From: Marsupella aquatica
Taxonomy: Eukaryota; Plantae; Marchantiophyta
NCBI GenBank assembly: GCA_973895155.1
Contig: OZ316899.1
Span: forward strand, 2,069,573-2,133,572
Direction: 5' to 3'
DNA: 64,000 nt
In this document: piece by piece, positions 1-64,000 of the stretch
Position numbering within the stretch: position 1 is the first letter of the stretch
Layout of the letters: the number at the start of each line of letters is the position of its first letter
Notes under the pieces: generated by a model
The model's input: only the letters and a program-made list of their open reading frames with translations
Database searches by the model: none
What the model was told of the DNA's origin: nothing
Translations under genes and position numbers: made by a program

Positions 1-754
1 ATGGAGTTGACGCCATGGGCAACGGACGCTTGGGGGGGTCTGGGGACAACATGGATTCTTGAGGTTTGCGGATGTTAGCTCGCCCGCATGCCAAATCCTG
101 TTGAACAGCAGCCAAGCCGTGTTCAGTCTCCCAAGGGAGCTTGCATTGGGGAGGCAAGGGCAAGTAGGCATGGAGGTTGAGTTTAAAGGGTGCTTGGCCC
201 CTAGACCATAAGTGGGGCAAGAACCGGGAGTTGGTTGCTAGAGTCGGGGCCATTCTGGTCCCGCGCGTGTTGGGACAAGCTTGAAACAAGCTTTAGGACA
301 AGTTACGCTATTGGGCCATGAGCATGTCCTGGGGTCAGGGCGGTCAGTTGGTGATGGATAGGTACAAGGGGGAACCCGGGCTGCGCTCAAGGAAGGAGTT
401 GTTCTGGACGAATAGTGAGCGTGGGTTCTGGTTTCGGCTTATGGCATCGGGAGGACCTATTGCTAACCTATTTACCAATGTCTGTTGAGCTTGAGTTAGG
501 ATGCTAGACTTGGTGAGTTCTAGATCTTGAAGGGTTACTTACCAAGGCGCTTGGTTGCTTGTGCAGATAGTGAGGACCGTTGAGTAGCGGTCGTGTTGGA
601 GAGCAAGTGCGACTTCGTATGGGAGCGGCCACTGGTGGTGCAAGGGGCACTAGGTTGCTTGCTCAAGGTATTCCGTGGAGGCGTTTGGGCACCAGGGGCA
701 CTTAGGCGTGGGTGTTGGGATTGGTGAGGGCGCTGGGTGGCAAGGTCCACCACT
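1..754 (+). mobile_element. Family-A gypsy LTR, 3' part (cut by window start)
   Basis: Reverse complement of the repeats at 6661, 24381, 26178, 47191 and 49852. Ends ...GGTCCACCACT at 754 with no PBS after it, so it is a solo or 3' LTR. Confidence 0.9.
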
Positions 755-999
755 CCACTGCAGCTATTTGTGTCACTTACCTTTTGCTCGAATTTCCCCT
801 TTGTTGCTACTCTGGCTTTGCTGCTACTTTGGTTGTTGATCTTCACCCACCCACTTGCCTACTCAATCAAGTGTGTATAGCTTTGTCTCTGCGTCTGTTT
901 TTGCTCTCTTCGTCCCTCCCCTTGAAATTGTGGGCCTTAAAAAGTTCACTTGGCTTATGTAGTTTTTATGTCCCTCTGCTATGTTAATGCGCGCTTGAT

Positions 1000-3140
1000 T
1001 GCATTAGGGCGTCAATTGCCGTTTGCCTATAACCAGTCTGCTCATTCTCTGTCCACTCATCTGATGTAATTCTTCCCGTTGCCGCCCAATGTTGTGATTT
1101 TGTGCTTTGTCTGGAATGCTATGGTGCCCATGCTACAATTTGTGGTTTCTGTCTAAGCACAAATCCTCTTTGTGCCTAGTCTCTGTGTCCCGTCATTTGG
1201 ATTGATTGTGCGAACGTTTCCTCTTCTCCTGGCCCTTGTCATCCACCAGCCATAGCACATTGGATTGTTTTCAAAGGAGGGATGTGTAGTTCAAAGGGTT
1301 TGTAGTGCAAACAAATTTTCTGCTGCTGTTTGGACTAGGGGCAATGGAAAGCTGCTTCTAAAATTTGATAGATCACAAGAAAGGAGCTTTCTACATATTC
1401 TGGAACTCATGCTATCATTCCTAGGGTAATATGAATATACTGTCTCCCTTTGGGTGTCAAAAGGCTGCGATTTGTGCTTTATGTCTTGCTGGAGTTTTGT
1501 TGCTCTCTGTGCTTTGTTGTGCACATATATTGTTGTGTTAGCTTTGTTTGCTGTGATCGGTCTTACCTTGCTGAGTACTAGTTTTACACCCTGTGATCCA
1601 ACTTCATTCCCTACAAATAAATGGACACAACACTGTGATTGCCCCAGTGATTTTCTTTCTCTGTCCTTTGCATTCAGCTTGTGGGTCGGTTTTGTTATGA
1701 TTTGATTGGGTGATTGTTTTGGAGTTGTAGCCGTGGTCAAAAGCACGTCTATTAAAAAAAATTCATGGATCTCAGGTTGCCATTGTATATAAAGCGCGAC
1801 AGGATCCAGAACTGCCTGCAGTCCTAGCAAATCATACATGCTCACAGGATAGGAGTTCAAGAAGTCTTCACAGTTTATCTCATTTTTGTAGAATCTGAGA
1901 TGTTGCTGGCCTAAGAGACGAGTTTCCCTTAAGAGTCAAGGACGTCATCAGTGTCATCATCAGTGTGGGCCATGTAATACAGTTGACAATGGTGGCAAGT
2001 ATAATTTGTTAATGGGTCCAATGCCATGTTTGTGAGCTATTGAGTTGGATAGGAGAAAAAAACCAAAACATTGTCGCAACTGCTTCTAGAACAATCGTTC
2101 GTGGTTAGACTAAGCTCAGTTGAACACCCCTCGCTTGCATGGGGCGGACACAGTGCATAATAGTTTATCATCAAGTCATTGAATGGATCTTCAGTTTTCA
2201 TGATAAATGTCCCGGGTGTCCATCCTATGTCTAGATTTCAGAATTAGAACAAAACTACTCTTAAGAATACTGTACTTAGTGATTCTTCTTTTCCTGTGAA
2301 GACGTTGCCGCAAATGTTTCCTTGATTTCCTGTCATACCAGTGTTTCCCATGCCAATTTCAGCAACTGTTGACAAAGTTGGCACCGTAAGTTTAAATTTA
2401 TAGCTCTCATTACTTGAATCCAAAATTCAATGTAAAAATACATGAACTATTCGTTGGCTTAATTGCTATGTAGCATCTGACTTGATCTGATTTTGCTGCT
2501 GCCTGAAATTTGTATCTCTTGCCTGAGTCCCAGTTTGCTAGAGTTTTGTTGCGGTGCTTTGTTGTGCACATTGTTGTGTTTGCTTTGTTTGCTCTGATCG
2601 GTCTTAGCCTGCTGTGGACAAGGCAGGCAATGAAACTTGTCTGTCCATTTTAAAACTTGAGAGCCAATGCTTTGCTGAAACTCAAATGTTATTTGTTCAG
2701 TGTTGCCCTTACAGATTTTCTGCCTGCCTTGTCCACAGTGAGCACTGTTGGATAGCAAGCAAAGGGTGTGTGCTGCATTTTGATCTGGACAACCAAGTGT
2801 AGAGATTACTCTTTCTGAATGTTTAGTCTGTTTTGCCTTGAACTGGGCCATGGATGAATTGACCTTGTGAGCAGTTTTTTTCATTCCCATCTTCCTCAAG
2901 CTTTGTCTGCTTTCTACCACCCCCTTGTGGTGAGGCCTTTTCTTGAAAGATCCTTATTGTGAACACAGTCTGTACTTTGAATATGAAGTTTGACTGAGTT
3001 TCTGTTTACCGAAAGAATGTGACTGTGTAAGAGTTCCGTAAGGCTAAATATGAATAGTTCTAGAAGTATGTGTATGAACCAAGTGTAGAGTTGACTCGTT
3101 CTGAATATTGTAGTCTCTTTTGCCTTCAATTGGGCCATCG
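1000..3140. repeat. Degenerate dispersed repeat with internal duplications; inverted partner at ~11030-11980
   Basis: About 1490-1570 is repeated at about 2550-2620. The block at 2760-3140 (GCTGCATTTTGATCTGGACAACCAAGTGTAGAG...) is the reverse complement of about 11330-11900. Boundaries are approximate. Confidence 0.6.
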
Positions 3141-4883
3141 AGTACTACTATTGTATTCACCCCAATGAGCAATGCTTCTCCCTTCAATCAAGTAAACCTA
3201 CAGTTTGGTAGGGCCAAGGCCATGTGATTATGTACTTGCTCTATAAATTTCTGAAGATATAAGCATCTTTTGTTACACCAGGCAACTTGGGAGTTGCTAA
3301 GTGTCACTTGCATTCGAGGGGCTACATCGGGGGCATCAGTGGAGGTTCACTTGCACAACATGATAGCCAATGAATTTTCTCTCTGTTGCAACCTGCAAGG
3401 TGAGACTTTCGGTCTTTTTGGATGAAAAATGGGATCCAAATATGATTTAAATACATGTCCATCAAGAACATGGGTTTATCAGCAAGCTCTTTGTCTTAGG
3501 AAACTCAACATCAAATATGTACTATGCACGTTTCATGCTATGTGTATACTATGACCTGTAGTTGGAACCAAGACAGTGAGTGGGAATTGATAAGTTTAGG
3601 TTGGTTCCTGTTGGCAAGGCAAGTCGACCTCCTGCTTGCCTTGCTCGTCAAAGGACGTCAACAGAGGACATCACAACAAAAGCAACACTTATGGGGAGGA
3701 CCTGCAACACTGAACATGTGCAGCTTGCACACAAGGCAGAGATGTTGCACCTTGAGTATGTCAAACTTGGGATCCTTCCAACCTAGTTTGCATGGTACTT
3801 TGAGTACCCCGTTGTTGCCAAGAACAACTACAGCCGGCCTCTACCTGCTTCAATACCCTTCCTGATATCCTTGGTATTTGTGTCTCTTGTACATGACCCG
3901 CCACAAATTAGGTGCCAAGGGTGTGTGTACAGTTGCCAATATGACTGTCCTGCCTGTAGGGCTTCTAGCCCAAAGTTGGATGACCGTTCTCTTGGATGTC
4001 AATATTTGCACAGAGCACAATGTATCATCTGGAACCACTCGCCATCCTGCAATGTGCCTGGTGATGTCACTTGTCCTGCCCTCCCAGACCCCACCACCGA
4101 TGCAATTTATGTCTACACATGTTTGGATCACACGCTCTAGAGGACCACTTGTCACACCGCATGCACAGACCAGAGACCATTGACCTATAACTTAACACTC
4201 TGACTTCAACATAGAGGATATTTACTTTAAAATTTTGATGTATGGGAAACTTTGGGTCCAGGGTTTAGGGTCAACAGTACATAACTTATCCTATTATGGT
4301 TGCACTAAGCATAATATCCTAATTTAAGAGGCTAGCAAGCTCACTTAAAAGTCTCTATTCAAAGATTGCTTTCATGACTCCTTTAACTTGGTGAACATTG
4401 CAACGTTCAATGAATTAATGGGCCATGTGATAACCTGAAAAAAGTGATTTATGCCTGACTTATTTGTCTCATTCACTATCATAGCCTGTTTAGAATGTAT
4501 AAATTACAACCCTTCTCACACTGCTTGATACCAATCCTGTTCAAAAAATGCCCGTTTTACATGTCATGACTATTGTATGTGATTCAAATGCATGAAATGC
4601 TTTTGCAGATCCCCTCTGGTGAGTCATAGCCACAAAATTGAGGTGTTGGTGGAGCAATTGTACTAGGGGATCAGTTTTGTGTGTGGGCTCAACAAACCAA
4701 AAGTATGTCTGCTCTGCATCCTTGTGTGACCATTTCAATTTATTGTAGTAGCAAATGCCTTTGTACCTTAAATGCTAAATTTTACTTTCTGTGCAGTCTG
4801 CTAAAATGTATTGTCTGTACAGTTTGCTAAAATGTATTGCCTATACAATCTACTTAATTGTACAGTCTGTCTCATGCATAGGC

Positions 4884-5505
4884 ATGGCACGCCCCAAAAT
4901 TCAAGCAAAAAAGTGTGTGACAGAGGTGAGCAACACACGTGTACCTGGGCCAGATGTTACTAACTACTCTGCAAGTCAAATTTTCCAGAAGGCAGCTCAT
5001 TGTTGTGCCATTTGTGACGGCTCTTGCACGAGGCATTTCCACCTCAACCCGGAGTCTAACCTTGCTGCAGAAAACAATTGTCCAAGGGTGGGTCTCCTAT
5101 CAACACACCAGGGAGACTAGATGTGCACTAATTGTTTGGAGAAGCAGGCTAAGTGTGCACAGTGTGGGAAGTTGGGGTCCTATGAGGGCTTTGTTGATGC
5201 TGCACCAGATGTTAGGAAATGCCCATACCGTTTTTGTGTGAGGTTTTTTTGTTTTGAGTGTTTGCTTGTTCATGCCACAACTTGCCCACTGGTGAGCATG
5301 ATGATGAGTACTAGGCTGACATAGTCCACTATGCTAGGTGCCCCACTATGTGGCACTATCATGTCAAGCAGAGGGTTATGCTTGTGACAGAGAAATCTAT
5401 GATCACTCTACACATGGTGTTGATCGATGGATATTTTATTGTCATCGCCATGCCGTAGATCCTACTTTGCACACTCCTATCAGAGATCACATTTCTTGGC
5501 TTTGA
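4884..5505 (+). pseudogene. EDM2-like atypical PHD-finger gene fragment
   Basis: Reads CAICDGSCTRHFH...CPRVG...*MCTNCLEKQAKCAQCGKLGS...VRKCPYRFCVRFFCFEC...CPL, then ARCPTMWH..SC and DRWIFYCHRHAVDPTLHTPIRDHISW. This follows the Cys/His spacing and the 'IYC..H.ID..L.TP.RDH' tail I recall from plant EDM2. In-frame TAG at 5118-5120 and at least one frameshift near 5355. Confidence 0.7.
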
Positions 5506-6660
5506 ACCTGAATTTGGGAAAAAACAGTGCACCTGATGTGGATGTACTCCTTGGAGATTGCAGACATTCCAATTTTGAGAAGAAGGGCCTGTGTAGGAGA
5601 GGATGCTTAGGCAACAATTATCCTAACTTCCTTACTTTTTCCTGGGTACATGCCTTAAAAAACTCCCCTCAAGCCTTCTAGGAACTTTTTTAACTCTACA
5701 ATCATTTGATAACGACTTACATGACACTGCTTAAATTAAATCAGGACTTCTCCTTATGAGCATATAAGTTACAAGGCTATTTAATTTGTGAGAATTCCCT
5801 TAAAGTGTACCAACATTTTGTATTAAGATTGAATGTCTGCCCATTTACAACATCTGTATGTGGCATCACAAAACAATTGCACTTGTTGTCACCTTCACCA
5901 TTGTGAAGTCACATATTCAAACTATGAGGTGCATCCTTGCAGGTGTCTAGTACGTTTGTCCCATTATTTCTCCCATTTGGAATTGGACCAGAGACTCACG
6001 ATAGGAGGGGACTGGACCAACTTAAATAGGCAGCATTTTAGGGACCCTTCAATTATCAGGTGAACGCATTATCTTCTAGTCTGTAGTGATTAGGTGGGGT
6101 GTGTGTACATGGCCTCTAGGAAACGTACAAAGGTTGACCACCCACCTCCGTTGGCTGGAATCAAAGCCATTTCGATTCCTGGCCATTATGGGTTCACCCA
6201 AGTGAGTTGGCCAATCGTACAAAAATGATTCTCAGGGTTCCATGGGACTGAAGTCAAGGACATCACTCCACAGACTACACATGTTGTTGTAGGGACATGG
6301 CTAGATGTGATGAACAAGTGGTCATGGTCCTTTGCCAAAGCCCAGGCACTCGCCCAACCCAGGCATACCATGACCCAGGTGTATGGTTCAACCTTGGCTT
6401 CTATGGCACCCATCCTCCTCGGGAACAGCCAAACGCCGCCTCGGCCTCACTCAAACCGCTCCCCACCACCAGTCGCACCGCCCGCTCGGGCACAATCCAT
6501 GGTAAATGCGGTGAACATAAGCTCGGAGGACGAGGAGGTTCATCCACCCCTTGTTTGGAGTCCGCCAGGGACGCACCAACATGGGACAGGTAACACATTG
6601 CCGTCCTCACAAGCCCAAACCTGAGAGGCGGCTTTGATGGACAACACAGTGATGGTTGTG

Positions 6661-8147
6661 AATGGTGGACCTTGCCACCCAACGCCCTCACCAATCCCAG
6701 CACCCACGCCTAAGTGCCCCTGGTGCCCCTGGTGCCCAAATGCCTCCATGGAATACCTTGAGCAAGCACCCTAGTGCCCCTTGCACCACCAGCGGCCCCT
6801 CCCATACAAAGCCGCACTTGCTCACCTACACGACCGCTACTCAACAGTCCTCACTGTCTGCACAAGCAATCAAGAACCTTGGTAAGTAACCCTTCAGGAT
6901 CTAGAACTTGCCAAGTCTAGCATCCTAACTCAAGCTCAACAGACATTGGTAAACAGGTCAGCGGTAGGTCCTCCCAATGCCATAAGTCGGAACCAGAACC
7001 CACGCCCACTGTTTGTCCAGAATAGCTCCTTCCATGGGCGTAGCCCAGGTTCCCCCTCGTACCTATCCATCACCAACTGACCGCCCTAACCTCAAGACAT
7101 GCTCATGGCCCAAATAGCATAGCTTGTCCTAAAGCTTGTCCCAACATGCCACGACTAGAATGGCCCCGCCTCTACCAACCAACTCCCGATTTGCCTCACT
7201 GACCGTCTAGGGACCAAGCACTCTTGGAACCCAACTTCACACCTACTTGGCCTTGCCTCCCCAACGCAAGCTCCCTTGGGAGACTGAACGCGGCTTGGCT
7301 GCTATTCGGCAGGATTTGGCAAGCGGGCGAGTTAACACCCATAAACCCTGAGAACCCATGATTCCCCAAGACCCAGATGAGCTCAGGAGGGTGTATCCCT
7401 CCTTGAGAGATTTCCAACGCACCCAAGAAGTCCTCCAACGGACTTCCCATTGGGAAGATATCGCCGTTTCCGTTTGGCGGTTTCCCTTAGAGTCGCGACC
7501 GCCGCGACTCACGACTTTGGCTCGCCCTTAGCCCCCAAGGAGACACCATTCTCCTCATATATGCTTCTGGAGACCTGCCACCTTGGACCAGCTTTGGTCT
7601 CTAAACATTTGGCCTCCAACCTGAAACCTATCGCGCATAACGGGCACGCCATCAATTGGCAACGCCCATAACTCTCTCGTTAGGCATCCGCATGCAGAGT
7701 GCTTAGCCCATTGTGATCGGGGTGACCCAGTGCTCATGCCTAGGTCCTCAGGTCTCATCTCGCTCGGGGCCCCTGATTGGCCCAACCCGAATCGGGCCAT
7801 AACTTGCGCCCCAAGCTCCGTTGCCCATGGCGTCAACTCTGTGGGCCTTGGGCCCAAGAGGAGCTCACACCGACTCTCATAACTCAAAGTCCATCTAGAG
7901 GTCTGGACGGGCGTCCTTGAGCCCGGCCCATTTCCCCTTGACCCGACCAGCTCTCAGCTAGCCCAAGTCCTTAGTGTGTGTCACCAGCTTGGCTCCTTGC
8001 CTTCGCTAGCGCCACGTCTCGTCGCTCACAAGTCTCCCCATGCTAAGTCCTCCCCGGATGGCCTATCCGGGCCTAGACCGTAAGGGAGCTTGGCATCAAA
8101 GTCAGAGACGCCGGAGCTAAGTATTAAGGTAGTTGAGTTCCGCGACT
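6661..8147 (-). mobile_element. Family-A solo LTR (1487 bp) with 5-bp TSD
   Basis: Flanks are TTGTG / TTGCG and ends are AAT(AGT)GGTGG...CGCGACT. It splits the family-B ORF between ...DNTVMVV and APAPVLTAVALP. Confidence 0.9.
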
Positions 8148-10055
8148 TTGCGGCACCGGCACCAGTTCTAACGGCGGTAGCACTACCCCTGCCGGATAGG
8201 GAAGATGGGGAGATGTCCCCTTCTACAAGCCACCCCGGGAACCAATCTCGAGGTAGGAAGAGGAAGGACCCAACTGCAGTATCCGGCTTACCCGTGGCCA
8301 TCGTTGCAGTAGCCAAGTTGACCATGCATCGCATGGGGGAGAATGTCCACAAGAACATCAGGCTTCACCCAAAGCATGTTGCTTACCTGAAGACCCAAGG
8401 GTTTGAACACCTTGCCACCCTCCCTTGGAACACCCGCAGGTACTACGGGCAAGATATGACAGAGTTTATCCAGAACTTTGACGAGGCCTGCCAACAAACC
8501 CGTGCGCACAGACGGGTAATGTCCCTGAATGAAGAGCGACTAAAGCTCATCTTTGGCCTACCCGAGGGACCAAACGGGGTGGAATCACAAGCCCCAAGGG
8601 GCAAAGGAGCGAAGTACCAATCATCTAGCTTCCTGACCAAGTCCATGGAGACAACGGCTTCCTGATAAAGACATGCCTCATTTCAGAGATTGCGAAGTAG
8701 CCGGAGTTCCAGAGGTACGCCCTCCACATGATGGAGCTGCGGGGCGAGATATCCGCCGCCCAGGTGATCCAAGTCAAGAACTACCGGCCTAGGAAGTGGG
8801 CTTCTTTCTTCATCAAGAAGTTCCACAAGGAGATGGAACAACAAAGGAAGACCTTGTACCTTGGGGGAAAGGCATACCTTGCAAGCTACATCGAGATCAT
8901 CATTGAGTGGTACGCCCGGTTTGACCAACTAACCCTCCCAAGGTGCAACAAGCCCAAACTCACCCTGCCCAGGTGGGTCTTCCCTGCTCAGGAGAGGCAG
9001 CCACAACCCGAGAGCCGCAGTCCAACACCAGTGGTGTCCACCCGGGCCCCACAAATATCTATTGAGGCACCTTCTTTTGTGCCAGACTTGGCGGTTATTA
9101 CAACCCTGGTTGCCCAAAACCAGGCCCATGCAGTCACAGCCGATCGGGTTGAAGCTGGCCCCAAACCCGAGGCTGTAATCCCGAAGGAAGCCATAGTACC
9201 CTCCACGCCTGTGCAAGTGGATCCCCTTGTTGGACACCCCTCCCACTCTACCCTTACTACCCCGGGGCTGGACGTAACAACCCCGGCCTCTGCCCGGGTA
9301 GAGGTTTGTCCCTGCCCTAACTTGACTGGGCAGAGCCTGGTGAACCCGAAACTCTTTGCACCGGGCATGTATTTGAATGGGTTGCTAGGCAACTTCTCCC
9401 AACAAATTAGTTGGGAAATGGGGGGGTTCATGGCCCGCAAGGTGGCTTACTTTTCAGGCAAGAGCTGGTGGCGGCAATAAAGGCAGGGCAGGCTCAAGCG
9501 GAAGCCACAACCAAGATTGAGCAATATCGGGCGGTGGCAACCCAACTATTAGATGAAGCCTCAACTCAAGAGACCGAGCTGCAACTTCTTTGGCCTCAGC
9601 TTACAACCGCTTTGGCTCAGGTCACCGACGCCAAAGCCAAGTTAGCCTTGGCCATACAAGCCAAAGCCGAAAAGGACGTTGAAATCTCATGGCTCTGGGC
9701 CCAGATTGACGGCTTGAAAGGACAAGCCGTAATGTGGCAGAAGGACGTAGAGGAGGCTGACGCTTGGGCCCAAAGGGATATAGCCAAGGTGGATGCCCTG
9801 AAATTGGAAGTGGCACGGCTTCTACAGGATGCTGCTAAACAGGACCAACTGGTGGCACAACTGACAAGCGATGGCCAGCAGTTGGAAGAGGCGTGCCAGG
9901 ATGCCGTGGAGGAGATGGACATGGTGAAACGAGAGAATGAGTCTCTCCTGGACCAAGTCCAGATCCTCAAGCAGGACGCCAACCGGTTGAGGAGGCAATG
10001 GGATGGCCGCTCCAAGACCCCCTCGGGCGGGTTTGGCAAATGTGCCAGACATTAG
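8148..10055 (+). pseudogene. Family-B accessory protein (plant-transposon/PMD-like domain plus C-terminal coiled coil), fragmented; its N-terminal Pro-rich part lies at 6424-6660
   Basis: ORFs 8090-8665, 8728-9480 and 9411-10055 align with the 54649-52329 ORFs (YLKTQGFEHLA.LPW, YYGQDMTEFIQNFD, IFGLPEG, YRPRKWASFF). Confidence 0.75.
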
Positions 10056-11029
10056 TAGCAAGTTTAGAATAGCATAGGTTTAGCTACGGAAACTGGACAC
10101 TGTAGACAAACACCAAAACTAGTTAGCAGCGCTGTCAAGCCTCTTTTAGTATAGAATCTTAGGATAGAACCAAGCCGTTTTACGGCCTGGCATTTAGCTG
10201 AAATTAGAATAGACTAGATTTTAGCATGTGACTGTTTCAGGCCACGACTCTTAGTGGGTATTTAGTGCACCCTTGGTAGAGGCAGGGGGACTTTAGGTTT
10301 AGAACCGAGTATCCATGGATGTGCGGGGAGTCCCGACCTTAGTGAATGAAAAAGTACCATGGAGGGAGGGTACGATTAAGCTTGTCGGGCGGGTGCGGAG
10401 CCGGGCTCCGTTGTAGTGTACACCTTCCTGCCGTTGGGCCTATTTATTCCCAAAGAAGTCGAGTCAACTGTGTATGTGTGTATGATGGATTTCTAATTAA
10501 AAGTCTTTCCCCCATCATTTCCTTCGTGTAAACCAAGATTGTATGTTGTGGAATCTGTTATGGTCATAAATCTCGTATACGGGTATAGAACGTTTGGCCA
10601 AACATTGTACAAGCTGCGCACGGGGTGACGGCTATGGATAGTGGTTGCGAGCCTGGGTTAGACACCCATATCATTGGATCTGGATCAAAGGCGGATAACG
10701 CAAAAGCTTAGAAGTCCTTAAGCTAGGGTTGATCCAGTCATCAACTTAAGGTACATTCCGGCGGCGGAACACAAAACATACTTGTGATGTGTGTAGAATT
10801 AGAATCGGACGCGGTTAGCATCTAGTTACGGGAATAAGTACCGTTTGCACATCCCTCCTTGCCCAAAACCTCAATATTTACAAAGCTTATGGCCACCTAA
10901 GCCAAAATCCACGTAAGGGCGTCTCTTTTGGTGTGATAGAAACACTCCTAATCAACTTGCTTACAAACTACAATATCTAGAAAGAGTGAAAGTCTCACCA
11001 TGCAGTGAGCAGCAAAGAGGTAGTTCACT

Positions 11030-11980
11030 GGATGTCTTGATGTGCAATTAAACCTCCGCTATTGCTTAATTCCAGTGTATGCTGCTCAAAAGAAGACATC
11101 TTAGCAGCAGAAAATTCAGAATAGGATTCAAAATAGAGCTTGCAAGCGGGCTTGCAAGAGTGAATGAGCAGGAGTGTAGGCAGACTGGCACGAAACTCGT
11201 CGATAAAATAGAAGGAAACTAAAGAGTGGATGCAAAATGAAGCAAATTGCAGCACAGGTCGGCACAGGAAGTGGCCAGTAGCACTCAGTCAAACTTCATA
11301 ATCAAAGTACAAACTGTGTTCACAATAAGGATCTTTCAAGAAAAGGCCCCACCACAAGGGGGTGGCAGAAAGCAGACAAGCACACATACTTCTGGAACCA
11401 TTCAGATTTGGCCTTGCCATTTTGTTGCCAGTAAAGGTTCTAAGTCAACTTTTATTTATCACAATATTAAGGATCTTTCAAGAAAGGCTCCATCACAAAC
11501 AAGGCTAGAAAATGTGATTCCCCCATAGCGTAGGTAAACATTGTAACTGTCTAAAAGCAAACAAGGCTTCAGGAAGATGGGAATGAAAAAAACTGCCTCC
11601 AAGCTCAATTCATCCATGGCCCACTTCAAGGCAAAACAAACTACAACATTCATAAAAAGAGTCAACTCTACACTTGGTTGTCCAGATCAAAATGCAGCAC
11701 ACATACTTCTGGAACTATTTAGATTTAGCCTTGCCATTTTGTTGCCAGTAAAGGTTCTAAGTCAGGTTTTATTTATCACAATATTAAGGACCTTTCAAGA
11801 AAGGCCCCACCACAAACAAGGCTACAAATTGTGATTCCCCCATAGCTGAAGGTAAACACTATGACTCTCTGAAAGCAGACAAGGCTTTAGGAAGATGGGA
11901 ACAAGATTCAAAATAGAGCTTGCAAGTGGGCTTGCAAGAGTGAAATGAGCGAGAGTGTAGACAGACTGGCATTCCATTTG
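11030..11980. repeat. Inverted partner of the 1000-3140 repeat, with a ~320-bp tandem duplication
   Basis: ACACATACTTCTGGAAC...GTGATTCCCCCATAGC occurs at about 11380 and about 11700. GATTCAAAATAGAGCTTGCAAG occurs at about 11125 and about 11905. Confidence 0.65.
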
Positions 11981-12285
11981 CTCAACTATATTGTGCATAG
12001 GTTGATAGCAGTGATACAATCAGCAATGTGAAGGAACATTGTCTCCTCATGAACAGTGTTTGATATTTACTGGAAAGCAACTTTTGGATGACCAAAATCT
12101 TGTCAACTACAACTCCCACTATATAGCGCAAGCTCACATCAACAGAGAAAGATACAAAATGCATACTTACTATGGCTCTTTGACTACCTTGTTGAACAGA
12201 GAGAAGGCTGGCAGCCCAAGCCGATAGTCTTTCGTAGGGGATAGAGTAAGATCAACTGAACTGATACCCAAATTCAGACACTACT

Positions 12286-13862
12286 CACTAGTACAAAAAT
12301 GACCCCTAAACCAATTTTCTACGCATCGGACGCCTTTGGCAAAATGTTGCGGTTCTTACAGGTGGTCCAATTTTAGTCCAATCGCACTTTCCAATGCTCA
12401 AACAATCGGGTAAGCTTGATCAAAAAAGTCCAATTCCTCTGGTATTGGAAATCAGGTTTCAATTAAAAAATGATGGCAAAACCATGTCCAATTCTATTAG
12501 TATGGCATCATGTGGTCCAAGCACTTTGGAATCGATATGCAATGTGCAATGTCGTAAATTTCAAAAGCTCTACCCGATAACCACGGAAAGTGTGGAGCCG
12601 ATACTTTTTCTCAATCTAGTGGCAAGCTAATTAGTGTGTGTGCAGATTTGAACTCTATTGGTTGGCTAGGTTGTGTGTGCGGTCACCCATCCCAAGTGCT
12701 ATTCCTCCCACATGGAGCTTAACTATGTGGTTCTTTACTAGTGCATTGTACATGGAAGCTTGAAAATTTTGGTGTTTGAGATAGACTCTTTGGGACTTTT
12801 ATACACTTCTAAATTTGTTAAGACGGCCACACTTTAGACCCCGTTTCCAATCCTAATTAACATGGATCACTAAGTCTGTTTAACTCACAATTGGACCCCA
12901 ATCCTATTCTAGTTGCATTGCAAATCACACATCCAATTTAATAACGATTGGACATGCTTCTCCAATCCTTGATTGCTTGGAAAACTTTACTGATTATTTA
13001 CGTCACAAGCACAAGTTTCCGTTTCCAATTTAATCACTCATCAAAATTTCCAATTAAATCTGCATTGAAACATCCAATCTTTGGAAAAACGGGGTTGAGC
13101 TTTTCTTTGGAAAGACGTTTACGACTCATTTAGAATTGAAACAAAATTGGACCATGTGGTCCAATGTTGACTGGCATGGGCAGTGGATCCATTGTGTCCA
13201 TAATTGGATACGGTGTCCGTTTGAAATTTGAATGAAATGGTGTTTGTTCAATTCAAGTAGAATGGCAAAGTTCAATTCGGAGTACAGCTACATCATCAGT
13301 TATCAATGTTTCCATTAGTCAACCTGATATCAGTCGCCATGTCATCTCAGAGAGGCCGCCAAGTTGGGGCACCCAAAAAAAATTTGCAAAATTTTTCTTT
13401 TGAATTTTTTTCTCAAAATTTGATGGAAAAAAAAACTTAAATTTTTTTTTCACTATGGGTGTCAATACAGATACCACATCTTGGCGAGACCTGCCGAGAT
13501 AGTCATGTGTCCGTACGGTACAAACACAAAATTTTGTCAGAATTTTATTTTGGATTTTATTTTTGGAAATTAAAAAATTAAAAAATTGTTTTTTTTGTTG
13601 TTGTCCTTACGTCGATCTCGGCAAGGTCAGCTAAGATGCGCAAAAGTGCAAAGGCCCTATCTCAACTGCTCAGCTAAGATTCAAAAATTTCAAGGCGGAA
13701 AAACTGATATCAATTATCAGCCACTGATAACTGATGATCCTCACTACCCTTTCAATTTGTGTTACATCGGAAAGTGCAGTCGGTGATCCAATTGGAATAG
13801 AATGGCAACTCTTGGCATAGTCAGAAAGCGAGAATTGGACTAGGCCCCAAAATGTACTAGTG
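12286..13862. mobile_element. Non-autonomous CACTA (EnSpm) element
   Basis: Termini CACTAGTACA... and ...TGTACTAGTG (10-bp perfect TIR), with a 3-bp TSD ACT on both sides. No transposase ORF. Confidence 0.85.
13279..13749. mobile_element. MITE-like derivative of the large MULE family, nested in the CACTA element
   Basis: Carries the TIR core CATCAGTTATCA / TGATAACTGATG shared with 28361 and 45239, plus degenerate TCTCGG..CCGAGA palindromes. Imperfect 9-bp TSD GTTCAATTC / TTTCAATTT. Confidence 0.7.
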
Positions 13863-15291
13863 ACTTTAGGTGCACACTCACTTGTAGACTACTATCATCT
13901 GCCATCGTTTCCGTAAAACTAGCGCTCATGCACCATAAAGTATGAGTAGTGCAGAGTAGTGTACTTGTGCATTGATTTTAACTCTGAAGAGCTACTAACC
14001 AGGTTGGACAGGAGCAAACCCTAAGGTCCTTCCTACAATCATCCAATGATCATGAATATGATCGTACTGTCGGATACACTTGGCTGACCTAGTCAAACAA
14101 TATTCCTAGCATGTACCAATTCAACTTGCTGGAGTTGTAAAATGTCCACAATGCGACATAATTTTAGTCTGCCCATCAGTTATGAAACAATGCGGACAAC
14201 TTAAGTTTTGTCATGCTGAAGTGCAATTAAATGATAGGAGATATATACTTATAGAATGGGCTATGGAGAGGATGTTGGTCGCCTTGACGTGAGTACAGAA
14301 AGGCCGCTGATGACAACGCAAGAAAAACTACTTATGCTTCACCAAATCTCACGAATTCACAACTTTGTGAAAATGTTTATTTGCCCTGTAAACAACCAGA
14401 GAGGGGATTATTTTTTTACATCTCTATCTCTCACTGTCTTGCTCTCTTGATTGGAGGATTAGGGTCACTAGGACTAGGGTTAAGAATAGGAAAGCACTAG
14501 ATTCCACAAAGTCCGTAAGGATCAACTCTCCTCAATGGCAGATATTGTTGAAGGCCTGATGGAAAGAAACTACTGTATCAACAACGGTGCAAGGTCATCT
14601 AGACCAACAGTCAAGAGCGGTTTACAATTGCGTGCATTCTCCATATTACCAATCTCTCTCTCTCCCTCTCTCTCTCTCTCTGTGGATACGTTGCGACAGT
14701 ATATATATAAATAAATAAGTAAGTATATGTATGACTAGTGATATGTAATCCCTAGAAATGCCATTGACATCCTTCTGACATGTGTAACACCCACCAATTA
14801 TAATACATTACACATTACACATATAATACCTATGTATGGTCTATAAACGGTAAATTATGTATTTTTTTCTCAACCACATGGAATGCATTACCACCTTACG
14901 ATCACCATCCTGAGATAGGGTAGCCCAGCAATACTTAGCGCCAGCCCTACTGGCGGCAACCCTAACTTACCCCCTCCTCTATGGCCTACCTTCCAACTAA
15001 AACCTCTGCCCCAACTCGAACAATCAGTCGTGCATACATTTTTTCAACTACACATTGCCAATCTCCACAGGCTGTCTCACGACAACAGCGCAATCCAGTT
15101 TACACATTATTCAGAAGATTGAAGCAGCTACACTAGTGCAAACTGACAATCTGCACAGGCTGCCCACTACTGCATCGCCACAATTTCCATCATGGCTCGT
15201 GCAGGACAGGTATGTGCAACCAAACCTCATTTTTTATCATTTTTATGAATGATTAAATGTTTTTTCCATAGACAATACCAGCTAGCCTAAT

Positions 15292-15425
15292 GTTGGTTCA
15301 TGTCTCCCCGTTACCGCCGTGGCTTCTGGTAGCAGAAACATGGAAACAGGGATTGAATGAAATTGATTTTTGATCCCGCCCCAGGGACGGGGGCTAAAAG
15401 ACGACCCTGGGGTCTGTGATGCAGA
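15292..15425 (+). ncRNA. Putative structured RNA motif, variant A (candidate ribozyme)
   Basis: Predicted pairings: CATGT/ACATG, TCCCCGT/ACGGGGG, TACC..GGTA and CCCCAGGG/CCCTGGGG. These covary against the other copies. Confidence 0.55.
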
Positions 15426-16140
15426 CTACGTCTCCTGCATTCCAACATTAGTTGATAGTCCACTTCACACAGCATGACTAGCTATGTTGATGCACTGCAT
15501 AGACGTCCTGGCTGCAACCGGGAGAACACTCTTTTCTAGCGATACTAATCTCTCTATGTATGTTCGTTACTAACCACTATGTCTCAATGTGAATGTTTTC
15601 ATTTGAGTGCCGACACTCAAATAATGTACTGTATGCCCCGATAATGCGCCTACGACTGCTCCAACCACTTACACTGCAATCGCTTCTACCTTCTAAATAG
15701 CCCCATAGATACTCACCGCATGTCAATAGAAACGTTCTGTTGCAACTTCAAAACACAGAATGAACTACGACAGCACATATACATTTAATACCTAGCTATT
15801 TATTACAAGGATTGTTACTCTTACTTTTCGCAGTTACGACATAAGCCTGCTTGACTAATGACTGCACCGCTACCTAGATTGTATGATCGTCGTTTTTAAT
15901 GACCATACTGATCCCTGAGTGTATAACTAAGACTTTGATATGTCTGTGTTCGCAATTCATGACTAACTCAAGATAAGTGTCGATCGATGGCTTAACTAGA
16001 TCAGGTGAATGACTTGGTATGTGAGTATTTAAAGAGGCACAACTCGTTACCATACTCGACGCTGTATAGACTCTGCCTATGCCTGCTATGACTTAGTCCA
16101 GACTTGACAATGGCCTTGAATGGGTGTTCTTCTTATGAAA

Positions 16141-17540
16141 TTATCTCTCTTTGGACAAAAGAAAATCGAATTACCCATTTTAAATCAGTATTATAGAAAT
16201 ACCTCAAAACCAATGTATGGACATGTTTATACATATAAAATATAAGTATGTTTTGACTTACACTTACATTTATGCACATAAATAAATATACTAATTCTCT
16301 GACACATGCACCACCATTCGATCTTAACGCTAAGAGATGTTAGTACATCTACCACTCAAATAAAATACCCTAGATCTGACGGTCACCATAGGGTTTTGGA
16401 CCCCACAAAGAAAACCTAAAATATCTCAGGACCTACGCAACCTTCTTTAAAAGCGCACTGTTCACTCTCTACAATTATTCTCTTGGCACAACACTCTGGT
16501 ATCCTGCACTGACCCACTTTTTGACTGCATATCATTTCCAATGTTCTGTTCACACACTGCACTACGTGGGCCAGGACATTCTCCTGCCATGTACTCTGTG
16601 CCCTATGCTCTGCCCCAATAGATGCTTGTGATATAGTTTTTCTAAGTACATCATACTCAAGGTGACCTAGTCAATCAACGAGACCTCTTACACAACTCCA
16701 GTACATGAAAAATGGCTCGGGCGCAACAAGTATGACCTTGTTCTCTTCTATGCTGTATGATTTCTTTTATATGTCTTGTGCTAGCCTTGAACTGATTACA
16801 CGTCTCCCCGTTACCGCCTGGGCTTTGGTAGCAGAAACGTGTAGCTTGAATCTGTCCTAAGTTTGACTGGATTCTCCCCATGGATGGGGGCTCAAAGACG
16901 ACCATGGGGCCTGCAATGTAGCCCGTGTCATCTACATTTTCAGTTCAGGATGATGGTCTACATCAATCTGTATGACAGACAGATATGATGAACCGCTACC
17001 TTCTGGCTTGATCTGATCAAGATAAGTCTTTATTGTAAAGGAAAGATATATTCTTTCTTCAATGTTTGTCTCAATACTAACCTATGCTAATCTCTTTCTG
17101 GTGCTGTCATCCACAATGCAGAGTTACCTCTATGCTAATACTTGTGACGTACCTTTTTCTCCTGATTTTTTTTAACTTTGATTAAATATTTCTCAATGAC
17201 GCATGAATACACACATCTCATACTGCTCTATTTTGTTACAACACATATCATGATGTCACTACTTTATCTTTTCATATTACTTACTTGGAATATAACTCCT
17301 TTTCGTATGACCCATTTGTTTACTGCGTATCAAACTTCTATCTGTCCTCGCATGACATACCATGTGCATTCGGTAACTTGTGAATTTCTGACATGAATGA
17401 TCTGGTGGATATCATATCCCATAAAGATACTCCCTCTACCAATCTGTGTGACTAAACCATATGCTCTGTGTGGATATGGTCTCGTCTTGACGGTGGCCTT
17501 GACTGGGTGTGTATAAACTACTCTTTATGATCTCTCTCTT
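16141..17540 (+). repeat. ~1.4-kb direct repeat, copy 1 (pLTR-like)
   Basis: Near-identical to about 22961-24366 (TGGACAAAAGAAAAT...GTGTATAAACTACTCTTTATGAT). Confidence 0.9.
16793..16922 (+). ncRNA. Putative structured RNA motif, variant B
   Basis: Predicted pairings: TACACGT/ACGTGTA, TCCCCGT/ATGGGGG, TACC..GGTA and CCCCATGG/CCATGGGG. Confidence 0.55.
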
Positions 17541-17690
17541 ACTTTCCTCCACTCCTTCAATTGGTTTTGAAGGACCATTGTCAAGATCGATACTAATGCC
17601 ACACACCCATGGATGTCTGATTACAGAAACGCTGGTCATGGGAAATGCTATCTTTAGGATACGATAATGACCTCCCACGGCCATGTAACA

Positions 17691-19141
17691 TGGCTATCCA
17701 AGCCACCCTGGCCTCCATTCGCCAACCAGAAATTCACACGGCCATCCAGACACATGATCGGGATGTGATGAATCGTGGAGACGATGATGCACCAGGTCAG
17801 TTACTCCTACACGTCCTGGGGATTAATGAATGGTTTACCATATATCAATCTGCCGGATGTATCAGCACGGAGAATGCTCTGACCAAACTTGATAGTCTTA
17901 TTAGTTTGCTGGATACTTTTGAACACATCGACGAAGACGAACTGGAGCAATCGCGCGTTACCAGCAGCAAGCTAGCACGGATGTTAGCCTACGCACCAAC
18001 GGTTTCTACTACCAATGAATGTCCCCCTTCAGCACTTATTATCGATGTTCCTTTGAGACTTTGGGAGAATCCGTTGTTAAACACTTCATGGTTGTCCACT
18101 GAGGAACGTATTGCTTTCAATGAGGCCATTGATGGAGCGCAATCATCACAGAAGGACCTAGATGATTCCAAACAAGATGGAGAACCTTTCATTCCCAATA
18201 ATCCGCCACGCTTTCTAGAATGGGAAGCTTCAAAAGTTGACTGCTGCATGTGGCATATTCCTAACATCAACAATCTTGCTCCTATTTCTCTCGGGATGTG
18301 GAAAGCGTGGGCGTCCCTCTCTACCGAAGATATTAAGGCATGCAAAGCAAATGCCATCCGAGGCTTCTCATGGATCGAAACCTCACCACCAATCTCGACT
18401 CGCTGGCCCATGACGATCTTTGGTGCTCCTAAATACAAATGCTCTATGGCGGCTGGGGCTAAGATCCGTGGTAACTTTGTTACCAATACTTCTAGGTCTC
18501 CCCAGGAACACAAAACCAAGCTCTGGAACTGGCACAGACCATTCCTTTGCTGCTCCTGTAATTCGGCATCAAAAGGAGGTTGCATTGGCCAAATTCTTTG
18601 GTTCGACCACGCTGTCTGGTACATGGCCAACCATCTTGAGCTTGTCTTTGAAGCATTGTCAACACAAGCACGTCTCATCCTCATGATGAGCTTCTTAGGG
18701 GGTGAAGCACGTCGGGTGGTGCTGGACCAGGTCGCTTTCTTTTTTGTTAGACAGCTCCTTCTTGAAGCTACCAACGAACAACTATGGGACCCCTCTGCAC
18801 AACTACTTGCTGGTCATGGGGAAGCGAAGGGGGCACGCATCATCGAGACACTCGTTAAACCTGGCAAATTCTCCGAACAAACTTCAACGCCTAAACGAAA
18901 ATGGAACCTTAATACAGCTTCACCCAATGCTGAGTCCGCTACACGCAGAGGAATCTATGCAAACCAAACCCCCCAACGTGGCCGTGGACGGGGCAATTAT
19001 GCATGGAGACCTAGTACCCCGCAATCTGCACCAGGTGCGCGTCACCAATTTCAGGGCAACAAAACCCCCACGTTGGCCCCAAAGTCTTCTATCGGGCAAT
19101 CACCGCTACCACGTCGCAACATGCACTTCAATGATGAATGA
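17691..19141 (+). CDS. Uncharacterised ORF1 of the Penelope-like element (~483 aa from the first ATG)
   Basis: Uninterrupted long ORF directly upstream of the RT, with a basic Arg/Gly-rich C-terminus (TPQRGRGRGNYAW). No domain recognised. Confidence 0.6.
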
Positions 19142-19654
19142 GCGCTAGCCTACAATAAATACGCAACTTCCATGTTTTGTGTGCTCGATTCTATAATAGA
19201 TGTACCTGATAAAAACTCGTGACTACCTATCGATCGATAGTTTGTACTGATACCATAATGAAACAATGTTACGAACTTATTATATACTCTAGTTAAAATC
19301 TAATGCAATATCAACTGACTTGTCACCGCTCATTGACTTTTGTATTGATGCTATTGACATAATCGTAATCAATGTTCGACGCATTCCCTATTTTCCTATT
19401 TTTTGCTGCTTTGCTATATGAACTAACTAACGCGTACACTATCAGACAAACGGCGCCTGCTCCAACTCCCACATGGTCGGCACACAATCACTCGTAACAA
19501 GGATCGATCGGCAGTACATTTTGTGCACCTGCTATACACCAGCCGTGCCTTTGAATGGTTACCGCTACGACAAATCTTTATAACCTGCCTCACGTAGTGT
19601 AATCTATGTGATCATATACCTACGCTTGACTCTATTTGTTTCGGCTGGAGATAC

Positions 19655-21624
19655 ATGGATGCAGTTTTGACTCTATGTTATCACCCTCCTGAAGTTTTTT
19701 GCAATTTCAACATTGATTCTCTCGTAGCTGAATCTTGCGCCTGCGCCTGCCAATCCAATAGATTCAAACCCTTCCTTGATCCTCTCACTTCTAAAGAATT
19801 CCATGTAAATGACAGTCTGGCTTCTAGCCATGTTAGAACTACTAACTTAGATCTCATCAATGACAAATTCCTATGCACCATACTATCCTACGGCCTTAAC
19901 CATATAATACCCCAACCCACAAAATTCCAGACGGCGCTCCCCGAAATTTTACGTGCTTGGCTCGATATTGGTTCGTATCTTGGCTTAGCAGAATCCAACA
20001 TCAACGATGGGACAATCAGGCTCCCTGACATTTGCTATCAGTTTTGGCAAACCAGAGCACATCGCAACATTGGACATCACCGAAGGCACCAAAACGGAAG
20101 CTTATCAGCAACGGCGACATCCAAATTACAATTCCTACTGGAGCACTTTTACTTCTCAAGACTAGATAAAGCGCTAACAATGTCTGCATATTATGCATCC
20201 AGCACATTCGAGAACAAGCACTACATCGACTCCAAGGAGATGACTTCACACCTGACAACCACACTCTGGAGGAAGTCACATATACATGCCAAGAACATCT
20301 TGAACTGCTGATCCCATAGATCACTTTCCGGTATGCTGGTCTACCTTTCATTATGGCCTCATACAAATTACATAAGCATAAATATCGATGGATCACTAAT
20401 GCCTCTCGATGTATATTCTATGGACCCACCAGCATCATTACACAGATCCTAAATTGTCTATTGATAGAGCTTAAGGCATGGGCATTTAGGCAGACAGAGT
20501 TCTTACGCAAGTTCTTTCACATCAAGACCTCATTCTTTTGGGTTATCGATTCATTATACAAATTCACTTTAAACCTCCCAACAGATATACACAGCTTCTT
20601 TGTGGCTGACATTACTAGATGTTACGAGACAATCCCACTTTGTGGCGATGATAACCTACCATCCGCCTTGGCGCATGTTGCCAAAATTGCGTTCTAACAT
20701 CCCAACGCTACTCTTCGTCAACCGGAGCAACTGTGGGTTCTAATTAACATGACTTCTGGTCTCGCCACTGAAGCTCGGTGGGGGCGGCGGCCACCTCGAT
20801 CTTCCTGCTGGATTGAGTTTACATTACCGCAATTTATTCAGTTACAATCATGGCTAATAGCTAATTGCTTTATCAGACTCGGGGATCAGGTATGGCGCCA
20901 GGCTACTGGCATACCGATGGGTTTTTCTTGCTCACCACAGTGGTGTAATTTGTACTTCATTTCATATGAATTTTGATTCATGCAACGAGTGGCTAAACTA
21001 AAATGCTACCACCTTCTACCACTCTTTGAAGCGACTTACAGATATATCGACGACTTCTGCATCCTCAACAACCCGGAGATACTTTGATTCTTGGATCCAG
21101 CAGAACCCCGCACTGACAGCAACCCATATTGGATCTATGCTTTGCAGGTGGTCAGTCTACAACCTGAGATTGACGCTCATGTCCAGGATAACCCTACCTT
21201 GGGTATTGCTGGACACTTCCTTAATGTCCACATCAATATACTAGACCAACAGCATGGACTGTATGAAACTACCAGGTTTGACAAACGACAACTTCTCCCC
21301 TTCCCTTTTCAACAATACATACAATTACGTTCCAATAGGCCAGTACAACAATCCTACAACATTGCCATTTCGCAAGTAGTACCGATACTTTACATGACTA
21401 GTTCTGCACTACTTGCACATGCTGAGTTGCACATCCTAGTTCAAACGTTAGTTAATAATGGATTCCATGAAGCTCGCCTAGATAGACTCATTCTTAAATT
21501 CTGTACTACACACATATTCCCCGACATTAGATTTCCTATCAATGATCTGTGTAAACTGATTAATGAACTAAGTCTGCATCGATCATTCTTCCGTGTCCAT
21601 AAGAGAAGATGGGAATCAGTTTGA
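19655..21624 (+). pseudogene. Penelope-like (Naiad/Chlamys-type) reverse transcriptase, with stops and frameshifts
   Basis: Motifs include CAC..F.D...HV.T.NL.LI, GLNH, F..LDKA, YKLHK..YRWI, VADITRCYETIP, WRQATGIPMGFSCSP, YRYIDDF, GHFLNV and TTRFDKR..PF...Y...SNRP...SY.I.ISQV. No GIY-YIG domain recognised. Confidence 0.8.
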
Positions 21625-21725
21625 GCAGAGCTTTGGTGAGTATGGTATGCACTCCCCATCTGGGGTGAGTGCATACCACACTCATCCCGGATGGAAGTGC
21701 CTCTACCATGGGTATATGGTGGAGG

Positions 21726-21727
<2 letters not shown>

Positions 21728-21783
<56 letters not shown>
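21728..21783. repeat. (CT)n microsatellite
   Basis: About 28 CT units. Other tracts at 14653-14681 and 22950-22980. Confidence 0.95.
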
Positions 21784-21785
<2 letters not shown>

Positions 21786-22381
21786 AGAGGAACATGGAAG
21801 ACTAATGATGACAACCCTCGGAAACTAAATGGGATGTGGATATAAGTCTGGACTTTGTCATATGAGAGGGCATGACCCCCATAACACTTCAATCCTAATA
21901 CATCAATATTGGTTTACATAAACCTGGGCTATCGGAGTAGACCCAACAAACCTAGGCGCCCACGTTTGGCCCTGGAAAATACCCTAAAAATGCCGCCAAA
22001 GCAACGGCACTGCCATTTCTTGAGTCGGTTGTTTGTGCCCAGTGGCTCCTGAATTACATTCTAAGCCATACGAAAACACCACACACTGAGGTCTGTGACG
22101 TTGCATTATACACTGTAGCAAGCTCGTGCCAGCTCTGGCAAGGATCAGCTTCAACCTGCTGCAGCTCGTAAGGACAACCTGTTCACAGATCGTGAAGGAG
22201 GAAAGGTGTCGACTGTGCAGGATTCAGTAGAATCCAATGGGTGATAAAAATAAACAGGTACAATGTGTGACTATGTATGGGAAAATGTTCATATCTAATG
22301 CTTTTTGAAATACGAAATTGCTCATACTGTCATCGCTCCAATAAAATAGATGCTTAGGATGAAGTGACTAATCTATCCCTA

Positions 22382-22497
22382 GCCCATGTCTCCCCGTAGC
22401 CGTCCGGACAATGCTACAGAAATATGGGACATGAGATTTTGTTTTTACCACATTATTTCTACCCTATGACGGGGGCTGAATGAAGGCGCAGGGGATG
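22382..22497 (+). ncRNA. Putative structured RNA motif, variant C
   Basis: Predicted pairings: CCCATGT/ATATGGG, TCCCCGT/ACGGGGG, TAGC..GCTA with inner GTCC/GGAC, and CCCTATG/CGCAGGG (partly decayed). Confidence 0.5.
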
Positions 22498-22947
22498 TGG
22501 ATCACTTCAGTCAAGTGATCCCTAGGGACAGAGTATGGCCCATGCTCAATGTCTCTGACTAGACATTGGAGTAAGCCGTCACTCATCGAAAAATCGCATG
22601 TGTAAATGGGTACACTGGATTTAATTCTAATGATAATGAGAAGCTACGAATGATCCAGTGATTTACGGGTATGGTGAATGTAGATGGTTATGATATCTCT
22701 GAGTGATGATTCTATGGTTTAACATCTACCAGTGTACATTTATTAAATTGAACAGCGATCGGCATATAAGAAATTATGAGTATACTATTACCATCTATAT
22801 GATATGTGTATGGATATGAGTATAAGTATGGGCGATGCACGCAACTGAAGAATAAATTGTGGATTTCGGAATGCTATGTCGTCAGTAACAATCGGTCCTG
22901 AGTTATATCAGGGTGTGATACTATGTGTATGGACACAAGTTTCTATC

Positions 22948-22960
<13 letters not shown>

Positions 22961-22982
<22 letters not shown>

Positions 22983-24366
22983 ACAAAAGAAAATTGAATT
23001 ACCCATTTTAAATCAGTATTATAGAAATACCTCAAAACCAATGTACGGACATGTTTATACATATAAAATATAAGTATGTTTTGACTTACACTTACATTTA
23101 TGCACATAAATAAATATACTAATTCTATGATACATGCACCACCATTCGATCTTAACGCTAAGAGATGTTAGTACATCTACCACTCAAATAAAATACCCTA
23201 GATCTGACGGTCACCATAGGGTTTTGGACCCCACAAAGAAAACCTAAAATATCTCAGGACATACGCAACCTTCTTTAAAAGCACTGTTCACTCTCTACAA
23301 TTATTCTCTTGGCACAACACTCTGGTATCCTGCACTGACGCACTTTCTGACTGCATATCATTTCCAATGTTCTGTTCACACACTGCACTACGTGGGCCAG
23401 GACATTCTCCTGCCATGTACTCTGTGCCCTATGCTCTGCCCCAATAGATGCTTGTGATATAGTTTTTCTAAGTACATCATACTCAAGGTGACCTAGTCAA
23501 TCAACGAGACCTCTTACACAACTCCAGTACACGAAAAATGGCCCGGGCACAACAGGTATGACCTTGTTCTCTTCTATGCTATATGATTTCTTTTATATGT
23601 CTTGTGCTAGCCTTGAACTGATTACGCGTCTCCCCGTTACCGCCTGGGCTTTGGTAGCAGAAACGTGTAGCTTGAATCTGTCCTAAGTTTGACTGGATTC
23701 TCCCCATGGATGGGGGCTCAAAGACGACCATGGGGCCTGCAATGTAGCCCGTGTCATCTACATTTTCAGTTCAGGATGATGGTCTACATCAATCTGTATG
23801 ACAGACAGATATGATGAACCGCTACCTTCTGGCTTGATCTGATCAAGACAAGTCTTTATTGTAAAGGAAAGATATATTCTTTCTTCAATGTTTGTCTCAA
23901 TACTAACCTATGCTAATCTCTTTCTGGTGCTGTCATCCACAATGCAGAGTTACCTCTATGCTAATACTTGTGACGTACCTTTTTCTCCTGATTTTTTTAA
24001 CTTTGATTAAATATTTCTCAATGACGCATGAATACACACATCTCATACTGCTCTATTTTGTTACAACACATATCATGATGTCACTACTTTATCTTTTCAT
24101 ATTACTTACTTGGGATATAACTCCTTTTCATATGACCCATTTGTTTACTGCGTATCAAACTTCTATCTGTCCTCCCATGACATACCATGTGCATTCGGTA
24201 ACTTGTGAATTTCTGACATGAATGATCTGGTGGATATCATATCCAATAAAGATACTCCCTCTACCAATCTGTGTGACTAAACCATATGCTCTGTGTGGAT
24301 ATGGTCTCGTCTTGACGGTGGCCTTGACTGGGTGTGTATAAACTACTCTTTATGATTTCTCTCTCT
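22961..24366 (+). repeat. ~1.4-kb direct repeat, copy 2 (pLTR-like)
   Basis: Near-identical to 16141-17540. Confidence 0.9.
23620..23748 (+). ncRNA. Putative structured RNA motif, duplicate of variant B
   Basis: Lies within the 1.4-kb direct repeat and has the same helices as the 16793 copy. Confidence 0.5.
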
Positions 24367-24380
24367 GGACCCAAACATTC

Positions 24381-26177
24381 AGTGGTGGACCTAACCACCC
24401 AGCCCCCTCACCAATCCCAACACTCATGCCTAAGTGCCCCTGGTGCCCGAACGCCTCCACAGAATACCTCGAGCAAGCCCCCTAGTGCCCCTTTGCACCG
24501 CCAGCTACCCCTCGCATACAAAGCCGCACTTGCTCTCCAACACGACCGCTACTCAACGGTCCTCACTGTCTGCACAAGCAACCAAGCACCTCGGTAAGTA
24601 ACCTTTCAGGATCAAGAACTTGCCGAGTCTAGTATCCTAACTCAAGCTCAACAGAAATTGGTAAATAGGTCAGCAATAGGTCCTCCCGATGCCATAAGCC
24701 GGAACCAGAACCCACGCCCACTGTTCGTCTAGAACAACTCCTTCCTTGAGCGCGGCCCGGGTTCCCCCTCGTACCTATCCATCACCAATTCACGGCCCTG
24801 ACCCTAGAACATGCTCATGGCCCAATTAGCGTAGCTTGTTCTAAAGCTTGTCCCAAGCTTGTCCCAACACGCCAGGACCAGAAAGGCCCGGCTCTAGCAA
24901 CCAACTCCCGATTTTCCTCACTGATGGTCTAGGGGCCGAACACTCTTGGAACTCAACCTCCACACCTACTTGGCCTTGCCTCCCCAACGCAAGCTCCCTT
25001 GGGAGATTGAACGCGGCTTGGCTACTGTTTGGCAGGATTTGGCAAGCGGGCAAGTTAACACCCACAAACCCCGACAACCCATGGTGCCCCCAAACCCAAC
25101 TGATCTCAAGAGGGCGTAGCCCTTCTCGAAAGCTTTCTAACGCACCCAAGAAGTCCTCCAACAGACTTCCCGTTGTCGCGTGGACTAAATGCAAGGGTCA
25201 CCTTGGGAAAACAAATTGTTTCTGGTTGCAATCCAGACAAGTGATAGACACGATTCGGGGCCCAAACTCAAACACTTTATTTTCTGAAAATCTTGTGATC
25301 AATACAATGGGTGCCCTTGGGCGGGTCACTCGTGAAAGTCTGATCTCTAACCCTTTGGCGGACTACTATCCATCTTCCATCGAGTTATCGTCCTCTCAAA
25401 GGCTATCAAGTTGAAAAATCCACAAAATCCAATTCCTCAAGTGCTCAAGTTCAGAACTTGGAATCTCTTAGCTCGCATCGCCAACGATCCAACACTCAAG
25501 CTCGCTGGTCTACAATCGGTAGCACTGCAAACCTCAATCCAAATCTCCATAAACGATCGACTCCCCTGGACTGAGCCAAAGCCCAGGCCTCAAATACACC
25601 TCAAAAGCAGCATCCCCGCCCAATGAGTCACCGCCAGGCGGGTTCAGAACTCAAAAGCCAGACTCTTGGTCGCCCGAAGACAAACCAATAGCCCTTCGCA
25701 TTCCAATCACAGCCAACTCCCAACTCCTTAGCTTCCGCATGCCCAAAGCTCATCAGAAATGAAACACCAATCGTCACTCAGAGTTGAGCTCAAAGTCAAA
25801 ACGATTTGACTCCTCAGCACTTGCAGCTCACTGAATACGGAACACCAATCGAGTCTCAGAGTCGAGCTTGAAGTTGAAACAATTCAACTCCAAAGCATTC
25901 GCAGCTCACCAAATACAGAACACCAACCGACTTCCTCATCCTTGGTCTTGGTACCAAAACGGTTCGTCACGACATTGTTGGGAAGATATCGTCGCTTCCA
26001 TTTGGCGGTTTCCCTTAGTGTCGCGACCGCCGCGGCTCACGACTTTGGCTCACCCTTAGCCCCCAGGGAGACACCACTCCCCTCATATATGCTTCTGAAG
26101 ACCTGCCACCCCCAAACCAACTTTGGTCCCTAAACATTTGGCCCCCAACCCAGATCCTATCCTATGTAATGGGCGCG
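24381..26177 (-). mobile_element. Family-A LTR, left pieces (24381-25173 and 25975-26177); remainder at 48673-49153
   Basis: Colinear with intact LTRs once the two insertions are removed. Confidence 0.85.
25174..25974. mobile_element. Solo LTR of a third family (~800 bp)
   Basis: TGTCGCG...CACGACA termini. Inserted in the family-A LTR at GACTTCCCGT|TGGGAAG. The TSD is degenerate (CCGT/TTGT). Confidence 0.7.
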
Positions 26178-27647
26178 AGTGGTGGACCTTGCCACCCAAC
26201 GCCCTCACCAATCCCAACACCCACGCCTAAGTGCTCCTGGTGCCCAAACGCCTCCACAGAATACCTCGAGCAAGCACCCTAGTGCCCCTTGCACCGCCAA
26301 CGGCTCCTCCCATATGAAGCCGCACTTGCTCACCTACACGACCGCTACTCAATGGTCCTCATTGTTTGCACAAGAAACCAAGCACCTCGGTAAGTAACCC
26401 CTCGGGATCTAGAACTTGCCAAGTCTAGCAACCTAACTCAAGCTCAACGGACGTTGGTAAATAGGTCAGGGATAGGTCCTCCCGATGCCATAAGCCGGAA
26501 CCAAAACCCATGCCCACTGTCCGTCCAGGACAGTTCCTTCCTTGGGCGCGGCCCGGGCTCCCCCTAGTACCTATCCATCACCAACTGACCGCCCTGACCC
26601 CAGAACATGCTCATGGCCCAAGTAGCGTAGCTTGTCCCAACACGCCGGGACCAGAACGGCCCCGACTCTAGCAACCAACTCCAGGTTTTCCCCACTGATG
26701 GTCTAGGGGCCGAGCACCCTTGGAACTCAGTTTCCACACCTACTTGGCCTTGCCTCCCCAACGCAAGCTCCCTTGGGAGACTGAACGCGGCTTGGCTGCT
26801 GTTTGGCAGGATTTGGCAAGCGGGCGAGATAACACCCTCAAACCACAAGAATCCACGGTGCCCCCAGACTCAGCTGAGCTCAGGAGGGCGTACCCTTCCT
26901 CAAGAGTTTTCCAACGCACCCAAGAAGTCCCCCAACGGACTTCCCGTTAGGAAGTTATCGCCATTTCCGTTTGGCGGTTTCCCTTAGTGTCGCGACCACC
27001 GCGGCTCACGACTTCGGCTCGTCCTTAGCCCCCAGGGAGACACCACTTCCCTCATATATGCTTCTGGAGACCTCTCACCCCCAGACCATCTTTGGTCCCT
27101 AAACATTTGGCCCCAAACCCGGATCCTATCGTGCATAATGGGCGCGCCACCAACTGGCAACGCCCATAACTTTCTCGTTAGGCATTCGCAAGCGGAGTGC
27201 CTTAGCCCGTTGTGATCGGGCCAACCCAGTGCTCATGCCTATGCCCTCAGGTCTCATCGCTGCTTGGGGCCGCCAAACAGCCCAACCCGGATCGGGCCAT
27301 AACTTGCGCCCCAAACGTCCGTTGCCCATGGCGTCAACTCCATTGGCCTTGGGCCCAAAAGGAGCTCACACTCAAGCCCTTAGAACTCAAAGTCCATCCA
27401 GAGGTCCGCATGGCCATCCTTGAGCCCGGCCCATTTCCCCTTGACCCGACCAGCTATCAGCTAGTCCAAGTCCTTGGTGTGTCCCCAGCTTGGCTCCTTG
27501 CCTCGCTAGTGCCACGTCTCATTGTCCACAAGTCTCCCCATGCTAAGTCCTCCCCGGATGGCCTATCCGGGCCTGGACCATAAGGGAGCTCGGTGTCGGA
27601 GTCAGCAATGCTGGAGCTAAGTGTTAAGGTAGTCGAGTTCCCCGACT

Positions 27648-27662
27648 TGCACCCCCCCTTAA
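27648..27662 (-). promoter_or_regulatory. Polypurine tract
   Basis: AAGGGGGGGTGCA immediately before the 3' LTR start AGTCGGGG. Confidence 0.8.
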
Positions 27663-28085
27663 AAATGGTCACGTCCGCGTGACCTCAGTAAACGTTCTAA
27701 CACGCCTAGACCACTTTGGGCCTTAAAATTTTTATGAGGTATCAAATGGTTTGCCCATAAGGCTGATGCAAACTAGGTTGGTATGCGCATTCCAGACTTA
27801 GGAAATTCCAACCTATCCCACTTATCCAAGTAGGATGCCAGTCCAAACGAGTAAGCTAACTCCAAACTCGTCGGACCCCTTGTCCTCCCCTTGGGGCACT
27901 TCCCTTTGGTTTGAACTAGCCCGCCCACAGATGTAAGGCGGGCACCATCAGCTTCCACTCGCAAAAAGCAAATCAGCCGCCCAACAACCTCTAGCACCAA
28001 CGCAATCTGACTTTATCCTTAAGAGGCCGAGAGGAGTGAAACTAGGATACAACTCACAAAGGTAGCTACAGTTGCCTATACCAGT

Positions 28086-28346
28086 TCACAACGGCGGTAG
28101 GCCGCTTTGCTTACGATAGCTTCCAAGGATCTCTGATGCATTACCCAAATTTTCTTTCGGTTCCCAAGTACTCTCGGCCTGGTCATAGCCCGCCCACTTC
28201 ACCAAATACTCCAAGATTTGCCTTCCCAATTTGCGTTTGTAACGGTGGTCCAGAATTGCCTCCACCTCAAACTCCTCAGCGTCCTCCACCACCATGGTGT
28301 CCGGACGCAAGACCTGATCCCGGTTGGGATCATCGTCTTTGACAAA
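28086..28346 (-). pseudogene. Integrase C-terminal chromodomain
   Basis: EFEVEAILDHR...EYLVKWAGYDQAESTWEPKENL. It rejoins ...HVSRLKKFVK in frame when the MULE is removed. Confidence 0.9.
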
Positions 28347-28399
28347 GGGGAGAGGTAATCCATCAGTTATCAGTCATTGATATCAGTCACCCCCCTTTT

Positions 28400-28880
28400 T
28401 TTTCTCTAATCTCGGAGACCTCTCCGAGATGGCGACAGTTTTTTTTGGCAATCTCAGAGAGCTCTTCGAGATCCCTACCATTTTTTTGGCCATCTCGGAG
28501 AGGTCTCCGAGATGGCAACAATTGTTTTTGGCAATCTCGGAGAGGCTCTCCGAGATCCCAACACACTTCCAGGAGTATGTTGGAGACATGGTAGTTTGTT
28601 TGCTCACCATGTCAGAGAGCCTCTCCGACATACCAAGTCACTCCATTGCCATCTCGGAGAGCCTCTTCGAGATACCAAGTCTTTTTGTTGACCATCTCGG
28701 AGAGCCTCTCCGAGATACCAAGTCTTTTTGTTGACCATCTCGGAGAGCCTCTCCGAGATACCAAGTCACTTTGCAAACCATCTCGGAGTGCCTCTCCGAG
28801 ATACCAAGTCACTTTGCAGACCATCATTGACTTTCCCATTCCATTTCTAAGACCATCTCAAAGAGCCTCTCCGACATACA
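28400..28880. repeat. Left subterminal array of the palindrome TCTCGGAGAG(C/G)CTCTCCGAGA
   Basis: About 10 copies counted by eye. Confidence 0.9.
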
Positions 28881-29003
28881 AATACAAAAAATTTGCAAGT
28901 GATACACATCACATTCACTTTTCATATATATTATAATGTGTACACAGCAACACTTCATCATTGCTACCTTCTCTAAAGCTAACCCCTGTTGGCCACTACT
29001 TTA

Positions 29004-29627
29004 TTATGTTATCTGATATGTGCACAGGTCATAAATAATCTTCTTTCGCAAGTTTCCTACCTGGCTGCCATCAAAATCCATAGGAGCATCTCGACTTATG
29101 CACTCTGCATAGTTAAGGATAAATACCCCACAATTTACACTATCTTCTTGTGATGGAAGGCCTGACACTAAAGTTCTAGGCCAGTTGTTTGCATCTGGTG
29201 AGGGCATGCCTCTTTGACTTGCTTCATCCTCGACATACCTTGTTAGAGTATACATGAGATACTCATTTCGAGCCTCCCAAAAGTTTCCTGATTTCTCCCA
29301 AAGCGAATCTAGGAACAACACCTCTTTTCCAGTTAAATCAATCACTGCCAACACCCAATGCTCCCTGTTTGCCTGGTGGATAGGGACCAATATCCTGTCA
29401 TAATCAAATATGTTTTTTGTTTTGGTCCATCGAGCAACATTGGCAAAACAGTATACGGGCGTTGAGAGCAACGTGTAGAATGTTGTGATGAAAAATGCAC
29501 ACTTTGGATAGCCTCTTGATCTCCCCCTAAACTGCAACAAGGCCAAGTATGCATCGATGATATCTGAATGTAGCCATTGAGCTCCTGTTCTTCCTTCAGA
29601 CAAGCATCTCATTGACGCCCTGGTCAA
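29004..29627 (-). CDS. Ulp1-like SUMO protease (peptidase C48) domain
   Basis: WLHSDIIDAYL, FFITTFY, ILVPIH...HWVLAVID, LFLDSL, PSQEDSVNCGVF. The His-Asp-Cys triad and oxyanion Gln are intact. Confidence 0.92.
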   Translation of the reverse strand: MTRASMRCLSEGRTGAQWLHSDIIDAYLALLQFRGRSRGYPKCAFFITTFYTLLSTPVYCFANVARWTKTKNIFDYDRILVPIHQANREHWVLAVIDLTGKEVLFLDSLWEKSGNFWEARNEYLMYTLTRYVEDEASQRGMPSPDANNWPRTLVSGLPSQEDSVNCGVFILNYAECISRDAPMDFDGSQVGNLRKKIIYDLCTYQIT

Positions 29628-30859
29628 CTTGTAATCTACAAAGTTGAATAGTACTTCCTCGTCTGGGAGCTCTATGGATAGACATGTGGATACTATGTCG
29701 GAAAAGTCTTGAGAGCAGACTACTTTAGCAAATAACCCAGGTATCTGGGTATTCCCACCACGTGCTGCATAGGATTGAACAGCATGGCATTAGGCATCAT
29801 CTTCATCTGAGCTATAGGTCACAAAAGAAGGGTGAGCTATCTTATCACTATCACTGCTGACACTCTCACTTTCATTGTAGTCTACCTCTACTGCTCTATC
29901 ATCTACAAATCTTGATTTTCGCCTCTTTGTGTACTTCTCAGCTACACCCTTGAGCCGTTTGAAGGGGCGTGAATCAACAATCCCTTCTGCGTAAGTTGGA
30001 AGGCAAAATCTTTCTGGAGAGAAAGTTTTTGATGCTTCCTCCCATGCTTCACGGACTTTGTCCTTGTCCGATGTGTGCCATTGTTCGGACTCGATGTTCC
30101 TGTAGTGAACTGCCTATTGGTTAAGTAGACAGTTTAAGGTAATACCATAATAATGTGGAACTTCACATTTTTATTTATCCTCACCATGGCACAATGTAAA
30201 TTGCAAACTAACAACAAATGGGTTCTTGGATTCAACGTTTACTCACAATCCTGAGCATTCCCACCCTTGCCTTCTGCGGCATCCTCTCTGAATCAGACTC
30301 AAGGACAAGCTTCTTCCGCCCTTCAGGCTTCTTAGTCTCCTTGGCCTCCTCCTTCTTACTCTCCTTGGCCTCCGCCTTGGTCTGATTGCCCTGCTGTGTT
30401 GAAAGGAGTTTTGACACCACCGAAGCTGCTGACTCACCAAAGTAGTCATGCGCTTCCATCCCAAATACTAGTCGCCCACAATTATTGGCAGCTTTGTAGA
30501 TAGCACCAAAGTGGACATTCCAAGAAAATATGATATCGTTGGGACTGGTGATGTGCTCTATGATGCATTGCAAGGTTGCAGGCGATAAGGTTCCGGCCAA
30601 TTCGTCTCTCACTGCATCATCTTCCTTTGTAAAATTGGATAGAGCATTGCTCTTTCCTGGGCACAAATCACCAGTAATTGGCTTCATATGTACCTTTGGG
30701 AGGGTCACCTCTATACCCTTCATGGCGAATATATCCAAATGCAGATATTGAGCCTGTCACATCATGTAAAATAGATTCGCACTTGTTAGCAACACTGGCA
30801 ACACTAATTGCTAAACTAATCCGACATCGGTCCTACCTCTCTAAACCCTAAAAATCCTA

Positions 30860-31610
30860 CCTATCTCAGAGAGGCTCTCCGAGATCCATGCTACCTATCT
30901 CAGATAGGCTCTCCGAGATCCTACCTATCTCAGAGAGGCTCTCCTAGATCCATGCTACCTATCTCAGAGAGGCTCTCCGAGATGGATCCTACCTATCTCA
31001 GAGAGGCTCTCTGAGATCCATGCTACCTATCTCAGAGAGGCTCTCCGAGATGGATCCTACCTATCTCAGAGGCTCTCCAAGATCCATGCTACCTAACTCA
31101 GAGAGGCTCTCCGAGATCCATGCTACCTAACTCAGAGAGGCTCTCCGAGATCCATGCTACCTAACTCAGAGAGGCTCTCCGAGATGGATCCTACCTATCT
31201 CAGAGAGGCTCTTCGAGATCCATGCTACCTAACTCAGAGAGGCTCTCCGAGATGGATCCTACCTATCTTAGAGAGCCTCTCCGAGATGGATCCTACCTAT
31301 CTCAGAGAGGCTCTCCGAGATCCATGCTACCTATCTCAGAGAGGCTCTCCGAGATCCTACCTATCTCAGAGAGGCTCTCCTAGATCCATGCTACCTATCT
31401 CAGAGAGGCTCTCCGAGATGGATCCTACCTATCTCAGAGAGGCTCTCCGAGATCCATGCTACCTATCTCAGAGAGGCTCTCCGAGATGGATCCTACCTAT
31501 CTGAGAGAGCCTCTCCGAGATCAATGTTACCCATAAGGGAGAGGGTGTCCGATATCGTAATTGCGGACACATTTTTCAACTATCTCGGAGAGCCTCTCCG
31601 AGATGACTTC
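30860..31610. repeat. Intronic tandem array (~32-33-bp unit) around the same palindrome
   Basis: About 20 copies of CTACCTATCTCAGAGAGGCTCTCCGAGAT(CCATG/GGATC). Confidence 0.92.
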
Positions 31611-33979
31611 TATTGAAATGCCAAAATTGAAGTGAACTTACAGCTTTTTTGCTTGACGCCATGTAGCAAGGTGTGTCATTCCAAATGGTGAATGAGTCAA
31701 TGTGATCCAACTTCTCAGCCCAGTCAATGTGAAGGTACTCAAAGATTGAGCCTGTGTGGGCAAATGAACCACTGTGCACAATGCACAGGAAACCGTCGTT
31801 TGTGAGTAGAGAGTCTGCCAATGTCATCGCCACTTCTAGGTCACTGAGCCGAAATCTATTCCACACCGGAACATTATTTTCAGCCTGCGCTATGCGATAA
31901 TCTGTCCCTAGCTGAACAAAGATCATATCACAACCATGGCCCTTAGGTACACCATCAACTATCCAACCTTGTTTTCGCAAGCCAGCCAACTTCAATTTCT
32001 TACACCAGTCCCGGAATTCCCTCATGAATGGAGGGAGAGGCAACTTTCCCGTGGTTGGCTGATATTTGTCCTTCAGCCAAGAAGAACACTCTAGTAAGGT
32101 CATATGCTCTTTTGCATGGCAAAATCGCAGGGCAGATGTAATAGCATGAGAGGGCCGAGGTACTCCAAGAATTTCGCAAAGATCATCCTCCGGAATTTCT
32201 GGGGCTTCTGTTGAAACTGGCTTCTTTGTGGGTTCGTCTATCCTCTTGTCGGCTTTCTTCTTTGGCCGACTGGTTGGCTTACCAGAGATTTGTGGTTTGG
32301 TTGGGGTCCACTCGGGGTCCCGCTTGGGGTTGAAAGGTCAGGCTCCTCCTCCTCCTCATGGCCCTTTGCATTGTCCTCGGTGGCCATCCCATCCTCCTCT
32401 CCATTGTCCCCACTCACCGCTTTCTCATCCTCCTCTCCATTGTCCCCGGTCTTTCTTGGCTCCATCTTCTCATCCATCGGACGACGTTTGCTTGAGGTAG
32501 ACCCTGGGGTTCCAAACTTTTCCTTACTTTTTTCTGCAGAACAAAGTAAGGAGTTTAGTTATCATTTTACAATGATACTATCTCGGAGAGGCTCTCAAAC
32601 ATATGCCAGATGTACAATGCAAGCTAGGGTGTAAACCTTACCAGGAGTGCCTTGTTCTGAGGTGGTGTCTTCTGATTCCTTTTCTTTCTTCCCCCGAACC
32701 TTCTTCCCATCATACTCTGGCTCTCCAAGAGGCAAAATGGCCTCCAAGTCCAATGCAGCCTTTGTCGACAGCTCAAGATCTCCCAACTTTGAAGGTGCAA
32801 AAAGGTTGTCTGGTAGTTTCCCCTCCTTTAGGAGGTTGGCAGCTTCCTTCTCTTCGGGCGTAATGAACTCATTCCAATCATTGAACTCCATGAACCATGG
32901 ACAATTTTGTCTCTCCCAGTCTGAAAAGACTCTTGCTGCTGGCTTCAGCCCATCTGTTGGATACATTGACAGCGGGCCTTTCTCCGTCATCCATGCAGTC
33001 AGAGCACTTGGTAACACTTTGAAAGTAGAGGCTCCAATGCTCTCCTGATGAAGTAAATATCTGACCACACACCTCTTTGCACGCTTCATCCACACATCTT
33101 TGCTTTGCTTTGCTGGATTCCACATCTTCTTGCCCTCCTCATAGGACCGAGTCTGTACAAATTGCTTGTACATCTTGTTGTGAAACTCAACAAACTCGTC
33201 TTTGCTTCCATTGAAGTTCTGCCACTCACCAGAATCATATGCACTCTCGGCAAACTCTGACATTATCAAACTGCCAACATGGGCAATGTAACACCACATT
33301 GACCACACTAGCAACCAAGCTCTCACTGCTGAATCACCATATACATCTGGATGGTGGTGTCGCTTCTTCTCCTCCGCGGTTGAGAAATGAACGCGGAGTA
33401 ACTTGTTTTGACACTCAGCAGGCATCACCGCACTTGCAAACAATTTAACTCGATCCAACCCCACTTGCACTTGTGGCCGATCTTTTTGTTTACTCTGCAA
33501 CTGGTGCAGCTCCTCGGCAATCTCCAGAAACTCCTCTCCATTTGCTGGATTGACAATCTGAGTAAACTTCTGCATTTTGCCCTCCCAAGACCTACAAGCT
33601 TCACTCGTCATGAGTGCGGTTTCCTTTTGGAACTTATCCAAACTCCAGGCATGGTCAATTGCAGCATCGGCTGCCATCTCCTTCGCAAGACGAATCCTCC
33701 CGTCTTCAATATTATTCCACGACATGATGTACACAGCAACATCCTTTGTCATGCACTTGCTATACCATGTCTTTCCATGCCCATGGCTTCTTGCTGCTAA
33801 GAATCTAGCATAACCATCCGGATGAAGCAATGTCTGATACTCCTCCAAAGGTGTCATCAACAGCTTCTTCACCCTGTCTGCATCGGTCAACCAAGATGTC
33901 TGCACAACGTTTGCGCTTATCCTGCATAAAGAAGCGACAAATGTTGGCGTCAAAGGCTTCATACCTGAAAATTACATCT

Positions 33980-34185
33980 CTCTTGGAGATGCTCTCTGAG
34001 AAGGCATGGACATCTCGGAGAGGCTCTCTGAGAAGGCATCGCTCTCCAAGAAGGCATTGATATCTCGGAGAGGCTCTCCGAGAAGGGAAGGTTTATCTCA
34101 GAGAGCCTCTCCGAGATAGCATTTTGAGAGCCAAACATTGTATGTGTGTATGTATCTATCTCGGAGAGGCTCTCCGAGATAGGAT
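33980..34185. repeat. Intronic cluster of the same palindrome
   Basis: About 5-6 copies inside predicted intron 1. Confidence 0.85.
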
Positions 34186-34959
34186 TGCCTATGTGGGTGC
34201 AAAAAAACAACACCTGCAAGAACAACCAAAAACCAAGGGGGCGGAAACTTACGCGTTGAGGCCGTGCATTGCCTGCTCAATCTTCCTAAATCCTTGTTTT
34301 CCAGGCTGTAGAAGAGAGAATCTCACGCAAGGGTGGTACTTCTGCTCGTCAGGATACTCTTCAGCCACTTGTCTCCATGCATTCAGGCGATGATTTCCAT
34401 CAAACACCCAAAACATCTTACCCTTCAAAACGTGAAACTCCTCGTACTCATCACACTCCATCTCAAATTTTGCGTTAGCTTGTTCCCATAGAGGGTCCCA
34501 ATCCGCGGAAAATTCAGACATGGAGTGGGTGGCGTTATGCGCATTGGTCTCTGATATGTGGAATTCCAAAAACTTGTCCACATACCCATTCTTCACGAAG
34601 TCCTTCTTCATCTTCAGAATGGAGCTCTGTTGGAGAGTCCGAACTGCCTCCATTGTCATCAAACGACATAGTGGAATCCGAGGTGGCTCTCTGGGCTTCC
34701 CACTTGGTTCAGCTCCAAATGAAAGCAAGTACTCCCCAACAATCCCTTCGAATGCACCTTTGTTCAGACGTTCAGCAGACACATTTTCAAAGTTCAGAAC
34801 CTTCGGCTCCAGCTTCTTCACTGTGTGAGTTTCCCGACCACTGGCGGTGCTCTCTGCTGTCTTTGATCTGGTCTGCCAACCAGACGATGAAGGAGAGGGA
34901 GTGGGTTGCTTCCTCTTCCCTGTCATTTTCAAATCTCACCAACTACTGAATTGCACGAG

Positions 34960-35520
34960 CGCAACTTGCACAACACTTGCACCACCCACAGCTCAGTCGC
35001 AGCAAGCTCAATCACACCGCTTGCACAGCACTCGCACTCGCACCGCCATAGCTCACCGCACTCAATCGCACCGCTTCTAGCACTCGCACCGCCACAGCTC
35101 AGTCGCAGCAAGCTCAATCACTGGCAGTGGCACAACACTCAATCGCACCGCTCGCACAGCACTCGCACTCGACCGCCACAGCTCACCGCACTCAATCGCA
35201 CCGCTTCCAGCACTCGCACCGCCACAGCTCAATCGCAGCAAGCTCAATCACTGGCAGTGGCACAACACTCAATCGCACCGCTCGCACAACACTCGCACTC
35301 GACCGCCACAACTCACCGCACTCAATCGCACCGCTTCCAGCACTCGCACCACCATAACTCACTCGCAGCAAGCTCAATCGCACCACTTGCACAGCACTCA
35401 ATCGCACCGCACAACTACTCACACTCACAATCGCACTCAATCGCACCGCACTCACAATCGCACTGCTTCCAGCACTCGCACCACCACAGCTCACAGCACA
35501 CAGCTCATAGCACATAGAGC
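34960..35520. repeat. C/A-rich short-unit tandem repeat upstream of the ParB-like gene
   Basis: Reiterated CACTCGCAC / CAATCGCACCGC / CACAGCTC units. Confidence 0.85.
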
Positions 35521-36099
35521 GCGGAGAGGGAAAGATCACAAAGCAACTTACGCTCTCCAAGAAATATGAGGTAAATTGCATCCGCACTCGCACTCGCTTG
35601 GCCTCAATTGCTCGCCTTTCAAATGAGGAAAGGCGAGAGATGGCGGGGACTCACCAAAGTAGTCATCATCATTATTAGGCAACGGAAGATCTAGGGGGAT
35701 CACAACTGACTTCACTATCGCCGTCACGCAGGTTGAGTCCCATCCAAGCAACGGGAGATCTATGGGACCACTCATTGATTACAAGTGGTAGGGGCCACGG
35801 GAGGAAGTTGACATGTTAGCAGTTTATTGGCTTATATGTTGTCGTACTCTGATAATGATGAATGCCTAGATTTGACTCATGTCAGAGTCGCAACACTGAA
35901 GTACCTATACAGATGCTTTCATTATTACTACCCCTTCATGCCATAATGTCCTTGGTACGATTGATTCCAGACCAGATAAGATTTCCTATCATTCCTTGGT
36001 ATTAATGAGTGCGATCGTTGAATGACTGGATTTAATTCCAAAAAATATTCAGTACTTGCACGACATGTCAGGCCAGTCTCAAGTTCCAGATTGTCTCCG

Positions 36100-37180
36100 A
36101 GATATGTCACGCCCCCATGTCAGATAAGCTCTCCACTCTGACATGTAAAGTGGGGACTTAAGTCGGAGAGGCTCTCCGAGATGACATGTAAAGTGGGGAC
36201 CTAAGTCGGAGAGGCTCTCCAAGATGACATGTAAAGTGGGGACGTAAGTCGGAGAGGCTCTCCGAGTTGACATGTAAAGTGGGGACGTAAGTCGGAGAGG
36301 CTCTCTGAGATGACATGTAAAGTGGGGACGTAAGTTGGAGAGGCTCTCCGAGTTAACATGTAAAGTGGGGACGTAAGTCGGAGAGGCTCTCCGAGTTGAC
36401 ATGTAAAGTGGGGACGTAAGTCGGAGAGGCTCTCCGAGATGACATGTAAAGTGGGGACGTAAGTCGGAGAGGCTCTCCAAGTTGACATGTAAAGTGGGGA
36501 CGTAAGTCGGAGAGGCTCTTCGAGATGACATGTCATGGAGGACCCATGTCAGAGCCTCTCCAAAATTGAATATTACACAAGATCAGACCTTGGAGAGGCT
36601 CTCCAAGATGACATATCAGGTTGGTGATAACTTTGGAGAGCCTCTCTGACAAATATTGGGCCTAATCCTTGCTACACACCTGAAGATGGCATCTCGGAGA
36701 GCCTCTCCAACATCCCTAAACCCTTCATACCTGCGCAAGGTGGTATCTCGGAGAGCCTCTCCAACATGGGTCAAGGCTACATACCTCCGCAAGATGGCAT
36801 GTCGGAGAGCCTCTCCAAGATGAAACTTGGTGAGATCCGGTGCAAGATCTAATCTTGGAGAGCCTCTCCAAGATGGGTCGAGGCCTCATACCTGCGCAAG
36901 ATGGTATGTCGGAGAGCCTCTCCAACATGGGTCAAGGCTACATACCTCCGCAAGATGGCATGTCGGAGAGCCTCTCCAAGATGAAACTTGGTGAGATCCG
37001 GTGCAAGATCTAATCTCGGAGAGCCTCTCCAAGATGGGTCAAGGCCTCATACCTGCGCAAGATGGTATGTCGGAGAGCCTCTCCAAGATGAAACTTGGTG
37101 AGATCCGGTGCAAGATCTAATCTCGGAGAGCCTCTCTAACATGGGTCGAGGCTTCCAGATGGCATCTGAGAGAGCCTAAT
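36100..37180. repeat. Intergenic palindrome arrays (~40-bp unit, then ~41/61-bp units)
   Basis: GACATGTAAAGTGGGGACGTAAGTCGGAGAGGCTCTCCGA about 10 times, followed by GTCGGAGAGCCTCTCCAAGATG-type units. Confidence 0.9.
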
Positions 37181-37244
37181 GGACACCCTAAACTTGCTGT
37201 CAAAGGTTCTTGGATGTTGGTCCAATAAACTTAGTCACTGTCAA

Positions 37245-37715
37245 TAACAGTTTTCACGCTCACAAGGGTACGTTGTCAAGAAGGATTCTTACATATTCAA
37301 CGAGGGAAGAATATTGTAACAATTTTTACGCTCAGTCTGGGCGATAAGGTACTATGACAAAACAATCTTGACATATTCAACAAAGAAAGAAGCAAGTCTA
37401 ACAATTTTTATGCTCTATCTAGGCGGTAAGGTACTCTGACAAAACAATCTTGACATTCAACAAAGAAAGAAGCGAGTGTAACAGGTTTTACGCTCGGTCT
37501 GGGCGATACGGTACTCTGACAAAACAATCTTCACATATTCAACAAAGAAAGAAGCGAGTGTAACAGTTTTTACGCTCTATCTGGGTGGTAAGGTACTCTG
37601 ACAAAACAATCATAACATATTCAGAAAGAAAGAAGCGACTCTAACAGTTTTTACGCTTTGTCTGGGCGATAAGGTACTCTAACAAAACAAAGTCATAAGA
37701 ATCAATAACAGTTTT
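37245..37715. repeat. ~81-bp AT-rich tandem repeat (~6 copies) upstream of the transposase
   Basis: TAACAGTTTTTACGCTC..TCTGGGCGATAAGGTACTCTGACAAAACAATC..ACATATTCAACAAAGAAAGAAGCG. Confidence 0.88.
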
Positions 37716-39825
37716 CAAATACTGTTTGCTGATTAAGTTACACTCTTGAGAAACAAAGAGGAATTGAGCAAGCCAGAAAGGCAATAACATCCCTTACATG
37801 AACGAGGCATCTCTTGGTACATGCCACTTGAACTCTCTTGGTGCTCAACATTAGTCTTTCTTCAAGTGGTTATCATGGCTGGCCGTGTGAGGATCACGTT
37901 TCCAGACAATGGAGACGTTGTTGTGCTAGCGACTGATGGTGTTGTTCGGCATACACCAGACAACGAATTAGCTCGTCGGTTCGATGTTGAGATTGGGGAG
38001 TGGGCACTCTTTGAGGCCGGCGATGTCTTACCATTGATTGAGGCAGACTCAGAGGAGAGTGGAGAGGAAAGAATATGGCATCTGAAAAGTGAAGTTTCAT
38101 ACGTCCTTCAGCAGAGGGTGTACTTTGTTCCTCTTACTGAAGTTGGTTTGCAATCTCAAACTCGAGAGATTTCAGAGTGGCCGGCAGAGGTAGAGCAAGC
38201 CGAATTTCTTGAAAGTGTTGTTGCTGCAATGCTGAAAGGGAAAGGCACTTCGCGATGTGTAAAGGCTGCCCATTCCATTCTCAGAGTGCATTATCCACAA
38301 CGAGTCATGACTCTGCCGGAATGGTATGATGGGGATTGCATTTTTGAGCTCCCCCCATTCACAGGAATGTACACAAAGGGTGCCTTCTTCTTGGGTATGG
38401 AGCGGAGAAATGACTGCTACTTGTGGAGCAAGCTCATCGAGACAGGGGCCCAAATTGGACCCAACCTGAACAAGGGAGGCTTCAAGTATAAGATTGGGAA
38501 TGTGAGATGCCTGGGCTCTTTGCAATGTCCACATTCAGATTGTCCGGCTTTTACAAGTAAGAATGAGCGCAATTGCACATAATGGCAGCGAGATAGGGGT
38601 GGGAGAAATGAGGTTCCATTTCCTGTTGGGCGACTAGTTCCAGCAGAGAGTGTGATTTGCGCCTTTTGTGATCGGCCTCCTAAGTGTATAGCCAAGTGTC
38701 TAGCCGAAATGTTCTACATAACTCCGACCTCTCATGACCATTACATTTACAAGCACATGACACGTGTTGCTATGCATGTTGGGAGTCACTCACATCCGGC
38801 CAAATTTGTTCTCAAGAAAGATCGAAAAGCTTTCTTACATAAGTTGATGGAGGAGAAATTGAAGAAGAATCCTCATGCAATGCCGTCTGTGATCAAGAGT
38901 GACACAATTAAAGCTCTAAGGGATATTTTTGATGACAAGGTTGCTGGGATTGTCACATTTGAGGAAGCATGGGATCTGAATGAAACATTAGCGATCCTAT
39001 CAGATCGATCAGTTGTAAGATCTATGATACAGAGCATACGCAAGTATACCCATGCCTCATCCGACCTCCAAGTCATCCTTGATCTTCAAAAAGAAACAAT
39101 GTTTTCATTTGTCTAGAGCACTCTATTTCTAAACCAGAAGCTAGATACAGATGAGCGCCCACACATTTTCAAGATGACTGTAAAGGGTCTAGGGTCTGGA
39201 ATCGATCTCATTCGAAGGATGCAGCCTGGTGGAGATCTACAAGACTCATGGGTGATGTTTGATGTCATGCATCGGATGACTGAGAAGCAATGGTGCACAA
39301 TGTCAGCTCATGTATACGACCACCTATACAGAGGTCTCTGCACAATTTTTGTATGCGAGCTAGTTTCGGAAGATACTGCTGCACTACAAACTGCATGGAA
39401 GGTCATGAAGCGAGTGCGTAAGGCAAATGGGCTTGACAATGTTATGTTTTGTGGGTTCATTGCCGATAATGCTGCAGCTGGGTGGAATGCAGTTCGAAAC
39501 ACATTCTGGGATGGAAGAGTTAATTCTCAAAAGGAGCGATCTGATGCATTTCACTGGGCACAATCAGTGGAGAAGATGACAAAGAAATGCATTCTTCTAG
39601 GCAAAGCAGTTGAGCATAAGGAGCTTCTGGATTCATTGAGGGATGCTGCCAATGTGGTTCTTGCATTTCGGACTTTTGAGAAGATGAAGGATTGGTGGAA
39701 AAATGGGAATGCAATCAAAGGAAAAACCAAGTCACTGGAGACATGGCTTTCGTGGTGGATTGTGCGGTTCTCCCAGTGGGGAAACTTTATTCGGCTGGTA
39801 AGTCTATGAATTCTTAGTAATATTC

Positions 39826-40070
39826 TATCTCGGAGAGCCTCTCCGAGATGGAACATATGGGTAATCTCCGAGATGGAAGACGTGGGTCATCTTTGTCGAG
39901 GCTCTCCAAGATGGAAGAGGTGGGTCATCTCGGAGAACCTCTCCTAGATGAAATAAATGGGCGACTTGGAAGACATGTTAGAGAGCCAACTTTTGTTTTG
40001 TAACACGGTTCATCTTAGAGAGGCTCTCCAAGATGAAACACTGGTCATCTTGGAGAGCCTCTCCAGGATG
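39826..40070. repeat. Palindrome cluster inside the transposase intron
   Basis: About 6 degenerate copies between the GTAAGT donor (39806) and the acceptor near 40150. Confidence 0.8.
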
Positions 40071-41489
40071 GACCCCGTTGGACATGTTGCAGATGTACAA
40101 GATGACCCATGTACATTTTTTGGTAATACTCTTTTCTTTGATTTTTGTGTAGGACATGGACAGAACTAAGTCTGCATTGATGCTGAACCATAGCGGGGCA
40201 GAATCCGTGCATGTCGCGATGCGCCGATGGTCTTCCACAACAAAGATTGGGATAATGCAATCTTGTATAACGGATGCAACCCGTGCATCAAATCAAATTG
40301 GTGCCCTTGTGAACTACACGACCCACGGGAGGAAGGGCCGTGGCCCAAGCCTCTTTGAACTTCGTCTCCGAGATGCCAGGATGGTTGGGAATGTTAAGAG
40401 TTTCTTCCCAAAGTTAAATACGGTGATGACTCAACCGGAGATGGTTGAATATGCTTCGGGGGACCCAATTCCTGGTGACTATGAAACTCAACGAATGCCG
40501 GCGCGAGGCAAGGTTCCAGCTGATGCTATTGCAGTAGAAGACTCCCATCGCGATGATGTCATTCTAGTAACGTGACCTAAAAAGCGGAAGTTCAAGGGGA
40601 TTTCAAGCCAAGATGCAAACTTGAAAAGTACCATTCCTGACGTGGTCGACTTGTCAACCTCGTTAGACTCTCCTACAGGCTCTGGTGGATCAGATGTGGT
40701 GATTTTGGAGAGCCCAGTACAGCGTGCGACAAGACGTGTCCCTCCACCATCAACCCCAAGGAGGTCAACTCGAGTGTCTCCTCCGCCCCCAACAAGGGCA
40801 ACACGTGTTCCACCTCCTCCAACCCCAACAAGGTCAATACCAAGGTCACCCCCTGTTTGTCCACCAACGCGGTTTGCTGAACCTTTGCATAATAGAGGCC
40901 AACAAAGACAAGTTCAGGAGAGCAATGTGATGCCAGGAATGTTGTTTTTGTCTCGCATCAGTCGCCATGGAAGTGGTCCCGCTTGTAGAGGTGCCTTCAA
41001 AGGCACAGAACGTCCAGCATGCGGTCTATACATCAAGGAGGTGGGGGTTTCGTCATGCAACGTTGGGTGTGGTAGGATTGTGCTTATTGGCTGGGAGCAG
41101 TTACAAGGATCCAAACATTCCATAAAAGTTTTGGTTTTGCCCAAACAACAAGTGTTGCCAGAAATCTTCCATGGCATATGTTACTGGGCGGCTGCCCCCA
41201 CTACCGGAGAAGGTCCCAGTTGCTCGAGGAACCTATCTAACACAAGATGAAGTTGATTTTCTCCATGTGAATGAATTGAATGTGGTACAGACCATCATTC
41301 CTGGTGATTCAATGGTGAGTCCTGGCGATGTAATTGTGGACTTGAATAGTTACCCTGAGCAGTTGGATCCATTGAAGCCTGATGTCAGGCTGAGCCGGCG
41401 CAATGGCCGCTTACGGCAAAGGAGATCGGTTGTGACGGCAGATGCAAAGAAACGTATTGAGAGTGCTGTGACGCCGATGACATGGTCCT

Positions 41490-44100
41490 TATTCTATAAT
41501 CTGAGTAACTAGGTTGCTGTATGCAAGGAGTAGCTATTGATACCGCATAACAATTAGCAAGCTGGCAAGAATAAGGGCAATCATGGTGTTAAGAGTAGGG
41601 ATAAAGGTATTTCAGCTTGAACACAACCAAGGCAGACACAGTTGAGGTAGTCACTGTCAAGGCCACAAAGGAGAAGCTGGGGAAGAGAGGAGGAAGCGAG
41701 TCTCCATAACTAAATATGAAGTTGTGTGGTATGGTGATTGTTCTCATGATAAAATTTGAATGTCTTGGGTGTGTAGCTTCATTTTGTTAGTTAGGTTAGT
41801 GGTTCATAGTCTAGTCTTAGAATGTTAGGGAAATAAAAGGCTATGTCGCGCGTGGTTGGCAACCATATCTCGTTCAATATGTCACCAAATCCGGATCTGT
41901 AAAGAGCATTGGAAAGATCTGGTCAAGGCGAGTAAAATCGATATAAAACACTCGGGAAACGGAGGTGTATTAAGGAAGATACGGTCTGATTAGTGTGACG
42001 GGTTAACTTGTGGCCGGAATTAGCGGATTCGGCTTCAGTTTCGGGTTAACCCAAGCTCGGCCATGGCTTAGCTTAGGTAAGCACGGCTTCAACTTAGCTT
42101 AGGTAAGCACGGCTTTAGCTTATCTCAGGTAAGCACGGCTTCAGCTTAGCTCAAGTAAGCACGGCTTCAGCTTAGCTCAAGTAAGCACAGCTTCAGCTTA
42201 GGCTTAACCCGGGTTCGGATTAGATGGATCCCGGGTTAGACTTAACTCGGGTTAGCCTAAACTCGGGCTCAGGTTAGCATAGGTAAGCTCGGGTTCGGGC
42301 TTAGCTTAGGTTAGCGGTTAGCGGATAGCGGATAGCGGATAGCGGGTAGCGGCCTAACCCGAGACCACGGGTTAGCTCTACTCGGGTTAGATAGGATAGC
42401 TAGGTTAGCCGAACTCGGGTTAGCTATGTAACTCGGGTTAGCGCAGCAGTGAGTACCCCCTCTCGGTTGCGGGGGCATAACTCTCTGTGTATTTGACCAA
42501 ATCGGCTATAATTGACCTCGTTGGAAAGAGGAGCTCAAGCCGCTTCCAACGCTGCTATCCACGCAGCAAATGGTTGAATAGAGAAATCAGGAGAGGAGGC
42601 GCAAGCTCACAAAAACCATGGAGGAGGGCCAAATCCGAAGTACATAGCCAATTCGAGATAGAAATAAAGTTGCGAGTTAGGGTTCAGTAGTTAGAGATAG
42701 TGGCGGCTCTGTTAGGGCTGGGATGGGGCTCCAGCAGCGTAGTATCCACCCATTTGGGCTCAGTATGAGAGTATATAGAGCAGCCCCCGATAGAGGCAGG
42801 GGGGGACTTCAGTTGTGTGATCTCACTTAGACTGAGTAGCAGGGAGGAGCTCTGTGCAAGCAAGGCTGGACTTGGACGCTGCGTGTTGGGGAGAGCTTGG
42901 TTGTGCTATTACTCAGGGAGTAATCAGCCAAGCTTCACAGCTGCAACGGGTTGCTAGGTTTGCGAGTTAGATTGTGGCTCTTTCTAGTGGGCAACACAAC
43001 TGGGTTCTTTTCCCCCGATATAGAGCCTTGGTGATAGGTGATGTATTGGTGATTGTAAACTGTGGGGAGGATGTCAATTTGATTTGTGGTGAGCACGTTA
43101 GGGAGGCTGAGACACTGATTGAGGGGCAGCAGGAGGAGCATTTACAGTTCAGTCTGGCAAGGCTACGTGATCCATGGGGAGTCCCGGCCTTTGTCTGGTG
43201 GAGAGCACTAAGGGATCTATGGCCAGAGCTGAGCTTGCAGGGCAAGCATGAGGCCGGGCCTCATTGCAGTCTGGGGTAGATCGTCGTTAGGCCTGGTACC
43301 AGCTTTGAAGTCGAGTCAACTGTGCATGCGTAACTTGACATTCGGAAATGGAGGTGTGAGATCTGTATGTGCCCCCAAGAATGAAGTGCAGTGAAGGAGG
43401 TTGAGTTCAGGATTGAGTTTGCAAGGCAAGTACGGGATTGGTTCGAGTCCAATCTGCCGTCGCAATCTGGAGTGAGCCGGGCTCAGGTTCAGGATTGAGC
43501 TTGCATGGCAAGCACGGGGCTTGCGGGGCAAGCACGTCGCAATCTGGAGGAGACAGCCTTTGGGCCTAGTGTTCGGATCAAGTGTTCTCAATGAACTATT
43601 GTGCACATCTTTGAATCTAATTGAGTTTTCCTCTTCGGCCTCATTTCTCTCATGGATGTGTGTGTGTGTGAGGCAATCTGAGTGTATGATGGGACTAGCA
43701 GCGCCACTGAGAGGTGTACAGGGTGCATTGAAGCGGGCTGGGTGAGGACTGTCATAGCTCTGATTGCTGAGAGTGGAATGGCAGAGTGGTGGGGCAATGG
43801 CTTAGAAGTCCCTAAGCCGGGAATCAGTCAGGAGTCACTGGTTTATGGGTACATTCCGGCGGCGGAATAGAAACATACCTATGATAGTAAGCATACGTAT
43901 AGACCTATGCGCACCGTAGCGCTAGGCCCTGTGTGTACGGGCCCGATATGAAGACCCCTTCTCACCAGAACTATCATGAGCACAGATCTGATCCCCAACC
44001 TTGGTTCCTTGGGATTGAGCTTGGGTGATGTGTGATAGAGTCTTGCTATGATAGTCTGGTGTTAAGGGCATAAATTGGTGTTTACCGGCCTTCACAACAT
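41490..44100 (+). mobile_element. LTR-like insertion related to family B, inside the transposase gene (boundaries approximate)
   Basis: Shares GATAGAGGCAGGGGGG, GAAGTCCCTAAGC and GTACATTCCGGCGGCGGAA with family B. The transposase rejoins as ...PMTWS|LRDPRVQG. It has internal ~26-bp tandem repeats at about 42060-42200. Confidence 0.6.
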
Positions 44101-44599
44101 CCCTTCGTGATCCTCGGGTACAAGGGGATGGTTTTGGCACCCATAGTGACATTTTTGGTGTTAAGACCCATGTCAATCGCGTGACAAGTGCCAAATCCGA
44201 GTTGATGAGGTTCACTTCCATGACTCGAATTGAAAAAGGGAATGCAACTGGCTTACGAGTGGTACTTTCCAACACTCATCGTGACCGCAATTCAGCCCAT
44301 TGTGTACAGATATGTGTGTTCCCAACTTGCTCTTGTCAAGATTTCATGAGAGATACTGGAAGATACTTCTTTCCTTGCAAACACTTGTATTGGTGCTATA
44401 AAAACATTTGTGGACGAGATCTAGAGAGCGACCAAGAGATCCACCAGCCAATCTTGACACTTAGCGAGGTTCGTAAATTGGTGTCAAATGTAGCAAGCTC
44501 AGGGTGAATGCATGTCAAAGATGTTTCGGGTTTAGTGGGTAGAACGATACACTTTTGTATCCTTTCATAATAATAAATGTTCAAGATTTCAAATGATGT

Positions 44600-45195
44600 T
44601 GATCCCATCTCGGAGAGGCTCTCCGAGATTCCAACCCAGTGTTGATCCCATCTCGGAGAGGCTCTCCGAGATTCCAAGTGACGTTGATCCCATCTCGGAG
44701 AGGCTCTCCGAGATTCCAACCCAATGTTGATCCCATCTCGGAGAGGCTCTCTGAGATTCCAAAACCAGTGTTGATCCCATCTCGGAGAGGCTCTCCGAGA
44801 TTCCAAGTGACGTTGATCCCATCTCGGAGAGGCTCTCCAAGATTCCAAGTGATGTTGATCCCATCTCGGAGAGGCTCTCCGACATTCCAAGTGACGTTGA
44901 TCCCATCTTGGAGATGCTCTCTGAGATTCCAAGTGATGTTGATCCCATCTCGGAGACGCTCTCCGAGATTTAAACCCAGTGTTTTTGGCAATCTCGGAGA
45001 GGCTCTCCAAGATTCAAACCCAGTGTTGATCCCATCTCGGAGAGGCTCTCCGAGATTGCAACAATTGTTGGAGACTTTGGTGACCAATCTCGGAGAGGCC
45101 TCCGAGATTGACACAAAATAGGACGTCAATCTCGGAGATGCCTCCGAGATTGATTAAAAAAAAGGGGTCAATCTCGGAGAGGTCTCCAAGATTGT
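44600..45195. repeat. Right subterminal palindrome array (~41-42-bp unit)
   Basis: GTTGATCCCATCTCGGAGAGGCTCTCCGAGATTCCAA..., roughly 15 copies. Confidence 0.92.
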
Positions 45196-45253
45196 CCAAA
45201 AAAATGTTGGTGACTGATATCAGTCACTAATAACTGATGAGATTGCTCCTCTC

Positions 45254-46872
45254 TTTGACAAACTTCTTGAGCCGGCTAACATGGTAGCTTTTCCCCCCGC
45301 CCATTTCTTTGGGTGTCTCCAACACCACCAAAACCGGATTATCCTTGTGGGCCCATTGTATAATGTGATAGGGCCCCGCATATCTGGGAGCCAGCTTCCT
45401 ACTTATGTTCCCGTGGTATTGCTCAGGTCTCAACTGCAACCAGACGCTCTCCCCAATTTCAAGGCTTACCCGGCGTTGATGTTTATCCCCTTGGTCCTTG
45501 TACCAACTTTGGGCAAGGGTCATACCTTGGTAGCCGCTTCCACAACTAGGCGCTGCTCTCAAATAAAATCGTCCGTAGAAGGAACCTTGCTTTCCGTTCG
45601 CCAAGCTTCCGGATTTATAAACCAGGAGGGCGCCATTGGCGTCCTCCTTGTGGCCAACACAAACGGCGAAAACCCCATCGCCGAATGCTTGGTCGAGTTA
45701 TACCTAAACTCGGCCATTGTTAAATGCTTTGCCCAATCCTTTTGATTGGCCGTCACAAAGTGACGCAAGTAGTCCTCCACGATACCATTCACCCGTTCCA
45801 TTTGGCCATCTGTCTCATGATGATACACTGATCCCCTAGTCAGGTCCATTCCGGATAACCGGAACAACGCCTTCTAGAAATGGCCTGTGAACTTGGTATC
45901 GCGATCGGACAGGATATGCAATGGCAATCCCCATTGTCAAAAGACATTGTCAAATACTAGACCGGCAACCTTTCGGGCCAAAATCATTTTTGTAGTACGC
46001 AAGAAATACGTCATCTTGGAAAAACGATCCACGATTGTTAAGATGGAGTTACTGCCGTGGAACTCAGGTAACCCAACAATGAAGTCCATGGAGATAGACT
46101 CCCATGGAGCCGCAACTATTAGTAAGGGTTGCAGCAATCCTCCTTTTGCCCTATAGAACGTTCGGTTCTTTTGGCACAAGTAACAACTTTGCACGTGGCG
46201 AAGGACCAATTGCTTCATGTCTGGCCAATACACATCTTGCAACATGCTACGATACGTAGCAACTTGTCCTCCATGCCCTCCCTAGGGCGAGTCGTGGTAC
46301 TTTTGCAGAACCTCTAACCTTAGAGACTCTGGTCTGTACACACGCCTCTGCTTGTATCGCCATAGCTGAACATTATGCATCGTATCCAACCCCAATGACA
46401 CATGCCTTACCTTGCCCTGGCTACCCCCATTGCTTTGCCATTCCTTAGCTAACTTGTCATCCCCATACGCCGTAGCCAGAACCTTTGGCCACTCAGATTC
46501 GAGCATCGTGATCCCATTGACACGATGATGGTCCTTACGCGATAATGTGTCAGCTGCCGTGTTTGTCTTTCCAGGAGCGTGATGGACTTCAAAATCAAAA
46601 TCTGCCAAGAACATCTGCCAACGCATTTCCTTGGGGTTCAGCCTTGGCTTAGAACCAAAGTACCCGGCCGACGAGCTATCTGTGTGGATTACCACTTTGG
46701 GACCGTTCTTAAGGCAAATTTCCCACTTCTTTAACGCATAGATCACAACATACATTTCCCTTTCCGGTGTGATCCAATGATTTTCCAACTTACATGACTC
46801 GAAGGCCACAGGACGCCCGTTCTGGTGAAGATAGGTGCCAATGGCATAATCACTTACGTCTGTCCAAATCAC
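45254..46872 (-). pseudogene. Chromovirus RNase H and integrase (fragmented)
   Basis: IWTDVSDYAIG, EREMYVVIYAL, HHCC zinc finger (YHDSP..GH...C.LC), WESISMDFIVGLP, SDRD.KFT, TDGQMERVN and KLAPRYAGPY. Confidence 0.9.
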
Positions 46873-47176
46873 TTGACGTGTTTGCCGTAGCGGTCGATGG
46901 TTTGGCCGTTACGTCTTCTTCATCCTGCTTGTAACGTTTGTCTAGGGAAGTTGATCCATCCTCCTTTTGTTCATCTTGAACTTGGGCTCTCCCCTTAGTG
47001 GCGGGGAGCCTATTTGTCACTCTTTGATCGAGTGTTTTTAGCCATGTTCCCAGCGACCAAATCCGCCCGTAGTTGACCCGCTGGGCACGTTGAAGCACTA
47101 AGTCCCCACAACAATCCGTTAAGATTTTTGGATTCTGACTTAGCACAACCCCGGCCTGGTGTCTATGCCAGCAATC

Positions 47177-47188
47177 GCTCTGATACCA
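47177..47188 (-). promoter_or_regulatory. Primer-binding site complementary to the tRNA-iMet 3' end
   Basis: TGGTATCAGAGC, 2 nt after the LTR end ...CCACCACT. A partial second PBS lies at 49841-49849. Confidence 0.9.
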
Positions 47189-48672
47189 CAAGTGGTGGAC
47201 CTTACCACCCAGCGCCCTCACCAATCCCAGCACTCGCGCCTAAGTGCTCCTGGTGCCCAAACGCCTCCACAGAATACCTCGAGAAGGCACCCTAGTGCCC
47301 CTTGCACCGCCAGCGGCTCCTCCCATACGAAACCACACTTGCTCACCTACACGACCGCTACTCAATGGTCCTCACTGTCTGCACAAGCAACCAAGCACCT
47401 CGGTAAGTAACCCCTCGGGATCTAGAACTCGCCAAATCTAGCATCCTAACTCAAGCTCAACAGACATTGGTAAATAGGTCAGCGATAGGTCCTTCCCATG
47501 CCATAAGCCGGAACCAGAACCCACGCCCGCTGTTTGTCCAGGACAATTCCTTCCTTGGGCGCGGCTCGGGATCCACCTCATACCTATCCATCACCAACTG
47601 ACCGCCCTGACCCCAGGACTTGCTCATGGCCCAAGTAGCGTAGCTTGTCCCAAGCTTGTCCCAACACGCCGGGACCAGAACGGCCCCGACTCTAGCAACC
47701 AACTCCTGGTTTGCCCCATTGATGGTCTAGGGGCCGAGCACCCTTGGAACTCAGTCTCCACACCTACTTGGCCTTGCCTCCCCAACACAAGTTCCCTTGG
47801 GAGACTGAACGCGGCTTGGCTGCTGTTTGGCAGGATTTGGCAAGCGGGCGAGCTAACACCCGCAAACCACAAGAACCCATGACGTCCCCAGACCCAGCTG
47901 AGCTCAGGAGGGCGTATCCCTCCTCAAGAGCTTTCCAACGCACCCAAGAAGTCCCCCAACGGACTTCCCGTTAGGAAGTTATTGCCATTTCCGTTTGGCG
48001 GTTTCCCTTAGTGTCGCGACCGCCGCGGCTCACGACTTCGGCTCGCCCTTAGCCCCCAGGGAGACACCACTCCCCTCATATATGCTTCTAGAGACCTGTC
48101 ACCCCCGGACCAGCTTTGGTCCCTAAACATTTGGCCCCCAACCCGGATCCTATCGCGCATAATGGGCGCGCCACCAACTGGCAACGCCCATAACTTTCTC
48201 GTTAGGCATCCGCAAGCGGAGTGCCTTAGCCCGTTGTGATTGGGCCGACCCAGTGCTCATGCCCTCAGGTCTCATTGCCGCTCGGGGCCCCTGACCGGCC
48301 CAACCCGGATCGGGCCATAACTTGCGCCCCAAACGTCCGTTGCCCATGGCGTCAACTCCATTGGCCTTGGGCCTAAGAGGAGCTCCCACTCAAGCCCTCA
48401 GAACTCAAAGTCCGTTCGGAGGCCCGGATGGTTGACCTTGAGTCCGGCCCCTTTCTTCTTGACCCAACCAGCTCTCAGCTTGCCTAAGTCCTTTGTGTGT
48501 GTCACCAGCTTGGCTCCTTGCCTCGCTAGTGCCACGTCTCATTGCCCACAAGTCTCCCCATGCTAAGTCCTCCCCGGATGACCTATCCAGGCCTGGACCA
48601 TAAGGGAGCTTGGCGTCGGAGTCAGCGACGCTGGAGCTAAGTGTTAAGGTAGTCGAGTTCCGCGACTCCGCG

Positions 48673-49979
48673 CCACCAATTGGCAACGCCCATAACTTTC
48701 TCGTTAGGCATCCTCAAGCGGAGTGCCTTAGCCCGTTGTGATCGGGCCGACCCAGTGATCATGCCTAGTTCCTTGGGTATCATCGCCGCTCGGGGGCCCC
48801 GATCGGCACAACCCGGATCGGGCCATAACTTGCGTCCCAAGCGTCCATTGCCATGGCGTCAACTCCATTGGCCTTGGGGCCAAGAGGAGCTCACAATCAA
48901 GCCCTCAGAACTCAAAGTTCATTCGGAGGTCCGGACGGTCGTCCTTGAGCCCGGCCCATTTTCCCTTGACCCTACCAGCTCTCAGCTAGTCCAAGTCCTT
49001 AGTGTGTGTCACCAGCTTGTCTCCTTGCCTTCACTAGCACCACGTCTCGTTGCTCACAAGTCTCCCCATGTTGAGTCCTCCCCGGATGGCCTATTTGGGC
49101 CTGGACCTCTGCGACGCCGGAGCTAAGTGTTAAGGTAGTCGAGTTCCGCGACTCCCTTGAGGGTTGTATGAGGATGGTCCTCCACAATCATCTTTCCTTT
49201 GCACACCGCCTGTCCTTAGGTTCCTTTGTGGATTTTGGTGAAATCCCCTGCGTCTTGCGGGCACCATGTTCTCTCGGGGCTGAGGCATCACCCGCATTGC
49301 CCTGGTTCTGCTTGGTCAAATTATCCACGATGACGTCCGGCTTGACATCATCTTTTGGTTCCGCATCCAACCCTCTCAAGGCTGGGATCAGTTCCTTCTC
49401 TGGGTCCTGACCCTCTTCCTCCGAGTCAGCTTCTGCATTGTTGTTGCTTCCATCTGCATCGGGGTTGTTGTCATCCGACCCGTCTTTTGAAGGATCAGCC
49501 ACCTCCTTCCCTTTAAGTCAACGGCGCCCTGCACTTGACGTGTTTGCTGCGGCGGTTGATGGTTCAGCCGCCACGTCTTTGTTGTCTTGCTTGTAATGTT
49601 CATCTAGGGAAGTCGATCCATCCTCCTTTTGTTCTTCTTGAACTTGGGCTCTCCCCTTGGCGGGGGGAGCCTGTTTGCCACTCTTTGATTGAGTGCTTTT
49701 TGCCATGTCCCCAACGACCAAATCTGCCCGCAGTTGACCCGCCGGTCACGTTGAAGCACTAAGTCCCCACAAAAATCCATTAAGATTTTTGGATTCCAAC
49801 TTAGCATAACCCTTGCCCAATGTCTATGCGAGCAATTGTGCTGATACCACAAGTGGTGGACCTTGCCACCCAACGCCCTCACCAATCCCAACACTCATGC
49901 CTAAGTGCCCCTGGTGCCCAAACGCCTCTATGGAATACCCCAAGCAAGCAACCTAGTGCCCCTTGCACTGCCAGCGGCC
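48673..49979 (-). mobile_element. Rest of the outer family-A element: LTR remainder (48673-49153), gag 5' fragment (49154-49721), PBS and truncated 5' LTR (49852-49979)
   Basis: The gag start MAKSTQSKSGKQ matches that at about 47050. TGGTATCAG PBS. The LTR is cut at 49980 by TGTCACCCC. Confidence 0.8.
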
Positions 49980-52328
49980 TGTCACCCCTGTTGCATTTGA
50001 GTTGCAACTTTGTTGGTTGCACATGTGTTGTGAGTTTGGGAGGGTGACCTGGCATAGCAGGTCACCTGGTAGGGGTGATCTCTTCACCCAGGTTACCATG
50101 CCTTGTGCCATGGGGGTATACCTTGGAGAATGAGGGATTAGCTCCTCATTCTTCCAAGTTGAGCCTCCCGGCACTAGTAGAGCTCATGTGAGTGTGGCTA
50201 TGGTGAGAGAGAGAGAGTGTATGCCGGTTGACATGTAGAGCAACATTGGCAGAGTTTTGCTATGTGTATAGACTTGGAGTCTTGCATGGCTAGCGGGTGA
50301 GTTTGGCTCAACTTAGTGATACCTTGCAGCGGGGTCCCGTTTCGCAAGAGATTACTTGGAAGAATAAGGGGAGGAGAGCGGATGCTCTCAGTTTTTCTGA
50401 ACTGTGCCGACCAGCGGAGGTGCTCGGTGGAGCTCGATGATTTGTCCATTTGTTTGTTGGTGCCGATTGTTGGTGGGCATTTGCTGATCGCTGGTTGATG
50501 CTGCTGGTTGGCAACACGTATCTGGGCGCGGAAGCGCTGTCAAAAATCAGTGAGAGTATTCTGATTTCAACTCTGAATTTCCTGAAATCTGGTTGCACTT
50601 TCATCGCAAATTGTTGATGCAGAGAAGCTATACTCATTGTATACGCCAATTGAATGGTTGTGCGGAAAACTCTGTTCGTTGTTGGTTAGAGAGGAAGGCT
50701 TGCTGCAGATTTTTGTGATGAGCAAGGTCGTGCGGAATCCATGCCCAAATTTGGGTAGAAACTCTGTTGGATGGATAACCACCAGAAATTTTATTGCGAT
50801 TTCAGATGGAGCATGGCAATGCGGTTGCATTGGTGAAGTTTGAGTGAAAAATAGGTTAAGAGGTGGATGTTATGCGCTGTTAATGTTTGTTGGAATTCTG
50901 GTTCGTTGTTGACGGTTTTCCGACGGGATTTGGTGACGGAATTTGTGACGGGATTTCAACTCAAATTGTGGTGTAATTGACTATTTTATGGAGTTACATT
51001 GTTCATACATTTTGTGTCTAGTTTGGAGGCTAGGGTAGGTTTGGACCCTACCCTAGCATAGGAGACAAGGGCATCCCAAGGCCAAAAGCCTGGTTAGTTG
51101 GTGGCATACTTATTTTGAGAAGAAAACCACTTTGGGGGGATCCAAGAGAAATTGGCTTTTTGTGTGAGGGGCTCAAGACCTGACCACCCACCTCCCGTGG
51201 TTGTTAAATCCAAAAACAACCATAACACCTTATGTTACCTTTAGCCCATTTTTAAAATATTTTGCCCCATTTGTTACCCTTAGTGTCTTTTATACCTTTT
51301 TAGTCCCTTGTGAGCCTCGCTTCCCTTGTTTTTACTTGAAGCAAAAGAAAGAGGGATTGGGTAGAGAATCTTTTCAATATTAAAAGGAGAGTCAAAGGTG
51401 GACATAGTACTCTTGCTTGGCAGGTGCCCTGCCTGTCACGCCGTCAGCCTAGGCCTTAACCCGGGCTTCGGCTTAGACAGGCACATCCTTTGTTAAAATG
51501 AGGGTTCGGGCAGGAAGGGAGGCATGGAATGCACCTAACTCACATAAACTAGCGCTAAGTGCGCCTATAGTCATATACGGACACCTCTTAGGTATGGTTT
51601 GTGTTCCGCCACCGGAACGTACCTCAATCGATAGCAGGATTGACCCCGGCTTACGGGCTTCTAAGCCTTCGTGTTGTCCGCCTTCAATCCGGATTCGATG
51701 GTATGGGTACTCAACCCGGGCTCGCAACCACTCACCCGCAAGTTGCACCCCGTGCACGACTTGGGTAGTGCGTTCGGCCAAGCGTTGGCACCTATACACG
51801 AGATTCACACATATACATACGCACAAGCATACAATCTCGATTTACACGAAGGAAATGATGGGAAAGGATTTTACTACATAGGAGACATATACGTACACTT
51901 AGTTGACCCAAAAGCTCTGGAATGAACAGGTCCGAGGCCAAGGGTGTACACTACAATGGAGCCCGGCTCCGCACTTGCCCAACGAGCTTAGTCCTACACC
52001 CTCCCCTTGGTACTCTTTCACTCCTAGAGGTCGGGACTCCCCGCACATACCGCGGATGTCCAACATTGAGACTAAAAATCCCCCCCTTGCCTCTATCGAG
52101 GGGTGCACTAAATACTAAGGGCCAAGGAACAGAGTGCCCTCGCGCCCAAAGATTCGCTAACTAAGGTCCTAACTAAGCTGGCTATCAGGCCGGAAAATGG
52201 CTTGTCTTATTAGAAGATCCTAATCTACGCAGGTTGTACAGCATGGCAGTGTTGCTTCAACTAGGGCAGGAGCTTGTCCCTATAGCCTAATTTAACTACT
52301 CCTACTCTATTTTAATCGTACTCCGCCG

Positions 52329-54844
52329 CTAATGCCTAGCACACTTGCCAGAGCCGCCTGAGTGGGAGCGGCTATCCTGCTGCCTTCTGAGCCTGTCGGC
52401 GTCCTGCTTGAGTAGCTGGACCTGGTCCAGCAGAGATTTGTTCTCCCGCTTTGCCTCTTCCACGACCTCTTGGCATGCCTCTTCCATTTGCTGGGTGTCG
52501 CTCGTCAGCTTATCCACCAACTGGGCCTGTTTCATGACTGCTCCTTGAAGCCGCGCCACCTCTGCCTTCAGGGTGTCAATCTTGGCTGTGTCCCGCTGAG
52601 ACCTGGAGTCAGCTTCCTCCAGATCCTTTTGCCAACTGACGGCTTGCCCCTGCAAACCGTCAATCTTGGTCCGGAGCCGCGCGATCTTGGCGTCCTTTCT
52701 GAGCCCGGCCTGTACTGCTAATGCTGCTTGGGCCCTAGCCTTGGCAACCTGGTCCTCCATGGCCGTTACCTGCGGCCGTAGTTGCTGGAGTTCAGCCTCC
52801 AGGGTTGCCACTTCGTCCTTCAGGTAGGTAGACTCAACCCGATATAGCTCTATTCTCTGCGTTGTCTCTGCCTGCGCATGTCCTGCCCTTACTGTCGCAA
52901 CCAACTCCTGGTTGAAGAAGTAGGCCACCCTCCGGGCCATGTATTCTCCGGTGTCCCGAGAGATCTGTTGCAAGAAATCTCCCAACAACCCGTTCAGAAA
53001 TGTGCCCAGCGCAAAGAGTTCCGGATGGTCTAGACTGTGTCCCTCTAGATTCGGGCACGGGCAGACTCCAACCCGTGCGGGAGTAGGAGTGGACACATCC
53101 AGCCCTTGAGGTAAGTCGGTCGAAGGGGTTGGTTCCACTAGAGGTGGGCGGTTCTCCTGCACCACCGTGGGGGGTGGCGGAATCCCCTCGGCTATCGTGG
53201 CATCTGCTTCGGGTGCGGCTTCATCCGGCCTGGTTTCGATTGCATTGTCCCGATTGATCGCGTCTAAGGTCGCGATAACGTCAATGGGTATGCCTGGCGG
53301 GGAGGCAGCGGTTGGTTGTGAGGCCGGGGTAGCAGGACTTGCAGCCGCCAGACTTCAGGCCTCGGGCTGCGGTCGCCTCACCTGGGCTGGGAACACCCAT
53401 TTTGGCGGGGTCAGCTCGGGCTCGTTGAGACGCGGGAGGCTCCGGCGGTCAAAATGAGCGTACCACTCGATGATGATTTCGATGTGGCTAGCAAAGTACG
53501 CCCTTCTGCCAAGGTACAAAGTATTCCTTCTCCGCTCCATCTCCTCGTGGAACTTCTTGACGAAGAAGGACGCCCACTTCCTGGGCCGATAGTTCTCTAC
53601 CTGGATGACCTGAGCGGCCAAAATTTCTCCTCTGGGTTCCATCATGTGGAGGACATACCGCTGGAACTCCAGGCGTTCTGCTACCTCGGGGATGAGGCAC
53701 GTCCTCATTAAGAACCCATTGTCCACTACCCCCTCGGCTGGGAAGCTAGATGACTGGTAATTAGCTCCCTTGCCCCTAGGAGCCCGCGATTCTACCCGGT
53801 TTATCCCCTCGGGTAAACCAAAAATCATCTTCAGACGTGCCTCATTGAGACACATCACTCTCCCGTGCGCTCGGGTTTGTTGACGGGCCTGGTCAAAGTT
53901 CTGAATGAACTCCGTCATATCCTGCCCGTAGTACCTGCTTCCATTCCAAGGGAGAGAGGCGAGGTGCTCAAACCCTTGGGTCTTCAGATAGCATGCTTGG
54001 GGTGGAGGATGTTCTTGTGAATGTTGTCCCCCATGCAATGCATGGTCAGCTTGGCTACCGCAACCGTGGCCAAAGGCAACCCGGATACGGCTGTGGGCTC
54101 CTTCCTCTTCCTACCCCAAGACTGATTCCCGGGGTGACTAGAAGAGGGGGACATCTCTCCATCCTCTCGATTGGGTGGTGGTAGCGCGACTGCCGTGAGT
54201 ATTGGTGCCAAAGCCGCTAGAGTTACCATGTTATCCTGGAGTGGTGCTGGGTTGTTCGGTGCTTGTTGAGTCGTACCCCGTGGCCGTCGATTCAGAGGAG
54301 GGTTAGCCTCCTTGTCTTCGGAGCTAATATGTACCGCATTCACCATGGATCGTACTCGGAGAGGCGGTGGGACCGGTGGTGGGGACCGGCTCGGCTGAGG
54401 CCGAGGAGGTGTAGGCGCGGGTACAGGCACGGGTTGGCCGACATTGGTCGTTGATGGTAGAGTTGCCATGAAGTTCTGCAGGTGTCGGTGGAGGTTCTCC
54501 AAAGCAAGTGAAGACGGCCCTGTCGACCGGGCAGTGTTGAACTCGCTGTTTATGATAGGCCAGACCCGAGCGGGGATGTGGTCAAAGTGGTGCCGCTGCA
54601 AGTCGATTGTGCCCGGGATATTGAAGACCTCGTCCGGAAGCCGAAGCAATGCTTCCTAGAAGCCGATGTATTTGCCTCCGTCCAAGAAGTACCCTGATAC
54701 TTCTTCGGGTTGGTAAAGCTCGCTCTGGGACGGGTAATCAAAGTTAAGGAGATAGTGGTGTCGTCCTGCTAGGCGGATGGCTCTCTTGTATTTGCGTTTG
54801 ATCTCGTATCGGCGTGGGTTGGCGTGTTTCAATGAGTCGGCCAA
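52329..54844 (-). pseudogene. Family-B accessory protein (~830 codons): Pro-rich region, plant-transposon/PMD-like domain, coiled coil; one stop and about two frameshifts
   Basis: Consecutive ORFs 54844-54656, 54649-53984, 54038-53355 and 53165-52329. A homolog lies at 6424-10055. Confidence 0.72.
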
Positions 54845-55011
54845 GTGCCCTCCGATAGACAGGAACTGAGTCTAGAATCGTATGGCCAAACTGGAAAGGA
54901 TCGTGTGCGACATTCAGAGGAGATAGCAAGTGACTAAGGGAAAGAGAGAGAGTCAAGGTCGAAGCTGGCGCGTGGACTGAAGAATTGGTGCACTGCAAAG
55001 GATCGGCCCCC

Positions 55012-55019
55012 CTTTTATA
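55012..55019 (-). promoter_or_regulatory. Candidate TATA box upstream of the family-B ORF
   Basis: TATAAAAG about 170 nt upstream of the ORF start, followed by a pyrimidine-rich leader. Confidence 0.45.
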
Positions 55020-56131
55020 CCCTGAGAGCTCGCCGACCGCCCGACGTCTCCTTGTTGCTTGTAGACCGAGCCTTTCACGCTTGCAGTGTACCGGCCCCTT
55101 CGCCGGTCCGGGTCAGCTCGTGTCAGTGGCCGCCTCCCGGAGTTTGTTATACGGACCCGAGGGAGGGGGAAAGGGGGCCCATTACACACTCGCAACCCGG
55201 GCGTGCGAATGGCAACCCGCCGCCAGCCCAAACATGAATTCTCCTTATTGACTAATGATTTCCTACTCATAATGGCTACCTAAATACTTTTGTTATGCTA
55301 ATAATAATGGCCTAAGATACCCCTAACGCGCGTGCTAAGCGCGGTTAGACCGAATCACTCATTACCCGCCGTACTGGCGGCGTCACACTGCCCAAGGAAG
55401 GTACAAGGTTCAGAGGAAGGTCAAGAGTCACCTATGACAAGGGCTGTCCACTAGGGCCAAAGTACAAGACTCTGAAGGGGGGAGAATCATTTGTGTACCT
55501 CTTGCTTTTTTTGTTTTTTTTGTTTCTCTTTTTCTCTTCCTTTGTGTCTCTCGTTTGGATTACAACCAAACATAAAAAAATACAATAGGGGATCCCACAT
55601 ATGGAGGTGTCCATAAAGAAGAACCCATGTGGGTGTCAGCCTTTTAGTTCCCATCATTATTTTATTCCTGTGTTTAAATTTGAAAAAGGGGTCTATGTAT
55701 AATTTGGCCGTATTTTTCCATCTTTTGGCCGTATTTTTCCCATTTTGAACGTATTTCCAACAGGGTCCGGGCAAGTGTGGGGTAGAAAGCTTCCTATGTG
55801 ATTTTTCCAGCAGAAAATCCGAGAGCTGATTTTTGGGGACTTCTTGGATCCATTTTGACCCCCCTGTGGTTGAGAGACCATAGCTTGGCTGTCCGACGCC
55901 CATTTTGCTCATCGACTACAGGGCTGGATGCGGCGGCTTGTTGGCTATCAGAATCAGTTGTCTGAACACGATTCTGACACATTTCATTTTTTGGCCATTT
56001 TTAAGGTGGTCTTGTTGCAGTCGTTGGCGGTAGTTGCTGCCAAGTGATTGTTGTGCAGCAGGAGTGCCACAATTTGTTGCATAGCCAAATTGGAGACAGG
56101 AGTGACTTGCAGTGGTGCCCGATTTTGACCA

Positions 56132-57466
56132 TTGGAGTCAGAAGAGGGTATTGTGTCATCTGGGCGTAGCACTGGCACCAACCCTGCCGTGGAGGAGGCA
56201 ACTCGATTACTGTCCCGGTTGTCACTGCATTCACGCATTAGTCCCTATAATTGGGACATGGAGCATTCCACGGATACTCGGATTCGGAGGTTTTCGGGAG
56301 ATGTTGGCACCATGGAGTTGCCACATTTCATTATGGAGTTTGAGTGGTGGTGTGATCAACAAAAGTTGCGCAGCACGGCATTCTCCCCCTTCATGGCATG
56401 GCGGGCATTGTTCCAGCACTTAGAGGGGCCACCCGTGCATGACTATGAGGAGTTCCAGACGATGTATGCTGAGCACATTGAGTCTTGGAGATGCAAGTGG
56501 TCTCCAGATTATGTCTCACTCACAGGTAAAGACGTGTCCTCGAAGGAGGAAGAGGGTGCTAGCAGCTCTAGCATATCGTTGCCAATCCCCAGGTTCAACC
56601 CGATGGTGGAGTTCTTCAAGGTGTTGAAGAAGAATTACCAGGGTGTCGGCGTGGACAAGTTGTTGAGTCTCCATACATTCAGCCGGATGGAGGGTGAGAG
56701 TTTGCGCAAGGCGTACACGCGCATGAGGCGGTTGATCAGTACCACGGAGGGCAATACTGATGCTCGGGCTATCTAGATGTGGTACCAGGCCCTGGATAAG
56801 GATTTGAGGAACCGAGTTTGGTTTTTGGCGTTGGCCACTGATGAGAAACTAACACTGGAGAAAGTTTTCCTGCTTTCTGATACCATTGACATGAACCGGT
56901 CAGAGAAAAAGGTTGTCACCCTTGGATTTGGCAAGGAGTCCCCTGGAGGCAGTGCTGCTAGTCCATCTGGTGGGCAGCAGCCACATCGATTGGAGAATGT
57001 GCCAGGGAGGGCACAGCCCAATGCTCCCGGTGGTGCTGTTGCTGGTGGCAGGAGAGCAACAGCACCCCAACGTCCCTTTCAGCCCTCTTATGCCACTCAA
57101 GTGGAGTGCTGGAGCTGTAAGGGACCTCATAACCAGTGTGATTGCCCTGATAGAAAGGGTCCACCACGTGTAGAGCCGGGTGGAGCTGCCCCTAGACGGC
57201 CTGATCTTAGGCATTGTGACCATTGTCACCAAGATGGGCATACTATTGACAGGTGTTTTGAGCTGCATCCAGAGATGCGTTTTGGTGCTGCCCGCAGGGG
57301 AGTTGCTCCTAGAGGTTGTGGAGGCCCCCGCCCTGGTCGTGGAGGTGACAAGGTAGTCCCCGCAGCCGGTGCACATACCACTGATCTTGCAGTAGCCACC
57401 CGGATCCAGGAGTTGGAGAAACAGTTGGCAGCAGCCAATTTGGCGTTGCGGACCCCTAGCAAATGA
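56132..57466 (+). pseudogene. Gypsy gag with zinc knuckles
   Basis: RRFSGD...FEWWCD...WRALFQHLEG, FSRMEGESLRKAYTRM, CWSCKGPHNQCDC and CDHCHQDGHTIDRC. In-frame TAG at 56774. Confidence 0.85.
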
Positions 57467-58074
57467 GAGGCCTCTAGTTCCCACACCATGGATAGTTCCC
57501 AGATTGCTCCTGGATTCAGTGACTTGAATTACATGTGCGGTGTTGCACAATTAGATAGTGGTGCAGCTGTCACCAGAGCAGTGGCTAGGGTTGCTGAGCC
57601 ACGAGGTGCTGCCGTGGAGCTGGATCCACAATGAGGGGAGGCCAGCCGACAACAGAGATTACCACAGAGTTTTACATTGATGCATACTGCATGAACTTCT
57701 ACTATGGTACCCATTGCTGACAGCAGTGGACCTTCTGTCCACTCTCATGATCACATGGGGTCACCCAACATTGATTCTGACATGGTAATTAGCCCAGCGT
57801 TGGGGGCGGCTAGAGCCTTGTGTCAGGTTCTATTGTTTTCTTGTGCTCAATTATCTTCCCTTGGAGTTCCTGTTGCAGATATGTTGCGCCAGGCAGTTGC
57901 ATTGTATGATACTAGAGCAGTTTTGGCATCTAGCTGTGACACAGCTGGTCCACCGGTTGGCCTAGATGACACAAGGTCCAGCCATTCTTTGTTGAGAGAT
58001 GCTGAGACTTCTTGGCAGGCTTCTGCTGCTCGATTGAGTGAGCTCCTTCCAGACCAGCCATTGATTGGAGTGTT

Positions 58075-58480
58075 GTGACTCCCGATGTGGTTGTGGTGGA
58101 CAATCGTGCTGGGGTTTTTACATTGGTTGGCCCTAGTGGCACAGTGTATGTGCCACCCCGTGTATTGTTGGATTCAGGTGCACAACCTCTCATGCTGGGG
58201 AAAGCAGCTGTCCAGGGCTTGGGCTTAAAGAAGGCTGAGGTGGAGCCTTGCCCATTTCAGATTCATACATCTCTTGGTGTCCAAGAGAAGACACAGCACA
58301 TGATGCGAGAAACCTCACTGTGAGGTTAAATCCCCACCACACTGGAGATGACTCTGCCTTGAAGGTGCGAGCAGTTATCACACCTGCAGAGTCTTATGAT
58401 GTTTTGGTAGGGGGAGCCATACTCTACCCCATGGGCTTTGTGTTGGATTACTGGCAGGAGACTATTCACTATCGACCAGG
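58075..58480 (+). pseudogene. Retropepsin aspartic protease
   Basis: RVLLDSGAQPLMLG, then (after a frameshift) YDVLVGGAILYPMG. Confidence 0.85.
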
Positions 58481-58869
58481 ATGTCAGTCTGGAGATGGTA
58501 GGAAGTGTGAACTACCAGTCCACTACTTCCTGCGTTGGACTGAGCCGTCACCAGAGAAGGTGATTAGTTTGTCAGCTTGTGCTGGAGCTATCACCTGGCC
58601 AGGTGATCTCTTGGAGGGTAATGCCCATGCTGCAGACATCCCCATAGCAGAGCAGTTGCACGACTCCTCAGGTAATCGCAGCATTCCTGTTTTCCCACAG
58701 GTATGGGGTTCCACTCCTGAGCTACAACAGCATGCTGATTCATATATACAGGCAGCATGGCATGAACCATTTGCCCCTTTAGCGGAGCCACTTGTGGTGG
58801 ATGGCATTCCCAGGTTGATCACTGTGTCCCCTTTGGACACCACTCCCATTTTGTGGACATACCCTATTG

Positions 58870-59830
58870 ACGGTATTCGCTTGTTGGAATTGTTTGGTGG
58901 CATGAGCACTGGCTTAGCTGCTGTCTTACATGCTGGCATTAGAGTGCAGCAGTATCTCTATGTGGAGCGCGATGACACAGCCCGACGTGTCTCCTTGCGT
59001 CATGTTGCTCAATTGCATCAGCAGTTCCCTGATTTGTTGCCTCTATCAGCTATCACAGGTTATCAACATGCTTTGCCAGCAGACATCTCACTTTTGGGGG
59101 CGCCCAATTTAGTACACATTGGTGAGATTCACCTTGTCATTGCTGGTTGGCCATGCCAGGGCCATTCCTCTGTTGGGATAGGATCTAGTCTCAAAGACCA
59201 TCGTTCTCACATATTTTGGGAGATGCTGCATGTCATGAGGTTTTTGCAGGAGCAGCAGCATGTCTCTCCTGCCTACATTCTAGAGAATGTTCCCTTGTTG
59301 GGTGATACTCGGTCACAGATGGTGGCTAGTATGCACCAAGTGAGGTCCTGGTTAGGACCTGCTATTTTTTTAGATGCTGCTAGTGTCGGATCAACAGCAC
59401 ATCGTCCACGATTATTGTGGACCAACTTGATGCCGCCTGAGGTTTTGCGGAGGGCATATCAGCACATTATGTGGCCTGTTGGGCTCACTCTGGACCGCAT
59501 TTTGGATGCTGGACGACATGCACAGTTGGTGCATCATGATGATCACTCCCCATTGGCAGTGGTGAACCGGGTTGGTCAGCCCCGTGCAGCACTTCCCACT
59601 TTGGTGAGTTTCCCCTCATCATATGCTTACCGTAATGGTGGACTGGGGTTAATTAGAGATTCCCAGCACAGAGAGTTGATGGAACCTACTGCTGATGAGC
59701 ATGAGCGTGCTATGGGATTTTAGACTCGCCCTACAGCAGTACCCTCAGTGACTGAAGCAGCACGCCGTCACATTTTGGGTCAGGCTATGGATCTTAATTG
59801 TTTGACTTGGATTGTGAGCTTAGCCTTGGC
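58870..59830 (+). pseudogene. C5 cytosine DNA methyltransferase (DNMT3-like) domain within pol
   Basis: Motif I LLELFGGMSTG, II YVERD, IV IAGWPCQG, VI YILENV, VIII DAA..S.AHRPRLLWTN, IX ERAMGF, X RRHILGQAMD. One TAG at 59721 lies between motifs IX and X. Confidence 0.9.
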
Positions 59831-60031
59831 AGAGCAGCGCCGATTACAATCTGTGACACCTCAACATGGATGCTCTTCCTCTATTGGGTCTTAGAGATCA
59901 GAGCAGGGGGCGACAATGCCACAGATCGTCATCCTTGGACTTCATGGGGAGTCAGTGGAGAGGCCAGTGGGCTTTCTTTTTTGCAGCAGCATGGTATTGC
60001 TGCTCCTGAGGTTGCAGCATAGCAACCACAG

Positions 60032-61585
60032 TTGGCATTCTCTGCACCTTCTGCCGAGGTTACCATTGACAATTGGGAGCCAACTATTGGCCCCAAGATC
60101 ACTGGAGGTGAGAGACAACATGTACGACAGTTTCTACGGAGTTATGGAAGTTGTTTTGCTTTCAACATGCAAGATTTGGGCATGTTAAAGGGACCAGGCA
60201 TCCGGATAGATTTGGCAGTTGATGCGCCCATCTTTCGGAGACCATATCGGTATTCCAATATGGAGAGGGCATTGATTCAGGCAAGGTGCCAGGATTTGTT
60301 GGCAGCAGGACTTGTGGAGAAGTCATTTGGTGAGTATGCTTCTGCCACTGTGATGCCAACAAAGAAGGATATGCATGGCAATTGGACTGACAGGAGGATG
60401 TGTGGAGACTATCGTCCAATTAATCGGCAGACTAAGTTTGACAGGTATGCCATGCCCACAGCAGAGGAGATATTTGATGCCATTGGGCATGCAAGAGCGT
60501 TTAGCACATTCATTGGATCTCAGGGCTGGATATCACCAGCTGCCTATTAGGATTGGTGACAGGCAGAAGACAATATTCTGGGGATTGATGCTCATGGGAA
60601 GGATGTGTTGTATTAGTGGCTATTCTTACCGTTTGGATTGAAGAATGCGCTAGCTGAGTTTCAGAGGGTCATGGATCGGATTTTGGCAGACCTGGATTTT
60701 GCCAAATGTTATATCGATGACATTATTGTGTACAGTGACACTGTGGAGGAGCATGTTGTACATTTGTAGCAGGTGTTTGAGCGGTTGAGAGAGCATGGAT
60801 TGAAGCTCCATCCTGGCAAATATAAGTTCTTCCATGACCAGATTGCATATTTAGGGCATATCATTTATCTAGGTGGATTGAGTGTGCAACAAACAAAGGT
60901 GGAGGCAATTGCTGGCATCCCTCAGCCTACAGATGTGAGTAGAGTCCGAGCATTTTTGGGGCTTGCAAACTTCTACCGAAGGTATGTGAAAGGATTCAAT
61001 GCAATTGCAAAACCTTTGACGTTACTCACAAGACTGGACCATGAGTGGCAGTGGGGTGCTGACCAGGATAGAGCTTTCCATCAGTTGAAGGAGAAGCTCA
61101 CATCAGCGCCCATCTTGAGGAGACCTATCAGGGGCCGTCCATTTAGGTTGCATACTGATTGGAGCATGGTGGGACTTGGAGCAGTGCTCACTCAGGAGGA
61201 TGATGAGGGAAGGGAGTTTGTGGTAGCATATGCCAGTCGATCGAATAACACTGCAGAATCAAGTAGTATGGCTCCTATGAGGGAGAATGCTTGGCTGCAG
61301 TGTGGGTAGTAAGTGGCTCATTTTTTATGTTACTTGTTTGGTAACCCCTTCACTCTTGTTACGGATCATCAACCACTCAAATGGTTGATGGAGTCAGACA
61401 AGCTTACAAGTAAGCTTGCTCGTTGGGCACTCATACTTCAGGAGTATGATTTTGAGGTCTTGCATAGACCTGGTCACTTACATCAGGATGCTGATGGATT
61501 GAGTCGCAATCCTTGCCCGAGCCAGAGGGATTTGACAGGAGCACATTGGCATGATGAGGCAGACGAGGAGATGGTGCCACGTTGA
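60032..61585 (+). pseudogene. Gypsy reverse transcriptase and RNase H
   Basis: FRRPYRYS, RRMCGDYRPIN, YAMPT.EEIFD, LDL..GYHQ, YIDDIIVYS, FLGLANFYRRYV, LHTDWS..GLGAVL and LVTDHQPL. Several stops and frameshifts. Confidence 0.92.
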
Positions 61586-61889
61586 CATGCTTTTGCTTAT
61601 TTGTGCTTGTTGCAGAGTGTGGATGGTCTTGGGGCAGTGACATCATTGGAGAGGCCCAATGCAGACTTTGTGGATCTAGAGATTTCTAGTGAGGAGTCTG
61701 TTGGACATGATATTCATGATGATGCAGATGTTGTGATGTATCTGCACACGGGCAGCATGCCAGGCATGGTAACTGCCAAGGAGAGAGATCGGATCCTACA
61801 ACGAGCTAAGAGGTTTAGATGGGAAGGATCTCACTTGTTGAGAGTTTGGGATGATGGCAGGGTGCGATTGGTACCTCCTTTATCCCAGT

Positions 61890-62900
61890 GTGCATGATTG
61901 GTGCGACATGCTCATGAAGAGCTTGGACATTTTGGAGTGAAGCGGACCTACGGCTTACTCCAGACCCAGTATTGGTGGCGTGGGATGCATGTTGAGGTGC
62001 AACAGTTTGTGGCGCAATGTACTGTGTGTGACAGAGTGAGAGCATCATTTAATGCTCCTACCCCGTAGTTGCATCCCTTGCCGATTATGGGCTTGGGATA
62101 TTGTTGGAGTTTAGATTTTGCTGGACCCTTACCACTGACTAGACGTCACAACCGTTATGCCTTAGTGATGGTGGAGCAATTTTCTAAATGGATTGAGTTG
62201 GTTGCATTGCCAGATAAAGGTAGTGAAGGAGTTGCCTATGCCTTTTTGGACCGTGTATTGAGCCATTTTGGTGCTCCTACTGAGGTTTTGACTGACCAGG
62301 GGATTGAGTTTCGTGGAGATTTTCAGGCCTTGTGTGATCAAGCATTGATTGATCACCGTACAACATCTAGGGATCATCCATAGACAGATGGATTGGCAGA
62401 GAGAGTTGTCCAGACAATAAAGAGAGGATTGCGGAAATATGGCTTGCAGAAGGGTCACGTGAATGATTGGGATATCCAGCTCCCATGGTTAGCAATGGGA
62501 TATCGATTAAGTAGGCAAGCATCTCTTGCATCCTTTTCACCATATTTGTTGCTCTATGGTAGGGAGCCAGTGTTGCCAACAGCCATTCAAAGGGAGGTTG
62601 GTGAGGTGTTGCAGTTGGATGACCCTGACATGTGGATGCAAGCTTGTTCTTAACGAGCAGACTTGTTTTGGAGAGTGATGCCCATGGCATTTGAGAACTT
62701 AGCTATTGCGCAACATCGGGATACTTTGAGGTATGCCACTATTCGGGGAGGAGGATATCGCCCTAGCATCAAGCAATTTCATTCTAGAGACTATGTGTAT
62801 TTGCAACAAACAACACCTACTACTTTGGATGTCACTGCTGGACGTACTATACTACGAGTGCAAAAGGTTTGCCATCAGGCATTCTGGTTTTAGAAGGTCG
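61890..62900 (+). pseudogene. Gypsy integrase
   Basis: HEELGHFG...C.VC, SLDFAGP, LTDQG.EF and GLAERVVQTIK. Several stops. Confidence 0.92.
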
Positions 62901-63009
62901 TGATGGTATGGTTTGGAAGGATCATGTGCGCAACTGTGCACCTTGTCACCTTCCAAACATTGATGATAGCATAGATCCTAGTCTAGCAGTGATACCTGCA
63001 GGCTTATAA

Positions 63010-63146
63010 TGTATGTTGTGTGGATCCGCCCGTGGAGCTGCAACCATGTTGATTTGTGATGGTTGCTCAAGAGGTTGGCACTTAGCGTGTTTGACGCCAC
63101 CTCTTGATTCAGTCCCTGAAGGACGGTGGTTATGTCCCAATTGTAG
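63010..63146 (+). CDS. PHD finger at the integrase C-terminus
   Basis: CMLCGSARGAATMLICDGCSRGWHLACLTPPLDSVPEGRWLCPNC is a complete C4HC3 finger. Confidence 0.92.
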
Positions 63147-64000
63147 ATAGAGAGTGGCTTTAGTTAGCACAAAACTCATTAGGCAGTATAGATTGCAGGC
63201 AGACGATTAACGATGGGGCTCCTTGTAGTTTGCTATGAAGAACCAAAAACAGATTTATAGGTCTTCAAACTCGGTATTCGTTCCCGTAAAGAACAAGATG
63301 GGGTTGATTTGATACATAAAAACACAAATGAGAGTTTAAGGACTCTCTTTAACACATAGTAATCAGGATTGATTACTTTAATAAGGTATTTTGAAGATCG
63401 CTCCACAGCGGTGAGTAGTTTTTGATGATAACTCAACATCATATAACCATCAATTAAGTAAAAGGTTGCAATTAACAAAACACAAGGAAAAATCTCTTAG
63501 AGTATGTTTAAGGGAGTTTGGAATATACCAAGGTTACTCCTTAGACATAAGCAATAATGGAATGACTTTAAGGGAATTCAAATCCACACAGCTTTTCAGA
63601 TCTAAACTGCATACTAGAGTATCCTTTTAAAATGCCGGCAACATGTCTTGACTTTTCTTCCTAAGTGATACTTAGTCAAGATCTAAAAGGATAAATACTT
63701 CAGCATTTAAATGGTACTAAGCAACATGAAGGTGAAAACATCATTTCCAATGCAACTTAAACTCAATGGGTTAACTCTAAGAACTTGTGAGATTACAATG
63801 TGACACCCAAGTGGAATCTGACATTATAATTCACGAGATTCATAACTGAGGTTTTACTTCAAGTATTTGGGTTCCAAAATACAAGAAGGAGGTAAGTCCC
63901 TCCTAGGATTGCCTGCTCTGAACTTCAAAAAGTCCAAAATCACAAGGACAACACCAAGGGGCGACAAGTCATGTCTGACTTACTTACTGCTGCTTATTAG

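Follow-up and report, generated by a model that had tools for sequence, protein, structure and literature searches.

A covarying, hammerhead-like RNA motif with its core blocks in S-G-C order in the repeats of a Penelope-like retroelement of liverworts

Penelope-like elements (PLEs) normally carry hammerhead ribozymes in their pseudo-LTRs (pLTRs), commonly featuring an additional nucleotide 3' of A9 as well as palindromes for dimers (PMC4209133), and many of these elements seem to be without hammerheads (PMC8557442). A 64,000-nucleotide stretch of the genome of the liverwort Marsupella aquatica, referred to here as the window, raises the question of which structured RNA the repeats of its retroelement encode, and whether that RNA cleaves itself. 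The initial annotation had described four copies of a pseudoknotted motif built of hammerhead-like pieces and had found no canonical hammerhead. Consistent with that, a search of the window and 10 loci with the Rfam 15 covariance models gave zero matches at the gathering score and, even at E <= 10, no match to any Rfam ribozyme family, including HDV, twister, pistol, hatchet and hairpin, so that neither a canonical hammerhead in the window nor any other known Rfam family accounts for the motif.

The sequence points to a host that is an endonuclease-less, Penelope-like, (CT)n-associated retroelement on the + strand, with a pseudo-LTR organisation in which two related units flank a coding body. 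Unit B (16144-17539), the pLTR directly 5' of the body, ends in (CT)4 at 17532-17539 and is 98.4% identical to positions 22972-24364, where the second pLTR copy, unit B' (22981-24358), lies 3' of the body and is followed by (CT)4 at 24359-24366. Two further + strand units are solo and pLTR-like, namely the non-coding unit A (14682-16130), which has CT tracts at both ends and a short ATG exon with an adjoining GTATGT (15192-15215) upstream of its motif copy, and unit C (21784-22950), which lies within the (CT)n tail and likewise contains the motif. The body comprises ORF1 (17627-19141), with no Pfam match and with homologues in liverworts, and a reverse transcriptase (RT; 19655-21624) with a YIDD motif and three in-frame stops, which is 41% identical to the intact 690-aa RT of locus L029. 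Pfam matched the RT only weakly, to RVT_1, and its nearest protein-atlas clusters carry HTH_animal, DUF8422 and GIY-YIG, the PLE domain set (scores 0.94-0.97). No GIY-YIG endonuclease match was found in ORF1 or the RT of either the window or L029, which fits the endonuclease-less PLE types, where this domain is optional. The body closes with two 3' hairpins and a (CT)28 tail (21635-21783, + strand; fold z-score -6.8), the hairpin sequence being kept in Calypogeia fissa and Riccia, and positions 15637-18907 match 6598-9903 of locus L033 at 97.6%. A putative 5' intron (16730-17626, + strand, GTATGA to TTACAG) would span the junction of pLTR and body, comparable to those of Penelope and Chlamys-3 (PMC8557442), and would contain the motif copy of unit B, 63 nt 3' of the predicted 5' splice site. 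Its removal would join an ATG and five codons (16712-16729) in frame to ORF1, and the joined product aligns with proteins P0004 from residue 59 and P0013 from residue 24, both of which are annotated with an intron at that point.

When a covariance model of the motif, a conserved pseudoknotted RNA of approximately 120 nt, was scanned over the window, it returned four matches, every one on the + strand and each where the initial annotation had noted it, with their GUC sites 621, 661, 605 and 648 nt 3' of (CT)n tracts. Copy A (15293-15417; 95.8 bits) has GUC at 15302-15304, one strand of stem I at 15305-15311, GAAA at 15335-15338, the stem I partner at 15387-15393 and the core block CUAAAAGA at 15394-15401. 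In copy B (16793-16914; 98.5 bits) the corresponding parts are GUC at 16802-16804, GAAA at 16834-16837, the stem I partner at 16884-16890 and the core block CUCAAAGA at 16891-16898. Copy C (22379-22499; 83.3 bits) has GUC at 22388-22390, the palindromic loop GUCCGGAC at 22402-22409, GAAA at 22419-22422, the stem I partner at 22469-22475 and the core block CUGAAUGA at 22476-22483. Copy B' (23619-23740), with GUC at 23628-23630, is about 98% identical to copy B, and an A-to-G change in its helix 1 turns an A-U into a G-U pair. Together with 17 copies from the liverwort C. fissa and two from metagenome contigs these make a family of 23, drawn from at least two liverwort-type genomes and metagenome contigs whose flanks are nearly unalignable. 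In the full alignment of the units, which are about 1.2-1.45 kb long, the motif is the only well conserved block; depth over 15247-15445 peaks 2-5 fold, with 7-17 distinct contigs, making it the most conserved and most repeated piece of its unit. A covariance model search did not find it in related elements of Riccia, an observation that counts against the ribozyme reading. On the 3' side of the motif a second conserved block (16915-17010, + strand) comprises a covarying hairpin, WWGGUCNAUG, a hairpin with a CUGAY loop and UACYGCC; RNAalifold gave no consensus fold for the alignment of this block.

The pairing pattern of the motif, for which the initial annotation had listed compensatory changes that are each present in the sequence, also holds in a larger alignment of 21 sequences from three sources, with shuffles and slid partners as controls. 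Across five strongly covarying helices 89.5% of cells are paired, a share that falls to 69.7% after shuffling and to 38-44% when partners are slid; the covariation score reaches 0.57 (at most 0.10 with slid partners), and two-sided changes that preserve pairing occupy 150 cells, compared with 46 in shuffled and 19-32 in slid alignments. Double changes occur in five of the seven pairs of helix 1 (96.6% paired), in all eight pairs of helix 5 (94.6% paired) and in all four pairs of the hairpin, while the pseudoknot is 100% paired with one covarying pair (A-U in 13 sequences, G-C in 6, G-U in 2). RNAalifold independently finds the nested helices. The four arms occupy adjoining alignment columns (19|20, 40|41, 97|98 and 115|116), so that four helices meet with zero spare nucleotides, and the palindromic loop of the hairpin covaries in a way that preserves its self-complementarity, nine or more different palindromes occurring among 21 of the 23 copies. 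In 21/23 copies stem I has a U-G wobble at its base, which indicates the + strand RNA as the functional one.

The single-stranded positions resemble the hammerhead core, as the initial annotation had suspected. The core set of 12 nucleotides (C3, U4, G5, A6, G8, A9, G12, A13, A14, the A15.1-U16.1 pair and C17) shows little or no variation at any position and is complete in 17 of the 23 copies, and every one of these nucleotides adjoins its correct covarying helix, the odds of such a placement by chance being, on a rough estimate, about 1e-5 or lower. Copy C is the sole window copy with the full set. Copies A, B and B' carry a substitution at G5, where other genomic copies of their subfamilies have G (at 15396 for copy A, for which those copies also have C at 15320, and at 16893 for copy B, in most related contigs), and the third core letter is G in 20 of the 23 aligned copies. 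The core CUNAANGA, earlier put forward as a feature of the motif, is for this reason a trait of decayed window copies, the family form being CUGAANGA. The exact hammerhead spacing (CUGANGA, and GAAA directly adjoining stem II) is absent from all 23 copies, each of which instead has CUGA-NN-GA, with two nucleotides between A6 and G8, and an extra A between the C of a conserved G-C pair and G12. The absence of an evident stem II was borne out insofar as an all-against-all covariation scan detected no extended Watson-Crick stem II. One conserved pair, made by the second position 3' of the core block and the second 5' of GAAA, is C-G in 20 copies, U-A in 1, U-G in 1 and C-A in 1; C-A lies on one side of it and R-R or U-A on the other, and the next stem II position is Watson-Crick, wobble or G-A in every copy, A-A being absent against an expectation of 4.2. 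We know of no validated hammerhead that combines the two-nucleotide spacing, the extra A and a missing Watson-Crick stem II. With its added core nucleotide and its vestigial stem II the motif departs from every validated hammerhead, which counts against cleavage.

The blocks run from cleavage site through GAAA to CUGA..GA, which, as the initial annotation had stated, differs from all three circular permutations of the hammerhead. Its suggestion of a new self-cleaving topology does not stand, the S-G-C order having been published as the type-SGC (HRIMA-1) hammerhead by Eckert, Friedrich, Weinberg and Weinberg in NAR 2023, a non-circular permutation that was validated in vitro and of which the authors found none in the genomes of known organisms (PMC10085705). 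The topology of the liverwort motif is already known; its host and architecture are new. In the published alignment the order is III-GUC-I, linker, II-GAAA-III, optional hairpin, enclosing helix, I-CUGAUGA-II and enclosing helix (PMC10085705), and the block order and extra helices of the liverwort motif agree with it row by row: shared are the 5'-to-3' succession of blocks, a pseudoknotted stem I whose 5-bp core is invariant, a helix around the stem I partner and the CUGA..GA block (helix 5 here), an optional hairpin between stem III and the enclosing helix, and an additional nucleotide 3' of A9. The motif differs in four respects. Type-SGC has a Watson-Crick stem II of 5 bp, which is reduced here to about one G-C pair, with three nucleotides on each side; where type-SGC passes from stem I to stem II through a linker of some 3 nt, the motif has a 20-30 nt hairpin whose palindromic loop covaries; its core contains one extra nucleotide (CUGA-NN-GA as opposed to CUGAUGA); and, unlike in the published SGC ribozymes, four helices meet without spare nucleotides. 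Type-SGC ribozymes come from environmental RNA, whereas the motif resides in nuclear DNA of liverwort retroelements, and none of its signature strings occurs in the supplementary alignments of PMC10085705.

The fold, the conservation of the core and the position in the element are established by these observations; beyond them we infer catalysis, the intron and a biological role. With modest confidence, we regard the motif as probably a self-cleaving ribozyme of the hammerhead type with its core blocks in the non-circular S-G-C order. Helix 1 would correspond to stem III, the invariant UCCCC(R)U / A(Y)GGGGG pseudoknot to stem I, and GUC, GAAA and CUGA(A)NGA to the catalytic core, with a stem II that would have shrunk to three positions about the conserved G-C pair. 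The gapless four-way junction would tie together the distal ends of stems I and II, its other arms being the palindromic-loop hairpin and helix 5. Cleavage is predicted 3' of the C in GUC, i.e. after positions 15304, 16804, 22390 and 23630. The motif would lie approximately 60-200 nt inside the 5' intron, so that splicing would remove it and self-cleavage would cut unspliced RNA, and in arrays of units cleavage would free RNAs running from ribozyme to ribozyme, about 1.2-1.5 kb long.

Cleavage need not follow from this conservation, and an RNA domain of the retroelement that is structured, derived from a hammerhead and non-catalytic, keeping its sequence signature without cutting, is plausible, if on balance doubtful. 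It could be a recognition site of the RT, a site of dimerisation or packaging through a palindromic kissing loop, or an element controlling splicing. The departures of core and stem II from validated hammerheads would be expected of it, a loop kept self-complementary fits dimerisation without catalysis, and the second conserved block speaks in its favour as well. The duplicated copies B and B' both have C at G5, which means that an intact core was not needed for that recent duplication. Likewise, a catalytically dead hammerhead of a Penelope element left insertion in vitro unimpaired, hammerhead activity being dispensable there (PMC11167929). However, pure binding or dimerisation leaves unexplained why the invariant single-stranded positions are the catalytic C17, G5, G8, G12, A13, A14 and others, and why these nucleotides stay fixed while the helices drift freely.

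The same identity of conserved letters with hammerhead letters speaks against a different class of ribozyme, either an HDV-like nested double pseudoknot cutting 5' of helix 1 or a new core that resembles a hammerhead, which we consider highly improbable. HDV-like ribozymes are used by retrotransposons, and those of the non-LTR elements (R2, L1Tc and others) are likewise nested double pseudoknots in the 5' part of the transcript; in our reading, the helix order 1a-Xa-Ha-Hb-1b-hairpin-Xb nests like P1-P2-P3-P3'-P1'-P4-P2'. They differ from the motif, however, in conserved nucleotides and junction lengths: a conserved 6-nt strand separates the hairpin from helix 1, a junction of at most one nucleotide in HDV-like ribozymes, no conserved C precedes the P2 partner, the would-be J4/2 strand is paired as helix 5, and Rfam gave no match at E <= 10. 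Conservation at the level of DNA, for instance of a promoter or of a site bound by protein, or mere recent copying, is hardly credible: internal promoters of Penelope-like elements do overlap the 5' intron (PMC8557442), but the excess of pairing-keeping double changes over both controls contradicts this reading, and the strand-specific wobble pairs and the spread over several sources with nearly unalignable flanks also speak against it.

Also close to the motif are the known PLE hammerheads (Cervera and de la Pena 2014, PMC4209133; Lunse et al. 2017), which are likewise found in pLTRs near a spliceosomal intron and share the nucleotide inserted 3' of A9 and palindromes suggesting action as dimers. 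Unlike the motif, those hammerheads belong to the circular permutation of type I and combine a normal stem II with a minimal stem III, their palindrome is in loop 3 as opposed to a hairpin between stem I and GAAA (PMC4209133), and plant (Selaginella) examples are canonical, again unlike the motif. Units A, C and B' (1.2-1.45 kb, with successive predicted cut sites 1.24-1.5 kb apart) resemble retrozymes (PMC4918200, PMC7229834, bioRxiv 10.64898/2026.07.22.740005) in being non-coding, in bearing a ribozyme, here a predicted one, and in lying head to tail, and retrozymes are likewise derived from, or mobilised by, autonomous retroelements. Retrozymes, of the LTR kind in plants and non-LTR in animals, have canonical type I/III hammerheads in contrast to the S-G-C order, their circular RNAs have been observed whereas the liverwort units are known here from DNA sequence, and the latter are heterogeneous and not tandem repeats of one monomer. 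A speculative extension, which we think unlikely to hold in all its parts, would combine an active permuted hammerhead, the first in a cellular genome, with a palindromic kissing-loop dimer and a splice-or-cleave switch, in which spliced transcripts, freed of the motif, would become mRNA and unspliced ones would be cut; RNAs released from the arrays might circularise like those of retrozymes and serve as templates for transposition.

A non-circular ribozyme permutation has been shown once only, in RNA of unknown environmental agents, and the S-G-C order has so far been reported from environmental RNA only (PMC10085705). If it is a true hammerhead, the motif would be the first of S-G-C order in the genome of a known organism. 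Descriptor searches based on circular permutations and exact core spacing would overlook such motifs. Three traits, namely the four-way junction that closes stems I and II, a stem II that is almost missing and the palindrome in the loop, represent testable design variations on a very well studied ribozyme. A covarying S-G-C hammerhead-like motif in liverwort retrotransposons would provide this topology with a host, with an origin encoded in DNA and with a biological setting that is tractable.

The motif of about 120 nt occurs in the window as four copies, all on the forward strand and designated A (15293-15417), B (16793-16914), C (22379-22499) and B' (23619-23740). The string GUCUCCCCGU is found there exactly four times on the + strand (15302, 16802, 22388, 23628), each time with A(Y)GGGGGCUNAANGA about 85 nt 3' of it, which establishes the four copies described in the initial annotation as real. 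Four further GTCTCCCCAT sites in the window (8032, 27532, 48552 and 49060) were rejected as motif copies; they are members of an unrelated repeat family, in which GTCTCCCCAT is followed by GCTAAGTCCTCCCCGGATGGCCTATCCGGGCC in all four cases.

Scanning metagenome contigs with a pattern based on sequence alone gave 26 matches, 24 of which were rejected as chance, the true relatives being L002 and L005, in which the letters differ in every helix and the pairing is kept. Among liverworts, homologues of the first open reading frame of the element (ORF1) were found in Calypogeia fissa (39-52% identity) and Riccia sorocarpa; a look-up of the window ORF1 in assemblies gave no match. A covariance model, built after the addition of five C. 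fissa loci, brought the total to 23 copies (4 in the window, 17 in C. fissa, 2 in the metagenome contigs), all of them on the coding strand, with one copy in each C. fissa locus located ~0.9-1.4 kb upstream of ORF1. The motif is absent from the Riccia locus (L028), from L029 and L030 (short ENA contigs) and from the more remote reverse transcriptase (RT) relatives L035-L046, as are hammerheads, and in L029 and L030 the contig end may fall short of the motif position. The contigs of the public runs reach 185 kb and have the appearance of DNA; they revealed copy number and variants, and no molecule ends. Those of this organism and a relative show a 2-5 fold depth peak at 15247-15445, made up of 7-17 distinct contigs, which marks the motif as the best conserved part of this multi-copy family.

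The covarying pseudoknotted structure claimed at the outset holds in the larger alignment. Over 21 sequences, 89.5% of cells are paired, whereas column shuffles give 69.7% and partners slid by 1-3 columns 38-44%, and the covariation score is 0.57 vs at most 0.10 for slid partners; because the sequences are related, the shuffle counts overstate significance, a weakness of which the slid-partner control is free. Double changes are seen in 5 of the 7 pairs of helix 1, in all 8 of helix 5 and in all 4 of the hairpin, while the pseudoknot pairs in 100% of cases, with a sixth pair that is A-U (13 copies), G-C (6) or G-U (2). Even when no structure was supplied, RNAalifold found helix 1, the hairpin and helix 5, and also a covarying variable hairpin lying between helices 1 and 5. 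The pairs of the inner part of stems I and III (the pseudoknot and helix 1, respectively) are partly selected for, since the first scan for relatives demanded pairing of their inner 5 nt; helix 5, both hairpins (the variable one included) and the outer pairs of stem III entered no search criterion, and L002 and L005 were recovered from sequence alone. The pseudoknot opens with an invariant U-G wobble, which points to the RNA of the + strand as the functional one.

As the initial annotation had noted, the strand order matches none of the circular permutations of the hammerhead, and the family matches no Rfam entry: no ribozyme family was found in the window or in 10 to 15 related loci, either at the gathering score or at E <= 10. 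The order is S-G-C, in the terms of Eckert et al. 2023 (PMC10085705), who describe the hammerhead as three blocks, S (stem III, cleavage site and stem I), G (stem II, GAAA and stem III) and C (stem I, CUGANGA and stem II), and who discovered this non-circular order and validated it in vitro. The suggestion that the topology might be new thus has to be given up, because that study already describes it. The published rows run III-GUC-I, a 3-nt linker, II-GAAA-III and an optional hairpin, followed by I-CUGAUGA-U-II placed between the two strands of an enclosing helix (PMC10085705). The liverwort motif follows the same plan, with helix 1 as stem III, the pseudoknot as stem I, the variable hairpin as the optional hairpin and helix 5 as the enclosing helix, and both have a stem I with an invariant inner 5 bp. 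The authors state that genomes of known organisms yielded no RNA of this type (PMC10085705); the signature strings of the liverwort motif do not occur in the supplementary alignments of that work, and our search of the later literature returned no paper on type SGC, nor one on hammerheads in liverwort retroelements. Comparison with the consensus features of the hairpin, HDV-like and twister ribozymes led to the rejection of all three readings, on the grounds of junction lengths and of which letters are conserved.

Across the 23 copies there is no or almost no variation at C17, U16.1-A15.1, G12, A13, A14, C3, A6, G8 and A9; U4 occurs in 21 and G5 in 20, and the complete set of twelve core nucleotides is found in 17. 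Intact cores are carried outside the window by, among others, L027:9016-9135 and L002:726-844 (minus strand). The aberrant core 'CUNAANGA' reported earlier arises from window copies A and B, which carry A or C at the G5 position, at 15396 and 16893, where other genomic copies of the same subfamilies have G; copy C (22379-22499) is the only one in the window with a complete core. Differences between the window and related contigs (14650-20600) are mainly transitions (e.g. in run X3, C>T 38, T>C 34, G>A 32 and A>G 24), and the window copies therefore look decayed.

Several features set the motif apart from any validated hammerhead. All copies have two nucleotides, rather than one, between A6 and G8 (CUGA-A-N-GA), and no extended Watson-Crick stem II is seen. 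What is left of stem II is 3 nt between the core block and helix 5 facing 3 nt between the hairpin and GAAA, with a middle pair that is C-G in 20 copies and U-A, U-G and C-A in one each, an outer position that is A-U, G-U, G-A or A-G (A-A being observed 0 times vs 4.2 expected), and an inner position with C opposite A. A hidden stem II was considered and rejected, as an all-against-all covariation scan revealed no additional long-range helix. Pairing of a hairpin strand with the segment 3' of the core block was checked by eye and rejected, as was a closing pair of the hairpin between stem I position 1.6 and the C before AGAAA, which would be A-C in 13 copies; position 1.6 covaries with 2.6 instead. 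Where type SGC has its 3-nt linker between stems I and II, the liverwort motif has a hairpin of 20-30 nt, and since the alignment columns of stem I, this hairpin, the three-position stem II remnant and helix 5 adjoin without a spare nucleotide, the arrangement implies a four-way junction, which would tie the distal ends of stems I and II together.

The loop of this hairpin (15316-15323, 16816-16823, 22402-22409 and 23642-23649 in the window) differs between copies while keeping its self-complementarity, and a self-complementary loop sequence of 6-8 nt is found in 21 of the 23 copies. At least nine versions exist, including CCCGGG, CCUAGG, UCCGGA, GCAUGC, GCUUAAGC, GUCUAGAC and GUCCGGAC, and the loop of copy A would be a perfect palindrome with the C that related contigs have at 15320. 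Each palindrome taken singly has weak significance, and Fisher's method over the nine types, which are not fully independent, gives ~4e-5. The central letters remain self-complementary, something that so short a hairpin loop does not need, and this suggests loop-loop pairing between two RNA molecules. Hammerheads of Penelope-like elements (PLEs) have already been thought to work as dimers (PMC4209133).

The motif resides in non-coding, CT-tract-bounded units of 1.2-1.45 kb, one copy in each: A (14682-16130), B (16144-17539), C (21784-22950) and B' (22981-24358). Units B and B' are 98.4% identical, whereas A, B and C are strongly diverged, and apart from the motif no block of their full alignment is well conserved. 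Units B and C are separated by a coding body with ORF1 (to 19141) and then a YIDD reverse transcriptase (19655-21624), which is interrupted by three in-frame stops (TAA, TGA, TGA) and followed by two strong hairpins and (CT)28. The RT has only a weak Pfam RVT_1 match and no endonuclease domain, and its nearest protein-atlas clusters carry the PLE domain set; the label 'Penelope-like, endonuclease-less' is supported, short of proof. The layout of pseudo-LTR (pLTR), body, (CT)n and pLTR also occurs in C. fissa (L033, with 3.3-kb repeats, 97.6% identical).

Upstream of the motif, the window copies, L002 and L005 share an ATG that is followed by four to seven codons and then by a GTAWGW donor. For unit B, a putative intron of 897 nt (16730-17626) would run from a short ATG exon with a GTATGA donor (16712-16735) to a TTACAG acceptor (17615-17650 region); joining 16729 to 17627 keeps the frame into ORF1, and the product aligns with the C. 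fissa protein P0004 and the Riccia protein P0013 exactly at the intron of their gene models. In C. fissa, the motif of locus L032 falls within the annotated intron that matches that of unit B. Because this intron crosses the (CT)4-marked junction of repeat and coding body, unit B and the body would form one element, an arrangement also described for Penelope and Chlamys-3 (PMC8557442).

Several further observations concern these units. Every unit begins and ends at a CT tract (14654-14681, 17532-17539, 21728-21783, 22951-22980, 24359-24366), solo units are located within the CT tails of other elements, and the C. fissa loci also retain a short (CT)4-5 tract that precedes ORF1 by ~100-150 nt. 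The solo units may have arisen by priming at CT tracts, either internal ones or those of the tails. The (CT)n tail of the coding body is preceded by a long near-perfect hairpin and a short second one (21635-21727 in the window, L033:15503-15601, L027:15540-15638 in C. fissa and L028:14184-14282; fold z-scores -4.9 to -6.8). The hairpin sequence is conserved in the window genome, in Calypogeia and, although the motif is missing there, in Riccia as well, and it is likely a 3' recognition or priming structure for the RT. Directly after the motif, a second conserved block (15418-15520, 16915-17010 and 22500-22600; also in 17 C. fissa copies, L002 and L005) comprises a covarying hairpin whose loop often has RUC, then WWGGUCNAUG, a hairpin with a CUGAY loop and UACYGCC; RNAalifold gave no consensus structure for it on a MAFFT alignment. 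Downstream of unit B' are direct repeats of 88-92% identity (24381-25174 vs 26178-26948; 25977-26177 vs 26946-27146), and the repeats at 24381-27146 have no similarity to the ORF1/RT body.

The best reading of the motif, and one that we consider moderately probable, is that it self-cleaves after GUC. It is favoured because the invariant single-stranded letters are the catalytic ones, each beside the correct covarying helix, a placement whose chance odds are, by a rough estimate, ~1e-5 or lower. The main rival, which strikes us as possible and rather doubtful, is a non-catalytic RNA domain derived from a hammerhead, which would serve in RT recognition, in RNA dimerisation or in the control of splicing. 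Such a domain is favoured by the departures in the core, by the duplication of B and B' with G5 already changed, and by the insertion of a PLE in vitro without hammerhead activity (PMC11167929). If the motif does cleave itself, successive predicted cut sites would lie 1.5 kb apart in the array A-B and 1.24 kb apart in C-B', a spacing that recalls retrozymes. Its putative intronic position would then set two fates for the transcript: splicing would take the motif out, and RNA left unspliced would be cut by it.

Follow-up and report, generated by a model that had tools for sequence, protein, structure and literature searches.

The window, the whole 64,000-nt stretch of DNA analyzed here, contains a 16.9-kb Mutator-like element (MULE) at 28347-45252 that is a decayed copy from an old land-plant MULE lineage. 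Two divergently transcribed genes lie within it, a transposase gene (+) and an accessory gene (-), and both are broken in this copy. Homologous elements that carry the same accessory gene, in a liverwort and three environmental contigs, are new here. As the palindrome differs from one related element to another, they look like an undescribed transposon self-recognition system. Judged from sequence, the accessory protein may be a VANC/KorB-like self-recognizing regulator acting on the palindromes of its own element, a reading given a probability of about 0.5.

The element and its insertion site

The borders of the element carry a 10-bp TSD and imperfect TIRs of ~45 nt, the latter found by aligning the left end locally to the reverse-complemented right end. 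The TIR contains a motif, TGATATCAG, that also occurs at the ends of the Riccia element. With the element left out, the flanks form a single unbroken gypsy integrase-chromodomain ORF across the junction, and the insertion is thus a true one. The sequence-only reading had proposed a MULE of this size bounded by TSD and TIRs, with two divergent genes inside; borders, TSD, TIRs and the restored ORF agree on the former, and both genes were found. Positions below are those of the window, with the strand given where a feature has one.

28337-28346: left TSD, CTTTGACAAA, identical to the 10-mer at 45253-45262
28347-45252: MULE, a decayed, non-autonomous copy (TSD, TIR, MULE-type transposase, nonsense codons, frameshifts)
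28347-28392, + strand: left TIR (GGGGAGAGGTAATCCATCAGTTATCAGTCATTGATATCAGTCACC), aligned to the reverse complement of the right end
45208-45252, - strand: right TIR, from local alignment
45253-45262: right TSD, CTTTGACAAA; rejoining of the flanks restores a continuous ORF
37821-41509, + strand: MULE transposase gene remnants, with in-frame stops TAA 38580, TAG 39114 and TGA 40573
44055-44504, + strand: probable terminal exon of the transposase gene; its SWIM zinc-finger signature is weak and sub-threshold (PF04434 E 0.036-0.15)

The transposase, interrupted by three nonsense codons, is 37% identical over 552 aa to the transposase of the Riccia locus.

The accessory gene

Exons 1 to 4 (E1-E4) and a C-terminal tail appear to form one gene, of which E1-E4 are collinear with Riccia proteins of 1191-1207 aa. 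The exon joins are predicted from DNA, and the four sequencing runs located were all genomic. A slash marks splice junctions below.

34253-34926, - strand: exon 1, 674 nt, basic N-terminus and ParB/Srx-fold domain (~34758-34253) with WVFDGNHRLNAW (AF2, Foldseek, VIA, 210 relatives)
32642-33921, - strand: exon 2, 1280 nt, conserved ~430-aa region, collinear with Riccia P0023 and P0155
31642-32533, - strand: exon 3, 892 nt (893 in siblings), acidic linker and N-terminal MTase-like half
30243-30753, - strand: exon 4, C-terminal MTase-like half with degenerate motif I, DIIFSWNVHFGAIYKAANNCGR, and a 1-nt deletion at 30285
29790-30099, - strand: exon 5a, conserved C-terminal tail, stop TAA 29792-29790
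29004-29764, - strand: Ulp1/SENP protease (C48) exon, preceded by the conserved acceptor CCTATGCAG/CA (PF02902, SENP2)

The lengths first proposed for exons 1 to 4 (674, 1280, 892 and 507 nt) were reproduced exactly, with GT..AG borders. That proposal also invoked a single 1-nt deletion. Such a deletion is present in exon 3 near 32307, where an extra C behind this position in sibling copies opens the full 893-nt exon; the same exon holds the degenerate motif IV, CDMIFVQLGTDY. It is not the only one, since nearly all sibling contigs have an extra C behind 30285, which places a second 1-nt deletion in exon 4. The end of exon 4 is formed by two overlapping donors, T/GTGAGT (30246) and GA/GTAAAC (30242).

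The conserved accessory gene closes with a short acidic tail, whose stop, TAA 29790, precedes Ulp1. This tail (…LPTYAEG…FVDDRAVE…YSSDEDDA) has homologous counterparts in Riccia P0023, P0162, P0165 and P0166 and in the related contig L002, and the tail stop lies at the same place in the Riccia homologues. A single ORF of ~1490 aa, as read earlier, is contradicted by this in-frame TAA, which lies unreported within the former 1110-nt 'exon 5'. The earlier E4-E5 junction was rejected as an accident of the mutated copy, its acceptor AATAG/ being absent from L002.

Predicted domains of the accessory protein

By modeled fold and by motif, the exon 1 product is a ParB/Srx-type nucleotide-binding domain. 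Its AF2 model has a pLDDT of 85.6, with 95-98 in the core, and the best 40 Foldseek PDB matches are all ParB/Srx, including Srx, ParB-CDP/CTP, Noc, PadC, KorB, SbnI and SerK. VIA likewise returned ParB/Srx at Z 7.3-7.6 over ~95 residues at 2.7-2.8 A, a Z of 7.6 being middling by the tool's own caveat. Among the AFDB neighbors of the model, which bear the names ParB, DGQHR or ParB/Sulfiredoxin, is a 1005-aa protein that combines ParB with an N6_N4 MTase. The exon 1 product has 210 relatives; across 83 relatives the GNHR motif (G177, N178, H179, R180) is conserved to at least 90%, and in the lineage GxHR is invariant. These matches bear out the ParB/Srx assignment made from the letters. HMM profile searches for the domain gave 0 matches to ParBc in Pfam or to the PDB. 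The exon 2 region (~430-450 aa) has no match in Pfam, PDB or the atlas, and the accessory protein showed no HTH or other DNA-binding domain.

The domain encoded by E3-E4 is predicted to be a beta-class N6/N4 DNA-methyltransferase fold without the catalytic DPPY. The best match of the fold model, which was built on a Riccia liverwort paralogue and not on the intron-split domain of the window, is CcrM (E 2.6e-11), followed by M.BceJIV, M1.HpyAVI, M.RsrI, M.MboIIA, the rotifer N4CMT and M.PvuII; its AFDB neighbors are methyltransferases. PF01555 is sub-threshold or at threshold in the Riccia paralogues. Motif IV reads DLPSG, DMPSG or QLGTD in the alignment, and DPPY is absent from every aligned member, as expected for the dead methyltransferase that had been suggested. 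Motif I, the SAM-loop, reads FAGGWGAT (Riccia paralogues) or NVHFGAI and is also lost in the window's element.

The protease exon matches PF02902 (E 8e-27) and SENP2 (E 3e-29 over the entire catalytic domain) and conserves His, Asp, Gln and Cys, in line with the intact Ulp1 first described. In the window's element family it lies directly behind the accessory-gene stop, and the Ulp1 of L002 is 58% identical to that of the window. A constitutive ParB-MTase-Ulp1 fusion, the form originally claimed, does not hold: the gene stops before Ulp1, and neither the Riccia nor the environmental elements have Ulp1. In a fern homologue the corresponding position is occupied by an FCP1/NIF phosphatase. Ulp1 may at best be an alternative terminal exon. 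In both the +C consensus and L002 the phase-1 E4-Ulp1 junction keeps the reading frame, and the two-donor splice model takes its basis from phase compatibility in just these two related elements.

Palindromes in this and related elements

The 21-bp palindrome TCTCGGAGAGSCTCTCCGAGA has 65 matches at ≤3 mismatches against 0.01 expected, all between 28535 and 45055. At the same threshold the remaining 47 kb of the window has 0 matches, and no comparable repeated palindrome of another kind occurs there. The repeat noticed at first reading is therefore real and lies wholly inside the element. At ≤4 mismatches the MULE holds 68 copies, 0 of which overlap exons. The copies vary solely at two CpGs, and one 21-bp core is retained by arrays whose periods are 34, 43 or 54 bp and whose spacers are unrelated.

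28400-28876: left subterminal array of 20/21-bp palindromes, 42-43-bp period
30864-31603: intron-3 array, 21 copies at ≤4 mismatches, 34-bp period
33981-34179: intron-1 palindromes, 5 copies
36161-37141: intergenic arrays (bidirectional promoter region), 43-bp and 54-bp periods
39828-40068: palindromes in a probable intron of the transposase gene, seen as a non-coding gap
44608-45200: right subterminal palindrome array

An accessory-gene homologue with its own highly over-represented palindrome was found at four further loci: L001 from the liverwort Riccia, L003 and L004 from one environmental sample, and L005 from an environmental contig. The Riccia locus has 28 sites against 0.01 expected and a homologous divergent transposase; L003 and L004, which have one palindrome in common, have 13 sites against 0 expected, and L005 has 20 against 0. 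As in the window's MULE, these palindromes lie in introns and upstream DNA. Those of L003 and L005 are scattered at irregular spacing, with the exact pattern in 9/13 and 18/20. The association of gene and arrays in other copies, on which the sequence-only reading was staked, holds at all four loci. The accessory gene, its exon order, the intron-1 position and the divergent layout are kept at 25-40% identity among the window's genome, the liverwort and the environmental contigs, and the gene family also occurs in Adiantum ferns and environmental contigs.

Proposed function and alternatives

The ParB/dead-methylase protein is posited to be a dimeric sequence reader, which would recognize the 18-21-bp CpG-containing palindromes of its own element. 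These differ between element families and are retained in subterminal DNA, in introns and in the promoter spacer that the two genes share. Recognition would mark 'self' copies for a cis-specific activity, most likely VANC/KIU-like or KorB-like transcriptional activation or anti-silencing. With the exon-4 donor shifted by 4 nt, Ulp1 would be spliced onto exon 4 and form an alternative terminal exon. DeSUMOylation of silencing factors, as supposed in the sequence-only reading, would be a putative activity. The effector domains appear swappable, Ulp1 in the window's element and the phosphatase in the fern, which argues for such a self-reader.

A strong rival, possible and distinctly less probable, is that the palindromes are transposase-binding sites, used for transposase-mediated self-activation and for building the transpososome. 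Another role would then fall to the ParB/dead-MTase protein, for example NTP-gated end bridging, protection of excised DNA, or sequence-unspecific interference with host DNA methylation. Both subterminal regions beside the TIRs hold arrays, the palindromes of L001 and L003 come with a homologous transposase, and the accessory protein has no detected DNA-binding domain. Moreover, binding to subterminal motifs followed by hypomethylation is known for transposases and TnpA: the AtMu1 transposase, like Spm TnpA, recognizes motif clusters and causes hypomethylation of its own element (bioRxiv 10.64898/2026.08.24.746577). Because a transposase is present with the palindromes every time, co-occurrence cannot tell which protein reads them. 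However, most copies lie in the accessory-gene introns and promoter and not at the ends, a distribution reported for targets of VANC but not for those of transposases. Perfect 18-21-bp dimeric palindromes also suit dimeric readers of the ParB/KorB or CcrM type, and the dead MTase fold in its own right provides a scaffold for DNA recognition.

Two other explanations are far less likely. Intact copies might retain an enzymatic MTase-like domain that deposits 6mA/4mC at the palindromes or acts on another substrate, so that the element would chemically mark its own DNA, as has been suggested for the ParB-MTase fusions of phages. The fold is a complete beta-class one, the Riccia paralogues retain the glycine-rich motif I and reach PF01555, and rotifers are known to have captured a bacterial N4C methyltransferase (PDB 8s9m, one of the fold matches); yet (D/N/S)PP(Y/F/W) is replaced in all aligned members, and motif I is gone too from the window's element, which makes this improbable. 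Slightly less probable still, the accessory gene could be a passive capture or a horizontally acquired passenger, and the arrays neutral slippage-prone satellites or sources of hairpin siRNA. MULEs often capture gene fragments, Ulp1 included (PMC13317346), the window's copy is mutated in both genes, and CpG decay of the palindromes shows that the element is methylated and silenced. Passenger status sits poorly with a gene, exon order, intron-1 position and divergent layout that persist at 25-40% identity, with one core shared by arrays of three periods and unrelated spacers, and with irregularly spaced L003 and L005 palindromes that are nevertheless largely exact.

Comparison with known systems

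In melon, rice, grapevine and Arabidopsis, MULEs that carry Ulp1 also have an intact-looking C48 domain (van Leeuwen et al. 2007, as cited in PMC13317346). Compared with the elements so cited, Ulp1 here is an optional last exon after the ParB/dead-MTase stop, and sister elements (Riccia, environmental contigs) are without it.

Fusions of ParB-CTPase and N6N4-MTase are common in phages (PMC12704722). Those of phages, prophages and plasmids have the same folds in the same order in a single polypeptide, and they are likewise tied to mobile DNA (PMC12704722; ParB-Tls loci, PMC4738411). The eukaryotic version differs in its introns, an extra ~430-aa insert and an acidic linker, in the loss of catalytic motif IV, and in its setting in a cut-and-paste transposon with putative cognate palindrome arrays. 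The searched text of PMC12704722 and PMC4738411 describes no land-plant or transposon-borne ParB-MTase. KorB/OB, ParB/parS and Noc/NBS resemble the present system in a ParB-fold N-domain, a GxxR-type motif and multiple scattered palindromes, several of them in promoters. In contrast to these, the accessory protein has no detected ParB-type HTH or C-terminal dimerization domain, a ParA partner is absent, the setting is eukaryotic chromatin, and CTP binding is putative.

Arabidopsis VANDAL/VANC and KAONASHI (VANC-Ulp1, KIU), with their anti-silencing genes, are, like the window's MULE, Mutator-superfamily elements with an accessory gene beside the transposase (PMC5735166, PMC13317346). Unlike VANC, the window's accessory protein combines ParB/Srx with a dead beta-class MTase, an unrelated architecture of probably bacterial or phage origin. 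Its motifs are perfect 18-21-bp palindromes with CpGs, whereas VANC motifs are 9-bp, asymmetric and in one orientation. The window's element has TIRs and VANDALs are non-TIR; the hosts of the ParB-like MULEs, in which the function is putative, are bryophytes and ferns and not Arabidopsis. VANC motif arrays occupy introns and upstream regions (PMC5735166) and VANC-Ulp1 (KIU) fusions exist (PMC13317346). The likeness extends to a short element-specific motif in introns, upstream and other non-coding parts, partly in tandem, to motifs that differ among related families, and to a Ulp1 domain on the accessory gene in some lineages.

The element and its insertion site

Elements of the Mutator superfamily are recognized by TSDs of 9-11 bp, TIRs and a MURA-type DDE transposase (PF10551) with a SWIM finger. 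The MULE in the window carries a minus-strand accessory gene and, divergent from it, a plus-strand transposase gene.

Boundaries of the MULE and nonsense codons in its transposase frame
28337-28346 and 45253-45262: TSD CTTTGACAAA, 10 bp, identical copies
28347-45252: MULE, flanked by this direct repeat and ending in imperfect TIRs
38580, plus strand: nonsense codon TAA
39114, plus strand: nonsense codon TAG
40573, plus strand: nonsense codon TGA

The TIRs are about 45 nt long and are adjoined by similar subterminal arrays. When the flanks are rejoined with one TSD copy removed, a single open frame runs from a Ty3/gypsy integrase through …HVSRLKKFVKDDDPNRD… to a chromodomain. Because the empty site restores the host ORF, the MULE is a genuine insertion into a chromovirus, and the TSD- and TIR-bounded element recognized by the sequence-only reading is confirmed. 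The insertion point falls in the linker between integrase and chromodomain of a minus-strand Ty3/gypsy chromovirus (27400-28346 and 45263-46300).

On the plus strand, the ORF pieces look like transposases of the MULE/ZSWIM RNaseH-like kind (score 0.94 in a language-model search of a protein atlas), all 10 of the 10 best named atlas clusters belong to the MULE clan (MULE/ZSWIM RNaseH-like), and identity with the transposase at a Riccia sorocarpa locus is 37% over 552 aa. The element is filed under Mutator because of its TSD length, its TIRs and these softer matches; Pfam gives no match to the catalytic piece at E up to 10, and the SWIM match (E 0.036-0.15) lies below the Pfam cut-off. Three nonsense codons interrupt the transposase, and the copy in the window is therefore not autonomous. 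Directly 5′ of the transposase ORF, at 37300-37700, stands a palindrome-free tandem repeat of five 80-82-bp units, which may be a promoter element. The SWIM-like last ORF is separated from the transposase body by about 2.5 kb (41510-44050) that lacks homology to the Riccia transposase and may represent either a nested insertion or a long intron; a 26-bp tandem repeat lies within it at 42027-42200. BLAST and family HMMs found no second copy or paralogue in the window.

A palindrome confined to the element

The repeated 21-bp palindrome noticed earlier in the MULE, TCTCGGAGAGSCTCTCCGAGA, is present 65 times at up to three mismatches, against 0.01 expected, in a scan of the whole window. All 65 copies lie within 28535-45055 and none in the remaining 47 kb. 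At up to four mismatches there are 68 copies, none of which (0/68) overlaps an exon of either gene.

Distribution of TCTCGGAGAGSCTCTCCGAGA copies at up to four mismatches
Subterminal regions: left 7, right 11
Spacer between the divergent genes: 19
Accessory-gene introns: intron 3, 21; intron 1, 5; intron 2, 1
Non-coding gap of the transposase gene: 4

The arrays have periods of 34, 42-43 and 54 bp, with an identical core and unrelated spacers. Positions 3, 6-10, 12-16 and 19 are near-invariant, and variation consists almost wholly of CG to CA or TG changes at the two CpGs. This is the decay signature of cytosine methylation, and thus the window copy has been methylated. A search of the rest of the window for palindromes with 8-bp arms and at least three occurrences found none.

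Structure of the accessory gene

The lengths proposed earlier for the first four exons are recovered from stop-to-stop frames and splice sites.

Exons of the accessory gene
34926-34253, minus strand: exon 1, 674 nt
33921-32642, minus strand: exon 2, 1280 nt
32533-31642, minus strand: exon 3, 892 nt (893 nt with a restored C)
30753-30247, minus strand: exon 4, 507 nt
29764-29004, minus strand: Ulp1 exon, behind the acceptor CCTATGCAG/CA (slash, splice point)

That exons 1-4 encode one predicted protein is supported independently; the Riccia proteins P0023 and P0155 (1191-1207 aa) align collinearly with E1, E2, E3 and E4. Many diverged sibling copies of the gene are present in contigs of four public runs, all of them genomic DNA without splice joints. 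Nearly all these copies have an extra C behind 32307, the addition of which opens exon 3 across 893 nt, and a second extra C behind 30285, with which exon 4 ends …SDSEEDAAEGKGGNAQDCE, followed by TAA. The single 1-nt deletion earlier invoked to balance the exons is thus confirmed in exon 3, and the second one, at 30285, had been missed. At 34986-35500, just 5′ of the ATG, a 130-bp tandem repeat is found, A/C-rich and some three units long, with sub-units of 25-53 bp (CACCGC…CTCAATCGCA); it is unrelated to the palindrome and produces a long, spurious ORF with many S, H, Q and T residues.

The 3′ end differs from the sequence-only reading, in which an 1110-nt exon 5 completed one frame of about 1490 aa. 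That exon holds an in-frame TAA at 29792-29790. The 103 codons ahead of it (…FCLPTYAEG…RFVDDRAVE…TYSSDEDDA) are homologous to C-terminal tails of Riccia proteins that stop at the same point (P0023, P0162, P0165, P0166 and P0170), the P0023 tail being …YVDDIAQED…ISSDEE-stop. The same stretch shares 54% identity with the corresponding ORF of L002, a related 1.4-kb contig in which the stop again stands just before a Ulp1 ORF. Since the Riccia and L002 tails end at the same place, the TAA is the gene's native stop and not damage. Readthrough of this stop into Ulp1 as a conserved route is rejected, as the tail and Ulp1 of L002 are in different frames.

Exon 4 ends in GTGAGTAAAC in the window element and L002, and in …GAGTAAGG in Riccia, and offers two candidate donors 4 nt apart (GA/GTAAAC and T/GTGAGT). 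Both in the consensus of the window family with the missing C restored and in L002, joining GA/GTAAAC to ACAG/G brings the tail into frame, and joining T/GTGAGT to the conserved acceptor CCTATGCAG/CA does the same for the Ulp1 exon. This phase compatibility in two related elements suggests that a single gene gives a conserved isoform with the tail and an alternative one with Ulp1, the latter in the window family only. In the window copy the deletion at 30285 breaks both junctions. The exon 4-5 junction proposed earlier (…ATT/GTGAGT to AATAG/GCA) is in phase 0 by accident of this deletion, and its acceptor AG is missing in L002; on both grounds it is rejected, and the 1110-nt exon falls with it. 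In L001, the Riccia sorocarpa locus, which is also decayed, no phase-compatible join was found from the donor GA/GTAAGG to the downstream tail exon.

Retention of the intron after exon 4 is predicted to end the protein at the TAA within the donor, matching short Riccia forms that end in …GDRE or …GEDE. The MTase-like exon ends in GAGTAA in three diverged elements (L001 13830-13850; window 30249-30238; L002 50-63), so placed that the stop codon overlaps the GTAA 5′ splice site; retention would shorten the protein and splicing lengthen it. A sibling copy in genomic contigs (organism B) has a 180-bp deletion at the place of 29790-29971, which takes the end of the tail exon and the stop region; it would bring tail and Ulp1 closer, and its ends are not intron-like.

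Domains of the accessory protein

Only Ulp1 is recognized in the gene by sequence, single-sequence Pfam and PDB searches with exons 1-4 having given no match. The ParB/Srx fold is revealed by structure prediction only: PF02195 (ParBc) has no match in the window protein or 83 relatives, the best recurrent Pfam family among the relatives is DndB (4 members, E 0.066), and an 83-sequence HMM profile of the domain did not find ParB among PDB sequences. Exon 1 has 210 relatives in a library of 1.8 billion proteins, and its model, made with 83 relatives, reaches a pLDDT of 85.6 overall and 95-98 in the core. The top 40 Foldseek matches in the PDB are nearly all ParB/Srx (probability 0.85-0.97) and include sulfiredoxins, ParB-CDP/CTP, Noc, PadC, KorB, SbnI and SerK. 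VIA-align gives Z 7.3-7.6 over about 95 residues at 2.7-2.8 Å against the CTP-binding N-domains of ParB, Noc and KorB; by the tool's own warning a Z below 8 is middling, and the assignment is made because the match list is uniform. AlphaFold-cluster neighbours of the model are named ParB, DGQHR or ParB/Sulfiredoxin, and they include a protein of 1005 aa under the name ‘DNA methylase N-4/N-6 domain-containing protein’. The exon 1 domain is thus predicted to have the ParB/Srx alpha-beta fold of the N-terminal nucleotide-binding type.

Proteins of this fold bind phosphate through a glycine-x-x-arginine motif at a strand-to-helix turn, which reads GERR in ParB, GCHR in Srx and DGQHR in DndB. In the exon 1 model DGNHR occupies residues 176-180, between a strand (172-176) and a helix (178-190), and its G, N, H and R are each at least 90% conserved among the 83 relatives. 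Read from secondary structure rather than residue-level superposition, its position appears equivalent to that of the ParB motif. A canonical ParB clamp combines CTP binding with an HTH DNA-binding domain, a C-terminal dimerization domain and a ParA partner. The 430-aa region encoded by E2 is conserved; searches of Pfam, the atlas and a PDB profile found no match to it and no recognizable HTH or dimerization domain, and ParA is absent from the element.

Beta-class MTases have a circularly permuted Rossmann fold with a catalytic motif IV, (D/N/S)PP(Y/F/W), and a SAM-binding motif I, FxGxG. The window's MTase-like pieces have no Pfam match; PF01555 is matched at or close to its threshold by several Riccia paralogues. 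Intron 3 divides the domain of the window element, and for this reason the fold prediction used the Riccia paralogue P0159, the model of which matches CcrM (2.6e-11), followed by M.BceJIV, M1.HpyAVI, M.RsrI, M.MboIIA, the rotifer N4C methyltransferase and M.PvuII, and AlphaFold clusters concur. The window's exons 3 and 4 encode a homologue of this domain (2.6e-10 for E4 against P0156). At motif IV of the alignment the Riccia sequences read DLPSG or DMPSG and the window sequence QLGTD, a departure from the catalytic consensus; motif I is kept as FAGGWGAT in the Riccia paralogues and replaced in the window by WNVHFGAI, which departs from its consensus. The beta-class matches and the altered motif IV therefore identify a beta-class fold without its catalytic motif. 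‘Trimethylguanosine synthase’, the automatic UniRef name of the Riccia proteins P0153, P0155, P0156 and others, is rejected, since Pfam and the fold point to a beta-class DNA N6/N4 MTase-like domain; it looks like a mis-annotation.

The Ulp1 domain matches PF02902 with 95 bits, the cut-off being 20.7 (E 8e-27), and aligns with SENP2 over the entire catalytic domain (E 3e-29), with HW, LDS, Q and NCG conserved. By this alignment, the His-Asp-Cys triad and the oxyanion Gln are intact. The ParB/Srx-type motif, the N6/N4-MTase-like fold and the protease with its triad had all been proposed from the sequence, and all three are upheld.

Related elements in other genomes

The same architecture occurs elsewhere, each time with a palindrome of its own. 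For instance, L001 (Riccia sorocarpa CM100801.1, 27409598-27433440) holds a homologue of the gene divergent from a homologous transposase, and its TIR-like ends have TGATATCAG in common with the window element. It contains 28 palindromes of the TCCRGCGRNNNYCGCYGGA type, against 0.01 expected, located subterminally, in the intergenic spacer and, in one case, within the gene. Two related palindromes, TCCGGCGAGSCTCGCCGGA and TCCAGCGGA-N-TCCGCTGGA, stand at different places: TCCGGCGAG-S-CTCGCCGGA lies in the spacer between the genes, and TCCAGCGGA-N-TCCGCTGGA is found subterminally at both ends. The former is identical to the window palindrome at 15 of 21 positions, the central GAG-S-CTC among them.

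Another example is found in environmental contigs. Two from one sample (L003 and L004) carry E1-E4 homologues and 13 copies of GCTAGCGCCGGCGCTAGC (0 expected), which lie 5′ of the gene, in the gaps between exon pieces and 3′ of the E4-homologous piece; in L003 a transposase lies upstream of the gene homologue on the other strand. A further contig, L005, has E1-E4 homologues and 20 copies of ACTAACGANNTCGTTAGT (0 expected), distributed upstream, in three introns and downstream. Although dispersed and irregularly spaced, these sites are mostly exact matches to their pattern (9/13 in L003, 18/20 in L005), which speaks for a constrained motif and against recent amplification in tandem. At 6035-6451 of L005, beside the element and on the opposite strand, is a DUF659 (hAT/ZBED-associated) ORF, possibly from a neighbouring hAT transposon. 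The association of gene and arrays proposed from the window copy thus recurs at L001, L003/L004 and L005, and the pairing of gene, transposase and family-specific palindromes is conserved.

Ulp1 is absent at L001, L003, L004 and L005. In the Adiantum capillus-veneris homologue P0082 (KAI5065344.1), an FCP1/NIF phosphatase domain (residues 955-1129; PF03031, E 2.4e-12) takes the C-terminal place that Ulp1 occupies in the window family, which suggests that members of the family can exchange their C-terminal effector. Named members of the family come from Riccia sorocarpa and two Adiantum species, and some AlphaFold neighbours bear accession prefixes that are presumably those of Chara braunii.

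Proposed recognition of the palindromes

With the element and its arrays, the folds, the lost catalytic motifs and the intact protease in view, the accessory protein may be considered a putative dimeric palindrome reader, contacting DNA via the dead methylase and/or the middle region, with the ParB domain as a possible nucleotide-dependent switch or oligomeriser. The output would be cis-specific activation or anti-silencing of cognate copies, which an attached effector (Ulp1 or NIF) might sometimes help. In its full form this proposal is tentative, with a probability of roughly 0.3: a phage-derived ParB plus (dead) DNA methylase, kept by a MULE lineage across early-diverging land-plant groups, would be an NTP-gated dimeric reader that loads at family-specific palindromes and delivers interchangeable effectors (a Ulp1 SUMO protease or an FCP1/NIF CTD-type phosphatase) to its own copies. 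Such a reader would be a previously undescribed, convergent counterpart of VANC anti-silencing. The main rival has the palindromes read by the transposase instead, as the AtMu1 transposase and Spm TnpA read their own clustered motifs (bioRxiv 10.64898/2026.08.24.746577); because both proteins co-occur with the sites, the two assignments are not separable. The earlier observation is mostly right, with its gene model partly wrong; the function suggested from sequence is a putative one that withstood the refuting check of whether gene and arrays are associated in other copies.

If the accessory protein is the reader, it would be the first ParB-type protein with cognate palindromic sites in eukaryotic chromatin, and a second, independently evolved answer to the problem solved by VANC, that of a transposon telling its own copies from the genome. 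A bacterial or phage ParB-methylase fusion would then have been recruited by a plant transposon, with catalysis lost and the DNA reader retained. The diversity of the palindromes, at least four distinct candidate cognates having been found, would in that case provide ready-made orthogonal protein/site pairs for effector targeting in plants. Even if the transposase binds the palindromes, the conserved accessory-gene family, which numbers more than 200 relatives, is a previously undescribed core component of a bryophyte/fern MULE lineage.

Comparison with known systems

In the available parts of the cited reports, VANC removes methylation and binds a 9-bp motif, which in its own VANDAL is clustered in tandem in upstream regions and introns (PMC5735166), VANC genes are in part fused to Ulp1 (PMC13317346), fusions of ParB-CTPase and N6N4-MTase are common in phages (PMC12704722), and the ParB-linked clades listed in the survey of eukaryotic adenine methylases are only haptophyte, chlorophyte and chytrid ones (PMC4738411). 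The ParB-fold survey, in its available text, makes no mention of transposons or plants (PMC12704722). Full-text literature searches returned no description of a MULE with ParB, methylase and Ulp1 genes, an absence that is not proof. Like VANC systems, the elements in the window and at L001, L003, L004 and L005 have an element-specific motif in non-coding regions that diverges between families. Unlike VANC, as far as the available parts of its descriptions go (PMC5735166; PMC13317346), the window protein has ParB/Srx and MTase-like domains. Palindrome loading by the accessory protein would be a eukaryotic analogue of ParB-parS and KorB-OB. The element is best described as a member of the known class of MULEs with accessory self-recognition, here built on a ParB/dead-methylase protein.
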